This document shows positions 1 to 36,643 of a DNA stretch of 36,643 nucleotides, in pieces. The stretch is taken from the NCBI GenBank assembly GCA_050010835.1, contig JBEKKG010000001.1, positions 1 through 36,643 of the forward strand, in the 5' to 3' direction. The stretch comes from Planctomycetota bacterium. Lineage in GTDB: Bacteria > Planctomycetota > SZUA-567 > H5-PLA8. Within the stretch, counting starts at the first letter, position 1, and each line of letters begins with the position of its first letter. The notes beneath the pieces were generated by a model. It was not told where the DNA came from and did no database searches. It was given only the letters and a program-made list of their open reading frames with translations. The position numbers were made by a program, and so were the translations under genes.

Positions 1-1
1 C

Positions 2-121
2 TGCTGGCGTTCCGCGCGCTCAGGCGTGAGCCATATCGATTTTGGTTTCGGCGGATCGACCACGGACGAGATGCTGACCACGATGAAGCGGTTCCACGAC
101 GAGGTTTTGGCGCGGACCTGA
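2..121 (+). CDS. 3' end of an upstream gene (partial, runs off the left edge); the tail resembles C-termini of luciferase-like (LLM) flavin oxidoreductases
   Basis: The frame is open from the window edge to TGA at 119-121. Translation: ...GVSHIDFGFGGSTTDEMLTTMKRFHDEVLART*. The family guess rests only on recall of similar tails. Confidence 0.25.
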   Translation, partial: CWRSARSGVSHIDFGFGGSTTDEMLTTMKRFHDEVLART

Positions 122-165
122 CGAGCCGTGCGTACAGCCAGCGCTACCACGCGCTCATCACCTTC

Positions 166-633
166 GTGAAGAACAAGGGCAACATCGTCTGCATCCCCAC
201 CGCGGCCGGCCCGGGCGACAAGCGCGACCTCTTCAAGTTCCTCCAAGAGGGACGCAAAGAGGGCGTGGTCTTCAAGCTGCGCGACGCGCCGTACATGCCC
301 GGCCGTCCCAGCAGCGGTGGCACCCAGCTCAAGCACAAGTTCTACGCCACGGCTTCCTGCATCGTGGCCAAAGTCAATGACAAGCGCAGCATCGCGCTGG
401 AAGTGTTCGCCAACAAGAAGGAGCGGATTGAGGCTGGCAACGTCACCATCCCGCCCAACCAGCCCATCCCCAAGGAAGGCGCCGTAGTGGAAGTCAGATA
501 CCTCTACGCCTACAAGGAAAGCGGCCGCCTCTACCAGCCCACATACCTGGGTGTGCGCGACGACATCGAACCGCGCGCCTGCACCACTGCCCAAATCAAG
601 TACCGCACGCCCAGCGAAGAAGACGAGGCGTAG
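166..633 (+). CDS. ATP-dependent DNA ligase fragment with nucleotidyltransferase motifs IV-V and the OB fold (motif VI) only; the KxDG adenylation motif is absent
   Basis: EGVVFKLRDAPYMPGRPSSGGTQLKHKF matches motif IV (EGxVxK) and motif V (LKxK). YQPTYLGVRDDIEP is motif VI-like. The ORF starts right after the stop of the preceding gene, leaving no room for motifs I-III. Confidence 0.6.
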   Translation: MKNKGNIVCIPTAAGPGDKRDLFKFLQEGRKEGVVFKLRDAPYMPGRPSSGGTQLKHKFYATASCIVAKVNDKRSIALEVFANKKERIEAGNVTIPPNQPIPKEGAVVEVRYLYAYKESGRLYQPTYLGVRDDIEPRACTTAQIKYRTPSEEDEA

Positions 634-690
634 CGCCACAACAAACCAGGAACAAGCATCTCCCATCTCTCAAACTAGAAAGGAAAACCG

Positions 691-1455
691 ATGGCAACCA
701 AGACCAAAGCCTGCAAGCCCAGCGCCACTGCACAGGACCAGCAGGCCGAAGTACCGCCGCCGCCTGAACCGGCCGAAATCACCGGCCAGGACCTCAAGCG
801 GGTAGCGTTGTGTACGAACAACTCGCCCCAACGCTGGACTCTCAACTACATCGAACTCAGCCCCCTCGGCCTCGCCGCTACCAACGGCAGGCTGCTGTGC
901 GTCCTCAACGCGCCAGGCTGGCCGTACCAGTGCTACCTCGAACCCAGGAGCCTCAAGGGCGTCCCCAACGACGCCAAGCTCGCCATCAACGGCGCAGTGC
1001 AGTTCGTCGGCCGCGGGCAAACCATGATGGTCGTCCCTCACGAAAACCCTGACCAGGTCACGTTCCCGAAGTGGCAGTCCATCCTGCCAGAAGCCTGCAA
1101 TATGCAGCCCCTCGCCACCCTGAACGCCTCGCTCCTGCGCACGCTGGTCTCGGCATTGCTGCGCACGCCGGACAGCAGCCTCACACTCTATGCCAAGCCC
1201 GATGACTGCCTCTCACCGGTGATGCTCGTCAACGAAGCCGGCGACCTCGGGCTTATGATGCCGGTCATGCAAGACGAAGGCCGCGAGCCGCTGTGCTACT
1301 TCCCCACGACCGTATATCAAGCCCTGCGGCTGGACACAAAGACGTTGCCGGCGGTATTCATCCCCAGGACTCCTAAAGTTATGCCAGCACCTTCCGCCAA
1401 TGGCCCGGCCCCTACCTCTTCCTCCGGCAACGGCGGCGGATCATTGCTGGGCTAA
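691..1455 (+). CDS. DNA polymerase III beta-clamp (DnaN)-like domain protein, shorter than a full clamp
   Basis: LAATNGRLLCVL, FPKWQSILPE and LGLMMPVMQDE parallel the DnaN signatures ATDGHRLA, FPDYRRVLP and YVVMPMRL. AAAGGAAA lies upstream of ATG 691. The tail is Pro/Ser/Gly-rich. Confidence 0.5.
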   Translation: MATKTKACKPSATAQDQQAEVPPPPEPAEITGQDLKRVALCTNNSPQRWTLNYIELSPLGLAATNGRLLCVLNAPGWPYQCYLEPRSLKGVPNDAKLAINGAVQFVGRGQTMMVVPHENPDQVTFPKWQSILPEACNMQPLATLNASLLRTLVSALLRTPDSSLTLYAKPDDCLSPVMLVNEAGDLGLMMPVMQDEGREPLCYFPTTVYQALRLDTKTLPAVFIPRTPKVMPAPSANGPAPTSSSGNGGGSLLG

Positions 1456-1527
1456 TCCTGGAGCACCAGGCGCTCTCCTCACCAAGTGGAGGAGAGCGCC
1501 CCGCGGCGCACTCATCCGGAGGACAAA

Positions 1528-1818
1528 ATGAAACTACTGACCAAGGAGCTGCGGGCCAAGCTCCCGCCGCTGTACAGTTGCGAGAAGGACAAAGACCCCG
1601 TCGCCGTCGCAAAGTTTTTTCACCCTATGAGTCAGTGGACTTGGTACGCAACCGAGTTCGATGGCGAAGACCTGTTCTTCGGTCTGGTCATCGGTCATGA
1701 ACGCGAGCTCGGCTACTTTTCGCTGAAGGAGCTTGAGTCCATCGGCAAGAACGGGAAGACGTTGCCTATCGAGCGCGACCTACACTTCAAGCCCACGCCG
1801 CTGAGCCAGTGTGACTGA
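1528..1818 (+). CDS. DUF2958-family protein (common on plasmids/ICEs)
   Basis: [59 protein letters not shown] matches the remembered DUF2958 consensus. GGAGG lies 5 nt before ATG 1528, so the ORF-track start at 1486 is probably too early. Confidence 0.75.
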
Positions 1819-1884
1819 GGCCCGGCAAGGTCCGACAACACAATTCGGCATTCGTTTCATTCATCTTCTTTGCAGGGAGCTACC

Positions 1885-2226
1885 ATGCCATCGCAAACAG
1901 TCAGTAATCATCGTGGCGCGCTGGACACCAACGAAGCGGTGTTGCGCCGGTATCCACGCATCTGCGCGCACCTCATTTGTGAGAGCCTGGGGTATGCGAC
2001 GCCGACGGTTGCAGCGTCTATCCTGCGCGCAGCTATTCACAAACAACAGCACTTCTGCGAGTGGCTGATGAGCTGCTACCAGTGCAACCCAGTCGTCCCC
2101 GTAACCCGCGCCATCCGCTACCGCAGCCACCATCGCGGTTACATGAGCGAATATGAAACGGCCATCCGGCTCGTGCGCGAAGCAATCCAGAGCGGCAACG
2201 AGCCGATTTTTGCATCCTGGTTCTAG
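1885..2226 (+). CDS. Hypothetical protein
   Basis: It is co-directional with the neighbouring operon, and GGGAG lies 5 nt upstream of ATG 1885. I recognise no motif. A competing antisense ORF (1861-2262) is judged a GC-shadow. Confidence 0.4.
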   Translation: MPSQTVSNHRGALDTNEAVLRRYPRICAHLICESLGYATPTVAASILRAAIHKQQHFCEWLMSCYQCNPVVPVTRAIRYRSHHRGYMSEYETAIRLVREAIQSGNEPIFASWF

Positions 2227-2371
2227 CTTAACTCTAGTTAAGCATCCCAGTCGTTCCATCAAGCAGGCAACACCGGGCAGGCACGCCGACTGATCCGTGG
2301 CAGCGCTGTCGCGGCGGCGTGTTGGCCCAAGGAAGACCGTGCCCTGAAAAAGGGCGGGAAGGAGTAGCAGT

Positions 2372-2599
2372 ATGGCAGTCTCAATTCGTCATGGCGTGAA
2401 CACCATCAACGCCGACAGTGTCGCGGGCAGGACCATCGCCGAAATCCGCGAGCAGGCCGCCGAGATCCTCAACGTCCCGGATAACGCGCAAGTGCGCGTC
2501 AACGGTTCGCCCGCGGCGGAAGACGCGGTGGTCGCGGACGGCGCCACCGTCGAGTTCGTCAAGGTCGCCGGCGAGAAAGGCGCCGAAGCCAACGCCTAA
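2372..2599 (+). CDS. Ubiquitin-like beta-grasp protein (ThiS/MoaD-like; PRTRC protein C-like)
   Basis: The 75-aa product contains ...VRVNGSPAAEDAVVADGATVEFVKVAGEKG-AEANA, typical of small beta-grasp Ubls with a Gly near the C-terminus. A strong RBS (GGAAGGAG) is present. It sits directly upstream of the E2-like, JAB and E1-like genes. Confidence 0.7.
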   Translation: MAVSIRHGVNTINADSVAGRTIAEIREQAAEILNVPDNAQVRVNGSPAAEDAVVADGATVEFVKVAGEKGAEANA

Positions 2600-2713
2600 G
2601 AAGTCCGCAGTAGCCATGTACTCTGTGCGGGAGGTGCCGTGTATCGCCACAACGATGCGGGCCCTCCCGCGCTTGTCACCACACCAAGACCAACGAAAGG
2701 GAGAAACCCCGTC

Positions 2714-3436
2714 ATGCCTGCCAAGACAACCGCCGCACCCGAGACACACAGCCTGGTCATCGAAGGCAACCTGGTCCGCTTCACCAAGACCATCGTCGAA
2801 CGCCAAGTACGCACCAGCGACTTGCTGACTGAACTGGGCCGCATGCAACCGCTGGACACCGGCCTCTTGCCCCGCGGCTGCATTGCATTCTCGCGCTGCA
2901 ATGACAGCCGCAACCAAGTACACGCGCTCTATGCAATCGAACGCCCCGCCGGCTTGGTCTGCATTCGCTACAAGAAAGCGGGCAGCCAGGAAGAACAGAA
3001 GGACGACAACATCATTTCGTTGACACTCTCCTGGCCGCACACCATTTGGCTCGTCCACTGGACAGGACCCGCCATCAGCGACCTGTACGTGTGCTGTGCC
3101 AAGGCGCCGATACAGAGCCTCGAGGACGCCATCTTCGTCCTGCCCATGCCCAACATCTACGACAGCGGCCATGCCGGAGTGTGTCTGGGAAACCTAACGC
3201 TCCCAGATGCGAGCAGCCCCAACATCCGCTCCGTCTTCCTGATTGAGACGGTGCTCACGTCCTTGTGGAACATTGACCTGCAGCCGGATTATGAACCCCT
3301 GGGCTTCAAGTCTCTAGAAGAATGGGCGGAGCGCAGCGCGGCAGACGGACAATTCGGGCTCAGCCTGGACTACAAGCCGCACCACGCCAACACCTTGGGC
3401 AATCTCATGGCCACCATTCTAGGGGAACCGGCGTGA
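2714..3436 (+). CDS. E2 (UBC)-like protein with a candidate catalytic Cys (PRTRC protein B-like)
   Basis: MPNIYDSGHAGVCLGNL resembles the eukaryotic E2 HPN...G-x-ICL active-site stretch (Cys codon at 3182-3184). AAGGGAGA lies upstream of ATG 2714. Position is between the Ubl and the JAB gene. Confidence 0.6.
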   Translation: MPAKTTAAPETHSLVIEGNLVRFTKTIVERQVRTSDLLTELGRMQPLDTGLLPRGCIAFSRCNDSRNQVHALYAIERPAGLVCIRYKKAGSQEEQKDDNIISLTLSWPHTIWLVHWTGPAISDLYVCCAKAPIQSLEDAIFVLPMPNIYDSGHAGVCLGNLTLPDASSPNIRSVFLIETVLTSLWNIDLQPDYEPLGFKSLEEWAERSAADGQFGLSLDYKPHHANTLGNLMATILGEPA

Positions 3437-3545
3437 ACCCAAGCGCCCACAGAAGTACCGCCATTACCTGCAGGAAATGCGCGAGGAACTGCGCACGCAG
3501 ATGCGCTAAGTGGATGTCGCATTTCATGGAAAAGGACTGCGAATC

Positions 3546-3722
3546 ATGACTCAAAGGACGATCATCCGCCTGCAGCAAACACGCCCCAAGTGCCGCTGTG
3601 GCCGGCTTGCCGACCGCTTCTTGCACGGCAGTTGGGTCTGTCTCTGCTGCCACCCTTTCAAGCGCCCAAGAAAGAATCGTGAGCCCTGCCGCACCGCGCC
3701 GGGACGCTCGGCGACATCGTGA
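3546..3722 (+). CDS. Possible small zinc-ribbon protein
   Basis: MTQRTIIRLQQTRPKCRCGRLADRFLHGSWVCLCCHPF... carries CxC...CxCC cysteines, and AAAGGA lies upstream. It fills the 3437-3744 gap, but it is short and in GC-rich sequence, so support is weak. Confidence 0.25.
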   Translation: MTQRTIIRLQQTRPKCRCGRLADRFLHGSWVCLCCHPFKRPRKNREPCRTAPGRSATS

Positions 3723-3744
3723 CCACCCTTCTGGGAGAAACATC

Positions 3745-4113
3745 GTGAACCCCAAAATGCACAAGACCATTCTGGCCGCGCTCAACCGCTGCCGCAACAT
3801 CACCCCGACAACTCTCGACGATTTCCTCGGACCGCTTCTGGACCGCGACCCCGACGATCTCGCCCGTCTGCCTGGCACGCCCGGCACTGTTCTGGCCGCG
3901 CAGTTCACCTGCTACGCCAAGAGCAGCGTCAGCCTGTCAGAGGTGCTGCGCCGCCAAATGGAACAAGCCGGCAAACTCACTGACGCGCTCTGGCGCATCC
4001 CCGCGCCCAAGCAAACACAACCCCAAAACAACCAGACTGAGGAGGCAAACCGTGATCCCGATTCTCTGCCTGACCAAAAACAGTGCCTCGCCTGCGCTGC
4101 TCAGTGCGCCTGA
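3745..4113 (+). CDS. Hypothetical protein, a cassette-internal gene between the E2-like and JAB genes
   Basis: GGGAGA lies 5 nt before GTG 3745, and an in-frame ATG at 3757 is an alternative start. The ORF-track start at 3598 gives an implausible N-terminus. I recognise no motif. Confidence 0.4.
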   Translation: MNPKMHKTILAALNRCRNITPTTLDDFLGPLLDRDPDDLARLPGTPGTVLAAQFTCYAKSSVSLSEVLRRQMEQAGKLTDALWRIPAPKQTQPQNNQTEEANRDPDSLPDQKQCLACAAQCA

Positions 4114-4888
4114 CCGCGCCGGCGACTCGCGCAGCCCGCCCAATGGCATCCATTACCTGCTGGCCAAGAGTGGCATCTACAAGGAAGTCAAGAACGCTTT
4201 CTATTCGGCGCGCGTCAAGGTCAACGGCATCAGCCACCTTGAAGACACCAAGGACAGCGTGGAACTGCACGTTCCCAAGCTGCCGCTTGTCCTGTTACGG
4301 CAAGCGGAAGCATTCTTTGTCGCCGCGTACAACCGATACCACTCCGAAGCAGTCGTGGTCTTGCTCGTAAGCCCGGCCAGCGGCCAGTGGCGCCTGGAGG
4401 TCCCTGACCAGAAGGTCGAAGGCGGAAGTCTTCACGTCGCCTATGACCCGACATCCGTGGCTGTGCCCGGGGGATTTGAAATCTTCGGCACTATCCACTC
4501 CCACGCCAGCGCCGGCGCGTTCCATTCCAGCACCGACGACCGCGACGAAGCGTGCAGCGACGGCCTGCACATCACCGTAGGCAATGTGGACAAGCCCATC
4601 CACAGCTATGCTGCCCGTTGGATGATCTGCGGCCAGGCTTTCCCGGCGGAGATCGAGGCTGTCGTAGAAACGCCTGCTTTGCCGGCAATTGACCCTGCCT
4701 GGCTGGAGAAAATCCACGAGGCTTGCCTGCCTCCGTTCGAGGTAGAGAACCTCTGGGGTGACGGTCCCGCGCGCGGGATTGACATGCCAGGAATTGATCC
4801 CGACATCCCGGACGAAATGCAGGCCGAGTACGAAGACTTTATGTGGGACGCCCACCAGCGCTTCGTTGACCGCCTGCCGCGACGTTGA
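4052..4888 (+). CDS. JAB/MPN (JAMM) metallopeptidase (PRTRC protein A-like)
   Basis: An exact JAMM motif HSHASAGAFHSSTD (H-x-H-x7-S-x2-D) spans 4496-4537, with upstream Glu candidates. GAGGAGG lies 6 nt before GTG 4052. Confidence 0.8.
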   Translation: MIPILCLTKNSASPALLSAPDRAGDSRSPPNGIHYLLAKSGIYKEVKNAFYSARVKVNGISHLEDTKDSVELHVPKLPLVLLRQAEAFFVAAYNRYHSEAVVVLLVSPASGQWRLEVPDQKVEGGSLHVAYDPTSVAVPGGFEIFGTIHSHASAGAFHSSTDDRDEACSDGLHITVGNVDKPIHSYAARWMICGQAFPAEIEAVVETPALPAIDPAWLEKIHEACLPPFEVENLWGDGPARGIDMPGIDPDIPDEMQAEYEDFMWDAHQRFVDRLPRR

Positions 4889-4986
4889 CACTTAAGCATC
4901 TCTCTCCCTGTGGGAGAGGGAAGGGTGAGGGCGTTCTTCACCTTGGCTCTTTCACATCACAATTCTCATTCATGGAGGCACAACGC

Positions 4987-5754
4987 ATGTTGAACTTCGT
5001 TCAGCACATAGTAGTCATCGGGCTGGGCGGCATCGGTACGTGGTTTGTGACGCCGTTCGCACGTTTCCTGCACGAACAGCGCTTCGGCGGCGAACTGGTC
5101 ATGGCCGACGGCGACACCTTCTCCGCGCTCAACGCCCATCGCCAGGACATGGAAGCCACGGACCTGGGCAAGCACAAAGCCGCCGCCCTGGCCGAACGCT
5201 TGAGCCGGACTATGCCCGGTCTGCACATACGCACCTTTACCGAGTACGTCACAGCCGACAACGCCGCCCAAGTGGTGAAAGAGAAGTCCCTAGCGATCGT
5301 CGCGGTGGACAATCATCCGGCCCGCGCCACTGTTGCCCGGCACGCCGCCAGCTTGAATGACGTGTGCGTGCTCTCAGCGGGCAACGAGAAATACGACGGC
5401 AACGTACACGTGTATCTACGCCGCGCCGGCAAGGATCTATGCACCTCGCTCTTGGAACGGCATCCTGAGATTGCCAAGAGCCGCAGCGGCGACCGCGCCA
5501 CGTTGGGCTGCGATGAGCTTATCACTCTGGGCCAGCCGCAGTTGCTTGTGACCAACTTCCTGGCCGCCACAGCCCTTCTGGTCGCGTTTCATGCTCTCTG
5601 GGACAGGGATGCCCTCCGCAGATCGCGCGTGAACCGGCCGTCCGGACTGCCCCAGGAGATTTTCTTCGACGTGCGTGCCCAGGCCATGACGGCCATCGCT
5701 ACGCCGATACAGCACGAAGTCCCATTGCCTGTACCTGCAGCCATCGCCAACTGA
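4987..5754 (+). CDS. ThiF/MoeB-family E1-like adenylyltransferase (PRTRC ThiF-family protein)
   Basis: It has a Rossmann motif VVIGLGGIGTW, followed by DGDTFSALNAHRQ and VAVDNHPAR as in ThiF/E1 adenylation domains. GGAGG lies 8 nt before ATG 4987. No CxxC zinc pairs are seen. Confidence 0.8.
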   Translation: MLNFVQHIVVIGLGGIGTWFVTPFARFLHEQRFGGELVMADGDTFSALNAHRQDMEATDLGKHKAAALAERLSRTMPGLHIRTFTEYVTADNAAQVVKEKSLAIVAVDNHPARATVARHAASLNDVCVLSAGNEKYDGNVHVYLRRAGKDLCTSLLERHPEIAKSRSGDRATLGCDELITLGQPQLLVTNFLAATALLVAFHALWDRDALRRSRVNRPSGLPQEIFFDVRAQAMTAIATPIQHEVPLPVPAAIAN

Positions 5755-5829
5755 CCGCACCGGCCTGTTCAACGTGGTGCCCGGATCAATTACGGCCGGG
5801 CACCAATGTTCAATTGTGGAGACATCCTC

Positions 5830-6582
5830 ATGCCTGTTTGCTTGCTTTGCCCTGAGCGCTTGACAACAATCAATGAAGTGCCGGACGACTGCAGTGAGAC
5901 CCTTGATGTTAAAGACCGGCGAGACGACTACTACAGCGAGGACGGAGACGGCGTGTGGGTTGGCGCTTACCTGGAATTCCTCGAAGAACTCGTCCGCGCG
6001 CGCTGCCACGAGCCTGACTTCCGCTTCTCCGATTATGACTGCGTAAGCCAGGACGTTCTGGACGAGATTGACGACCGCTATACTCGCAGACTGATCATTG
6101 CGTTCACCAACGAACACTATGAGCCCTGGCGCGACAAGGACGTCACTTTGCCCAACTACGACGATGTACGCTCTGACTGCCGGGATTTCTGCGATGACTG
6201 CGATAGCGGATGGACAGAGATCCACGGTGAATACGACGGCCCCTTGGCTGAGGATGTCGAGAAGGACGAGGACGAAAACGAGGCGGGTATCTCTGAGGAG
6301 GAACGAGCCGCGCGCCATCGGCGCAACCTTGAGCGCCGGCGCGAACGCGAACGGCGACGCCAGGCACAGGAAGACGCTGAAAGCGAAATTGTGGACCGTG
6401 AACTAAACTGCGACGACGAGTGTGACTCGTTCTACGAGCACCTTTCAGACATCTTCAGGGAGCGCGTTGATTTAGACCTGAAAGCCCTCAAACAACGCTG
6501 GGAAGCCTTCCTGGAAGACGCCGGCGAGTCAGTGATGCCTGAACTACAGCCTCAGCCACGCTTTCTGCACCGTCCACCTTGA
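5830..6582 (+). CDS. Highly acidic, Cys-rich protein with a central Arg/Glu helix (function unknown)
   Basis: It has long D/E runs (DDYYSEDGDG, EDVEKDEDENE), Cys clusters (CRDFCDDCDSGW, NCDDECDS) and ERRRERERRRQAQED. GGAGA lies 8 nt before ATG 5830. The antisense ORF 5437-6318 is judged a shadow. Confidence 0.6.
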   Translation: MPVCLLCPERLTTINEVPDDCSETLDVKDRRDDYYSEDGDGVWVGAYLEFLEELVRARCHEPDFRFSDYDCVSQDVLDEIDDRYTRRLIIAFTNEHYEPWRDKDVTLPNYDDVRSDCRDFCDDCDSGWTEIHGEYDGPLAEDVEKDEDENEAGISEEERAARHRRNLERRRERERRRQAQEDAESEIVDRELNCDDECDSFYEHLSDIFRERVDLDLKALKQRWEAFLEDAGESVMPELQPQPRFLHRPP

Positions 6583-6713
6583 CCAGATAAGACTGCAGGC
6601 CATGGCCCGTACAGCCCTAAGCCGGCTGACGGGCCATGCGCCTCTGAGGACGCTCGTGAGAAAGTGGCAGGGGCGGTTCTTTCTCTTTGGCCTATTGCTT
6701 TCTATATGGAAAG
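6427..6713. repeat. Direct repeat R1, copy A (3' end of the acidic-protein gene plus ~130 nt of downstream non-coding sequence)
   Basis: Aligned by eye with 7247-7527, identity is roughly four in five positions with one 6-nt gap. Shared blocks include tcgttctacgagcac, ggccatggcccgtacagcc, gaaagtggcaggg and attgctttctatatggaaa. Confidence 0.85.
6601..6638. other. Conserved imperfect hairpin inside R1 copy A
   Basis: catggcccgt-a-cagcc / ctaagcc loop / ggctg-acgggccatg gives 15 paired bases with one bulged A. Confidence 0.7.
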
Positions 6714-6803
6714 GAACTTGTTGGCACCCCGGCCAGCCTGTGTTGGTGGCCGGAATTCAGGCAAAGGCTGATTGGCACGGCGCGTTGTTACCGTGAACCA
6801 ATA

Positions 6804-7193
6804 TCAGTCGATATATCGCCTCAGTTCTGTGAGTAACTCATCATCCCCTGTCGAGGCAGGCTTACGCAAGACTTGGCGTAAAGCAGCCGCGAACTTCATG
6901 CGGTCGCGGCGCAGCGTCCTCTTTACCTTCGCAACACTCCAGCCCAGAGCAAGCCCCGTGTCTTCGTAGTTGGCTTGACCGTTGCTGGCCGAAGCAATGT
7001 GCTGCTCCAGCACGCCTACGTAATCCAGAGGCCCGTGCGCGGCGCATGCTTCATCCATTTGCGCCATTCCGCGCTGCACGGAAACCTGCACCAGTTCGCG
7101 CAGGGCAGCCATTTCCGGAGTCTCGTCCGGCACCTCACCGCCCAGCCTGTCTTCAAGTTCCAAATGTTCAAAGGGGTCTGTCATTGTCATCAC
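6804..7193 (-). CDS. Small protein with a C-terminal sigma-70 region-4-like HTH; N-terminus paralogous to ORF 21262-21657
   Basis: LALGWSVAKVKRTLRRDRMKFAAALRQVL resembles region-4 HTH segments. The N-terminus MTDPFEHLELEDRLGGEVP is shared with the 21.6-kb paralogue. The true start is probably the conserved ATG at 7184. Confidence 0.55.
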   Translation of the reverse strand: MMTMTDPFEHLELEDRLGGEVPDETPEMAALRELVQVSVQRGMAQMDEACAAHGPLDYVGVLEQHIASASNGQANYEDTGLALGWSVAKVKRTLRRDRMKFAAALRQVLRKPASTGDDELLTELRRYID

Positions 7194-7240
7194 CGAGGAT
7201 CGCGTAAGCGGCAGAGTATTTGAGCTTTTCGGAACCGCTG
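7132..7240. repeat. Repeat R2, copy X (first ~17 codons plus ~50 nt of leader of the small minus-strand gene)
   Basis: It aligns by eye with 21596-21705. Shared blocks include agcctgtct, atgttcaaagggg, tctgtcattgt, ataagcgg and agtatttgagctt. Confidence 0.75.
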
Positions 7241-7402
7241 CCCCTTTCGTTCTACGAGCACGTTCCCAACGTCTTCAGGGATCGCGTTGATCTCGACCTC
7301 AAAGCCCGCTGGGAATGCTTCCTGGAAGATGTCGACGAGTCATCCATGCCAGAACTCCAACCCCAGCCACGATTCCTGGAGTGTCCAGCTTATAACCCAT
7401 AG
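7220..7402 (+). pseudogene. Remnant copy of the last ~55 codons of the acidic-protein gene (5830-6582)
   Basis: SFYEHVPNVFRDRVDLDLKARWECFLEDVDESSMPELQPQPRFLE versus SFYEHLSDIFRERVDLDLKALKQRWEAFLEDAGESVMPELQPQPRFLH. The N-terminal ~200 codons are missing. Confidence 0.6.
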
Positions 7403-7527
7403 GAGATGGCAGGCCATGGCCCGTACAGCCCCAAGTCGGCTGACGGGCCATGCGCCCCGGGTATGGTGCGAAGAAAGTGGCAGGGACGGTGTTTTCTTTT
7501 GGGCTGATTGCTTTCTATATGGAAAAG
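7247..7527. repeat. Direct repeat R1, copy B
   Basis: See copy A. Copy B begins immediately after repeat R2 and ends about 130 nt before the SNF2 gene start. Confidence 0.85.
7415..7452. other. Conserved imperfect hairpin inside R1 copy B
   Basis: The stem arms and bulged A are identical to copy A, but the loop differs (ccaagtc versus ctaagcc). Confidence 0.7.
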
Positions 7528-7654
7528 AGCTCCTGCGTTCCTCTTCATTTTGTGCCGTGCGCCTGTATACCTGCTGCCATCCATGCCTTGGCAGCCTACG
7601 CTTGATTGGACCACGAGAAGTGCGAAACTCCAAAGACTGGCACTGGAGGGGATC

Positions 7655-10600
7655 ATGAATGACCTCATTCGCATGGCGACGCCCGAACTGGCCCGGTTCC
7701 TGAACGCCAAGTTTCCGGAGCTGGCGTCAGAGTGGTGGCAGAAGCATGTGGTGGATCGCCTAAGTTTCCAACAGCAACGGATGGTGCAGGAGCGAGGCCA
7801 CAAGACCCTCCAACAACTCGACTTTGCGGCCTTACTGCGCGTGTTTGACCAGAACTGGTATGAGCTTTCCAACGTGCTCAGATTGCCTCGCGAAGGCCGG
7901 ACTTGGGTGAAGGAACTGCAGACCGTCCGCAACAAGTGGGCGCACCTTTCCGCGGAAGCGATGCCAGCCAGCGATGTTTATCGGGATGCTGACACGCTCA
8001 GCAAGCTGTTGGTGATGATCGAGGCCCCTCAAGCATCCCTGGATTCCGTAGAGGCGCGCAAAGCCACTGCTGTAGCCGCGATGGCGAGCAATAAGAGCGG
8101 CACGGTTGAAGCATCCGCGAAACATGCCAACGAACCGGTCCCCCTTCGCGCCAATACTCCTCCGCTTCCTGCCACCCTGTTCAGTGTGGGAGACCTCGTC
8201 GCCCTTCGGTCGAATCCCGCGACGATTCTTCCCGTGATTGAGGTGATTCCCGGTGGTGGCGAATGCCGCTATCGAGTGTTTCAGAACAACGCCAAAGCAA
8301 CGTATTACGAAAGCCAGTTGCAGGCCCCATCCGGCGCGGCGGATAAGCGTAGAACGCTTACCGCCCGTGAGCTGCAAGCCCACCTGACGAGTCTTCAGAT
8401 TCTCTCGCCTTCCACCGCGAACCTCTTTTCCCTGCGTTCGGGGCGGGTTAAGTTTGTACCCTACCAGTATCGGCCGGTGCTCAAGCTCATCCGTTCTGAC
8501 CGCCCCCGCCTCCTGATCGCGGATGAGGTCGGCGTCGGCAAGACGATCGAAGCCGGGTTGATCATCAAAGAGCTGCGGGCACGGATGGATCTTTCGTCGG
8601 TGCTGATTATCTGCCCCAAGGCGCTGGTGGCTGAACGAAAGTGGTACCTGGAGATGAAGCGCTTCGACGAACACTTTACCGCGCTTGATGGCGGACTGCT
8701 TCGGCACTGCCTGCATGAGACGCATCTCGAAGGGGAATGGCCCGAGCAGTATGCCAAGGCTATCCTGCCTTTTTCCCTGTTTGATTCTGATCTCATTTTT
8801 GGCCGCACAGAACCGCGCAGACGAAGAGATCAGGCCTTGCTGGGCCTCGACCCGCCGCCAAAGTTCGATCTGGTTATTGTGGATGAGGCCCACCACATTC
8901 GGAACTCTGAAACCTTCCTGCACCAAGGGGTGCGCTATTTCTGCGACAATGCCGCTGCGGTGCTCTTTCTCACCGCAACGCCTGTTCAGTTGGGCAGCGA
9001 AGACCTTTATACCCTGCTCAATGTGCTGCGGCCTGACCTTGTAATGGATCACGCCAGTTTTGAGCAGATGGCCGCGCCTAACCGCCATATCAACGCGGGA
9101 GTTCAACATTGCCGCGCCACCCGCGTGGGCTGGCAGCGTGAGGCCCGCGCCAGCCTGGATGAAGTCGCTCAAACCGACTGGGGAAGCCTATTCCTGCGGG
9201 AATCACCGGCTTTCCAGAGCATCTACGACCGTTTACAGGGAGATTCCGTCTCTGATGCGGATCGGGTTGGACTAACCCGCGCCATTGAAGAGCTTTACAC
9301 CTTCAGTCCCTTGATCAACCGGACGCGCCGCCGCGACATCGGCGAGTTTACGACCCGAAAGCCAGAAACTGTCCCCATCGAGTTCACTCCAGCACAGAAG
9401 AAGCTCCACGACGGCCTGCTGGATGTGGTCGCGCGGATTCTCGCCTTCTGCCACGGCCAGCAAAACGTCAAGTTTATGATGACGACCATTCGCCGGCAGG
9501 CAGCAAGTTGCCTCTACGGCCTTGCTCCGCTTCTTAACGACATCCTGACCGGCAAGGTCAATCAACTCGAAATGATGGAGGCCAGCGACGACGAACAAGA
9601 CGCTGATTTGAGCTTCGTTGACCAGGTGCGGACTGACATTGCAGCCATCCTTGAACAGGCCCGCGACCTAGACCCGCACGACCCCAAGGTTGAGGCATTT
9701 GCTAAAGTCCTGAAGGAAAAGGGCAATCTGCCAAACAATAAGGCTCTCGTCTTCAGTACGTTTCGCCACACCCTGGCCTACCTCGCCCAGCACACGCAGC
9801 CCACAGGATTGCGCTACGGATTGATTCATGGCGATGTGCCTGATGACGAACGCACCGAAATACGCCGCCGCTTTGCCTTGCCCAAGGAAGACGTCGACGC
9901 GCTCGACGTGCTGCTTTCATCCGAGGTGGGGTGCGAGGGTCTCGACTTCGAGTACTGTGACTTTCTCGTCAACTATGACCTGCCTTGGAATCCCATGCGG
10001 ATTGAGCAGCGCATAGGCCGTATTGACCGCTACGGCCAGAAGAGTGAGACCGTTGCCATTGTTAATCTCATCACCCCCGGCACTGTGGATGCCGACATCT
10101 ACCAGCGCTGCCTGTGGCGCATCGGTGTCTTTCAGCACGCAATTGGCGGCAACGAGGAAATCCTCGGCCAGATCACCCAGGAACTCCACGACATCGCCGA
10201 GAGCTTCACCCTGACCCCGGAGGAACGCGAGCAACGGCTCCGCCAACTGGCGGACAATGGCATCCGCCTGATTCGGGAGGAACAGGAAATTGAATCCAGA
10301 CAAGCCGAGTTGTTCGGCCTGAATGTGCCGAACCAATCCTGGCAGCATGAGATCGCAGCGGCGGAAAGTTACTGGCTTTCCCCTCCCGCCATCCAGCGTT
10401 GTGTTTCGTCTTACCTGTCGGCGCGGTTGGCCACTGGCGCCGATCATCTGGTGGGCGAAAGGCCCCTCAAGACTCTGCGCCTCAGCCAAGAGGTCAGAGC
10501 TAAGTTGCTCGAAGATTACAAATGCCTGCCGCGCTCTGCCGAACCCGTTTCCCGCGAATGGGAGAAATGGCTCAAGGGCGGGCAACCGGCCTTGGCCGTC

Positions 10601-11230
10601 ACGTTCGATCAGGAAACCGCGGCTGCAAACCCCCAAGCCGTTCATCTATCAGTCATGCACCCGCTGGTGCGCCAGGCAGCCCGCTTCCTGCAACTTGACG
10701 AGCCGGCCTACACTACACTCGCGGTGCCAAGCCACGAAATCCCGGCCGGTGCCTATTGCTTCGCACTCTATCGCTGGAAGACGCACGGCGTGAAGTTGGA
10801 CGAGTTTCTAGTCCCGGTGGCCACCAATGCCGCAGTTGAAAATGCGCTGCTTGCGCTTCTGCAATCCGCCACAGACACCGCATGCGCCACACTCCCGCCG
10901 CACACTGAGTTCGATGCACTTGATGTCCTGCATCACCGCAAGTGGACCGCCGCGCGGGCCGACCACATTACGGCAAACCGCCAGCAGATCGAGCATCGCA
11001 TCCAGAGCCTGACGGTCAGCCACGGCGCCCGCTGCAAGGCGATTGAAGACCAGATTGCTCGCGCCACGAATGACAAGATCAGGCTGATGAGACAGAGTGA
11101 ACTGGCCCGGGCCAACGCTGACTTCAACCGGCGCATGGCCGAGCTTCAGCAAGCAGGCGGCAGAGGCGACATCCATGCCACCGCTGTGCTGTTCGGAACT
11201 ATCACGGTCACGAAAGGGGGAAGCCAATGA
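7655..11230 (+). CDS. SNF2-family helicase with an N-terminal Swt1-like HEPN domain
   Basis: HEPN motif RNKWAH (R codon 7928-7930, H codon 7943-7945). SNF2 motifs: LIADEVGVGKTIEAG, DLVIVDEAHHIRN, LFLTATPVQ, ALVFSTFRHT, SSEVGCEGLDFEYCDFLVNYDLPWNPMRIEQRIGRIDRYGQ. GGAGG precedes ATG 7655. The ORF-track start at 7508 lies inside repeat R1. Confidence 0.85.
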   Translation: MNDLIRMATPELARFLNAKFPELASEWWQKHVVDRLSFQQQRMVQERGHKTLQQLDFAALLRVFDQNWYELSNVLRLPREGRTWVKELQTVRNKWAHLSAEAMPASDVYRDADTLSKLLVMIEAPQASLDSVEARKATAVAAMASNKSGTVEASAKHANEPVPLRANTPPLPATLFSVGDLVALRSNPATILPVIEVIPGGGECRYRVFQNNAKATYYESQLQAPSGAADKRRTLTARELQAHLTSLQILSPSTANLFSLRSGRVKFVPYQYRPVLKLIRSDRPRLLIADEVGVGKTIEAGLIIKELRARMDLSSVLIICPKALVAERKWYLEMKRFDEHFTALDGGLLRHCLHETHLEGEWPEQYAKAILPFSLFDSDLIFGRTEPRRRRDQALLGLDPPPKFDLVIVDEAHHIRNSETFLHQGVRYFCDNAAAVLFLTATPVQLGSEDLYTLLNVLRPDLVMDHASFEQMAAPNRHINAGVQHCRATRVGWQREARASLDEVAQTDWGSLFLRESPAFQSIYDRLQGDSVSDADRVGLTRAIEELYTFSPLINRTRRRDIGEFTTRKPETVPIEFTPAQKKLHDGLLDVVARILAFCHGQQNVKFMMTTIRRQAASCLYGLAPLLNDILTGKVNQLEMMEASDDEQDADLSFVDQVRTDIAAILEQARDLDPHDPKVEAFAKVLKEKGNLPNNKALVFSTFRHTLAYLAQHTQPTGLRYGLIHGDVPDDERTEIRRRFALPKEDVDALDVLLSSEVGCEGLDFEYCDFLVNYDLPWNPMRIEQRIGRIDRYGQKSETVAIVNLITPGTVDADIYQRCLWRIGVFQHAIGGNEEILGQITQELHDIAESFTLTPEEREQRLRQLADNGIRLIREEQEIESRQAELFGLNVPNQSWQHEIAAAESYWLSPPAIQRCVSSYLSARLATGADHLVGERPLKTLRLSQEVRAKLLEDYKCLPRSAEPVSREWEKWLKGGQPALAVTFDQETAAANPQAVHLSVMHPLVRQAARFLQLDEPAYTTLAVPSHEIPAGAYCFALYRWKTHGVKLDEFLVPVATNAAVENALLALLQSATDTACATLPPHTEFDALDVLHHRKWTAARADHITANRQQIEHRIQSLTVSHGARCKAIEDQIARATNDKIRLMRQSELARANADFNRRMAELQQAGGRGDIHATAVLFGTITVTKGGSQ

Positions 11231-11562
11231 GCTTTCTCGATGAAGTCCAAGCCGACAGGCAGGAACTGGCCCACGTCCTGAAAAAGAATCGCGGAATCCC
11301 AAAATTCGTTGAGGATCTTTACCCTGAGCGCGCGCACTTCATTTACCGGCTTCTCGAGAACGCCGAGGACACCCAGCACGCAGGCGGGGGCCGCCCCACA
11401 CTGTCGTTCACGCTCGTGAACCAGGATACATTGCAGATACCAGGCACTGAAGGCGCCCTGATCATCAGCAACGACGGGTTGGGGTTCCGTGCGGAGCACG
11501 TGATGCCCTGTGTGCAGTTCGCAACTCAACTAAAGCGAAACAGGAAGGCTACATTGGAGTAA
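11227..11562 (+). CDS. N-terminal stub of a GHKL (Bergerat-fold) ATPase, in frame with the following giant gene
   Basis: YPERAHFIYRLLENAEDT (N-box-like ELxxNAxDA) and LIISNDGLGFRAEHV (G1-like) are present. The ORF stops before any G2 box. Its start overlaps the SNF2 stop in ATGA at 11227-11230. Confidence 0.55.
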   Translation: MSFLDEVQADRQELAHVLKKNRGIPKFVEDLYPERAHFIYRLLENAEDTQHAGGGRPTLSFTLVNQDTLQIPGTEGALIISNDGLGFRAEHVMPCVQFATQLKRNRKATLE

Positions 11563-11565
11563 ACG

Positions 11566-14500
11566 GTGCAAGACAAAGGCGAGATTGAGGAGTTTGAGTT
11601 TGGCCAAGGCGAACGTCTAACGGTTCGCCTGCACGGCCTCATCCGTAACTACCCGAAGGGACCTGGCATCATCAAGGAGTTCATCCAGAACGCCGACGAT
11701 GCGGGGGCCACAGCCATCAGAATCATACTCGACGGCCGCAATCACCGTACAGAGCGGTTGACAGCGCTGGAGGCTTCGCTTTGGGCGGGCCCCGGCATGC
11801 TCGTATGCAACAACGCGGTTTTCAGCCAAAAGGACTTCGAGTACATCCAGATGATCGGCGAGAGCAGCAAGTATGATACGGCGTTGAAAACCGGGCGTTT
11901 TGGGGTGGGCTTCAACGTCGCCTACAACGTTACTGACTACCCGCTTCTCGTCTCGGCGGACAGTCTGATCTGCTTCGATCCGCACCGAAGCCATCCCCTT
12001 GCCAAGAAAGTAAGACCTGGGTGGGGCTGGAAGCTGGGCCACAAGCTCTGGGAGAATTACCCAGATCTTCTCGCCCTCTTCCACGCTGGCGGGCTACAGT
12101 TCGGCGCACTCTCCCACCCGGGGACTATTTTTCGACTCCCCCTGAGAACTGCCGAACAGGCGAGAGCAAGCAATATCTGCAGTCAGCCGTTTACTATAGA
12201 CGATTTCAAAGCAATTGTCTCTGATGTGGCTAAAATAGCAGGGGATCTACTGCTATTCCTCAAACATCTCCGCTCCCTCAGTATGGAAGTGATCGAGGAA
12301 CAGAGTTCCGAGCCCAAGACTGTATTGCTGGCAAACACGAGCAATGCGGAGGAGGTACAGCTTGCGCGCGACCGAGTCAACGACGTAGCATTAGGGGATT
12401 GCCGCCAAGTACTGAGTACGTTACGGTCTCATCCTGATTCGGCCCCGCACGCAACCTACGACCACAAGATAAGCATCCGGTACTCTGGGGGCGACCGGGA
12501 AGAGACATGGCGAGTCGCCAGTGGCCTGTATGTGGACCGGCGGGCAGACGTCATCAGTGCGGCTGAAGCCATACTTCAGTATGAGGGTAAGGCTTTGCCG
12601 TGGGCTGGTGCGGCTGCCAAGGTGGAGCTTGATGGTGGCCTCAAAAAGCAAATGCGAGTCGTCCCGTTGGAGGACGGCCGGCTCTTCTGTTTTCTTCCGC
12701 TGCCAAGACACGTCCACCTGCCAGTCCATCTGAACGGCTTCTTCGACCTGGACTCATCCCGCGACTTTCCTACAGATGACGAGTCATGCAAGGGCAAGGA
12801 CGCCGACAGAGTTAAGTGGAACCGATGCCTCATGCGGCACAGCGTGTCACAGGCCTATGCGGCCCTCATTTCTTCCCTTGCTACGGAAGCCAGCCATATA
12901 CCAATCGGATACTACGCCATCTGGCCACACTTCGAGATGATGGATGGACTCCTGAAGGAGGTTAGCAAGGCTACTTACGAATACCTTGCAAACCAAGCAG
13001 TCATCAGGATTAGGGGTGGCTGGAAGAAACTTCTGGGCGTCTGGCTTCCCCCTTTGGATAAGTGGCCTGACCTTCAGCAGCCACTAGTAGCCCAGGGATT
13101 GTGGGTTCCCCACCCCCCCATTCCGCAGCACGTAGCCGATGGGTTCAAACTCGCCCCCGTCCGCGTAGATGTACTTACGCCACGGCAGCTCCGCGACCAG
13201 CTTAGGGTAAACACTGATTTGGACGTGCCATTCCGGCAAGCACCGAAGGTCCTGCTGCGCACACGGAAATGGCTTGTCACGCTCTTGAGGTTCTGCTTGA
13301 GCGATCGTCCGACTGATGATCTCGTCGGGTTACCGCTTGCATTGGGCGACGATGGGCATCTGCATACGTTTGGGCACAGCAACGGTGGTCTGACCATCCT
13401 GGCGGGAGAGGACGAGAAGGCCATCTTTCGCAAGTTCCGCCATTGGTTCATCGACTCTCGGTATGCTGCTGAATGCGGGCTCGGCCCTGTTCCAAGAGCG
13501 AAAATTGAGCAGATGGAAGTCAATTTGGTAGTGGCTAACCTGTACAAGATCCTTGATCCTAATACAGAGAAGAAGCCCCTTCGTGAATGGCTGCCCGGTG
13601 GAGAGCAGGCTCCGAACGAATCTTGGTTGATCCGCTTATGGGACTATCTGGGGCGGAACAAGGAACAGATTGCGAGCGGCTCTTACGAGCTTTTGCGGAG
13701 CTTCCCCTTTGTACCGAACCAAAAGGGGCAGCTATGCACCGCCGGCAATGCTCTAACACCGTTGGTGGCCCAGCGTGATATGCCTGGCAAGTTGGATCAA
13801 GCATTGCAGGCGTTTGACGTACCAATGGTGGGTGGCTCGACAGGGCTGATCGAGGCGGCGCGACACCTCGCGGATGCCTTCATTAACCAGAAGATGATCT
13901 CGCACCTCGCGGGGCCAGACTTGGCGGATACGCTACATGCACAGGCTAAGGCGGGGGTAAAGCAACCAACGCAATACGACCCGATGGTTCATGATGCATT
14001 GCTGGAGTTTCTGGCCGACCCACGATGGGAAGGCAAGTATACGAAGGATCAACTGGGCAAACTCTCGGAGCTGGTCATTTTACCAACCATGGACGGCAGA
14101 CTCATATCCGCAAGGGCCGAGAACCTTTTCCTGCCCAGCGGCTTTCAACCACCCCCGTTCGCTACCGGAAGGCATGTTCTGGTGAAGAGGAACGAGCGGT
14201 GGCTCCTATTGCTGCGTATGTTGAACGTACGCTCTCTGGATGCCGCCACGTTTATCCGCGAGGTACTTGTGCCGCTCTACCCGATTCTGGACGAGAAAGG
14301 GCGTTTGAATGCCTTGGCGTGGCTGCAAGACAACCTAACACATATTAAACGAGAGTTGACGGAGCTCAACTCTGAGGGCGCCTCTGCTCTTGACAAGGTA
14401 ATCAAGCAGGCAAGGTGGGTTCAGTGCGAAGACGGCCAGTTGCGGCCTCCGTATTCGGTATATAACCCACACTCTAAGGTTGTCCGTCAGGTTCTTGGAG

Positions 14501-17484
14501 ACAGTGTTCCCTATCCAGATCTAAAGGTCTACGCCGCGTCGGAAGACTGCTATCTTCGCTTTTTCAACGAACTGGAAATGCAAGGTTCACCAAGGCCTGA
14601 AGATATACTGGCCCATATTGACCATCTCCGTAACCGTGTCCTGGCGATGGGCGTGGATGTACCAAAGGCCATGTTGTCAATTCTGGCCCATCTTGTGGAG
14701 CGGTGGAACCACTATGATGCTTCGACAATTACGGACAAACAGGGCAATCGAGTGTTATTCGTTGACGCGTTGAAACGGCGGGAATGGCTGCCGGCCCAAC
14801 GGGACATGAAGAGACTGGAGAACTACTATGCGGCAGCCGAACCGCCGCGGCTACTGTGTCGGGCAGATGAATTGTACCCAGTACGTCTCGGCCACTTGGT
14901 GGCCAGTCAGGCACCAATTGCAGACTTCCCCGAGCCAATGCGAGCGGTAAGAGACGCATTGGGTTTCCCCAAGACGGTCCCCATTGAAATTCTCTTGAAG
15001 CATTTTGACCGCGTACTTGAGGTGTTCGAGGCCTCTGACAAGAGCGATGCCTCATTGAAGAGCTTGCGAAAGACTATAATCGGCATCTATGAGGAGATTG
15101 GCAGGCGCTATGTGGCAAGACAAAGGCCGGAAGGCAGTGCGGACGGTAATTCTGAAGGGGATGACGGCGAGGACTCCCCCGGCCCCGAGTTCCAAGTTGA
15201 TGCATTACGAACACGCTATGCGACCCGCCGCTGTCTCTGGGACGACAAGTCAAGAAGGTTTTGGGAGCCGCAGAAGACCTACCAGTGCCCAGTTCACTTT
15301 TTGCATCCCTTTCGGCAGCAAATCCTGATCAAAACGCCGCAGGCGGCGGATCAAGGTCTGGCTGCCCTTGGCCGCAGAGATGAACCATCGCTGGCAGACC
15401 TGATTTGTTGTCTCCGCGAGCATTCCGAGGCGGCTGCAGGCAAACCAGTCGCTGAGGACACCATTGCTGCCATTCTCAAGATATATGACCGAATCGGGCG
15501 ATTACTGCAGGACGGTGCCTCCTCAGAGCAGCCTTGCATCGCCAGAACGCCGGTCTTGACAACCTGTAATTGCATGGTTGCGGCGGACGCGGTTTTCGAA
15601 CAAGATACTTTACGGTTTGAAGGGGCGTTCCCTGACAGCCAATTCCACTTGGTACACCAGCGAGTGGATCCAGGGTTCATCAGGGCAGCGAAGATTTGCA
15701 GGCTCTCCCGTGCGGTCATAGAGCATCTAGCCCAAGAGCCAGTACCCCTTGGGGAAGGGATGCTTGTTAATGCTTGTCGTAACTATACGCTGGCTTTGAG
15801 AACGTGCGAGTTCAGCAAAGGCATACAGCGGTTAATCCAGGCAGAACACGGACGGGACTGCATTGTGGATCTTTCATGGCTCAAGAGCGTCGTTGTCAGA
15901 GCTGTCAGCGAGATACATACTACATTAACGCTACAACGACCAGATGGGCAAGTCCTGAGTGGCGCCACCGTTTCAGAAGTTTTCGTCGAGAAGAACGGAA
16001 ATATTATCTACGTTGCTGACGAGGTTGCCCTACAGCACGCCATTTACCTCGCCAAGGTCATTAACCAGCGATTGGGGCAGTACGGACTTCGTGACGGCCT
16101 GAACTTGTCCCTTATCATTGGTTTGTCACCCGAGCTGGTCGACAGAGCATTGACGAAAGCCCACGTACCTCAACTGGTGGCCTTCAACGCTGACGAGGAC
16201 AGTGAATCGGAGGAAGCGGTCGGGGACATCTACGAAGAAAATGGGGAGATCGTTAAAGCTAATGATGAGGAGCCAGGACAGGCAGCAGGTGCTATAACAA
16301 ATTCTGTTGAGGTCGGTGCGGATACAGGCACAACTGGCGCGGCCAGTTCGGTACTGCGTGCAGAGAAAGTATCGAAGCCCCCTCCTACATGTGTGTCGGG
16401 CGCCGCTTCCGGCCAGTCGGCGACCACCAAGCCGGAGGCTGCCCCAGGCACGGTCGAGAGCAAGGGATCAGTTGCAGACCAGAACGATCAAGCGCCGGCG
16501 GCGCAACCGGTCGTTCCCGAATCTGTAACTCGTGCCCGTGTCGCAGCCGAGTTCCTGGCCATGTTGAGCCGGTCGGGCAAGACAGCCGCATCTGCTACGG
16601 CTGACCACGAAGATGCGCCGGTGGGTAACCCAGACCGACGAAGGGAAAAGGTCGGCAGCGAAATTGTACAAGGCGTCGAGGAGGAGCCCAACCAGAAAGA
16701 CCGGAGCCGCGTAGTGGAGCGACACGTTTGGGAACAAAAGGACGAGAACGTGCGGCAGTCACTTTTGGCATGGTATGGCGGAAAGTGCCAAGTCTGCGGC
16801 CATACGTTCCTCAAGCGTGACGGCCTGCCCTATTTCGAGGCATTCTTGATCGTACCCCACACCGCGGCGCGCTGGGCGAGTTCCCAGCCTGGGAATGCCA
16901 TGTGCTTGTGTCCCACCTGCGGCGCCAAGTGGCTTCATGCCGCAGTAGACGCTACGGCGCTGCCAAGGCAGGTGCGAGATTTCAGGGCGATACGAGAGGG
17001 CGGCACATATCCATGGCAGGTTCACATTAAGCTCGCCGGCGAAGATGTGCGGATCACCTACTCCGAACGCCACATGCTTGACCTTCAGGCATACCTGCGC
17101 GAAGTCTTTACTGAAGAGGTAAAGAGCGACGAGGCACCGGTTGACACAAGCGTCCCACGCGAGACCGGCGTCGCTACTGGAACAGCTCCCCACCATGGCA
17201 ACCAGTCTGTGGGGGAATTGGCGGGGTACGGCGAAGAGCTTCTTCGGCGGAAGAAGCAGGCAAAATGCAGCACAGAGAAGTTCCTCCTGCTTTTGCCGGC
17301 AGCTGATCGCGAGAAAGGCCGTCAGGCCCTCATGGCCGCCCGTTTTCTTTCGTGGTGCAGGAACTTCGGCCTCGATGAGATTCGCGCGCGGATGCTTCCG
17401 CTCTCCGTTGCCATCGCTACATGCACAGGGACGGATGGCGTACCTGCCAAGGATGAACTGGAGCGGGTCATCACAGGGCCGTAA
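11566..17484 (+). CDS. Giant sacsin-like GHKL ATPase (1972 aa) with an acidic low-complexity linker and a C-terminal degenerate HNH/zinc-finger module
   Basis: IKEFIQNADDAGATAIRIILD, GRFGVGFNVAYNVTDYP and LFCFLPLPRHVHLPVHLNGFFDLDSSRDF match the sacsin repeat-region ATPase pattern. A D/E-rich linker sits near 16190-16290. The tail reads CQVCGHTF...EAFLIVPH...GNAMCLCPTCGAKWLH. Confidence 0.8.
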   Translation: MQDKGEIEEFEFGQGERLTVRLHGLIRNYPKGPGIIKEFIQNADDAGATAIRIILDGRNHRTERLTALEASLWAGPGMLVCNNAVFSQKDFEYIQMIGESSKYDTALKTGRFGVGFNVAYNVTDYPLLVSADSLICFDPHRSHPLAKKVRPGWGWKLGHKLWENYPDLLALFHAGGLQFGALSHPGTIFRLPLRTAEQARASNICSQPFTIDDFKAIVSDVAKIAGDLLLFLKHLRSLSMEVIEEQSSEPKTVLLANTSNAEEVQLARDRVNDVALGDCRQVLSTLRSHPDSAPHATYDHKISIRYSGGDREETWRVASGLYVDRRADVISAAEAILQYEGKALPWAGAAAKVELDGGLKKQMRVVPLEDGRLFCFLPLPRHVHLPVHLNGFFDLDSSRDFPTDDESCKGKDADRVKWNRCLMRHSVSQAYAALISSLATEASHIPIGYYAIWPHFEMMDGLLKEVSKATYEYLANQAVIRIRGGWKKLLGVWLPPLDKWPDLQQPLVAQGLWVPHPPIPQHVADGFKLAPVRVDVLTPRQLRDQLRVNTDLDVPFRQAPKVLLRTRKWLVTLLRFCLSDRPTDDLVGLPLALGDDGHLHTFGHSNGGLTILAGEDEKAIFRKFRHWFIDSRYAAECGLGPVPRAKIEQMEVNLVVANLYKILDPNTEKKPLREWLPGGEQAPNESWLIRLWDYLGRNKEQIASGSYELLRSFPFVPNQKGQLCTAGNALTPLVAQRDMPGKLDQALQAFDVPMVGGSTGLIEAARHLADAFINQKMISHLAGPDLADTLHAQAKAGVKQPTQYDPMVHDALLEFLADPRWEGKYTKDQLGKLSELVILPTMDGRLISARAENLFLPSGFQPPPFATGRHVLVKRNERWLLLLRMLNVRSLDAATFIREVLVPLYPILDEKGRLNALAWLQDNLTHIKRELTELNSEGASALDKVIKQARWVQCEDGQLRPPYSVYNPHSKVVRQVLGDSVPYPDLKVYAASEDCYLRFFNELEMQGSPRPEDILAHIDHLRNRVLAMGVDVPKAMLSILAHLVERWNHYDASTITDKQGNRVLFVDALKRREWLPAQRDMKRLENYYAAAEPPRLLCRADELYPVRLGHLVASQAPIADFPEPMRAVRDALGFPKTVPIEILLKHFDRVLEVFEASDKSDASLKSLRKTIIGIYEEIGRRYVARQRPEGSADGNSEGDDGEDSPGPEFQVDALRTRYATRRCLWDDKSRRFWEPQKTYQCPVHFLHPFRQQILIKTPQAADQGLAALGRRDEPSLADLICCLREHSEAAAGKPVAEDTIAAILKIYDRIGRLLQDGASSEQPCIARTPVLTTCNCMVAADAVFEQDTLRFEGAFPDSQFHLVHQRVDPGFIRAAKICRLSRAVIEHLAQEPVPLGEGMLVNACRNYTLALRTCEFSKGIQRLIQAEHGRDCIVDLSWLKSVVVRAVSEIHTTLTLQRPDGQVLSGATVSEVFVEKNGNIIYVADEVALQHAIYLAKVINQRLGQYGLRDGLNLSLIIGLSPELVDRALTKAHVPQLVAFNADEDSESEEAVGDIYEENGEIVKANDEEPGQAAGAITNSVEVGADTGTTGAASSVLRAEKVSKPPPTCVSGAASGQSATTKPEAAPGTVESKGSVADQNDQAPAAQPVVPESVTRARVAAEFLAMLSRSGKTAASATADHEDAPVGNPDRRREKVGSEIVQGVEEEPNQKDRSRVVERHVWEQKDENVRQSLLAWYGGKCQVCGHTFLKRDGLPYFEAFLIVPHTAARWASSQPGNAMCLCPTCGAKWLHAAVDATALPRQVRDFRAIREGGTYPWQVHIKLAGEDVRITYSERHMLDLQAYLREVFTEEVKSDEAPVDTSVPRETGVATGTAPHHGNQSVGELAGYGEELLRRKKQAKCSTEKFLLLLPAADREKGRQALMAARFLSWCRNFGLDEIRARMLPLSVAIATCTGTDGVPAKDELERVITGP

Positions 17485-17669
17485 GCGTTCTGTATCGGTC
17501 GAAGAATCGTGGACACAGCACTGCAATTTCATGCAGTTCTGTGGATGCTGATGATGTATGGCGTTTGCCGCACCGTTGGCACTTGTAACTTTTGTTTTTC
17601 TCTGCGTCCTCTGCGGCTCTGTCGTGAAAGCTCACGTCTTTCCCGGTAACGGTGCCTCCAACACACAGA

Positions 17670-18896
17670 TCACTTGGCCGCGACCAACTCCGCCGCCCGT
17701 GTGCCGGCCTGGGCGACGACCTTGGCCGCGGTGCTCTTGAGCTGCTCGGTAAAACGTTGCACCTGCGCCATCAAACGCATCGCCTCGCGCTCCCCATTCC
17801 TTGCGTCTTCCAGGGCTGTCAGGCACGCCCGCACGCGGCCTGCCGCCAGCTCTGCTCTTGCGTGCAGCAGCGCGTCCCGCACGGCAATGTTGTTCGCTTC
17901 CACTGCCTGGCCCAGGTTGGTCAGCACGCGGTCAGTCATGAGCTTTTCGTTGAGACCGCTGAGAGCCTGTTGTGCTTCAGCCTGAATGTCCTCAGGCAGT
18001 TGCGCGAGGTCGTGCTTGAGATCCACGTACTCGGCAGCGTCAAGCCCGGTGATGTTCTCGGTGAGCGCTCTATAGCGTGCGTACTCGGTCTCGACCTTGC
18101 GCTGGGTCTCGGCAAGGGCCTCCAAGCGTTCCAGCGCGACCGCGCGCAAGGCTGGTTGACGTGCGCCATTGTCTCTGATGGCCTGCTCCGTCTCCTCCAG
18201 TTCCGCCAGGACGGTTGCGTGATCTGCAACATCCTGCTGCGCCACATCCGTGAGCGCCTCCTGGGCTTGCTCTACCTGCTGTAGCCGCCGCCTGGCTTCT
18301 GGCGGCCGCGCCGGCAGTGTGCGCACGGCGTGCCCTACCCATGAGCCGCCGTTGCCGGCCTGGAATACCTGTGTGCTGAAGCTGTAGACCAGCCACACAA
18401 TCGCCAGCGCGTACAGCAGGCCCGGGATGAGGAAGAGTTCTTCCGCCGTGCTAAGCAGGCTCGGATCGGCCAGGCGCATCGTGCCGTAGCCTGCCACGAA
18501 CGACACCGCGGCTGTCGTGGTCCAACTGACCTCATAGAACCGCCTAAACACAGCACCCACAAGTACGCCCAGCAGCGTAAACAAGCCGACGCCAGCAATG
18601 GGGGCCAGAGCAACCAGTTGCAGGTGGCCTGCCACTGCCAGGGAGGTACTCATCAGCAGCGCCAGGCCGACAGCCACGGCCGTGCCAGGCTTGCCCAGCT
18701 TGTCCTTGAGCGGCCGGACAGTGATGCCAAGGAGGATCATGAAGAACACCGCCGCGTAAAAGACAGTGCTCCACTGGGAGCTCAGCACAAGCGTCCGCAG
18801 GGTCTCCGAGGGGTTAAGCGGCGCGGCCAAGACAGGTGGCAGCCCGGCGATTAGCAGACCCGCCAGGGTTGCGGCGCGGCGCGTTGCCGTTTTCAT
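17670..18896 (-). CDS. Polytopic membrane protein (about 5-6 hydrophobic segments in the first ~175 aa) with a ~230-aa charged helical/coiled-coil C-terminal tail
   Basis: Hydrophobic segments include AATLAGLLIAGLPPVLAA, VFYAAVFFMILLGITV, AVAVGLALLMSTSLAVAG, LAPIAGVGLFTLLGVLVGAVF and LFLIPGLLYALAIVWLVYSF. The remainder is E/A/R/Q/L-rich. Its start overlaps the upstream stop in ATGA at 18893-18896. Confidence 0.7.
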   Translation of the reverse strand: MKTATRRAATLAGLLIAGLPPVLAAPLNPSETLRTLVLSSQWSTVFYAAVFFMILLGITVRPLKDKLGKPGTAVAVGLALLMSTSLAVAGHLQLVALAPIAGVGLFTLLGVLVGAVFRRFYEVSWTTTAAVSFVAGYGTMRLADPSLLSTAEELFLIPGLLYALAIVWLVYSFSTQVFQAGNGGSWVGHAVRTLPARPPEARRRLQQVEQAQEALTDVAQQDVADHATVLAELEETEQAIRDNGARQPALRAVALERLEALAETQRKVETEYARYRALTENITGLDAAEYVDLKHDLAQLPEDIQAEAQQALSGLNEKLMTDRVLTNLGQAVEANNIAVRDALLHARAELAAGRVRACLTALEDARNGEREAMRLMAQVQRFTEQLKSTAAKVVAQAGTRAAELVAAK

Positions 18897-19510
18897 CGCC
18901 TGCCTCGTGCACTCGCATGTGTGAGACTGATGCGCGTGACGATCCGGCTGCGTTCCTGCTGGTAGCCCGCCACCATGCCGGCGATCTCGACCGAAAGCTC
19001 CCGTGCTTCCTGCTCCAGTTTCTTTAGCAGCGTCAATTGCTTGCGGGAGCCACGAACGCGCCCCTGGCTCAGCAGCATGAGTGCTGCAACTATCGCTTCC
19101 GTGAATGCCTTGGTGTTCGCCACCACTCGTTGTTTCAACCTGCGCGTCCGTATACCAGGGAGAAGCCGACGCAGTGCCGCAGCCAGTTCTCTGCGGATAG
19201 CTGCCTGTGTTCCGGCGGGCAATGAGGTCGCGCCCTGACGCGCTGCTTTGCGGGTGGTCGCGCCCGTGTCTGGCTGGCGGCTCAGCGCAAGCAAGACTTG
19301 GAGGTCCCGCTCAACCGCGCGCTTGCTCGGGACCAGGCGGCACAGAGCCGGGCTGGCCAGCACAAATGCCCGTGTGGGGCGAGATTCGTTTCGTGCGAGG
19401 ACGCGGGCGATCTCGTGCAAGCGTGCCAGCACCGAGGTGCTTTCCAAGTGCGTGTGCAGTGGCGGCGGGCCTGTCTTGGTGCGTGAATCGAGTGTGGGTT
19501 TCCGTAGCAT
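18893..19510 (-). CDS. Hypothetical Arg-rich helical protein
   Basis: A 205-aa ORF translationally coupled (ATGA) to the membrane protein gene. Third codon positions are mostly G/C. I see no motif and no obvious RBS. Confidence 0.5.
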   Translation of the reverse strand: MLRKPTLDSRTKTGPPPLHTHLESTSVLARLHEIARVLARNESRPTRAFVLASPALCRLVPSKRAVERDLQVLLALSRQPDTGATTRKAARQGATSLPAGTQAAIRRELAAALRRLLPGIRTRRLKQRVVANTKAFTEAIVAALMLLSQGRVRGSRKQLTLLKKLEQEARELSVEIAGMVAGYQQERSRIVTRISLTHASARGRR

Positions 19511-19604
19511 GGTTGCCGATAGCGGATAGTGGCATCCTGTTTATCAATCTTTGCTGTCACTCCCAAGTCGTCGCTGGCACTCGCCACGACACGGGGACAG
19601 CGCG

Positions 19605-21107
19605 CTACCATGTCGGCAGGCCATACTGCTTTTTCAGGGTGTTGTAGCAGGCGAAGGCGTCCTTCCGGGCCGCCCGCGTCGCCCGTTCCTCCGCTTCGCG
19701 GGCCGCAGCCTGGACGGTCTTGCGGCTGCGCCATTGCCACACCGCTCGCGCTTTTGCGATGATGCCCACGGCGCGGCCAAGCGCCCGCTGTAGGCCATCT
19801 GGCGGTGCCGCAATGGTGGGCTGGGGCTTGCGCAGAAAGGCCGTTATGCCGAGCTCCCGCAGGTAGACCATAAGATCCTGCTCGACGGCAAGAAGCTGCT
19901 GCCACAGGTCGCCGCTGACCTCTTCAAACAGCGCCACATCATCTCCCTGCCGGTAAGCTATGTAGTGCTCAATGTCCTCATCGGTCCAGCAATAGGCACG
20001 GTACTGAACGATAACCCGCTCGGGCACCGGCGCCCGCTCACGCGCGTTTGCCTGTGCACGCCCGAGACACTGTATGCTCACCAGCACCACAGCGTATGGC
20101 CCGCGCGCCGAAACCAGCTTTCTGGCGAGCAGGTCCACCGCGCGCAAACGGACCTCAAATGTGCCCGGGAGCTCCGGCAGGTCGAGCTGGCCAAGCGAGA
20201 GGTTTTGACGCCGTAGCGCGCGCAAGCTAGTGGTGAGTGACGCCAACTGCAGCCGCGCCTCACTGTGGTATGTCCGCACGCTCTGCAACAGCAATCCGCG
20301 CCGCTTGCCCAGTTCACGCCACGTCGCATCCTTCCATCCGTAGTAGCGCGTGAGCTTCTGGATGAGCACGTCCTGCAGTCTCGCGCTGACCGGCAAGTCT
20401 CGCACGGACTGCGCCAGCGCGGCATTACACGCCGGCGCCTCCCGCACCCAGGCGCCCGGAACGCCGGTCCCCAGCGGCAGCCGGCGCAGACCAAAGAACA
20501 TGTCAGGCAAGTCAGACGCGTTCAGTTGGTGCGCCACCGCAAAGAGGCCATTGGGGTTCACCGCGCCGCCCTCCACCACCTGCACCCACCGGCTCTTGAG
20601 ACCCGCGTCCGCCTGCGCGCCGGCATCACCCTCTTGCTCGCTCTCCACGTACTGCGCCATGCGCCGATCAACTTCGTGCAGCTCCTGCGCGATCTTTGCG
20701 AGCGTCAACGCAGCTTGCTGCAACCAGGTCACCTGCTGCGCCACGCGATCTTCCGCCGACGCGCGCTGCTGGAAAACTGCGTCAAACCCGCTGCTCTGCG
20801 CTGCAACAGCGGTGTTGTCGCTGATCGTCCTGAACTGGTAACCAAGATCACGCAGCATGCTCTCGATACCGGCCTGCACACCCGCCCCCAACACGCCAAA
20901 GCCCATGTACTCAATGGTGCGCGTGAATCCGAGCGGCTTCGGGAAGTCAGTCTCAACGACCTGCCCTAGCGCCACCTCAAAGAGGTCCCTGGCGTGCCCC
21001 ACTTCGATGCCGAACCGCTGCGCGTACCAGGCGAAATAGTCCTGCGCGTTGTCCGTACCAGCGGCGGCTGTCGTTACGGCCATGATGCCGCATGAAAGGG
21101 TACGCAT
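19605..21107 (-). CDS. Hypothetical 500-aa protein (no recognisable family)
   Basis: It is the longest ORF in the region and has coding-like third-position G/C bias. No P-loop or other catalytic motif was found. An alternative start is ATG 21083. Confidence 0.6.
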   Translation of the reverse strand: MRTLSCGIMAVTTAAAGTDNAQDYFAWYAQRFGIEVGHARDLFEVALGQVVETDFPKPLGFTRTIEYMGFGVLGAGVQAGIESMLRDLGYQFRTISDNTAVAAQSSGFDAVFQQRASAEDRVAQQVTWLQQAALTLAKIAQELHEVDRRMAQYVESEQEGDAGAQADAGLKSRWVQVVEGGAVNPNGLFAVAHQLNASDLPDMFFGLRRLPLGTGVPGAWVREAPACNAALAQSVRDLPVSARLQDVLIQKLTRYYGWKDATWRELGKRRGLLLQSVRTYHSEARLQLASLTTSLRALRRQNLSLGQLDLPELPGTFEVRLRAVDLLARKLVSARGPYAVVLVSIQCLGRAQANARERAPVPERVIVQYRAYCWTDEDIEHYIAYRQGDDVALFEEVSGDLWQQLLAVEQDLMVYLRELGITAFLRKPQPTIAAPPDGLQRALGRAVGIIAKARAVWQWRSRKTVQAAAREAEERATRAARKDAFACYNTLKKQYGLPTW

Positions 21108-21261
21108 GTATAAATACCTGCGTGACAGGTTGCGGCTACACGCCCTGCGATTTCCATGACGTTCCTATAGAAAGCCAGAAAGGGCGCACAAGAACCATAC
21201 GGTCGGCGGTTCGCGTCTGGTTCTGGGATGCAAACATCCTGGTTCCGTGACATGCAGATCC

Positions 21262-21657
21262 TTACTTCCACTGGCACAGGGGTACGGCCCAAGCCCGCAT
21301 TCTCATCCCCACCGCGTCGTCTCCCTCCTCGAATGACAGTGTCACCTCCAGCACAAGCTGGCATATGGCATACTGCCGTTCCTCAAGATCCGGTTTCGCC
21401 CACAGCTTGTCGAACTTCTGGTACGCCTCCCGCACCACGTCCAGCGCAATCACTCGGTCACGCCAGCCCCGAAGCTTCAGCGTCGGGCCGGAAAGTCCCG
21501 CTCGCAGAGACTTCTGTTCTTCGTCGAGCTCCGGTAGACGCCGTTTGATGCCTGCCACGTCCACGGGCGAGCGCACTTGAAATGCTTCGAACGGCACCGC
21601 GCCGCCAAGCCTGTCTCCGAGTTCCGGATGTTCAAAGGGTTCTGTCATTGTTATCAC
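21262..21657 (-). CDS. Small hypothetical protein; N-terminus paralogous to ORF 6804-7193
   Basis: MTEPFEHPELGDRLGGAVP versus MTDPFEHLELEDRLGGEVP. The C-termini are unrelated. The conserved ATG is at 21648. Confidence 0.55.
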   Translation of the reverse strand: MITMTEPFEHPELGDRLGGAVPFEAFQVRSPVDVAGIKRRLPELDEEQKSLRAGLSGPTLKLRGWRDRVIALDVVREAYQKFDKLWAKPDLEERQYAICQLVLEVTLSFEEGDDAVGMRMRAWAVPLCQWK

Positions 21658-21705
21658 CAGGGAGTGGATAAGCGGCCAAGTATTTAAGCTTTGCGGAAGC
21701 GTTTG
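21596..21705. repeat. Repeat R2, copy Y
   Basis: See copy X (7132-7240). Confidence 0.75.
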
Positions 21706-22058
21706 GCCTTCCCACCAGGAAGAGCCCAGGGGTAAGGGGGAGTGGCTGGCATGGACCCCACGTACTGAATGGCTGCCATTCCGCTACTCACGCATCAGGT
21801 CAAGGCGATTTGCGTATTCCGCTTCGCCTGTTACACTTCGACGTCTGTCCTGGAGGCTCCGATGCCTAACACATTTGGCCCTTTTCGCGGCTGCACCCGC
21901 ACAGGCGGAGTAGCCATGCATACCGATGGGTTGGGCAGAATAGCGAACGTCTCTATTGCCTCCAGCAAACCACTTCTTCCAGTCTTCAGAGCGTTCATCA
22001 ACTCTGACCGAGGCGACAGGGGCTACGTCTTGCTGCCTGCCTTTTTGGGGAGGACACA

Positions 22059-22934
22059 ATGGACACCACGACATGCCTGGCTACCTTGTTTGACCAAGCA
22101 CTTTCGATTGAGCAGAAAGCGAGATACTTGATTGATTATCTGGACTGGCACGCTCGCCTCGGTGGGGCTGGGAGTTTTGGGAAAGAAGTGGCCGTGAGAG
22201 CGCTCTTTGACAGTTTGCCTTCTCGGAAAGAAAAGCAGCAGCTTGCTGCTGTGCTGGCAGAATTTAATAAGCATTGCGACCAGCAGCGCCACGCGCAGCG
22301 CGCCCAGGCTAGAGCATCCATTGCCAGATTGAACGATGTACCAGTGGGCACATGGATCGTGGTCAAGAATGGCTCTCGAGAGGACGTAGTGTGTCTGATT
22401 GAAGTGCGCCGAACCCGTTTTATTTGTGAGTTCCCTGATGGTAGACGCGCAACTGCTCCGACGCAGGTCTTTGTTCGTGTCCATGATGGAGCACCTCCTG
22501 TGCGGTTGCCCAACAAGGAACGACAACAGCGCGAACTGGTGCGTGGGCTTGCGGGCAAGGATCCCATGGGGGCTACGGAAGATATCTTTGAGCAAGGGCC
22601 TGAAATATTGGCAATCCTCCTCGAGGAGCTTGGGGCCGCCATGGACCGCGTGGACAAAGCTCCTGTCGGAATGAACCGCGGAGTTAATCGCGACAGTGTT
22701 CCTTTTGGAAAGAAAGTCAACCAGATAGACCGGACATTGGTGAAACGCATACCCAAGGTAGTCGCTCTTATGGCCAGAAGTTACGACATTTGGCAGCAGA
22801 TTGCACAATATCCTAACCCAAGGGTTCAAGAGAAGTGCCGTGCGACAATGGGTGGGCCGAACAACGGGCTTTGCACTGATCCTTCGTGTTCCAATGGTGG
22901 GGAAAACAGTGACACGAGAGAAACTGTCGAATAG
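22059..22934 (+). CDS. Hypothetical protein (orphan)
   Basis: GGGGAGGA precedes ATG 22059, and the sequence looks lower in G+C than its flanks. A beta-rich stretch is VGTWIVVKNGSREDVVCLIEVRRTRFICEFPDGRRATAPTQVFVRV. The antisense ORF 22023-22940 is judged a shadow. Confidence 0.5.
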   Translation: MDTTTCLATLFDQALSIEQKARYLIDYLDWHARLGGAGSFGKEVAVRALFDSLPSRKEKQQLAAVLAEFNKHCDQQRHAQRAQARASIARLNDVPVGTWIVVKNGSREDVVCLIEVRRTRFICEFPDGRRATAPTQVFVRVHDGAPPVRLPNKERQQRELVRGLAGKDPMGATEDIFEQGPEILAILLEELGAAMDRVDKAPVGMNRGVNRDSVPFGKKVNQIDRTLVKRIPKVVALMARSYDIWQQIAQYPNPRVQEKCRATMGGPNNGLCTDPSCSNGGENSDTRETVE

Positions 22935-23174
22935 CCACAACGTGCCTGTCGGCTAGGCTTCTTGTTTGCGCGTGGTTCGTTGCGCAGGCCGCTGAGGATT
23001 CTTGATAGGGCGGTTACGGGACGTTTGTCTTAGCCGGAAAGGCAGAACCGGCCTATGGTGTGGCGTACTATCCGACGGCCATCGGCAGCGGTGAAATGTA
23101 GGTGGATGCTGGCGGCGCGGCAGGTTGGTTACATCATGCGGGTTCAGGCAGTGGGCGGGATTCGGAATCCTCAC

Positions 23175-23723
23175 TTAACCACGCACCTTCTTCAACTCCT
23201 CAATCGCTCGATCCAGTACCGCCCTGACTCGTTCCTTGACCAGGCGCTCAATAATTTCCAGGATTGGCTCAAGCCGGCCGACCATCTGCGCTTTCTTCAC
23301 TGGCCTGCCCGGCTTCCTAGCCGGCGTCCCTGTGCGCGTGACGAACCCGGTCAGCGCTATGAGCCCGCCTCGATAACCTGCGGCCTTCGCCGCCTGGAGG
23401 GCTTCTGGCCACTTCTTCCCCGTCTTCAGTGCCTCATGGGTGGCGTTGACTATCGCGGCCCTTGTGGCCTCGTTGTAGACGTGGCGGTGCTTCGTGGCCA
23501 CTCCCAGACCTTTGGGTCTGCCGCGCTTGGCTCCTGGCTTTCGGCCAGCCTTCTTGCCTTTCGTCAGGTGGAACATCCCTTTTATGCCGCCCAAGGTTCC
23601 GGTGTAGCCGGCCTCTTTCGCGGCCTTGAATGCATCCCCCCAAGGCTGGCCCGCGACACGGGCTTCGCTAACTGCCTGCAAGAAAGCTGACTTGATGGCT
23701 TCGTCGTAACCTTTGCGTGGCAC
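23175..23723 (-). CDS. DNA-binding protein with two AT-hooks and an internally duplicated ~40-aa module
   Basis: AT-hooks are GRKPGAKRGRPKG and RKPGRPVKK. The duplicated modules are DEAIKSAFLQAVSEARVAGQPWGDAFKAAKEAGYTG and NEATRAAIVNATHEALKTGKKWPEALQAAKAAGYRG. GAGGAGGGG lies upstream of the GTG start. Confidence 0.65.
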   Translation of the reverse strand: MPRKGYDEAIKSAFLQAVSEARVAGQPWGDAFKAAKEAGYTGTLGGIKGMFHLTKGKKAGRKPGAKRGRPKGLGVATKHRHVYNEATRAAIVNATHEALKTGKKWPEALQAAKAAGYRGGLIALTGFVTRTGTPARKPGRPVKKAQMVGRLEPILEIIERLVKERVRAVLDRAIEELKKVRG

Positions 23724-25160
23724 TGGTTCCCCTCCTCATCAAGGCGTGGTTGGTGATTCTAACAGACGGGGGTTGACAGGGCAAGGCACGGCAGCGAAAG
23801 GGCCGGGGGCACCGGGGGGCACCGCAGTAGTCGCCCCGCGAGCATCTGCTTGAGCCCGGCCCACGCCGGCCAACCCGACAGGTGCGCCTGTTCCCGCCTT
23901 CCGCCTAATGTTGGTGACCTTGTTCGGTCGGAATGGTCGCCAGTGAATCATGGACACGCGCTGGACGCAGGTGACCGGAGTGAGTAGAGACAGGGCAGCC
24001 CGCTCAGGCACGATTTGCCTGCGCGGCATCGAAAGATACTTATACCTGAGCCCCTCTTGTACCTGGATTCAGGCTGTCCTGCGCAAGCGGGAGGAGGCGA
24101 TTGGCATGATGGCAGTTCAAGTGGTAGCAGAACACGGTGGGCAGTCGGGGGTGAGAATCCCCGGTCTTGTCCCTGCTCCGCATCGGGGTCCGCTCCATGG
24201 TCTTGGTGCCGACGACATGAACGTGGGTGTTGGCGCAGTCGGCGCGCTGAGCACTTTGGATCTGCGTCGCGCGCAACCAGCCACTCGCAGGCCCTTTTGT
24301 TTCATGGTGCAAACCCGTCGTGGTCAGAACTGGGAGCCTTTCATCTGGAAACCGCTGAGCCTTGGCGACGCGCGGTCTCTGGCCGTTTTCCTGAACGAGA
24401 CCGACACAGGCTGGTATCGCGCCAAGAAGATCACGCTGCCGTGATGTAAGGCCACGCAACCGGCGGCCGCATGCGACCGTCGCCTGTGCCTACGGTCGGC
24501 GCGGCGGCTGTGGGGGCGGAAAATGACCAGGCCGCACGAGCGGCAAGGGCGGTTGCCCCTGCGCCATCACCAGCGGGTTGGCCGTCGCCGGGAGAGGATT
24601 CCCGAAAACTTTTACCCGGTCACCGTCACGCGCCTTGCGTCGGCCGTGGTGACCACGGGGATGTCCGAGAGGCTGTCATCGGATAATGCAGATACTCGCC
24701 AAGCCACCCTTGCACAGCGGTCTTGGGTTCGGCTTTACCCAGAATGGGGCCGCGCTGTTCTACGTTCTACGAGGGGGTAACCACTTGGTGGCGCACAACT
24801 TAAGTGCCCTAGAGATCGGCGGTTCACTTTTCCCGTGAAGAATGAACCGCTCTTAAACCCCACTGCGGCCAGAAACCTGGTTACCCGAGCCATAGCCCCA
24901 GCTACTGTTTCTGGCGCATCTTAGCCAGACTGTCGCACGTCGCGCCATGCTCCCTCTGCCAGGGCCGTGCCTTCTGCCCAACGTTCCCAGAAAAATCTCT
25001 TTTTCTACGCAGGCCATTCCCCGTTTCTGTCCCACCCCCCCTGGTAAACTAAGGGTAGAAAGCCCAGGTTCAGGAGGCCAGGACAATGAACGAGTACGCA
25101 TTCCGTTAGCGGCAGCGGCTGGATTTCGCGGCGCGCAAGCTGGCGCGTGACATTGCGGCC

Positions 25161-25709
25161 ATGCCGCTTGGCACGCTCGGGGCCAGGTTCAAGCTTAGTG
25201 CCTGCTACAGCTGCCCCCAGGAGATAATGGCCTTGGCGCGGATGTTCCTCTCCACTGCCCCCGCCGCCTCGGACGTGGATCTAGCCAAGGCTGGCGTTTC
25301 CAGCGGCAGGATCGGCGTCGTCGCCTGCCCCAGCGCGAGCGCAGAGAGGGGCAAGGTCGCGCAAGAAATCGAGAAGCTGCACTCAGAGGGCCTCGCCCTG
25401 TCGGACATCGCCGTCGTGTCCCTGCGGGGGCAAACGCCGCCGGAATCCATCGTCAACGCCGGCCGGCTGGGGAACCACCTGGTTGTGAGGGCGGACGCCG
25501 AATCCATCGAGTCCAGCATCGTGGCGGAGACGTTTCTGCGCTACAAGGGTCTGGAACGGCCGGCGATCATCGTCACCGACCTCGGCTTGGTTAAGGACCG
25601 GCTGGGAGTCCGGATGCACATTGCCCTGACGCGGGCACTGGACTTCGTGAGAATCGTCGCGCCGAAAGAGGCACTGTCTGGCGTGGAATGGCTGCGGCCG
25701 TTCCTATGA
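25161..25709 (+). pseudogene. C-terminal fragment of a UvrD/SF1-like helicase (the N-terminal ATPase half is missing)
   Basis: ETFLRYKGLERPAIIVTD (motif V-like) and RMHIALTRALDFVRIV (motif VI-like) are present. No Walker A or DExx lies upstream, and an in-frame stop is at 25104-25106. Confidence 0.55.
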
Positions 25710-25773
25710 TGGACGAGGTGGTATATGGCCCGGCTCGTGGCGCAGCCGCTCCAGGAGCTTAACCATCGCCAGC

Positions 25774-26613
25774 GTGTCCTGCTCGCAGTACGACAACAGC
25801 GCCTTCCGCATTCGGGTGCGCTCACCAGGGGACAACAGGCCGCGCACCATCCGTCACCGGTCAGAGTGGGATTTCGTGCACGTCCCAATAATCCCCCGCG
25901 CCGCACAAAGCTACTGCGATTCCAGTATCCCTTCTCTTCGCGCCAGCGGCAACCAACTCCTGGCCCTGCCCGTGCCCAGCCGTGAACTGCGCCACGTCAT
26001 CGGTGCGCTGCTGGTCTTGTTCCAGCAGTATGGTCCGCCGCTGCTGCTTAAGTCTGACAACGAGTTCAATACCGAGAACCTGGCGGTCTGCCTGGATGAG
26101 AAGCAGCGCAGCGCGCTGCGCAGGCTGGCCGCACTGCTGGTTGAACATGGCGTAGTTCAGCTCTTGTCACCGCCGGCGTGGCCACGGTATAATGGCGCCG
26201 TCGAAGCGGGGATCGGCTCGTTCAAGACGCGCGCACATCATGAGGCTGCCCGGCATGGCCACCCTGGTGAATGGAACTGCGAAGATGTCGAGGCCGCGCG
26301 CCTGCAGGCCAATGAACTGGCCCGCCCCTGGGGCCACCAGGCTGACACGCCGGAGCAGGCTTGGCAGAAGCGCCAAGCGACCAGCCCGGCTCAACGTACC
26401 GCTTTCCAGGAATCAGTGCAGCAGCTCGAACAGGAAGCCCGTCAAGAAAGGCAGAAGGACCTTCCGCCTGGAGTGCCTCTCGGTCCGAAGGACTTGGCGT
26501 CCATCCGGCGGGAGGCGATCAGCCGTGCCCTTATTAAGCACGGCCTTTTGTTGTTCCGGAGGAGGCGATTTACTCTGCCACTTAAGCGCGTCATTTGGGC
26601 AAACGTTTCGTAG
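25774..26613 (+). mobile_element. DDE integrase/transposase catalytic-core (rve) ORF, probably N-terminally degraded
   Basis: SEWDFVHV, LLLKSDNEFNTENL and PAWPRYNGAVEAGIGSFKTR fit the D, D and E regions of rve-type cores. I saw no N-terminal HTH and no terminal inverted repeats. Confidence 0.55.
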
Positions 26614-26775
26614 GGGGCACACAAGAGCCGCTGGATGAGGCGAATATCGACGGGATGCAGATTGAATGACGCAGAGCAGTCGTGCGCTGCCTACGTAACT
26701 GCGTAATCAAAGAAAGGAAATGCTCACGATGCTTCTCAGAACTACCATAAGTGAGGACCGTCCCGGAGAATAATC

Positions 26776-29469
26776 ATGACAGATGGTGACCCAATTCGAC
26801 AGGCCGAACGTCTTCCGTCCGGTGCGGATTTCTACAAGTGCGCGCTTCAGGTGAACCCGCATCACTACAGCGAGACCTACCGAGGACAGCCACAAAGCCT
26901 GGACGCGGATGCCTATGCCGCCGCGATTCTGGCAAAGGCCATTGAACACGGCATTTCCGTTCTCGCGGTCACCGATCACAACAACGTCAGTGGCATTGAC
27001 ACCCTTCGCGAGAAGGCCAACGCCCAGAAGGTTCAACTATTCCCCGGATTTGAACTGTCCTCCAGCGAAGGCGTTCACGTGCTTTGCCTGTACCCGCAGG
27101 ACACGCAGGAGGACCAGCTTGGACGCTATCTGGGCCAGTTCGGAATCCACAACACGGGGCCTTCCGCTGATCTGGCGAACACCACCTTCACCGACATGCT
27201 CCGTATCGTTCGCGAGCAGGGAGGGATCGCAATCGCCGCACATTCGACAAATGCCAGCGGCCTCTTCAAGGTGCTGGACGGCCAAGCCAGGATAAAGGCG
27301 TGGCGTGATCAGAACCTGATGGCGATCCAGATTCCCGGCAAGATAGACGACCTCTTGCAGGATGTTCGGCAGATCGTCCTGAACAAGAACTTGGACTATC
27401 ACAGGCGGCCCGGAGCAAGCGATGGTCTCCCGATAGCCGTCCTGAACGCCAAGGACGTGGCAACTCCCGATGATCTTGCCGACCCGTCGGCAAGCTGCTG
27501 GATCAAGATGTCGGAAGTCAGTATCGAGGGACTCCGCCAAGCCTTCCTTGATCCCGACTCCAGAATCCGCCTGAACAGCGATCCGGTTCCCGAGGAGCAT
27601 TCTGAACTGGTGGCCATGTCATGGGAAGGCGGCTTCCTTGACGGAACCATGATCCATTTCAATACGAACCTGAATGTTCTCGTTGGCGGCCGTGGCACTG
27701 GCAAGTCCACGATCATCGAGAGCCTGCGGTACATTCTCGGTTTGGATACTATCGGGGACGATGCACGGAAGGCCCACGAAGGCATTATCAGGTACGTCTT
27801 GAGGAGCGGCACGAAGGTTTCCCTGCTAGTCCGCTCATATCGGCCGTCGAAGCAGGAGTACCTAATCGAGCGGACGATACCCAACCCGCCGGTCGTTCGC
27901 ACTGACACCGGCGAGGTATCCAATCTGCTTCCACAGGACGTGCTGCCGCGCGTCGAGGTCTACGGGCAGCATGAGATTTCCGAAGTGACGCGAAGCCCGG
28001 AGAAACTGACTCGACTGCTTGATCGCTTCGTCGAACGGGACGAGTCGGCTGATAGGCGGAAGTCAGAGCTTCGCAGGGAACTGGAGAAGAACCGCCGCAC
28101 TGTCCTCGACGTGCAAGCGGAACTCACACAGATCGAGGAACGGCTTGCCGCGTTGCCCGGCCTTGAGGAAACGCTCAAGCGGTTCCAGGACTCAGGACTG
28201 GAGAATCGACTCCGGGAGCAGAGCCTCATTGTCCGAGAGGAGCGAGTCCTCAACACGGTGAGCGAACGGATTAAGCCCTTCCGTGAATGCTTGGCCAACT
28301 TACGGCGTGAACTGCCAATTGACGGTGCCTTTCTTTCACCGAAAGCCTTGGAGGAGTTGCCTGGGAAGGCAATTCTCGCAGGCGCATCCAGTGTTCTCGA
28401 CCAGCTTGGCCGTGACGTTGAGCAAGCAGCACGTGTGCTGGAAGAGGCAATCCAAAAAGTGGATTCCTGCATGGTCGAAGTCCGCAAACAATGGGATGCC
28501 AGGAAGAAGGAAGTGCAGGCGGCGTACGAGAAGATTCTTCGCGAGCTTCAGAAATCGCGCGTGGACGGCGAGGAATTTATCCGTCTTCGCCGACAGATCG
28601 AGGAGCTTCGGCCCCTCCGCGAACGGAAGGCCATTTTGCAGCGCACGCAGAAGGAGCACGCGGCGCGTCGCCGTGAACTACTCACTCAATGGGAGGACAT
28701 CAAGGCCGAGGAGGTGCGGGCGTTAGACCGTGCCGCAAAGCGGGTAAGCAAGAAGCTGCGTGACCGCGTTGATGTTCAAGTTACCGCCGCTGGTGACCGG
28801 GAGCCGCTTGCGGAAGTGTTGCGCAACAAGGTCGGGGGCCGGTTGTCAGAGGCCATCGTTGCTCTGAGTAACACGCCAGACTTGTCCCTTCCCGCTCTGG
28901 TTAAAGCGTGCCAAGAGGGGCCAACCGCTGTCGCCAGAGCCTTTGGCATTCCACCAGCCCAGGCGGATCGCCTGACGAAGGCTTCGCCGGACGTTCTCAT
29001 GCAGATCGAGGAGTTGGAACTGCCTGCCGCCACAACCATCAAACTCAATACTGCGCCGCTCGGATCGCCCCCGGCCTGGCAGGCATTGAACGAACTGTCC
29101 ACGGGGCAGAAGGCCACGGCTGTTCTGCTGCTGCTGTTGCTGGAGTCCGATTCGCCCCTGATCGTTGACCAGCCCGAAGACGACCTGGACAACCGCTTCA
29201 TCACCGAGGGGGTTGTACCCCGGATGCGTGATGAGAAGCGTCGCCGTCAATTCGTCTTTTCCACGCACAACGCCAACATTCCGGTCCTTGGAGACGCGGA
29301 ACTGATTCTGGGCCTCAAGGCCCAAGGCGAGGCCGAGCATGGCACGGCCAAGGTTCCGGCGGAGTACATGGGTTCAATCGACTCCAAGCAAGTGCGAGAA
29401 CTCGTCGAAGAAATCCTTGAAGGCGGTCGAGAAGCATTTGAAATGCGAAGGCTCAAATACGGATTCTGA
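26776..29469 (+). CDS. PHP-domain phosphoesterase fused to an SMC/ABC-like ATPase (Ppl-like / TrlF-like architecture)
   Basis: PHP motifs: LQVNPHHY, AVTDHNNVSG, GFELSSSEGVHVLCLY, IAAHS. Walker A: VGGRGTGKST. A long coiled-coil middle follows. Signature/Walker B: LSTGQKATAVLLLLL...LIVDQPEDDLD, then VFSTHNANI. Confidence 0.75.
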   Translation: MTDGDPIRQAERLPSGADFYKCALQVNPHHYSETYRGQPQSLDADAYAAAILAKAIEHGISVLAVTDHNNVSGIDTLREKANAQKVQLFPGFELSSSEGVHVLCLYPQDTQEDQLGRYLGQFGIHNTGPSADLANTTFTDMLRIVREQGGIAIAAHSTNASGLFKVLDGQARIKAWRDQNLMAIQIPGKIDDLLQDVRQIVLNKNLDYHRRPGASDGLPIAVLNAKDVATPDDLADPSASCWIKMSEVSIEGLRQAFLDPDSRIRLNSDPVPEEHSELVAMSWEGGFLDGTMIHFNTNLNVLVGGRGTGKSTIIESLRYILGLDTIGDDARKAHEGIIRYVLRSGTKVSLLVRSYRPSKQEYLIERTIPNPPVVRTDTGEVSNLLPQDVLPRVEVYGQHEISEVTRSPEKLTRLLDRFVERDESADRRKSELRRELEKNRRTVLDVQAELTQIEERLAALPGLEETLKRFQDSGLENRLREQSLIVREERVLNTVSERIKPFRECLANLRRELPIDGAFLSPKALEELPGKAILAGASSVLDQLGRDVEQAARVLEEAIQKVDSCMVEVRKQWDARKKEVQAAYEKILRELQKSRVDGEEFIRLRRQIEELRPLRERKAILQRTQKEHAARRRELLTQWEDIKAEEVRALDRAAKRVSKKLRDRVDVQVTAAGDREPLAEVLRNKVGGRLSEAIVALSNTPDLSLPALVKACQEGPTAVARAFGIPPAQADRLTKASPDVLMQIEELELPAATTIKLNTAPLGSPPAWQALNELSTGQKATAVLLLLLLESDSPLIVDQPEDDLDNRFITEGVVPRMRDEKRRRQFVFSTHNANIPVLGDAELILGLKAQGEAEHGTAKVPAEYMGSIDSKQVRELVEEILEGGREAFEMRRLKYGF

Positions 29470-29477
29470 GGTGAACA

Positions 29478-30713
29478 ATGCATCGTCAGGAAGTCATGGA
29501 AATGCTCACAAGCGGCGAGGACTCAGGCGTCGAGTTCAAGCGCGATGACGTGACAAATCACGATCTGGCCAAGGAGCTTGTTGCGTTCCTGAACCTCGAC
29601 GGCGGGACCGTCTTGCTCGGTGTCGAAGATGACGGCACGATCTCGGGGACCACTCGCGAGCGGCTTGAGGAGTGGGTGAGCGAGCTTTGCCGCGTGAAGA
29701 TCACTCCCCCGGTGATTCCGTTCCTTTCGTGGGCCAAGGAGATTGAGCCGGGCAAGGATATTCTCGCCGTTCGTGTGCCCCTTGGCCCCGACAAGCCGTA
29801 TGCGAGGGTCCACAACGACCGCCGCACGTACTATGTGCGGGTTGGAAGCACGTGCCGCGAGGCTAGCCGCGAGGAGTTGGAGCGGATGTTCCAGGCAGGC
29901 GGACACGTTCGGTATGGCCTCAAGCCTGTGCCCGGCGCGTCGCTCGATGATCTCGACAGTCGCCGTCTGCGGGACTACTTCATCCGGGTGCTCAATGGCT
30001 CCGTGCCAGCGGATGAAGACAGCCAAGGCTGGACCACGCTGTTGCGCAACCTCGACCTGATGGTCGAATCTGCCGGACAGATGCTGCCCGCCGTTGACGG
30101 GATGTTGCTCTTCGGGAAGAACCCCAAGCGATTCCTGCCTCAGTCCGGCATCCGTGCGCTGTGCTATCCGGGCGCGACCGCCGACTATGCGGCCCAAGCG
30201 GACCAGGACTTGAAGGGGCCGCTGCTTCCGCTTCTGAGCAAACAAGGCGAGTCCGTTGTAATCACCGAATCCGGCTTGCTCGACCAGGCATTGGATTTTA
30301 TCCGCCGCAACACGCAGCCCACCGCGCACTTGGAGGCTGGTCAGCGCGTGGACCGGCCCGCTTATCCCGATGTTGTCCTTCGCGAGGCAATAGTCAACGC
30401 GCTTGTTCACCGCGACTACAGCATCATCGGGACTGACATCACACTCGCCCTGTTCGCCGACCGATTGGAGATTCAAAGCCCCGGCAGGCTCCCTAATACC
30501 GTCACGCTTGAATCAATGAAGTATGGTCTTCGATACGCCCGCAATCAGACGCTCGTGAACATCATGCGGGATTACCGCTACGTTGATTTCCGAGGCATGG
30601 GCATCCGGGACAAAATCATCCCTGGAATGCGCAACCACAACGGCACCGAACCCGACCTGATCGAGGAACACGAGCGGTTCACTGTGCGCCTCTGGAAGGA
30701 AGCAAAAACATGA
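29478..30713 (+). CDS. AlbA_2 (Schlafen-like) DNA-binding domain plus HATPase_c_4-type C-terminal domain protein
   Basis: GEDSGVEFKRDD...LVAFLNLDGGTVLLGVEDDGTISG is the AlbA_2 pattern. REAIVNALVHRDYSIIGTDITLALFADRLEIQSPGRLP is the HATPase_c_4 pattern. GAGGTGA RBS is present, and the start is 8 nt after the preceding stop. Confidence 0.75.
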   Translation: MHRQEVMEMLTSGEDSGVEFKRDDVTNHDLAKELVAFLNLDGGTVLLGVEDDGTISGTTRERLEEWVSELCRVKITPPVIPFLSWAKEIEPGKDILAVRVPLGPDKPYARVHNDRRTYYVRVGSTCREASREELERMFQAGGHVRYGLKPVPGASLDDLDSRRLRDYFIRVLNGSVPADEDSQGWTTLLRNLDLMVESAGQMLPAVDGMLLFGKNPKRFLPQSGIRALCYPGATADYAAQADQDLKGPLLPLLSKQGESVVITESGLLDQALDFIRRNTQPTAHLEAGQRVDRPAYPDVVLREAIVNALVHRDYSIIGTDITLALFADRLEIQSPGRLPNTVTLESMKYGLRYARNQTLVNIMRDYRYVDFRGMGIRDKIIPGMRNHNGTEPDLIEEHERFTVRLWKEAKT

Positions 30714-30811
30714 CCCACAAGGAATGCAAACGACTGGCGGAGGTGGACGTGACACCGTGACGGACCCCATGAATCCTCAAGACGGCGCACCGGGGCAAGG
30801 AAAGGGGACAG

Positions 30812-31003
30812 ATGCGAATTAGCCAGCTTGTCGGTAGCGGCCAGAGGTCGTTACCCGTGGCGGACATCGAACGGCATCCTGCGTTGTTTCCGTTCCGCAC
30901 GGTTACGTCGTTGGGTGCCCTGCGCGCCGCGAAGCAGTTCTCCGTCCACCGGCAAGGCGTGGACATGGAAATCGTCGAACTGGCGTCTCGTGAATTCAAA
31001 TGA
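30812..31003 (+). CDS. Possible small protein (63 aa) upstream of the OLD nuclease gene
   Basis: AAAGGGGA lies 3 nt before ATG 30812. I recognise no motif. Confidence 0.25.
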   Translation: MRISQLVGSGQRSLPVADIERHPALFPFRTVTSLGALRAAKQFSVHRQGVDMEIVELASREFK

Positions 31004-31019
31004 ACCGGAGCGATGAATA

Positions 31020-33290
31020 ATGCATCTACATTCATACAGACTTCGCAATTACAGGCGACTGAAGGATGTCCACATCGAGCTAGCTGCGGATATTTCAATC
31101 TTTGTTGGATCAAACAACAGCGGGAAAACATCGGCAACGCAGGCCATTTATGCATTTTTATCGGGAACGAAGGATAAATTCTCCCTGTACGATTTTAGCT
31201 CGGCATGCTGGAAAGATTTCGATGAGTTCGACAATCGTCCTGGAGAACAAGCGGAATTGCCTTCGATTAGCCTCGATCTATGGTTCGCAGTGGCGGCGAG
31301 CGACCTGTACCTGGCAATCCCGCTGTTGCCAAGCACTGCGTGGCAAGGAACGCAAGTCGGCATTCGGATCGAGTTTGCAGCACGCAACCCCATTGAGCTT
31401 CTGGGAACATTCCGCACTGCCCGCGATGATGCTCTGACGAAAGCAGCGGCCTTGGACAGGCGGGAGAACGAAAAGTATGTGCCCTGGCCCAAGAGCCTGA
31501 CTGACTATCTTAAGAACGAACTCCTAAACGAGTTTGAGTTCAAGTATTACGTCCTCGACCGTGCTCAGTTCGATGACGCCTACACACCTCGGGCAGGATA
31601 TGAGGCTGTGCCGCTTGGTACGGAGCCTGGTGGCGCTGCGATCCTCAAGTCCCTCGTCAAGGTTGACAACCTAAGCGCGCAAAGGCATCTGGCCGACCCG
31701 GCAGCGAGCGCGGGACCAGGCGCAGGGCGGTCCGAAGACCTGTCGAGACGCCTCAGTAGGTTCTACAAGCGAAACCTCGATCAACGGCAAGAAGACCACA
31801 GCGCGTTGAGAGCCCTATTTGATTCAGAGATAGGCTTGAATGAACACTTGGCCGAAGTTTTCAAAACAACGCTTGATCGTCTCTCCAAACTCGGTTATCC
31901 GGGCCTCCACAATCCTCGACTGGAGATTAAGTCCGCTCTCAATCCGGCTACGATCATGAGTAGCCAGGACACTCGTGTTCATTATGTTCTGGGCAATGGT
32001 GTGGACGCGCTGCGGCTCCCCGACACGTACAACGGTCTCGGTTTCAAGAATCTTATCTACATGGTCGTAGAGATACTCGACTTTCACGCCAGATGGATCG
32101 CGGACAATGAGCAACGCGCTCCACTACACTTGATATTCATAGAAGAGCCAGAGGCACACCTGCACGCACAACTCCAACAGGTGTTCGTTCGGAACGTCCT
32201 CGGACTCGTGAAACCAAGCCAAGACGAAGGCGGAGCTTTCCAGAGTCAGATGGTAATTACGACCCACTCGCCTCACATACTCTACGAACGTGGTTTTCAG
32301 CCTATCCGATATTTCAGGCGACAGAACATTGGTGGGGAGCAGACGACCGACGTTCTGAATCTTTCTGCATTTTACAATAACAACCCAAACGAACGGGATT
32401 TTCTGCAAAAGTACTTAAAGCTAACGCATTGTGACCTCTTCTTTGCGGACGCAGCCATTCTTGTCGAGGGCAATGTCGAGCGGCTGCTTCTCCCTGTGAT
32501 GATTGAGAAGGAAACCGTTTCTCTGCGGTCGGCCTGCCTGTCGATTTTGGAGGTAGGCGGAGCCTTTGCGCATAAGTTCAAGTCGCTGATCGAATTCCTC
32601 GGTCTTATTACTCTCGTGATAACCGACTTGGACAGCGTAAAGCCCGCCGCTGCCGCAGAGGAAAGTGAAGTTACCGAGTTCGAGGTCCCAAATGCCGTAT
32701 CAAACCAGCCGCCTGTGAAGAAATCCGGCACTGCTTGCTTGCCAACTGAACTGGACGCCCTAACTTCAAACCAGACCCTCATTCAATGGCTACCAGGGAA
32801 ACAGACCATTGCGGAGTTGCTTGCTGCGACAGAAGACCACAAGTATCAGGAGGCGGAAGGAGGCAACGGCTTCAAAGTCCGGGTGACCTATCAAGTCCCG
32901 ACGGACGTGACCTGGAACGGCACAACAGCCAGCCTGTGCGGACGAACTCTGGAAGAGGCCTTTGGACTTGAAAACGCGGAGTGGTGCCAGGCGGAGGATA
33001 AACGACACCTCGGCCTGAAGTTACGCGGAAACCACACGACACCCGGTGAACTGGCGTCTGGCCTGCACAAACGAGTCGGCGGGCAGTCTTTTGACAAGAC
33101 GAAATTTGCTTTGGGTGTTCTGACTGAAATTCCTGAGCATTGGAAAGTACCGCGCTACATACAAGAAGGCTTGCACTGGCTTGATAGCGTGGTCAGCCCT
33201 GAATTGCTCGCACCTACACCAGAGACAGTCGAGCCTGCGATGGCTGTCGAAGCCGGAGATGCGGCAGTAGCCGCGGAGGCGGTGGAATGA
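31020..33290 (+). CDS. gajA: OLD-family ATP-dependent endonuclease (ABC-type ATPase plus Toprim), GajA-like
   Basis: LRNYRRLKDV...FVGSNNSGKTS (Walker A), LHLIFIEEPEAHLHAQLQ (Walker B), VITTHSPHI, and Toprim FADAAILVEGNVERLLLP plus LVITDLDS. A UvrD helicase follows with an ATGA overlap. Confidence 0.75.
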   Translation: MHLHSYRLRNYRRLKDVHIELAADISIFVGSNNSGKTSATQAIYAFLSGTKDKFSLYDFSSACWKDFDEFDNRPGEQAELPSISLDLWFAVAASDLYLAIPLLPSTAWQGTQVGIRIEFAARNPIELLGTFRTARDDALTKAAALDRRENEKYVPWPKSLTDYLKNELLNEFEFKYYVLDRAQFDDAYTPRAGYEAVPLGTEPGGAAILKSLVKVDNLSAQRHLADPAASAGPGAGRSEDLSRRLSRFYKRNLDQRQEDHSALRALFDSEIGLNEHLAEVFKTTLDRLSKLGYPGLHNPRLEIKSALNPATIMSSQDTRVHYVLGNGVDALRLPDTYNGLGFKNLIYMVVEILDFHARWIADNEQRAPLHLIFIEEPEAHLHAQLQQVFVRNVLGLVKPSQDEGGAFQSQMVITTHSPHILYERGFQPIRYFRRQNIGGEQTTDVLNLSAFYNNNPNERDFLQKYLKLTHCDLFFADAAILVEGNVERLLLPVMIEKETVSLRSACLSILEVGGAFAHKFKSLIEFLGLITLVITDLDSVKPAAAAEESEVTEFEVPNAVSNQPPVKKSGTACLPTELDALTSNQTLIQWLPGKQTIAELLAATEDHKYQEAEGGNGFKVRVTYQVPTDVTWNGTTASLCGRTLEEAFGLENAEWCQAEDKRHLGLKLRGNHTTPGELASGLHKRVGGQSFDKTKFALGVLTEIPEHWKVPRYIQEGLHWLDSVVSPELLAPTPETVEPAMAVEAGDAAVAAEAVE

Positions 33291-35224
33291 CCAGCCGTGC
33301 TCAGCAAACAGATACCGAAGCAGACCGGGAACTATACCGTTGCCTGAACGCATCGCCGCCCCGAAGCTTCCTGATGGTCGCCGGAGCTGGATCAGGGAAG
33401 ACCACATCCTTGATCAAGGGGCTAACCGAGATTCTCAAAAAGCGCGGCGAGAAGTTGAAGCTGCGCCGACAGAAAGTCGCGTGCATCACTTACACGGAAA
33501 TAGCGGCTGGAGAGATTTGGGCGGATGTGGGGAACAATCCACTCGTCCATGTCGCGACCATTCACAGCTTCCTGTGGTCGCTAGTTCGGTCATTTCAGTC
33601 GGATATTAAAGCATGGGTGGGCACCCGAATTGATGAGAAGATCGTGGAGCTAAGGGAAACAGCGGCGAATTTCGGGCCTCGCGTGCAGCAGCGCACGCGC
33701 GACAAGAATCAGGCCGACATAGTTCGCTATGAACAGCAGCGAGCGCAAATTGGCCGGGGTCGTTCGTTCACCTATGGAACAGGAAGCGACTACGTGAACG
33801 GCATCCTCGGTCACGACGACATCATAAAGATGGTGCCGCAGTTTATCGGCGAGCGCGCATTGATGCGGAGCCTTCTCGTCCAGCAATACCCTTTTGTGTT
33901 TGTCGATGAGAGTCAAGACACGATGGAGAACGTGGTGTTGGCCCTTAAGTTGGTGGATGATGAGTTGGGAGACAAGTTCTGCCTCGGATTGTTCGGCGAC
34001 CCGATGCAGCGCATCTATATGACAGGGATCGGTACGATTCCGACTGGTCCCAATTGGGTGAATATCACGAAGCCAGAGAATTTTCGATGCCCTGTGTCCG
34101 TGCTGAACGTCGCTAATGCCATCCGGCGAGACGGAGATGGCCTTGTTCAGACGCGCGGCCGGATGATCGGACCGGAGGATGCTCAGGTGAGCGTACCGGG
34201 CAGCGCGCACATCTTTATCCTTCCAATCAGCGAGCGTCGAGATCACAGGATCGAACAGGTGCGGGAGTGGGCTTCAAGGACAAATGATGATCCTGCTTGG
34301 AGGACTGCTGAAGGCGTTAAGCTACTGGTGATCGTTCACCGAATGGCTGCCAAACGACTGGGCTTCGGCGATCTTTATGCGGCATTAAACGATAAGGCGC
34401 CTGAGAAGTTCAAAAACGGATTTCTCGACGGCACCGCGTGGCCGGTACGTCCCTTCAACAACTTTGTCCTGCCGTTTGCGAGCGCTAGCAAGAATGGCAA
34501 CAAGTTTGAGGCGATTCAGGTTCTACGGACCCAGTCGCCACTTCTGGCTCGCGAAAACCTGAAAGGGGTCAACGTAGCTGAACGGCTTGGCGAACTGCGC
34601 CGAATCACTGAAACCCTCCGACAGATGATGGAGCCGGGGTCAGTTGCAACGAATGCCGATGTTCTCCGTCATATTCATACGACGGGATTGATCGTCCTCG
34701 ACCCAAGGGTACTCTCGTATTTGAACCTGCCGGTCCCGAGTGAGGCGGAGGATGACGAAAATACTCAGGCGGATGAGGACGACGGCGCGGAGTTGGCCAA
34801 GGAAATGTCGGCCATGAGTGCGTTCCTCGCGTGTCCGGCATCGCAGTTCTGGGGTTACTACAAATATGTGAACGATGACTCCCCGTTTTCGACCCAGCAA
34901 GGCATCAAGGGAGCGGAATTTGATCGCGTGCTTGTTGTCCTTGATGACGACGAAGGGACCCACGTTCAATTCTCCTACGACAAGTATCTAGGCATCAAGC
35001 CGCTGTCAGCCAAGGAGGAGGCAAACAGACGCGAAGGCAATGAAACGACTGTCGAACGGACAAGGCGTCTCTTTTACGTGTGTTGTACACGGGCTATGAA
35101 GGATCTGATCGTTGTTCTCTTCACCGCAGATGTCGTAGCGGCTCTAAGGCAGATCACTGTACTCGGACTATTTTCGGAAGAAGCGATCCACTTGGAAGGC
35201 GAGATTGCACCTACACCGCCGTAG
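33287..35224 (+). CDS. gajB: UvrD/PcrA-like SF1 helicase, GajB-like
   Basis: VAGAGSGKTT (motif I), FVFVDESQDT (motif II), ENFRCP (motif IV-like), GIKGAEFDRVLVVL (motif V), RRLFYVCCTRAMKDLIVV (motif VI). Confidence 0.75.
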   Translation: MTSRAQQTDTEADRELYRCLNASPPRSFLMVAGAGSGKTTSLIKGLTEILKKRGEKLKLRRQKVACITYTEIAAGEIWADVGNNPLVHVATIHSFLWSLVRSFQSDIKAWVGTRIDEKIVELRETAANFGPRVQQRTRDKNQADIVRYEQQRAQIGRGRSFTYGTGSDYVNGILGHDDIIKMVPQFIGERALMRSLLVQQYPFVFVDESQDTMENVVLALKLVDDELGDKFCLGLFGDPMQRIYMTGIGTIPTGPNWVNITKPENFRCPVSVLNVANAIRRDGDGLVQTRGRMIGPEDAQVSVPGSAHIFILPISERRDHRIEQVREWASRTNDDPAWRTAEGVKLLVIVHRMAAKRLGFGDLYAALNDKAPEKFKNGFLDGTAWPVRPFNNFVLPFASASKNGNKFEAIQVLRTQSPLLARENLKGVNVAERLGELRRITETLRQMMEPGSVATNADVLRHIHTTGLIVLDPRVLSYLNLPVPSEAEDDENTQADEDDGAELAKEMSAMSAFLACPASQFWGYYKYVNDDSPFSTQQGIKGAEFDRVLVVLDDDEGTHVQFSYDKYLGIKPLSAKEEANRREGNETTVERTRRLFYVCCTRAMKDLIVVLFTADVVAALRQITVLGLFSEEAIHLEGEIAPTPP

Positions 35225-35225
35225 G

Positions 35226-35610
35226 TCAGGCAAATGTCAGAAGATTCATCACTTCCAAGCCAACACCCTTGATTCCGGCGCAAAAACGCCGCAAAAGTTC
35301 AATAGCCGTCTTGTTGTCCCGACCATTCTTCAAATAGGGCCGTTCGGCGAGAAAGTCGAACGGCTTTCTCTTTTCCAGGACTAGACTTACGTCCGATACA
35401 CGACGGTTCAAACTCACGCAATCCAGAATCTCGCGCCGCACAGCCGAGTTTGAACCGCGCCAGATATCCACGAGGTTCTGACGGAAGTCCAGCAGGGCCA
35501 ATGCGCGCAGGCGCCGCGGGGTCATAGGCGTTGGCTTCCGCGAGGGCGTCCACCACCTCGGCCGATTGGCGTGTCAGGTTGGCGCTCTTGGGCCTGGAAT
35601 ACCGTTTCAT
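35226..35610 (-). pseudogene. Frameshifted C-terminal remnant, tentatively of a site-specific (serine) recombinase
   Basis: Two overlapping minus-strand frames (35299-35610 and 35226-35525). The string RREILDCVSLNRRVSDVSLVLEKRKPFDFLAERPYLKNGRD recalls C-terminal tails of recombinase-family proteins. No catalytic domain is present. Confidence 0.3.
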
Positions 35611-35821
35611 CTATTGCCCCGGCGAGGTAGCTCTCAGCGCCGTTCTGGAAGTATATGAATCAGCCGGTGTGAAAGTGTAATCTTCTTCGGCTCCGTTTTC
35701 TTCAACGAGTTCAATTTAAGAAGTGTTCTTTTGCCGTTTTTCGGTTTTCTTCAGGCTGGGTTGTCTTCGGGCGCGCCGCGCAGGGAGGAGCAACGTGGGC
35801 GCTTCTGTTTTGGAGTGACCC

Positions 35822-36472
35822 ATGCCGCGAGGAAGAAGACGCAAATGCCACCATTGCGGGCAGTTGTATGAACCCGACCCGCGCAACGCTTACCACCAAG
35901 AGTACTGCACGAGAGCTGAATGCAGAGCGGCCAGCAAGAGGGCCAGTCACCGCCGCTGGCTGCGCACGACGGACGGTCGGGCCTACTTCAGAGGCCCGGC
36001 GAACGTGAGGCGCGTTAAGGATTGGCGTATGGATAATCCGGGCTATTGGCGCAGGCGGCGCAGGAGGTCTGTTGCGTTACAAGATCACTTGATTTTACAA
36101 CCACTGTTGCCTCAAGGAGATACGCCGGGATTGAATTGCGCTCAATTGTCCACCCAGCCGCCTCTGCCAAGTATACTCTCCTCGACAGGGCAGGATTTTG
36201 GTCGTGGGAAGGCCCTGGCGTTGCAAGATTTCTTGTCCCTGGAAAACCCAGCGTGGCTAGGACTTATCGCCCAGTTAACCGGGGTGCCGTTACAAGAGAA
36301 CATTGAGGCCTTCACGCGCCGCCTGATACTTCTGGGGCGGCAGATTCAAGGGCAAGCCGCAGGCGCGAGGAGACCAGCCAATGGGAGTAATCAAACGAGT
36401 GTTGTGCCGGGAGCGGCTGCGCCGCATTCCGCCCCACTTCAACTGGGTGGATCATCGCCTGGTGCGGGATAG
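35822..36472 (+). CDS. Hypothetical Arg-rich protein with an N-terminal CxxC...C...C zinc-ribbon-like motif
   Basis: MPRGRRRKCHHCGQLYEPDPRNAYHQEYCTRAECRAASKRASHRRW, with GGAG upstream of ATG 35822. The C-terminal half is low complexity and overlaps the next ORF. Confidence 0.4.
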   Translation: MPRGRRRKCHHCGQLYEPDPRNAYHQEYCTRAECRAASKRASHRRWLRTTDGRAYFRGPANVRRVKDWRMDNPGYWRRRRRRSVALQDHLILQPLLPQGDTPGLNCAQLSTQPPLPSILSSTGQDFGRGKALALQDFLSLENPAWLGLIAQLTGVPLQENIEAFTRRLILLGRQIQGQAAGARRPANGSNQTSVVPGAAAPHSAPLQLGGSSPGAG

Positions 36473-36643
36473 CCGGCAACGGCGACTCCCCGCGTGGATA
36501 CCACCGCGCCAGATCTCGACCCTACCGCCGGTGCGGGTGCAGCAACCCGGCAGCGGCAAGACGCAGACGGCAAGGTTCTGGATTTACACCGGCGACGACA
36601 CTCATCCGCATGTGGTGTTTGATTACACAGTCAGCCGCAGCCG
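36381..36643 (+). mobile_element. Partial ORF running off the right edge; its distal part is an internal fragment of an IS66-family transposase
   Basis: TLPPVRVQQPGSGKTQTARFWIYTGDDTHPHVVFDYTVSRS matches the remembered IS66 Tnp segment DETxxxVLxxGxGKTxxGxLWvY. The preceding MGVIKRVLCRERLRRIPPHFNWVDHRLVRD looks unrelated. GAGGAGA RBS is present. Confidence 0.45.

Follow-up and report, generated by a model that had tools for sequence, protein, structure and literature searches.

The window analyzed here, a stretch of 36,643 nucleotides from a Planctomycetota bacterium, probably carries an intact six-gene bacterial ubiquitin-like (Ubl) tagging module made up of a tag, an E2-like protein, a small protein (termed X), a JAB peptidase, an E1, and an acidic zinc-type protein (termed Y). 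We give somewhat better than even weight to the joint proposition that this Ubl-E2-X-JAB-E1-Y set is a self-contained conjugation module, that it belongs to the backbone of a Planctomycetota mobile element, and that it forms a deep-branching sister lineage to the PRTRC, or "6d", operon class. The genes of the module and two linked neighbors outside its core are as follows.

1..633, + strand: WGR plus ATP-dependent DNA ligase, 3' part; linked neighbor
1486..1818, + strand: DUF2958 protein (Pfam PF11171); linked neighbor
2372..2599, + strand: Ubl precursor, 75 aa, beta-grasp fold (family conservation, AF2 model and Foldseek)
2714..3436, + strand: E2-like protein, 240 aa, probable distant relative of PRTRC protein B and Pfam Prok-E2_D (conservation, profile homology)
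3745..4113, + strand: X, small conserved protein, 122 aa as called (same position in loci L003, L005, and L008; gene call from the sister contig L021)
4052..4888, + strand: JAB/JAMM metallopeptidase, 278 aa (PRTRC_A, 52.2 bits; Prok-JAB, 25 bits; homologue alignment)
4987..5754, + strand: E1-like adenylyltransferase, 255 aa (Pfam ThiF, PRTRC_ThiF, alignment, PDB profile search)
5830..6582, + strand: Y, sixth conserved gene, 250 aa (27-cluster family, on the same contigs as E2-like and Ubl genes)

A preliminary description of this DNA had placed a complete cassette at positions 2372 to 5754. The five genes in this interval (Ubl, E2-like, X, JAMM peptidase, and ThiF/E1) are real, run in one direction on the + strand, and have the content, order, and catalytic signatures that were described; however, the cassette is not complete there, because the conserved unit consists of six genes rather than five, and Y, which always follows E1, lies outside the interval. 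The one or two small unknown ORFs noted between the E2 and JAB genes come down to a single conserved one, X. The order Ubl-E2-X-JAB-E1-Y is identical in L003, L005, and L008, and these six genes are the only ones shared by the window, L003, and L005. Each of them has tens of homologues that occur in the same order elsewhere; thus, the cassette is not a chance assembly. The E2 and Y families are also of comparable size and share contigs. The genes overlap or are closely spaced and no terminator-like site is present on the + strand, which fits a single operon.

Conserved residues and predicted folds

The Ubl gene has a GGAG motif upstream of its ATG and belongs to a family of 68 clusters. The AF2 model of the protein (pLDDT 83.9) was compared with the PDB using Foldseek, and the best 50 matches are all ubiquitin, NEDD8, ISG15, MoaD, or SAMP (probability 1.0, TM 0.6-0.7). 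Near the C-terminus, all 35 aligned sequences carry the invariant EFVKxAGEKG, after which comes a variable tail of 1-6 residues; in the window protein, the invariant Gly70 (codon 2579-2581) is followed by the non-conserved five-residue tail AEANA. An invariant AGEKG with a variable tail behind it suggests that the Ubl is a precursor that needs trimming to Gly70.

The E2-like ORF extends from 2639 to 3436, with the ATG at 2714 as its true start, and the protein contains the stretch PNIYDSGHAGVCLGN. The cysteine previously proposed as catalytic, Cys157 (codon 3182-3184), does not vary among the relatives compared (21/21 close, 75/75 diverse), and neither does Asn147 (codon 3152-3154). The spacing between the Asn of the (H)PN motif and the Cys matches the E2 pattern, where the Cys follows the Asn by ~8-10 residues; the HPN histidine is absent from the family, and the residue ahead of Pro-Asn is Met or Leu. 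An S-x-W-N186-x-D188-L motif lies C-terminal of Cys157, and H223 is invariant in the close family only (47/75 in the wide family). We took a helix, a beta-meander, an active-site loop, and further helices as the signature of the UBC fold, and the AF2 model (pLDDT 82.6) has a helix, six strands, a loop bearing PN...C, and three to four helices. On the other hand, a Foldseek search of the PDB with this model returned no solved E2 (best E 0.14), and hmmsearch with the E2-like profile found no match among PDB sequences. Alignment to UBE2D2 with hhalign has a probability of only 3.6%, and its lone alignment pairs Asn77/Cys85 with Asn147/Cys157.

The GTG start of the JAB gene is backed by homologues, and the JAMM motif is intact (E99 and H149-x-H151-x7-S159-x2-D162), as the preliminary description had it; these residues are invariant, PRTRC A included. 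The match to Pfam Prok-JAB, at 25.0 bits, exactly equals the cut-off of 25. The protein has an N-terminal domain of ~95 aa, which aligns with PRTRC A (the Arg/Trp columns are ambiguous in this alignment of six sequences only), and a C-terminal extension of ~80 aa, which is missing in PRTRC A.

The E1 ORF opens at 4885, and its likely start is the ATG at 4987. The expected GxGGxG motif is present as GLGGIG from 5020, and Pfam ThiF matches at 78.9 bits (cut-off 28.1). Arg52/Gln53, Asp108, and Cys175 (codon 5509-5511) are conserved with PRTRC ThiF in the alignment, and the protein has neither a rhodanese domain nor a CxxC zinc site. PDB E1s are recovered in a profile search at up to E 2e-13, with ThiF, TcdA, and MoeB as the best sequence matches. 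PRTRC_ThiF matches this protein over positions 6-213 of 245 (85% of the model), whereas the ThiF/MoeB match spans the Rossmann half only. Thioester formation on the E1 is uncertain, because, at 255 aa, the protein is short and no catalytic-Cys domain is inserted in it.

The two remaining proteins, X and Y, are new relative to the PRTRC cassette. X has the core motif LDDFLxxLLDxDxDxLAxLPGTPG...AQFxxYxxSSVxL, and the last 62 nt of its gene are shared with the start of the JAB gene. Y is strongly acidic (pI 4.35, net charge about -38) and has an invariant CxxC (Cys121/124) and Cx3C (Cys194/198) plus His204, which flank an Arg/Glu-rich helix; searches of PDB and Pfam gave no match and no known domain for it.

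Mobile context and neighboring defense genes

Two of the neighbors named previously were borne out, the ligase as a WGR plus ATP-dependent ligase and the DUF2958 protein by PF11171 at 61.1 bits; Pfam, PHROGs, and PDB sequence searches did not back the label "clamp-like" for the gene at 691-1455. The same ligase is found after Y in L005, where the cassette is accompanied by an integrase and a PDDEXK nuclease. L003 has a weak ParB_N-like protein ~3 kb upstream of the cassette, DUF2201, and a recombinase, and L014 has a terminase-like ATPase. Close relatives have been found only in Planctomycetota MAGs and metagenomes, so far on mobile DNA and often with more than one copy in a MAG; three Planctomycetota MAGs have 2-3 copies of the cassette each. 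A repeat scar marks the junction of the cassette and the defense cargo; relaxase and T4SS genes were not found in the window, there were no PHROG matches, and a search of IMG/VR returned no relatives.

This setting bears on a reading that we consider unlikely: that the cassette is a defense-island item working like Bil against phages or plasmids, in which the Ubl would be conjugated to a structural or replication protein of the invader and block it. On the one hand, the window continues past the cassette with genes for DrmD-like HEPN-SNF2, TmtA-like, Ppl-like, Schlafen, and Gabija proteins, NERD-kinase and MAD7 conflict-system genes come before the cassette in L008, and the known bacterial Ubl systems, Bil and CBASS Cap2/Cap3, are immune pathways. 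The proximity of the cassette to defense genes is equally compatible with a defense role. On the other hand, the flanking defense genes vary by locus while the six genes remain constant, and several copies per MAG suggest a gene set of the element backbone. The nearest relatives, PRTRC cassettes, are found among plasmid/ICE transfer and maintenance genes (e.g., ssb, MobH relaxase, TraT, and ParB).

Comparison with the PADLOC models of defense systems also argues against this reading. The gene order had been said to mirror Bil operons, and the general logic is indeed alike, as BilABCD (Type I/II) comprises the same four activities (Ubl, E2, JAB DUB, and E1), but the models do not match. PADLOC has no match for Ubl, E2, X, JAB, or Y, with BilA, BilB, and BilC missing Ubl, E2, and JAB, and BilD scores only 19.1 bits (E 1e-4) against the E1, over profile positions 207-320 of 453, which is the Rossmann part. 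Unlike Bil, the window cassette has an E1 of 255 aa that lacks a mobile Cys domain, a Ubl with a single beta-grasp domain, and the additional proteins X and Y. Type II CBASS Cap2/Cap3 and 6A-MBL E1-E2 fusions share a homologous E1 adenylation domain and a JAB partner (PADLOC E1-E2 models match the window E1 at up to 38.8 bits, and Cap2 appears in the PDB search); however, in these systems one fusion protein carries both E1 and E2, and it is the cyclase that serves as the conjugated "Ubl", whereas the window encodes separate E1 and E2 proteins and a dedicated Ubl.

Relationship to PRTRC and sulfur-carrier systems

PRTRC is defined by the NCBIfam models TIGR03735-TIGR03741 and is the operon type "6d" of Iyer, Burroughs & Aravind 2006. 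It is the closest named system, given the remote homology of E2, JAB, and E1 and the common FV[KR]xAGxKG-plus-tail end of the Ubl, yet the cassette is not a member. The earlier statement that the region fits the PRTRC cassette thus stands with respect to kinship but not membership: the models are silent or below cut-off, ParB, E, and F are absent, and the gene order is different. PRTRC_A and PRTRC_ThiF are the sole specific NCBIfam matches, and neither reaches its cut-off: JAB scores 52.2 bits (E 5.6e-14) against TIGR03735 (PRTRC A, cut-off 101.8), and E1 scores 57.5 bits against TIGR03736 (PRTRC ThiF, cut-off 144.75), compared with 58.6 bits for the generic ThiF model PRK08644. The E2-like protein of the window has no match to TIGR03737 (PRTRC B, cut-off 131.45 bits) at E<=0.01, and the Ubl has none to TIGR03738 (PRTRC C).

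More distant comparisons bring the two systems together. The E2-like profile aligns by hhalign with a PRTRC B protein at a probability of 89.9% (E 1.7e-6), active sites aligned. Its superfamily comprises 766 representative relatives, the distant ones of which match TIGR03737 below cut-off, at 20-28 bits only; Pfam Prok-E2_D matches the protein at 17 bits (E 0.005), under its cut-off of 25, and 8/21 members match. For the Ubl and PRTRC C, the hhalign probability is 39%, and the C-terminal FV[KR]xAGxKG motif alone aligns (...FVRAAGAKGNHA in PRTRC C versus ...FVKVAGEKGAEANA in the window). Both systems have a small beta-grasp Ubl with this end and a short tail, an E2-like protein that stands alone, has PN...C-x-G, and lacks the histidine of HPN, a JAB that is extended by an N-terminal domain and lies directly upstream of a short ThiF-type E1, and a conserved Cys in the C-terminal half of the E1; both are carried on mobile DNA, with a WGR-ligase neighbor in at least some loci.

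The small beta-grasp protein of type 6d has a highly conserved C-terminal glycine (PMC1779556), as does the window Ubl, with the invariant Gly70 and fold matches to ubiquitin and MoaD. Its E2-like protein has a conserved Cys but not the classical HPN histidine (PMC1779556), which agrees with Cys157 and Asn147 (75/75); however, the histidine that type 6d conserves absolutely after the Cys (PMC1779556) has no equivalent, as WNxD replaces the FTH of PRTRC B at the same position in the window clade. The type 6d JAB has an extra N-terminal alpha+beta domain with conserved Arg and Trp and adjoins an E1 without rhodanese (PMC1779556). Type 6d also has an additional "novel alpha-helical protein" with conserved charged residues (PMC1779556); X occupies a comparable place, but it has no similarity to PRTRC F.

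Could this be a canonical PRTRC cassette whose ParB lies outside the window? The two specific NCBIfam matches, the homology of the E2-like protein to PRTRC B, the common Ubl C-terminal motif, the 34% identity (E 1e-44) between the window ligase and the WGR protein encoded immediately upstream of the canonical PRTRC cassette on a Rhodanobacter plasmid, and the weak ParB_N protein of L003 would all be in keeping with it. Nevertheless, we regard it as very unlikely. None of the four models reaches its cut-off, and two of them give no match. ParB was noted earlier as absent from the window, and tblastn and hhalign agree, finding no ParB, E, or F there; none of the three is present in a further 2.8 kb upstream on L021. 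The PRTRC order is ParB-E-C-F-B-A-ThiF rather than Ubl-E2-X-JAB-E1-Y, X and Y are missing from PRTRC loci and unrelated to E/F, and the JAB has a C-terminal extension that PRTRC A lacks. The hosts also differ: Planctomycetota for the window cassette versus Proteobacteria, Bacteroidota, and Firmicutes for PRTRC.

ThiS-ThiF and MoaD-MoeB pairs resemble the cassette in combining a beta-grasp carrier with a Rossmann-type adenylating E1, but neither an E2-like gene nor a JAB accompanies them, and their context is not mobile. The carrier in such a pair terminates in GG and the partner E1 bears CxxC zinc sites or rhodanese, whereas the window Ubl ends in ...EKG plus a tail and the window E1 has neither feature. 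It is most improbable that the E2-like protein is no UBC-fold thioester carrier, its Cys being otherwise employed, and that E1, Ubl, and JAB together run a pathway of the ThiS/ThiF, CysO/Mec+/MoeZ, or MccB type, with a sulfur carrier or for peptide modification: the best PDB matches of the E1, its NCBIfam scores (ThiF 58.6 versus PRTRC_ThiF 57.5 bits), the JGI annotation of some Ubl homologues as MoaD, and the lack of a match between the E2-like model and any solved E2 are outweighed by the absence of ThiG/H, MoaE, and CysM partner genes and of rhodanese in any locus, the invariant Asn...Cys at E2-like spacing with its UBE2D2 pairing, and the mobile context.

Predicted cascade and biological role

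The biochemical cascade of the six-gene conjugation module can be well inferred from sequence. JAB would cut the variable tail off the Ubl precursor and expose Gly70, a step suggested by the invariant AGEKG with its variable tail and by the precedent of Bil. There, trimming of the BilA precursor to its C-terminal Gly by the DUB BilC was shown experimentally (PMC10557695). The conserved motifs of the E1 point to ATP-dependent adenylation of Gly70, and a thioester may form on Cys175. The E2-like protein would then take over the Ubl on Cys157, in an active site lined by Asn147 and Asn186/Asp188, and pass it to a target lysine, a step in which Y and/or X might, speculatively, serve as specificity factor or substrate; these roles for X and Y are guesses. 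JAB would also reverse the conjugates. A role of the cassette in host metabolism is unlikely. Most likely, the module serves the element's own life cycle: its establishment, its maintenance, or its conflict with the host or with rival elements.

Layout of the cassette and its Ubl, JAB, and E1 proteins

Six tightly packed genes occupy positions 2372-6582 of the + strand; X and Y denote two proteins private to the cassette:

2372-2599, + strand: Ubl, 75 aa
2714-3436, + strand: E2-like protein, 240 aa
3745-4113, + strand: X, 122 aa
4052-4888, + strand: JAB, 278 aa, GTG start
4987-5754, + strand: E1, 255 aa
5830-6582, + strand: Y, 250 aa

Start sites were refined using homologues, gene calls on the sister contig (L021), and upstream GGAG-like motifs. 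X and JAB overlap by 62 nt, and the overlap is also present in relatives. No terminator-like site was found on the + strand inside the six-gene block; scanning for promoters and terminators was not informative, as neither exceeded the counts expected from shuffled sequence. The cassette is compact, complete, and clearly intact, consisting of a Ubl precursor, E1, E2, a DUB, and two private partners.

The Ubl is recognized by no HMM library among NCBIfam, Pfam, and PADLOC. Its homologues form 68 clusters of 71-90 aa, nearly all of them 71-76 aa. The only PDB matches of its AF2 model (pLDDT 83.9) are ubiquitin, NEDD8, ISG15, SAMP1, and MoaD (probability 1.0, TM 0.6-0.7, rmsd 2.1-2.8 Å over ~70 columns). 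In 35 of 35 aligned sequences an invariant ...EFVKxAGEKG is followed by an unconserved tail of 1-6 residues; thus, the Ubl appears to be a precursor that needs to be cut after Gly70 (codon 2579-2581). Protein C of the ParB-related, ThiF-related cassette (PRTRC) from a Ralstonia plasmid, with the C-terminus ...YKFVRAAGAKGNHA, has the same design. Tails beyond the conserved Gly contain Cys (VVSCSA, AVCCSV, VVGCS) in one subgroup, from loci of the L003/L008 type, and are short and Ala/Arg-rich in the remaining precursors. We also observed decayed or orphan copies. In L004 (GCA_037975565.1), fragments of 92-110 aa come after the Ubl gene where the E2 gene is expected, and both the JAB and E1 genes are absent from the gene calls; the 90-aa Ubl homologue of L010/L011 has only unrelated genes around it.

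JAB scored 52.2 bits against PRTRC_A (cut-off 101.8) and 25 bits against Prok-JAB. Its E99 and H149-x-H151-x7-S159-x2-D162 residues are invariant in the cassette clade and in two PRTRC A proteins. An extra N-terminal domain is common to JAB and PRTRC A, whereas a C-terminal extension of ~80 aa is private to JAB. E1 is a ThiF-family protein (78.9 bits) that matches positions 6-213 of the 245 in the PRTRC_ThiF model; comparisons with ThiF, MoeB, NEDD8-E1, and Cap2 matched the Rossmann half only. GxGGxG, Asp, Asn, Arg-Gln, Lys, Asp, and a Cys in the C-terminal half (Cys175 from the 4987 start, codon 5509-5511) are shared by E1 and three PRTRC ThiF proteins. E1 contains neither CxxC zinc motifs nor a rhodanese domain.

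The E2-like family

The AF2 model of the E2-like protein (pLDDT 82.6) comprises a helix, a six-stranded meander, a PN...C loop, and then further helices. A Foldseek search of this model against PDB returned no E2 and no meaningful match, and hmmsearch with the family profile against PDB sequences gave chance matches only. The hhalign comparison with human UBE2D2 (whose sequence was checked and is identical to 1ur6_A) was not significant; this lone alignment, at a probability of 3.6%, sets Asn77/Cys85 of UBE2D2 on Asn147/Cys157. None of these comparisons confirmed a UBC fold. Five uncharacterized phage proteins in BFVD share the predicted fold (E 3e-9 to 1e-4), among them A0A7R7G2H5, A0A6J5P0Y8, and one from Acinetobacter phage vB_AbaM_ME3. 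Some of them, 438-621 aa in length, may be fusions.

The close relatives form 26 clusters, none of which has a Pfam domain on record. Their invariant residues include Pro146-Asn147, Cys157-Leu-Gly159, Trp185-Asn186-x-Asp188-Leu189, Trp204, and His223. A profile search of 1.84 billion representatives extended the family to 766 relatives (E<=1e-3). In a 75-sequence alignment of this wider family, Pro53, Asn147, Cys157, and Gly159 are invariant, and 73-74 of the 75 sequences retain Asn186, Asp188, and Leu189. The sole recurrent Pfam match is to Prok-E2_D, in 8 of 21 members and below threshold (best E 0.005). Distant members scored only 20-28 bits against NCBIfam PRTRC_B (cut-off 131); the 75-sequence profile aligned with one bona fide PRTRC B protein (probability 89.9%, E 1.7e-6) such that the active sites coincide. 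The two families differ downstream, where the F-T-H position of PRTRC B is W-N-x-D in the family described here. The His in F-T-H is the one that Iyer et al. (PMC1779556) described as absolutely conserved downstream of the Cys.

More distant E2-like members were also seen in operons of other build (L027, L028, and L029, the last a 76.9-kb contig from Logan SRR24297604). One such operon, on a contig with numerous small genes, reads E2, 92 aa, 403 aa, ThiF, 219 aa; another, beside an IS605 OrfB/TnpB gene, reads E2, 142 aa, 197 aa. This suggests the existence of more unclassified variants.

Classification and the private proteins X and Y

The preliminary description placed the cassette with PRTRC and pointed to the gene order of the BilABCD anti-phage systems. 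PRTRC, that is, operon type 6d (PMC1779556), is indeed the closest known system. By the NCBIfam definition, the cassette falls outside PRTRC: it satisfies none of the models, and its accessory genes do not fit either. The cassette has most features of the broader 6d class but lacks the downstream histidine. Membership in Bil was rejected with the PADLOC Bil models. A CBASS-type system was ruled out because E1 and E2 are not fused, and a sulfur-carrier pathway was ruled out as well.

X has a conserved core of ~100 aa and the same position in three related loci (L003, L005, and L008). Homologues of Y form 27 clusters and share their contigs with the E2 and Ubl genes. The invariant residues of Y are CxxC (Cys121/124), Cx3C (Cys194/198), and His204, and an Arg/Glu-rich helix lies between its two Cys motifs. 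The pI of Y is 4.35, with 72 acidic and 34 basic residues. Neither X nor Y showed similarity to PRTRC E/F, Pfam, or PDB sequences. It is possible, although we consider it rather doubtful, that the cassette represents an unnamed ubiquitination-like family, so far from Planctomycetota mobile elements, in which X and Y are the functional novelties: Y as an E3-like specificity factor or a substrate, and X as an adaptor. Y is an extremely acidic protein with a putative split four-Cys site of zinc type. The likeliest target or specificity factors are the lineage-specific accessories, namely X and Y here and E, F, and ParB in PRTRC.

Genomic context and possible role

Among 185,579 species represented by one genome each, 3 Planctomycetota MAGs carry relatives of the cassette (7 loci in total, 2-3 copies per MAG). 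The following genes surround the six genes in the window and in related contigs:

Window and sister contig L021: WGR + ATP-dependent DNA ligase, 254-aa protein, DUF2958
L005: integrase, PDDEXK nuclease
L003: recombinase, RuvB-like AAA protein, DUF2201, weak ParB_N protein
L014: terminase-gpA-like ATPase, AAA protein
L008: NERD-kinase, MAD7, TrwB-like protein

When all called proteins of L003, L005, L008, and L013 were compared with the window by tblastn, only the six genes, the ligase, and one distant backbone gene were shared. The WGR-domain ATP-dependent DNA ligase (1-633) is cut by the window start; the full gene is at L021:2394-3470. The WGR protein that immediately precedes PRTRC on a Rhodanobacter plasmid shares 34% identity with it (E 1e-44), and this homologue has the same place next to canonical PRTRC on two Rhodanobacter plasmids in all. 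Within L005, this ligase comes after gene Y. As an obligatory PRTRC partner it was ruled out, since it is not adjacent to PRTRC on Mycolicibacterium, Variovorax, and Rhodoferax plasmids. Searches of Pfam, NCBIfam, PHROGs, and PDB sequences with the product of the gene at 691-1455 (254 aa), initially labeled clamp-like, returned nothing, and we dropped the label; the ORF is conserved on L021.

Nothing was returned when positions 1-7300 were compared with plasmids (PLSDB) by megablast, or when the E2-like and JAB proteins were compared with phage records by tblastn. Scanning IMG/VR for patterns derived from the E2 and Ubl alignments yielded no relatives. No tRNA genes marking an integration site were found. 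A prophage origin is unsupported, because PHROG scans of the unannotated window genes were empty.

Beyond Y, the window turns into defense cargo. A stretch of ~300 bp, comprising the 3' end of Y and ~140 bp downstream of it, occurs a second time as an imperfect direct repeat (78-88% identity). This resembles a scar left by recombination or insertion where the conserved cassette meets the variable cargo. We also noted a gene pair at 7508-17484, of which the first encodes a 1240-aa Swt1-type HEPN + SNF2 helicase (best PADLOC match DrmD, 371 bits) and the second a 1972-aa sacsin-domain protein (match to TmtA of Tiamat, 426 bits), and further defense genes at 26776-35224. The coordinates of the repeat, the ORF within it, and these further genes are:

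6427-6718 and 7247-7531: copies of the direct repeat
6804-7193, - strand: ORF between the repeat copies, 129 aa, no domain
26776-29469: Ppl-like PHP + ABC/SMC-type ATPase
29478-30713: Schlafen AlbA_2 + HATPase_c_4 protein
31020-33290: GajA of a complete Gabija pair, 910 bits
33287-35224: GajB of the same pair, 794 bits

The region at 23190-23486 (- strand) is homologous to a 107-aa gene (39% identity, E 5e-15) located ~5 kb downstream of the L003 cassette; thus, the backbone of the element seems to resume past the inserted defense genes.

Conserved residues suggest the biochemical logic of a ubiquitination-like cascade. JAB would trim the Ubl precursor, as shown experimentally for BilC and BilA (PMC10557695); E1 would then adenylate the Ubl, which would form a thioester on E2 and be conjugated to a target, and JAB would reverse the conjugates. 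The main rival explanation for the purpose of this cascade is a Bil-like role in defense. We favor a role in the biology of the mobile element itself, because the six genes are constant whereas their neighbors vary, genomes carry several copies, and PRTRC itself occurs in a plasmid and ICE context.

PRTRC-type cassettes are widespread on plasmids and ICEs. They were predicted in 2006 as type 6d (PMC1779556), and no functional report on such systems was found in the literature searched. When set against canonical PRTRC, the cassette resolves into a conserved core (Ubl, E2, JAB, and E1) and lineage-specific accessories. Standalone E2-type Ubl systems now extend to Planctomycetota, and the NCBIfam, Pfam, and PADLOC models miss a large family of PRTRC-B-like proteins. 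If the cassette does represent an unnamed family, then Y is possibly a DNA mimic with an activity switched by Ubl conjugation, and the E2-like family with its WNxD motif (at least 766 clusters at 50% identity) would be a large unannotated sister radiation of PRTRC.

Follow-up and report, generated by a model that had tools for sequence, protein, structure and literature searches.

A SNF2-HEPN helicase gene beside a hybrid Tiamat-type sacsin ATPase in a Planctomycetota contig: a probable derived copy of an unnamed two-gene bacterial module

Results

The locus and its setting

The window analyzed here, a stretch of 36,643 nucleotides from a Planctomycetota metagenome-assembled contig, contains three co-directional open reading frames on the forward strand, at 7655-11230, 11227-11562 and 11566-17484. 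The original prediction had described them as an uncharacterised defence module composed of an SNF2 helicase, a GHKL stub and a giant sacsin-like ATPase, and this arrangement was borne out, including the ATGA in which the second gene (ORF2, ATG at 11227) overlaps the SNF2 stop codon. The defence-island setting is also real, with a genuine Gabija system (GajA, 2.3e-274; GajB, 2.3e-239) located 13.5 kb downstream. A gene that had been called Ppl-like clears the NCBIfam cut-off for the TrlF family and fails the one for Ppl. Scans of the window for tRNAs and Rfam families were empty, and a promoter and terminator scan gave results no better than shuffled sequence.

The HEPN-SNF2 helicase gene

The first gene (7655..11230, +) encodes a protein of 1191 aa that Pfam, PADLOC and homolog alignment identify as a Swt1-type HEPN domain fused to an SNF2 helicase. 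The HEPN domain (aa 9-122, nt 7679-8020; Pfam HEPN_Swt1 PF18731, 4.5e-18) contains the RNKWAH motif noted previously (aa 92-97, nt 7928-7945), in which 58-59 of 61 homologs share R92, N93 and H97. The helicase domain calls were likewise right: the SNF2 N-lobe (nt 8459-9076; SNF2-rel_dom, 3.8e-18) holds GVGKT (nt 8531-8545) and DEAHH (nt 8882-8896), while Helicase_C (nt 9686-10036; Pfam, 6.2e-20) holds QRIGRIDR (nt 10007-10030) and is followed by a conserved C-terminal extension of ~320 aa. Metagenomes yielded more than 500 helicase matches, and identity to 80 metagenome homologs was 45-82%. Among columns at least 95% conserved in 61 full-length homologs, 274/279 are retained, and judged by this alignment the SNF2-HEPN gene is intact and free of decay. 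The HEPN domain is present in 68 of the 80 helicase loci and absent in 12, so it cannot be a universal effector.

The best PADLOC match for the helicase was DrmD (PDLC02623, 1.9e-111, aa 178-1063); PADLOC models leave the HEPN domain at the N-terminus and the final 310 aa uncovered. Against the NCBIfam DrmD equivalog NF038317 the protein scored 310.8 bits, below the cut-off of 610, and its similarity to RapA was also sub-threshold (4.1e-57, 194 bits versus a cut-off of 576).

A conserved partner gene in other bacteria

To the 3' side of the helicase, a TmtA-related sacsin-type ATPase with an HNH-like tail was found in 67/67 informative metagenome loci. These come from a set of 80 (L080-L159) in which the other 13, without a partner hit, have no more than 233 nt of sequence after the helicase gene, and they include Ensifer-unrelated variants with an inserted gene. 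The partner starts at or next to the helicase stop codon, often overlapping it, and is usually ~1050 aa long (range ~1000-1100 aa, rarely 1500-1700). The same pairing occurs in genomes of Latescibacterota, Hydrogenedentota, Binatia, Verrucomicrobia, Gemmatimonadota and Paenibacillus, as well as on an Ensifer conjugative plasmid; its distribution is patchy over at least seven phyla, and it is also found next to an ICE-like PRTRC cluster. The short canonical partners match TmtA models over their N-terminal half only (~1e-50). Long TmtA-like partners with the tail also occur beside the helicase as independent cases, at L107 (TmtA PDLC03966, 1.8e-177), P0216 and P0178. Moreover, every full-length tail-bearing gene with context examined adjoins a helicase of the SNF2(-HEPN) family. 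Accessory effector domains vary among the relatives (HEPN, DUF2283, GmrSD-HNH, RecB-like), and the genes beside them include McrBC and Mrr, GmrSD-HNH, type I restriction-modification (RM), AbiEi and SoFic.

Taken together, these neighborhoods identify the helicase and its sacsin-type partner as a conserved, widespread and unnamed two-gene bacterial module. Its specific parts are not modelled in PADLOC v2, and no description of it was found in the searchable literature. The earlier statement that no named system has this composition thus stands for the helicase/sacsin-ATPase pairing, although PADLOC does place the giant protein of the window in the Tiamat TmtA family. Similarly, the expectation that the two large genes would be neighbors elsewhere holds for the helicase with a shorter, TmtA-related gene after it and fails for SNF2 genes beside long TmtA homologs (0/57 genome loci), indicating that the literal pair in the window is not a conserved pair. 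Of the module's features, the window has the helicase of this clade, the Swt1-type HEPN domain with its Rx4H motif and the tail on the ATPase. What is lacking is the ~1000-1100-aa partner, whose slot is taken by a 111-codon frameshifted remnant and then a 1972-aa hybrid.

ORF2, a remnant of the resident partner

In ORF2 (111 codons, 11227-11562, +) a GHKL N-box and a G1-like box can be recognized, and its product gives matches to PADLOC TmtA models at their N-termini (5e-10) and to the NCBIfam sacsin domain. Its N-terminus is 47-71% identical to the partners in the closest loci; over aa 1-48, 38/48 positions (counted from the alignment) match the N-terminus of the L083 partner. The second half aligns with the long partners L148p and L107p and then changes frame (ALCAVRNSTKAKQEGYIGVNG versus AICAVGESTKDKNKGYIGEKG, 62%); the intact relative P0273 reads ...SEHVDALCRVGRSTKVKQEGYIGERG. 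Homology continues in the other frame over 11505-11567 and stops within the G2 box, exactly at the start of ORF3. Lacking the G2 box KIGRFGVGF, the stub cannot be an ATPase. On homology and frameshift, the segment 11227..11567 (+) is what is left of the resident sacsin-type partner gene, a frameshifted pseudogene of ~113 initial codons that breaks off within the ATP-binding G2 box. The stub had been counted as the second gene of the module; it is instead a leftover of the canonical partner and not a component. ORF2 and ORF3 share a frame and are separated by one codon, a TAA, but read-through of it was rejected, since ORF3 and its homologs begin at corresponding positions; the frameshift of the stub relative to intact relatives also rules it out.

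ORF3, a Tiamat-type body with a partner-type tail

ORF3 (GTG 11566 to 17484, +) encodes a 1972-aa sacsin-type ATPase hybrid recognized by Pfam and PADLOC. It has its own GTG start codon with a GGAG 6 nt upstream, yet it sits in the partner slot of the SNF2-HEPN module. The body (aa 1-1540, 11566..16185) consists of a SACS domain and ~1300 aa of TmtA-type sequence. The SACS domain (aa 16-252, nt 11611-12321; Pfam, 1.1e-59) is the sacsin-type ATPase foreseen at the N-terminus; it contains an N-box (nt 11677-11709) and a G2 box (nt 11887-11916), and E38, N42, D44, D45 and KTGRFGVGFN are invariant across 21 homologs. The ~1300 aa that had been left unassigned are homologous throughout to TmtA of Tiamat (PADLOC PDLC03965, 7.5e-128, aa 11-1631 against profile positions 10-1218 of 1370). 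From residue 1 the body is collinear with sacsin+DUF3883 proteins of 1800-1950 aa at 29-38% identity, the nearest homolog being only 38% identical.

Most of the listed ORF3 homologs carry DUF3883 (PF13020), for which ORF3 gave no Pfam match at E up to 1. DUF3684 was not matched either, the same search returning only SACS and a weak G3P hit. An AF2 model of aa 441-1560 (pLDDT 85.8) retrieved only generic helical-repeat noise from the PDB with Foldseek (E at least 8e-3, TM at most 0.11), revealing no hidden nuclease in this part of the protein.

Conservation with long TmtA homologs stops near aa 1530-1550 and homology of the tail begins near aa 1660. Between these limits lies an acidic low-complexity linker (aa 1541-1659, 16186..16542, +), which is likely to be the point of a domain swap. 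The C-terminal tail that follows (aa 1660-1846, 16543..17103, +) is a degenerate McrA-like HNH/Cys4 zinc module with the pairs CQVC (nt 16786-16797) and CPTC (nt 16909-16920). Its profile matched McrA in the PDB (6ghc, E 6.6e-7) and also TagI (6ghs), and 6ghc was the top Foldseek match of its AF2 model (pLDDT 84.6). The Cys4 HNH-like tail of the original prediction is therefore supported in its fold and Cys4 site, but the catalytic His is missing, the general-base position being Leu1761. Among 183 relatives this position is Tyr in 136 (74%), Glu in 16 and His in 7, and H1836 is invariant in 182/183. The ORF3 tail retains all residues that are at least 80% conserved, two conservative changes aside, and departs from family-typical residues twice (Tyr to Leu at 1761, Asp to Ser at 1773). 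Without the catalytic His, the tail is best left out of the list of nuclease effectors.

An exhaustive HMMER search placed the tail domain in 579 clusters at 50% identity, the best sharing 44-49% identity with that of ORF3; a word-indexed search for homologs of the isolated tail had given only 2 proteins. In the best 150 of the 579 clusters the domain is mostly at the C-terminal end of proteins of 1030-1090 aa. ORF3 ends in a unique extension of 126 aa plus stop codon (17104..17484, +), which had no homolog in a search of 1.8 billion representatives (query residues 207-333 unmatched) and no Pfam match, and bears no relation to the Zn-ribbon extensions of L107p and P0178.

Origin of the hybrid and support for its junctions

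The tail was found in none of the 120 best body homologs, and the tail-bearing proteins of ~1500-1700 aa have no body in common with ORF3. By homology, ORF3 is thus a hybrid of a DUF3883-type long TmtA body and a helicase-partner-type tail. A 5737-nt contig of the independent Logan assembly of run SRR7027834 is 100% identical over 9709-15445 and crosses both the SNF2-stub and the stub-ORF3 junctions; the body-tail junction (~16.2-16.5 kb) lies outside it and is covered by the metagenome-assembled contig alone. No repeat covers the left junction, and a search for direct and inverted repeats at the junctions gave nothing meaningful. GC3 of the ORF3 body (0.585-0.659) is mildly below that of the SNF2 gene and tail (0.679-0.73), a difference too weak either to date or to prove an insertion.

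The identity of the ORF3 tail to the tails of the closest helicases' partners is 0.20-0.25, where 0.37-0.45 was expected (z -1.2 to -2.1). The tails of that closest helicase clade share 48-60% identity among themselves, against a maximum of 27% with the tail of ORF3. This discordance suggests that tail and helicase may be poorly matched and that ORF3 may act alone. On the other hand, long partners of the L107/L148 type, which resemble the second half of the stub, have ORF3-type tails (33-35%). An in-situ chimera, with the ORF3 tail as the leftover 3' end of the resident partner, is accordingly a possibility raised by these alignments.

Discussion

The analysis of this locus gives partial support to its reading as an uncharacterised defence module: the domains, the setting and the conserved pairing uphold it, while the literal gene pair, the stub and the nuclease tail do not. 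On balance we favor reading the locus as a derived copy of the conserved module, in which the resident ATPase gene was wrecked and a hybrid swapped in, with a role in defence through a sensor, a translocase and a HEPN effector. The ancestral module would have comprised an SNF2 double-strand DNA translocase, usually with an N-terminal Swt1-type HEPN RNase domain, and a sacsin-type GHKL ATPase of ~1050 aa, distantly related to TmtA and ending in a zinc-binding, HNH-derived tail without a catalytic His. In the Planctomycetota contig the resident second gene appears to have been destroyed, with a complete hybrid gene beginning exactly at the break, and in the hybrid the DUF3883 nuclease would have been exchanged, after the acidic linker, for the tail of a helicase partner.

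Domain identity suggests how such a system could operate. The GHKL protein may sense or clamp foreign nucleic acid or a phage cue in an ATP-driven manner, its tail may bind DNA or dock onto the helicase, and the SNF2 motor would translocate on DNA. The HEPN RNase, or elsewhere a neighboring GmrSD-HNH or RecB-like nuclease, would then give the toxic or restrictive output. ORF3 would be a swapped-in sensor acting with the intact SNF2-HEPN gene. A role of the pair in defence is suggested by its surroundings, with Gabija in the window and McrBC/Mrr, GmrSD-HNH, type I RM, AbiEi and SoFic beside the relatives.

The closest named protein is TmtA of Tiamat from B. cereus FORC_005, a 1590-aa protein annotated 'Hsp90, DUF3684, DUF3883' that is verified as anti-phage (Millman et al. 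2022, preprint Table S2) and constitutes a single-gene system (Millman preprint supplements). Both TmtA and ORF3 start with a sacsin/Hsp90-type GHKL ATPase and continue into a long body, and the nearest ORF3 homologs are the sacsin+DUF3883 proteins of 1800-1950 aa. ORF3 differs in lacking the DUF3883 (PD-(D/E)XK) nuclease and the Pfam DUF3684 domain, in ending with a degenerate HNH/Zn module, and in directly following an SNF2-HEPN helicase rather than standing alone. To our knowledge, no mechanism has been established for Tiamat. With DISARM, the helicase shares the SNF2 core and a DrmD-like C-terminal region, but it falls under the NCBIfam DrmD cut-off (311 versus 610), and Pfam scans of the window's other large ORFs detected no DrmA, DrmB (DUF1998), DrmC (PLD) or methylase. 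The SNF2 core is likewise common to the defence helicases DpdE, BrxH, HmaA and ZorD. Membership of Hma was rejected: HmaA matched at only 3.8e-38, the ATPase hits were all TmtA with no Hma model, and the methylase is absent.

Prokaryotic operons of MORC/paraMORC GHKL ATPases with SWI2/SNF2 helicases and HNH nucleases (Iyer, Abhiman & Aravind 2008, PMC2292703) offer a broader parallel in design: there too, RM-like contexts bring together a GHKL ATPase gene, SNF2 helicase and HNH-fold module. Here, by contrast, the GHKL domain is of the sacsin/TmtA type, the HNH module, devoid of a catalytic His, forms part of the ATPase protein, and the helicase carries a HEPN RNase. The fusion of a Swt1-type HEPN domain with an active motif to SWI2/SNF2 has been catalogued for WQE_15321 (Anantharaman et al. 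2013, PMC3710099, Table 1); the helicase has the identical domain fusion with Rx4H conserved, and that study reports the fusion only, not the obligate sacsin-type partner gene. The ORF3 tail aligns to the HNH domains of EcoKMcrA and TagI (6ghc, 6ghs), including both CxxC pairs and the Asn, but McrA 'EVHHVIP' aligns to ORF3 'FEAFLIV', replacing the general-base His with Leu, and there is no SRA-like reader domain. Eukaryotic sacsin consists of SRR ATPase repeats, DnaJ and HEPN. The combination of a sacsin-type GHKL domain (Pfam SACS) and HEPN in one functional unit recalls this protein in architecture; in the window the two domains are on separate proteins, HEPN is Swt1-type rather than HEPN-T, and UBL and DnaJ are lacking.

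Alternatively, two unrelated units may lie side by side: a Tiamat-variant ORF3 would have landed in a defence hotspot and wrecked the resident module, leaving a pseudogene and an orphan SNF2-HEPN gene that is possibly idle, while ORF3 acts alone, as Tiamat does. The single-gene definition of Tiamat, the absence of an SNF2 neighbor from all 57 loci of long TmtA homologs, which are themselves single genes, the discordance of the ORF3 tail with the local helicase clade, and the separate start codon and GGAG of ORF3 are all in keeping with this scenario. We nevertheless consider it doubtful, because a stand-alone ORF3 that has lost DUF3883 and bears a tail without the HNH catalytic His would have no recognizable effector, the tail adjoins this helicase family in every full-length gene with context examined, and the helicase is undecayed, with 274/279 conserved columns. 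That the hybrid is a chimeric join made during assembly is highly improbable. The window does derive from a metagenome-assembled contig and the combination is unique among the homologs retrieved, but the identical 5737-nt Logan contig spans 9709-15445, the left junction is outside any repeat, and body, linker and tail are in one frame with the conserved tail residues kept.

GHKL ATPases include MutL, Hsp90 and topoisomerases, and this breadth, together with the degenerate tail nuclease and the helicase's sub-threshold similarity to RapA (194 bits versus 576), would suit a housekeeping DNA-transaction machine acting in repair, RapA-like transcription recycling or chromosome organisation. We judge such a role for the SNF2 and sacsin-ATPase pair improbable. 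It sits poorly with a patchy occurrence among phyla that includes a conjugative plasmid and a site beside an ICE-like PRTRC cluster, with variable accessory effector domains (HEPN, DUF2283, GmrSD-HNH, RecB-like), with RM, Abi, McrBC and Gabija genes as neighbors, and with a nearest named relative, TmtA, that is a verified anti-phage protein.

Returning to the favored reading of a derived module with an exchanged ATPase, we tentatively propose a further possibility, that the HNH-derived tail is a docking module by which different GHKL sensors plug into one SNF2-HEPN machine, the window then capturing a recent swap to a Tiamat-type sensor. If true, the long body of Tiamat would be a sensor and its C-terminal domain an exchangeable output, providing a first handle on how Tiamat works. 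The window amounts to a natural domain-swap experiment, in which a nuclease was replaced by a partner tail and the resident partner was pseudogenised. More broadly, TmtA-related sacsin-type ATPases also pair obligately with an SNF2 translocase that usually bears a HEPN RNase, in a family with the shuffling of effectors and sensors that is typical of immune systems. The module may also be a prokaryotic case of a sacsin-type ATPase forming one unit with HEPN, comparable to animal sacsin.

The three ORFs at 7655-17484

Three ORFs running in the same direction on the plus strand together fill 7655-17484: ORF1 (7655-11230, 1191 aa), a HEPN-SNF2 helicase; ORF2 (11227-11562, 111 aa), a GHKL stub; and ORF3 (11566-17484, 1972 aa), a sacsin-type ATPase identical (100%) to NCBI protein ABSE73_00070. 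Pfam matched HEPN_Swt1 at ORF1 aa 9-122 (4.5e-18) as well as SNF2-rel_dom, ResIII and Helicase_C, and the protein contains RNKWAH at aa 92-97 and all of the ATPase motifs GVGKT, DEAHH and QRIGRIDR. The ATG of ORF2 overlaps the ORF1 stop codon (ATGA), while ORF3 has a GTG start codon, preceded by GGAG at a distance of 6 nt, and matches SACS at aa 16-252 (1.1e-59). The coordinates, Pfam domains and motifs therefore confirm the original prediction of linked co-directional ORFs, an SNF2 helicase with a HEPN RNKWAH motif, an overlapping stub and a sacsin-type N-terminus. Of 279 columns with at least 95% conservation across 61 homologues, ORF1 retains the conserved residue in 274, and each of the five deviations is a conservative change.

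A 5737-nt Logan contig (run SRR7027834) is 100% identical to window positions 9709-15445 and crosses the helicase-stub and stub-ORF3 junctions; for the junction between body and tail of ORF3, coverage comes only from the window itself, a contig of a Planctomycetota MAG.

The helicase is paired with a shorter partner

The original prediction depended on the two large genes being neighbours elsewhere. In a scan with the ORF3 family, using one genome per species, no SNF2 gene was found near long genes of the type encoding TmtA, the protein of the Tiamat anti-phage system (0/57 loci, 30 with a full 10 kb upstream). The helicase was present at six other loci (Latescibacterota, Hydrogenedentota, two Binatia, Verrucomicrobia and Gemmatimonadota), with 50-58% identity to ORF1 and HEPN detected in three. 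There the next gene encodes a partner of ~1045-1061 aa with a sacsin-type GHKL N-terminus, the last ~190 aa of which are 33-38% identical to the ORF3 C-terminus. Scanning metagenomes with an alignment of helicases gave 80 loci, 45-82% identical, and at least 536 stretches were confirmed. The partner, usually 1003-1213 aa long and starting -10 to +137 nt from the helicase stop, was present at all 67 loci with more than ~300 nt past that stop; at the 13 without a match, the available sequence extends no more than 233 nt downstream. Thus the helicase does recur, beside this shorter tail-bearing partner and not beside the long TmtA body, and the pairing is obligate. PADLOC detected no third conserved gene among 128 neighbouring ORFs at 27 loci, where each family matched at most 3/128 and type I RM, SoFic, AbiEi and NERD-UvrD were scattered.

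The accessory effectors of the module are variable. HEPN occurs in 68 of the 80 helicases, and R92, N93 and H97 are kept in 58-59 of 61 HEPN-bearing sequences; the other helicases lack an N-terminal domain or carry another in that position (DUF2283, for example). At two metagenome loci (L083:9479-10060 and the equivalent region of L086) an unrelated ~190-aa domain without a Pfam match replaces HEPN. These helicases are the closest to ORF1 (76-79% identical in the core), so N-terminal domains are swapped even among close relatives. A GmrSD_N-HNH gene lies upstream of a HEPN-less helicase at L161:1223-10590, and the neighbours of partner P0178 are a helicase lacking HEPN and a GmrSD-HNH gene. 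At L082:2606-12335 a 1278-aa SF1 helicase sits between helicase and partner. In L059:6322-13081 (Hydrogenedentota) one HEPN-SNF2 gene precedes tandem sacsin-type partners of 1041 and 1061 aa, only the second of which is strongly similar to the ORF3 tail. On the Ensifer adhaerens conjugative plasmid pCTYH.Ch1_3 (NZ_CP118613.1, 7821-17542), helicase and partner are followed by a TM0106 RecB-like nuclease. Some partners reach 1538-1706 aa and show strong TmtA similarity of their own: that of L107 matches TmtA model PDLC03966 at 1.8e-177, and P0216 adjoins McrBC and Mrr.

A remnant of the resident partner

Although the predicted stub and its overlap with the SNF2 stop are present, ORF2 does not stand as a gene of the module, being frameshifted and cut within the G2 box. 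Pfam matched nothing in ORF2, and PADLOC TmtA models aligned over their first ~90 positions only (5e-10). Its N-terminus is 47-71% identical to partners of the closest loci, with 38 of the first 48 residues identical to the L083 partner (counted from the alignment), and its second half aligns gap-free to the long partners of L148 and L107. The partner homology then switches frame: window 11505-11567 reads ALCAVRNSTKAKQEGYIGVNG against AICAVGESTKDKNKGYIGEKG in the L148 partner (62%), and an intact relative, P0273, continues as SEHVDALCRVGRSTKVKQEGYIGERG in a single frame. The remnant stops within the G2 box (KIGRFGVGF), exactly at the first codon of ORF3. ORF2 is therefore a pseudogene of the resident partner and cannot function as an ATPase. 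ORF2 and ORF3 share a reading frame with only TAA ACG between them (11560-11568); a read-through product fusing two GHKL N-termini was considered and judged a coincidence, because the ORF3 start is collinear with homologue starts.

ORF3, a hybrid protein

The ~1300 aa of ORF3 that had been called unassigned are not so: PADLOC TmtA model PDLC03965 covers aa 11-1631 (profile positions 10-1218 of 1370, 7.5e-128), which makes the giant protein Tiamat-like. Its closest homologues, only 29-38% identical and nearly all 1800-1950 aa with SACS and a C-terminal DUF3883, are collinear with it from residue 1 to ~1540. ORF3 lacks DUF3883 and continues instead with an acidic linker and a different C-terminus, a tail (aa 1660-1846) found in 0/120 of the best body homologues. 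When the last 333 aa were searched exhaustively with HMMER against 1.8 billion representatives, 579 clusters matched. Among the best 150, the tail nearly always forms the C-terminus of a protein of 1030-1090 aa, and in some cases of one of ~1500-1700 aa; the proteins in this longer group share no body with ORF3, and ORF3 alone carries the tail on a ~1970-aa protein. Sequence comparison thus shows ORF3 to be a hybrid of a TmtA-type body and a partner-type tail, and a replacement event has occurred at the locus. The final 126 aa matched nothing in the HMMER search, in Pfam or in the L107 and P0178 partner extensions. Those extensions past the tail (L107:18240-18605; P0178 aa 1534-1626; also the P0124 C-terminus) are Cys/His-rich, with CPxC...H...H and CxxC...CYxC motifs, and are unrelated to the 126 aa unique to ORF3.

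The predicted Cys4 HNH-like tail was correct in fold. Its profile matches the HNH domains of EcoKMcrA (6ghc, 6.6e-7) and TagI (6ghs), and an AF2 model (pLDDT 84.6) retrieved 6ghc first in Foldseek, weakly, then a Cas9. Both CxxC pairs and the Asn of McrA-like HNH are retained, but the general-base His is not: EVHHVIP of McrA aligns with FEAFLIV, placing Leu at that position. Of 183 relatives, 136 have Tyr there, 16 have Glu and only 7 have His. The HNH is degenerate, and with its general base replaced we treat the tail as a putative zinc-stabilised, HNH-derived binding module, not a nuclease. Except for I-to-V and L-to-M, it keeps all residues conserved at 80% or more, including H1836, invariant in 182/183 relatives, and is under constraint.

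The tail may have been brought in by the incoming gene or may be what is left of the resident partner at its 3' end. Against a resident tail, the six closest helicase relatives have tails that share 48-60% identity among themselves and only 20-25% with that of ORF3, where the correlation between helicase and tail across the family (r = 0.47) would lead one to expect 37-45%. In favour of one, the ATPase part of the stub resembles L107/L148-type partners, which carry ORF3-type tails (33-35%). The ORF3 body has a slightly lower GC3 than helicase and tail, no more than a hint.

Neighbouring genes

Upstream of ORF1 lies a PRTRC-like cluster (1486-5754; DUF2958, Prok-E2_D, Prok-JAB, ThiF), a set typical of integrative conjugative elements, which suggests that the whole region is located on one; neither a tRNA nor an integrase was detected in the window. 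Between the locus and other defence genes, the minus strand carries three closely spaced ORFs (17670-21107; 408, 205 and 500 aa). They had nothing significant in Pfam, NCBIfam or PADLOC, the sole match being a sub-threshold SF-assemblin coiled-coil, and could be an uncharacterised system. Downstream of ORF3, at 26776-30713, the gene predicted to be Ppl-like scores 209 against a Ppl cut-off of 1000 and instead passes the NCBIfam cut-off for TrlF-family AAA-like ATPases (545 versus 350 bits). This PHP-ATPase may form a two-gene unit with a Schlafen AlbA_2 and HATPase_c_4 protein that starts 9 nt past it and weakly matches pAgo-associated PADLOC models. The Gabija-like genes proved to be a complete system (31020-35224), with overlapping full-length GajA (2.3e-274) and GajB (2.3e-239).

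Known systems and working model

A Swt1-like HEPN and SWI2/SNF2 fusion was listed in 2013 without the partner (Anantharaman et al. 2013, PMC3710099), and GHKL-SNF2-HNH operons with MORC-type ATPases were predicted in 2008 (Iyer, Abhiman & Aravind 2008, PMC2292703); no paper in the literature searched tied Tiamat or sacsin-like ATPases to SNF2. ORF1 differs from DISARM DrmD in falling below the equivalog cut-off, and the DISARM companion genes are absent from the window. An already named system accounts for the ORF3 body, which belongs to the TmtA family, and not for the helicase HEPN domain and C-terminus or the tail, for which PADLOC v2 has no model.

The domain identities of the module are established. 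In our working model, the GHKL protein would be an ATP-dependent sensor or clamp whose tail may bind DNA or dock the helicase, and the SNF2 motor would translocate along dsDNA. The output would be RNA cleavage by HEPN or, where HEPN is missing, DNA cleavage by adjoining nucleases, resulting in restriction or abortive infection. For the window we lean towards this account, with ORF3 as a swapped-in sensor beside an intact helicase, because in ORF3 the partner-specific tail stands in place of the nuclease it lost, and the helicase shows no decay. These same features speak against the main rival, in which ORF3 broke up the resident system and functions by itself; the mismatch between tail and helicase is its best argument, and we consider it less likely.

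Tiamat, the closest named system, is a one-protein system (TmtA), verified for a 1590-aa protein of Bacillus cereus FORC_005 annotated 'Hsp90, DUF3684, DUF3883' (Millman preprint Table S2), and was counted in a later survey as a single-gene PD-(D/E)XK system. ORF3 matches the TmtA model but departs from Tiamat in two features that define it: it lacks DUF3883 and, despite having its own start codon and GGAG, it occupies the partner position next to a helicase and so is probably not a single-gene system. For these reasons it is not filed as Tiamat. The locus is a copy of an unnamed, widespread two-gene relative of Tiamat, here atypically rearranged.

Follow-up and report, generated by a model that had tools for sequence, protein, structure and literature searches.

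Phage lambda RexAB consists of the soluble sensor protein RexA and the four-helix membrane channel RexB. The Psp envelope-stress system comprises PspA, the membrane proteins PspB and PspC, and the sigma-54 activator PspF. Zorya is built around a ZorA5B2 membrane complex in which ZorA carries a long cytoplasmic coiled-coil tail (pentameric, about 70 nm), accompanied by soluble ZorC and ZorD (PMC11946911), and Kiwa combines a KwaA membrane tetramer with KwaB, a DUF4868 DNA binder (PMC11785009).

Here, we compare with these systems a locus within a stretch of 36,643 nucleotides from a Planctomycetota bacterium, referred to below as the window. The locus contains the following features:

17670–18896, minus strand: gene C; ORF confirmed, 408 amino acids, six homologues
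18893–19510, minus strand: gene B, short form, recognized by alignment to the long B of loci L001 and L004
19605–21107, minus strand: gene A; ORF confirmed, predicted soluble head-and-stalk protein
21108–21122, minus strand: upstream motif CGCAGGTATTTATAC, 25–39 nucleotides upstream of the conserved A start codon
21262–21657, minus strand: 131-residue ORF adjoining A, outside the conserved cassette

A conserved three-gene cassette

A preliminary description of the region had proposed a four-gene operon of no recognizable family. All four minus-strand ORFs are present at the coordinates that it gave, and no family could be named for their products, which returned only subthreshold coiled-coil noise against Pfam, PADLOC, NCBIfam, and PHROGs. 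No PADLOC model and no recognizable effector or sensor domain was found in A, B, or C; in a PDB sequence search, the A and C profiles returned no match with E below 0.02, and neither protein has a relative there.

The conserved unit has three genes: A (19605–21083 or 21107, depending on the start), B (18893–19510), and C (17670–18896). The 131-residue ORF has a coding-like composition (GC1/2/3 of 0.71/0.41/0.68), and no related locus has it upstream of A. L004 and L021 have unrelated genes in that position, and other loci carry an integrase or a HEAT-repeat gene in its place. A repeat that recurs in a 129-residue ORF at 6804–7193 makes up its promoter region and its first ~25 codons. Because the ORF is absent beside A elsewhere and its start and upstream DNA belong to this repeat, we consider it an unrelated neighbor and set the four-gene operon aside in favor of three genes.

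Conservation in other genomes had been named as a point on which the proposal could fall; we found the gene set kept across six further loci. The order A-B-C recurs in L001, L002, L005, and L021, and L004 has A and the B-C pair in convergent orientation. L029 retains B and C and lacks A, indicating that the trio is not obligatory. The overlap between the B stop and the C start, described earlier and confirmed as 4 nucleotides at 18893–18896, is present in all seven loci, counting the window. Identity in A falls as low as 38% across related loci, and dN/dS of the cassette genes lies between 0.25 and 0.49. On this comparative evidence, A, B, and C are a conserved unit under selection.

The cassette is extremely rare and patchy in distribution. 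The phage, plasmid, and IMG/VR collections do not contain it, and nothing further came from JGI metagenome contigs. Outside the PRTRC-type element described below, its neighbors vary and include an integrase, Kelch proteins, and a HEAT-repeat gene. A scan for promoters and terminators was uninformative.

Together, the ORFs, the overlap, and the helical tail noted in the preliminary description stood, and its four-gene set, soluble partner, orphan status, and leaderless start did not. Of its interpretation, the unnamed parts, the conserved unit, and the defense-rich surroundings were supported; the four-gene operon and the soluble sensor were not. We are highly confident of the anatomy of the A-B-C cassette as described here.

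Gene A: predicted structure, start site, and upstream motif

The A protein has 500 residues from its first ATG and ~492 from the conserved start at 21083. Close homologues share 79, 48, and 40% identity with it, and its C terminus is the family motif K-x-x-Y/H-G-x-x-T-W (the window protein ends LKKQYGLPTW). An earlier AlphaFold run based on four sequences (pLDDT 52) was too poor for use. An AlphaFold2 model built from a 51-sequence alignment (pLDDT 83.6, pTM 0.74) predicts for A a soluble protein that combines an alpha/beta head with an elongated stalk of very long helices; the sequence also carries a conserved hydrophobic motif, LPDLFF.

Foldseek searches with the A model revealed no significant match in PDB or BFVD. 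Matches to START/Bet v 1, EmrA, and MakA were scattered (E of about 0.4–1) and were rejected, and a weak SUMO-like match of the N terminus in the PDB sequence search (E = 0.24) was treated as chance. An internal duplication within A was likewise rejected. We also considered whether A supplies the N-terminal part that a split archaeal NFACT/Rqc2 protein lacks and discarded this reading because there was neither an NFACT_N match nor a Foldseek match of that kind.

The sequence TATTTATAC does lie immediately before the first ATG of the 500-residue ORF, an arrangement from which a leaderless transcript had been proposed. Our alignments place the start of the A homologues at Met9 (21083), with an AT-rich motif upstream. 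This motif, CGCAGGTATTTATAC, aligns with CGCAGGCATAAATAG in L001 at the same distance from the A start, and the surrounding DNA has diverged; in L001, the motif lies ~25–30 nucleotides upstream of the A start with no adjoining ATG. Because the homologues start at Met9 and the L001 motif has no ATG beside it, a leaderless A transcript is unsupported. The conserved motif may instead be a promoter or a regulatory element.

B and C as predicted paralogous membrane proteins

The C protein, for which there are six homologues (55–68% identity), has a predicted signal-like N terminus and approximately five transmembrane helices, in which Gly-rich motifs are highly conserved. A helical, predicted cytoplasmic tail of 236 residues follows, in agreement with the hydrophobic segments and long helical tail first described. 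The membrane helices are the most conserved part of the alignment, and the tail shows significant heptad-like periodicity (z = 4.3).

The window B protein is, as reported previously, an Arg-rich helical protein of 205 residues (15% Arg, pI 11.9, net charge +24). It had been read as a separate soluble partner or sensor; our alignments identify it as the tail of another membrane protein of the C type. Full-length B in other loci is a membrane protein of 389–393 residues, and window B corresponds to its C-terminal half. Comparison of long B with C by hhalign gave a probability of 99.4% (E = 2.5e-21). Judged by these profiles, long B and C are paralogous inner-membrane proteins with predicted cytoplasmic tails of about 200–235 residues, and window B is a tail-only derivative that has lost the membrane domain. 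C has all of the features of the B/C family; of these, window B retains the tail and the overlap alone. The tails differ in net charge, which is +9 to +24 in all six B tails and −7 to +5 in the C tails.

B is the fastest-diverging gene of the cassette: when the window is compared with L001, identity is 79% for A and 42% for B. Across loci, it occurs in a long form, as the 205-residue form, as a 67-residue remnant (L002), and as a chimera (L029). Such variation bears on whether the cassette is a set of decaying passenger genes, an eroding relic that is inactive in the window genome. The loss of the B membrane domain in the window and L005 and the stub in L002 are consistent with decay, as is L029, with its chimeric B, inserted IS21 element, and missing A. 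However, the three ORFs are intact with dN/dS of 0.25–0.49, the upper value being that of B against L005, where the 205-residue form also occurs. This form has an identical length in two lineages that are ~40% different in A and C, the B-C overlap is retained, and the motif upstream of A is conserved. We regard decay as very improbable.

The cassette in the backbone of a mobile element

The operon had been placed within an island rich in defense genes, and its neighbors bear this out, with matches to GajA (2e-274), GajB (2e-239), TmtA (7.5e-128), a DrmD-like protein (2e-111), and Ppl (1.9e-40). The window is collinear with L029, and the shared backbone comprises A-B-C, a PRTRC-like cassette, and a zinc-ribbon gene. 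Flanking this backbone are two variable regions that hold Tiamat, the DrmD-like helicase, Ppl, a Schlafen-like gene, and Gabija. The PRTRC assignment is based on matches to PRTRC_A (5.6e-14; 4052–4888) and PRTRC_ThiF (1.2e-15; 4885–5754), both of which are below the curated cut-offs. The GC3 of the cassette genes (0.69–0.77) is like that of the PRTRC ThiF gene and unlike that of the defense cargo.

A-B-C is thus element backbone between two defense cargo slots. Because the defense genes lie in the flanking variable regions, guilt by association is weaker than it appears, and location amid a defense island alone is no evidence of a defense function. The locus reveals the layout of a PRTRC-type element in Planctomycetota, with defense cargo at two slots flanking a backbone cassette, and this layout should be useful for finding more cargo.

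The backbone position raises the possibility of a role in element maintenance, in which the membrane-anchored, strongly basic B/C tails and A would anchor element DNA to the membrane or position it there, or assist its transfer, together with the neighboring PRTRC-like/ParB module. In L029, B-C directly abuts the PRTRC-like cassette and a ParB_N gene that was seen in that locus only; the collinearity of the window and the composition of the cassette also fit this reading, and the charge of the B tails would be compatible with nucleic-acid binding. Against it, PRTRC genes were not seen in the five other loci, although those contigs are short, the window holds no relaxase, coupling protein, or type IV secretion genes, and no DNA-binding domain is detectable in A, B, or C. 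L029 moreover persists without A. We consider a maintenance role unlikely.

A mostly archaeal family of A proteins

The 500-residue protein had been taken as an orphan. A profile search retrieved 316 cluster representatives at E ≤ 1e-3, almost all of them DPANN-like, most about 450–540 residues long and matched end to end. None of 51 aligned family members matched Pfam or NCBIfam. Because this 51-sequence alignment was too diverse for locus retrieval, a seven-sequence alignment was used instead.

The archaeal gene order is NFACT-R, YhbY, A, a coiled-coil protein of ~200 residues, and a ~640-residue protein that is a xylose-isomerase/Endo IV-like TIM barrel. The DPANN proteins have full-length homology with window A and share with it the C-terminal motif, which in the family reads K-x-F-K-K-x-H-G-x-x-T-W, and a helical protein of ~200 residues follows A in both settings. 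The archaeal loci are chromosomal, syntenic, and non-mobile, unlike the mobile bacterial cassette; their partners are not detectably related to B or C (hhalign probability <3%), and Glu-75, Tyr-78, Lys-94, Trp-290, Pro-293, and His-361 are conserved there but replaced in the bacterial clade. The archaeal neighborhood, with YhbY upstream and the coiled-coil and TIM-barrel genes downstream, is absent from the window and the other bacterial loci, which have B and C instead. The idea that B/C arose as the archaeal coiled-coil partner fused to a neighboring five-helix membrane protein was rejected at the same hhalign probability.

The bacterial A proteins form one small clade inside this mostly archaeal family, which suggests that A was captured by a mobile element. 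A further bacterial homologue, P0014 (33% identity), adjoins a sigma-54 activator and has no B or C within 2 kb downstream.

These contexts are relevant to another reading, that of a host membrane-stress or remodeling module with Psp- or dynamin-like logic, in which A would be a self-assembling scaffold recruited by B/C and would have no conflict role. The syntenic chromosomal DPANN gene beside NFACT-R/YhbY and followed by a coiled-coil gene is in agreement with such a role, as are the P0014 locus, the elongated helical stalk predicted for A, and its LPDLFF motif. However, we detected no PspA/IM30, Snf7, dynamin, or SPFH signal in the 51 family members by Pfam, nor by Foldseek of A, a general cell function does not fit a bacterial cassette of such rarity and mobility, and several archaeal-conserved residues are replaced in the bacterial clade. 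A general membrane-stress function is improbable for the cassette.

Proposed function

Our preferred reading, which we put forward tentatively and at less than even odds, is that the cassette is an envelope-anchored conflict module. C would assemble in the inner membrane, with or without the membrane domain of B, as an oligomeric platform or channel. Pairing between the tails of B and C would keep A docked on the cytoplasmic side of this membrane. The complex would then serve the mobile element at the envelope by detecting or blocking incoming foreign DNA; alternatively, it could permeabilize the membrane of the infected cell.

In weighing a conflict role, we counted toward it the rarity and patchiness of the cassette, its variable neighbors, the fast divergence and remodeling of B, the defense-island position, and the suggested capture of the A clade. 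We counted against it the lack of a recognizable effector or sensor domain or PADLOC model, the backbone behavior relative to L029, and a GC3 unlike that of the defense cargo. The chromosomal setting of the archaeal relatives, the absence of the cassette from the phage, plasmid, and IMG/VR collections, and L029 without A were also counted against it.

A more specific version is rather doubtful: that A-B-C is an unrecognized envelope-anchored immunity or exclusion system whose A protein, with a fold that has no solved relative, was captured from DPANN. In those archaea, the A fold would take part in a widespread complex with the coiled-coil protein and the Endo IV-like TIM-barrel protein. If the cassette is functional, it would provide the first experimental handle on an unnamed DPANN-wide family with no solved structure.

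Comparison with known systems

Psp resembles the cassette in combining a helical soluble protein with two membrane proteins bearing cytoplasmic helices, and P0014 lies beside a sigma-54 activator. However, neither PspA_IM30 nor the ESCRT-III domain Snf7 was found in A, its 51 family members, or the Foldseek matches. B and C are predicted five-helix proteins of ~400 residues, not single-pass peptides, and the A model has beta-sheet head elements that PspA lacks.

The likeness to Zorya lies in a polytopic inner-membrane protein whose cytoplasmic tail is long and helical, a soluble partner encoded next to it, and a defense island, and the cassette tail could plausibly relay an envelope signal to a cytoplasmic protein. 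The differences are several. C and B have no ZorA (PADLOC) or MotA_ExbB (Pfam) match, and among the four ORFs at 17400–21800 there is no ZorB-type gene with an OmpA-like peptidoglycan-binding domain. The cassette tails span about 200–235 residues compared with the pentameric ZorA tail of about 70 nm, a pair of paralogous anchors stands in place of a 5:2 motor, and neither a nuclease nor a DNA-binding effector is encoded in the cassette.

Kiwa and RexAB likewise pair a membrane protein with a soluble protein and are carried by mobile elements or defense islands. In the cassette, the membrane component is duplicated and long-tailed, and A (~490 residues) has an unrelated predicted fold. A, B, and C match neither DUF4868, the domain of the KwaB that is encoded next to four-helix KwaA, nor any Kwa model. 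None of the three has any PADLOC or Pfam match, and the likeness to RexAB is in logic only. By analogy, the cassette appears to resemble Rex, Kiwa, and Zorya in logic and to be homologous to none of them; with Kiwa and RexAB it would share a working model in which a membrane sensor or effector acts together with a soluble partner in the cytoplasm. If functional, it would add a system of wholly undescribed parts to the short list of Rex, Zorya, and Kiwa.

A, B, and C form a conserved unit of three genes

All four minus-strand ORFs of the proposed operon are present in the window, exactly where the preliminary description had placed them:

17670-18896, minus strand: C, 408 aa
18893-19510, minus strand: B, 205 aa
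19605-21107, minus strand: A, 500 aa
21262-21657, minus strand: 131-aa ORF

The sequence derives from a Planctomycetota MAG, and the 500- and 408-aa products are identical to the NCBI entries ABSE73_00085 and ABSE73_00075. The four proteins had been described as lacking a recognizable family, and searches of Pfam, PADLOC, NCBIfam, and PHROGs agreed, returning nothing except sub-threshold coiled-coil noise. In a word-indexed search of 5.8 billion proteins, A had just three other matches, with identities of 79, 48, and 40%, and C had just six (55–68%). The contigs carrying these matches, together with others found later, provided six further loci.

Further loci related to the A-B-C cassette (identical or equivalent contigs in parentheses)
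L001: integrase, A, 393-aa B, C; C cut by the contig end
L002 (L003, L028): A, 67-aa B stub, C
L004: A convergent with a B (391 aa)-C (418 aa) pair
L005 (L006): A, 205-aa B, C
L021 (L022): A (38% identical), B (389 aa), C (417 aa)
L029: IS21, chimeric 303-aa B, C; A missing

A, B, and C are kept together across these loci, apart from the loss of A in L029, and the overlap of the B stop and the C start, 4 nt long in the window, is present in every one of them. None of the six has anything corresponding to the 131-aa ORF upstream of A, which reduces the operon of four genes to a conserved unit of three. The cassette was not found in plasmid, phage, or IMG/VR collections.

The 131-aa ORF has a coding-like composition, but it is a neighbor rather than a cassette member. 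A 124-nt direct repeat (window 7123-7246 and 21587-21710, 79% identical) covers its first ∼25 codons together with ∼50 nt upstream of them, and the other copy of the repeat is carried by a 129-aa ORF at 6804-7193 on the minus strand. Both small proteins begin with the motif MxTMTxPFEHxELxDRLGG. Because each of these ORFs borders one of the two variable regions described below, the repeat may mark cargo boundaries.

Defence genes lie in variable regions of a mobile element

PADLOC bore out the earlier view that the cassette lies in an island rich in defence genes, and all recognized systems fall within two regions, on either side of A-B-C, that are both absent from L029:

6600-17600, first cargo region
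7508-11230: DrmD-like HEPN-SNF2 helicase
11566-17484: Tiamat TmtA (formerly called sacsin-like)
21100-35660, second cargo region
22059-22934, 23175-23723, 25161-26613: unannotated ORFs
26776-29469: Ppl
29478-30713: Schlafen/AlbA-type gene (AlbA+HATPase_c_4)
31020-35224: Gabija GajA/GajB

Two segments of the window are collinear with L029. One (1938-6621) is a PRTRC-like E2/JAB/ThiF cassette whose matches to PRTRC_A and PRTRC_ThiF are below the curated cut-offs, and the other (35655-36494) contains a 216-aa zinc-ribbon gene and the beginning of a small gene. Because these segments directly flank B and C in L029, the backbone of the window is read as zinc-ribbon gene, variable region 1 (∼21.1–35.7 kb), A-B-C, variable region 2 (∼6.6–17.6 kb), and PRTRC-like cassette. 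The two cargo regions resemble hotspots at which a PRTRC-type element acquires insertions. Base composition agrees with A-B-C as backbone and the defence genes as cargo, with GC3 values of 0.69–0.77 for A-B-C, 0.73 for ThiF, and 0.58–0.74 (mostly 0.58–0.68) for the defence cargo. Given this composition and the confinement of the defence systems to the variable regions, the island position argues less strongly for a defence role than it seemed to at first.

The cassette also moves as a unit, since its neighbors in the five other loci are different ones (an integrase, Kelch/TIG proteins, or a HEAT-repeat gene). A role in DNA tethering or transfer alongside PRTRC/ParB is unlikely.

Several further features of the element were noted. 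The PRTRC-like cassette (window 2372-6582, L029 5530-10463), of ubiquitin type with E2-like, JAB/PRTRC_A, and ThiF/E1 genes, differs in gene boundaries between the two copies, the 105- and 280-aa genes of L029 corresponding to window ORFs of 265, 171, and 278 aa; frameshifts may be present in one copy. A ParB_N gene is present in L029. A ∼290-bp direct duplication (window 6427-6718 and 7247-7531, 78–88% identical, spacing ∼813 nt) brackets the 129-aa ORF and repeats the 3′ end of the final gene in the PRTRC-like cassette; as this sequence is single copy in L029, it suggests that the small-ORF segment arrived by recombination. The 182-aa ORF at 23175-23723 (minus strand) has repeated basic, AT-hook-like motifs of the GRKPG/GRPKG type and no family match. 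The cassette has large, secreted Kelch/TIG-repeat proteins beside it in two unrelated loci (L001 1-3174 and L005 3784-4926), and these may simply be planctomycete gene content.

B and C are paralogous membrane proteins

The preliminary description had envisaged a soluble partner or sensor for the membrane protein; the 205-aa protein is not an independent one. Full-length B from other loci has a signal-like N terminus, ∼5 membrane helices, and a helical tail of ∼210 aa, and it aligns with C over ∼350 columns (hhalign 99.4%, E = 2.5e-21). In the window B, a short N-terminal stretch (MLRKxT) is followed directly by the tail, which reveals the protein as a truncated paralogue of C. B and C are thus paralogues, and they are translationally coupled.

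The same 205-aa form occurs in L005, where A and C are only ∼60% identical to those of the window. The dN/dS ratio between the two short B forms is ∼0.49, compared with 0.25–0.29 for A and C, all rough values because dS is saturated. On these grounds, the short B is a maintained variant and not a fresh pseudogene. A, B, and C are kept together as a set and are under purifying selection, and it is very improbable that they are decaying passenger genes.

The tails of the two paralogues differ consistently in charge: those of B are strongly basic (net +9 to +24, six of six, with +24 in the window), whereas those of C range from −7 to +5. Heptad-like periodicity is well above that of shuffled sequences in the C tail (z = 4.3) and weaker in the B tail (z = 1.8). 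Conservation of C is highest in its membrane helices, which bear Gly-rich motifs, suggesting that the membrane part is more than a passive anchor. A Psp-like module for membrane stress or membrane remodeling is an alternative reading of the cassette, although an unlikely one.

Of the three genes, B diverges fastest, with 42% identity between the window and L001, compared with 79% for A. C is 76% identical to the partial C of L001 over 45 alignable residues and 62% identical to that of L029, which is of the L001 type. In L029 (84-4092), an IS21 element (IstA/IstB) adjoins the chimeric B, and A is deleted; this B has an N terminus from DNA beside the zinc-ribbon gene, fused to the tail and final membrane helix of B.

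A has a confidently predicted fold without a known relative

The AlphaFold2 model of A, built from a 51-sequence alignment, reached a pLDDT of 83.6 and a pTM of 0.74. It contains four N-terminal β-strands and one helix (residues 40–99), very long helices at 108–156 and 242–309, three long strands (319–374), and two long helices (376–418 and 450–494); this order of predicted elements would correspond to an α/β head with a helical stalk. The conserved motif LKxxW..VEGG..NP...LPDLFF (residues ∼170–206) lies in sequence between the long helices, and a C-terminal motif, ending in GLPTW in the window protein, is conserved family-wide. Foldseek found nothing significant in the PDB (best E = 0.38, TM < 0.2) or BFVD (best E = 3.9e-3, TM 0.11), and PDB sequence profiles, Pfam, and NCBIfam were negative for the family. 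We also tested A for an internal duplication, and none is present. A weak profile match of residues ∼10–53 to SUMO1 chains in the PDB (E = 0.24), curious beside E1/E2/JAB genes, is probably due to chance.

TATTTATAC does stand directly before the first ATG of the 500-aa ORF, as had been reported, but the leaderless transcript proposed from it is not supported. Met-9 (21083) corresponds to the start of every close homologue, and a methionine is aligned there in 50 of 51 family members; in L001, CGCAGG followed by an AT-rich run is conserved ∼25–30 nt upstream of the equivalent start without an adjacent ATG. These sequences make a promoter or regulatory element a likelier reading of the motif than a leaderless mRNA edge.

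A belongs to a family found mainly in archaeal loci

Contrary to its description as an orphan, A has many distant relatives. A profile of four close A proteins, scored against 1.84 billion cluster representatives, matched 316 at E ≤ 1e-3 and 99 at E ≤ 1e-30, mostly ∼450–540 aa long and aligned end to end. About 140 of the 152 listed relatives are Lys-rich, and only ∼12 are Arg-rich like the window protein. In GTDB genomes, 10 of 10 retrieved loci were in archaeal MAGs (Woesearchaeota, Nanoarchaeia, and several labeled “uncultured Methanosarcinales”). The DPANN loci (L007-L020, L026, and L031) have a conserved chromosomal order of NFACT-R protein, YhbY, A, a ∼200-aa coiled-coil protein with the N-terminal motif DFxxxKxLxPxxR, and a ∼640-aa xylose-isomerase/Endo IV-like TIM barrel protein, a widespread set that seems not to have been studied. 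Neither the coiled-coil partner nor a nearby five-helix membrane protein has a detectable relationship to B or C.

The bacterial-type A proteins form one clade in a neighbor-joining tree, and in that clade several residues near-invariant elsewhere in the family are replaced. P0014 (L030 40-3166), a bacterial relative with 33% identity, is followed by a σ54-dependent activator, and neither B nor C occurs in the 2 kb downstream.

Possible function and comparison with known systems

We propose that C, with or without B, would form a membrane platform or channel, that the tails of B and C could pair and keep A at the membrane, and that the complex would serve the mobile element at the envelope. 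A function in exclusion or defence is a tentative reading of such a complex, suggested by the rarity and patchy distribution of the cassette, its residence on mobile elements, the apparent capture of A from archaea, and the rapid divergence and repeated remodeling of B.

Zorya is a membrane complex whose long cytoplasmic tail recruits soluble partners (PMC11946911), and Kiwa combines the membrane sensor KwaA with soluble KwaB (PMC11785009). A-B-C resembles both, as well as lambda RexAB and Psp, in logic only, and it passed none of the tests applied for membership in a known system. The description that fits it best is that of a new cassette built from undescribed families.
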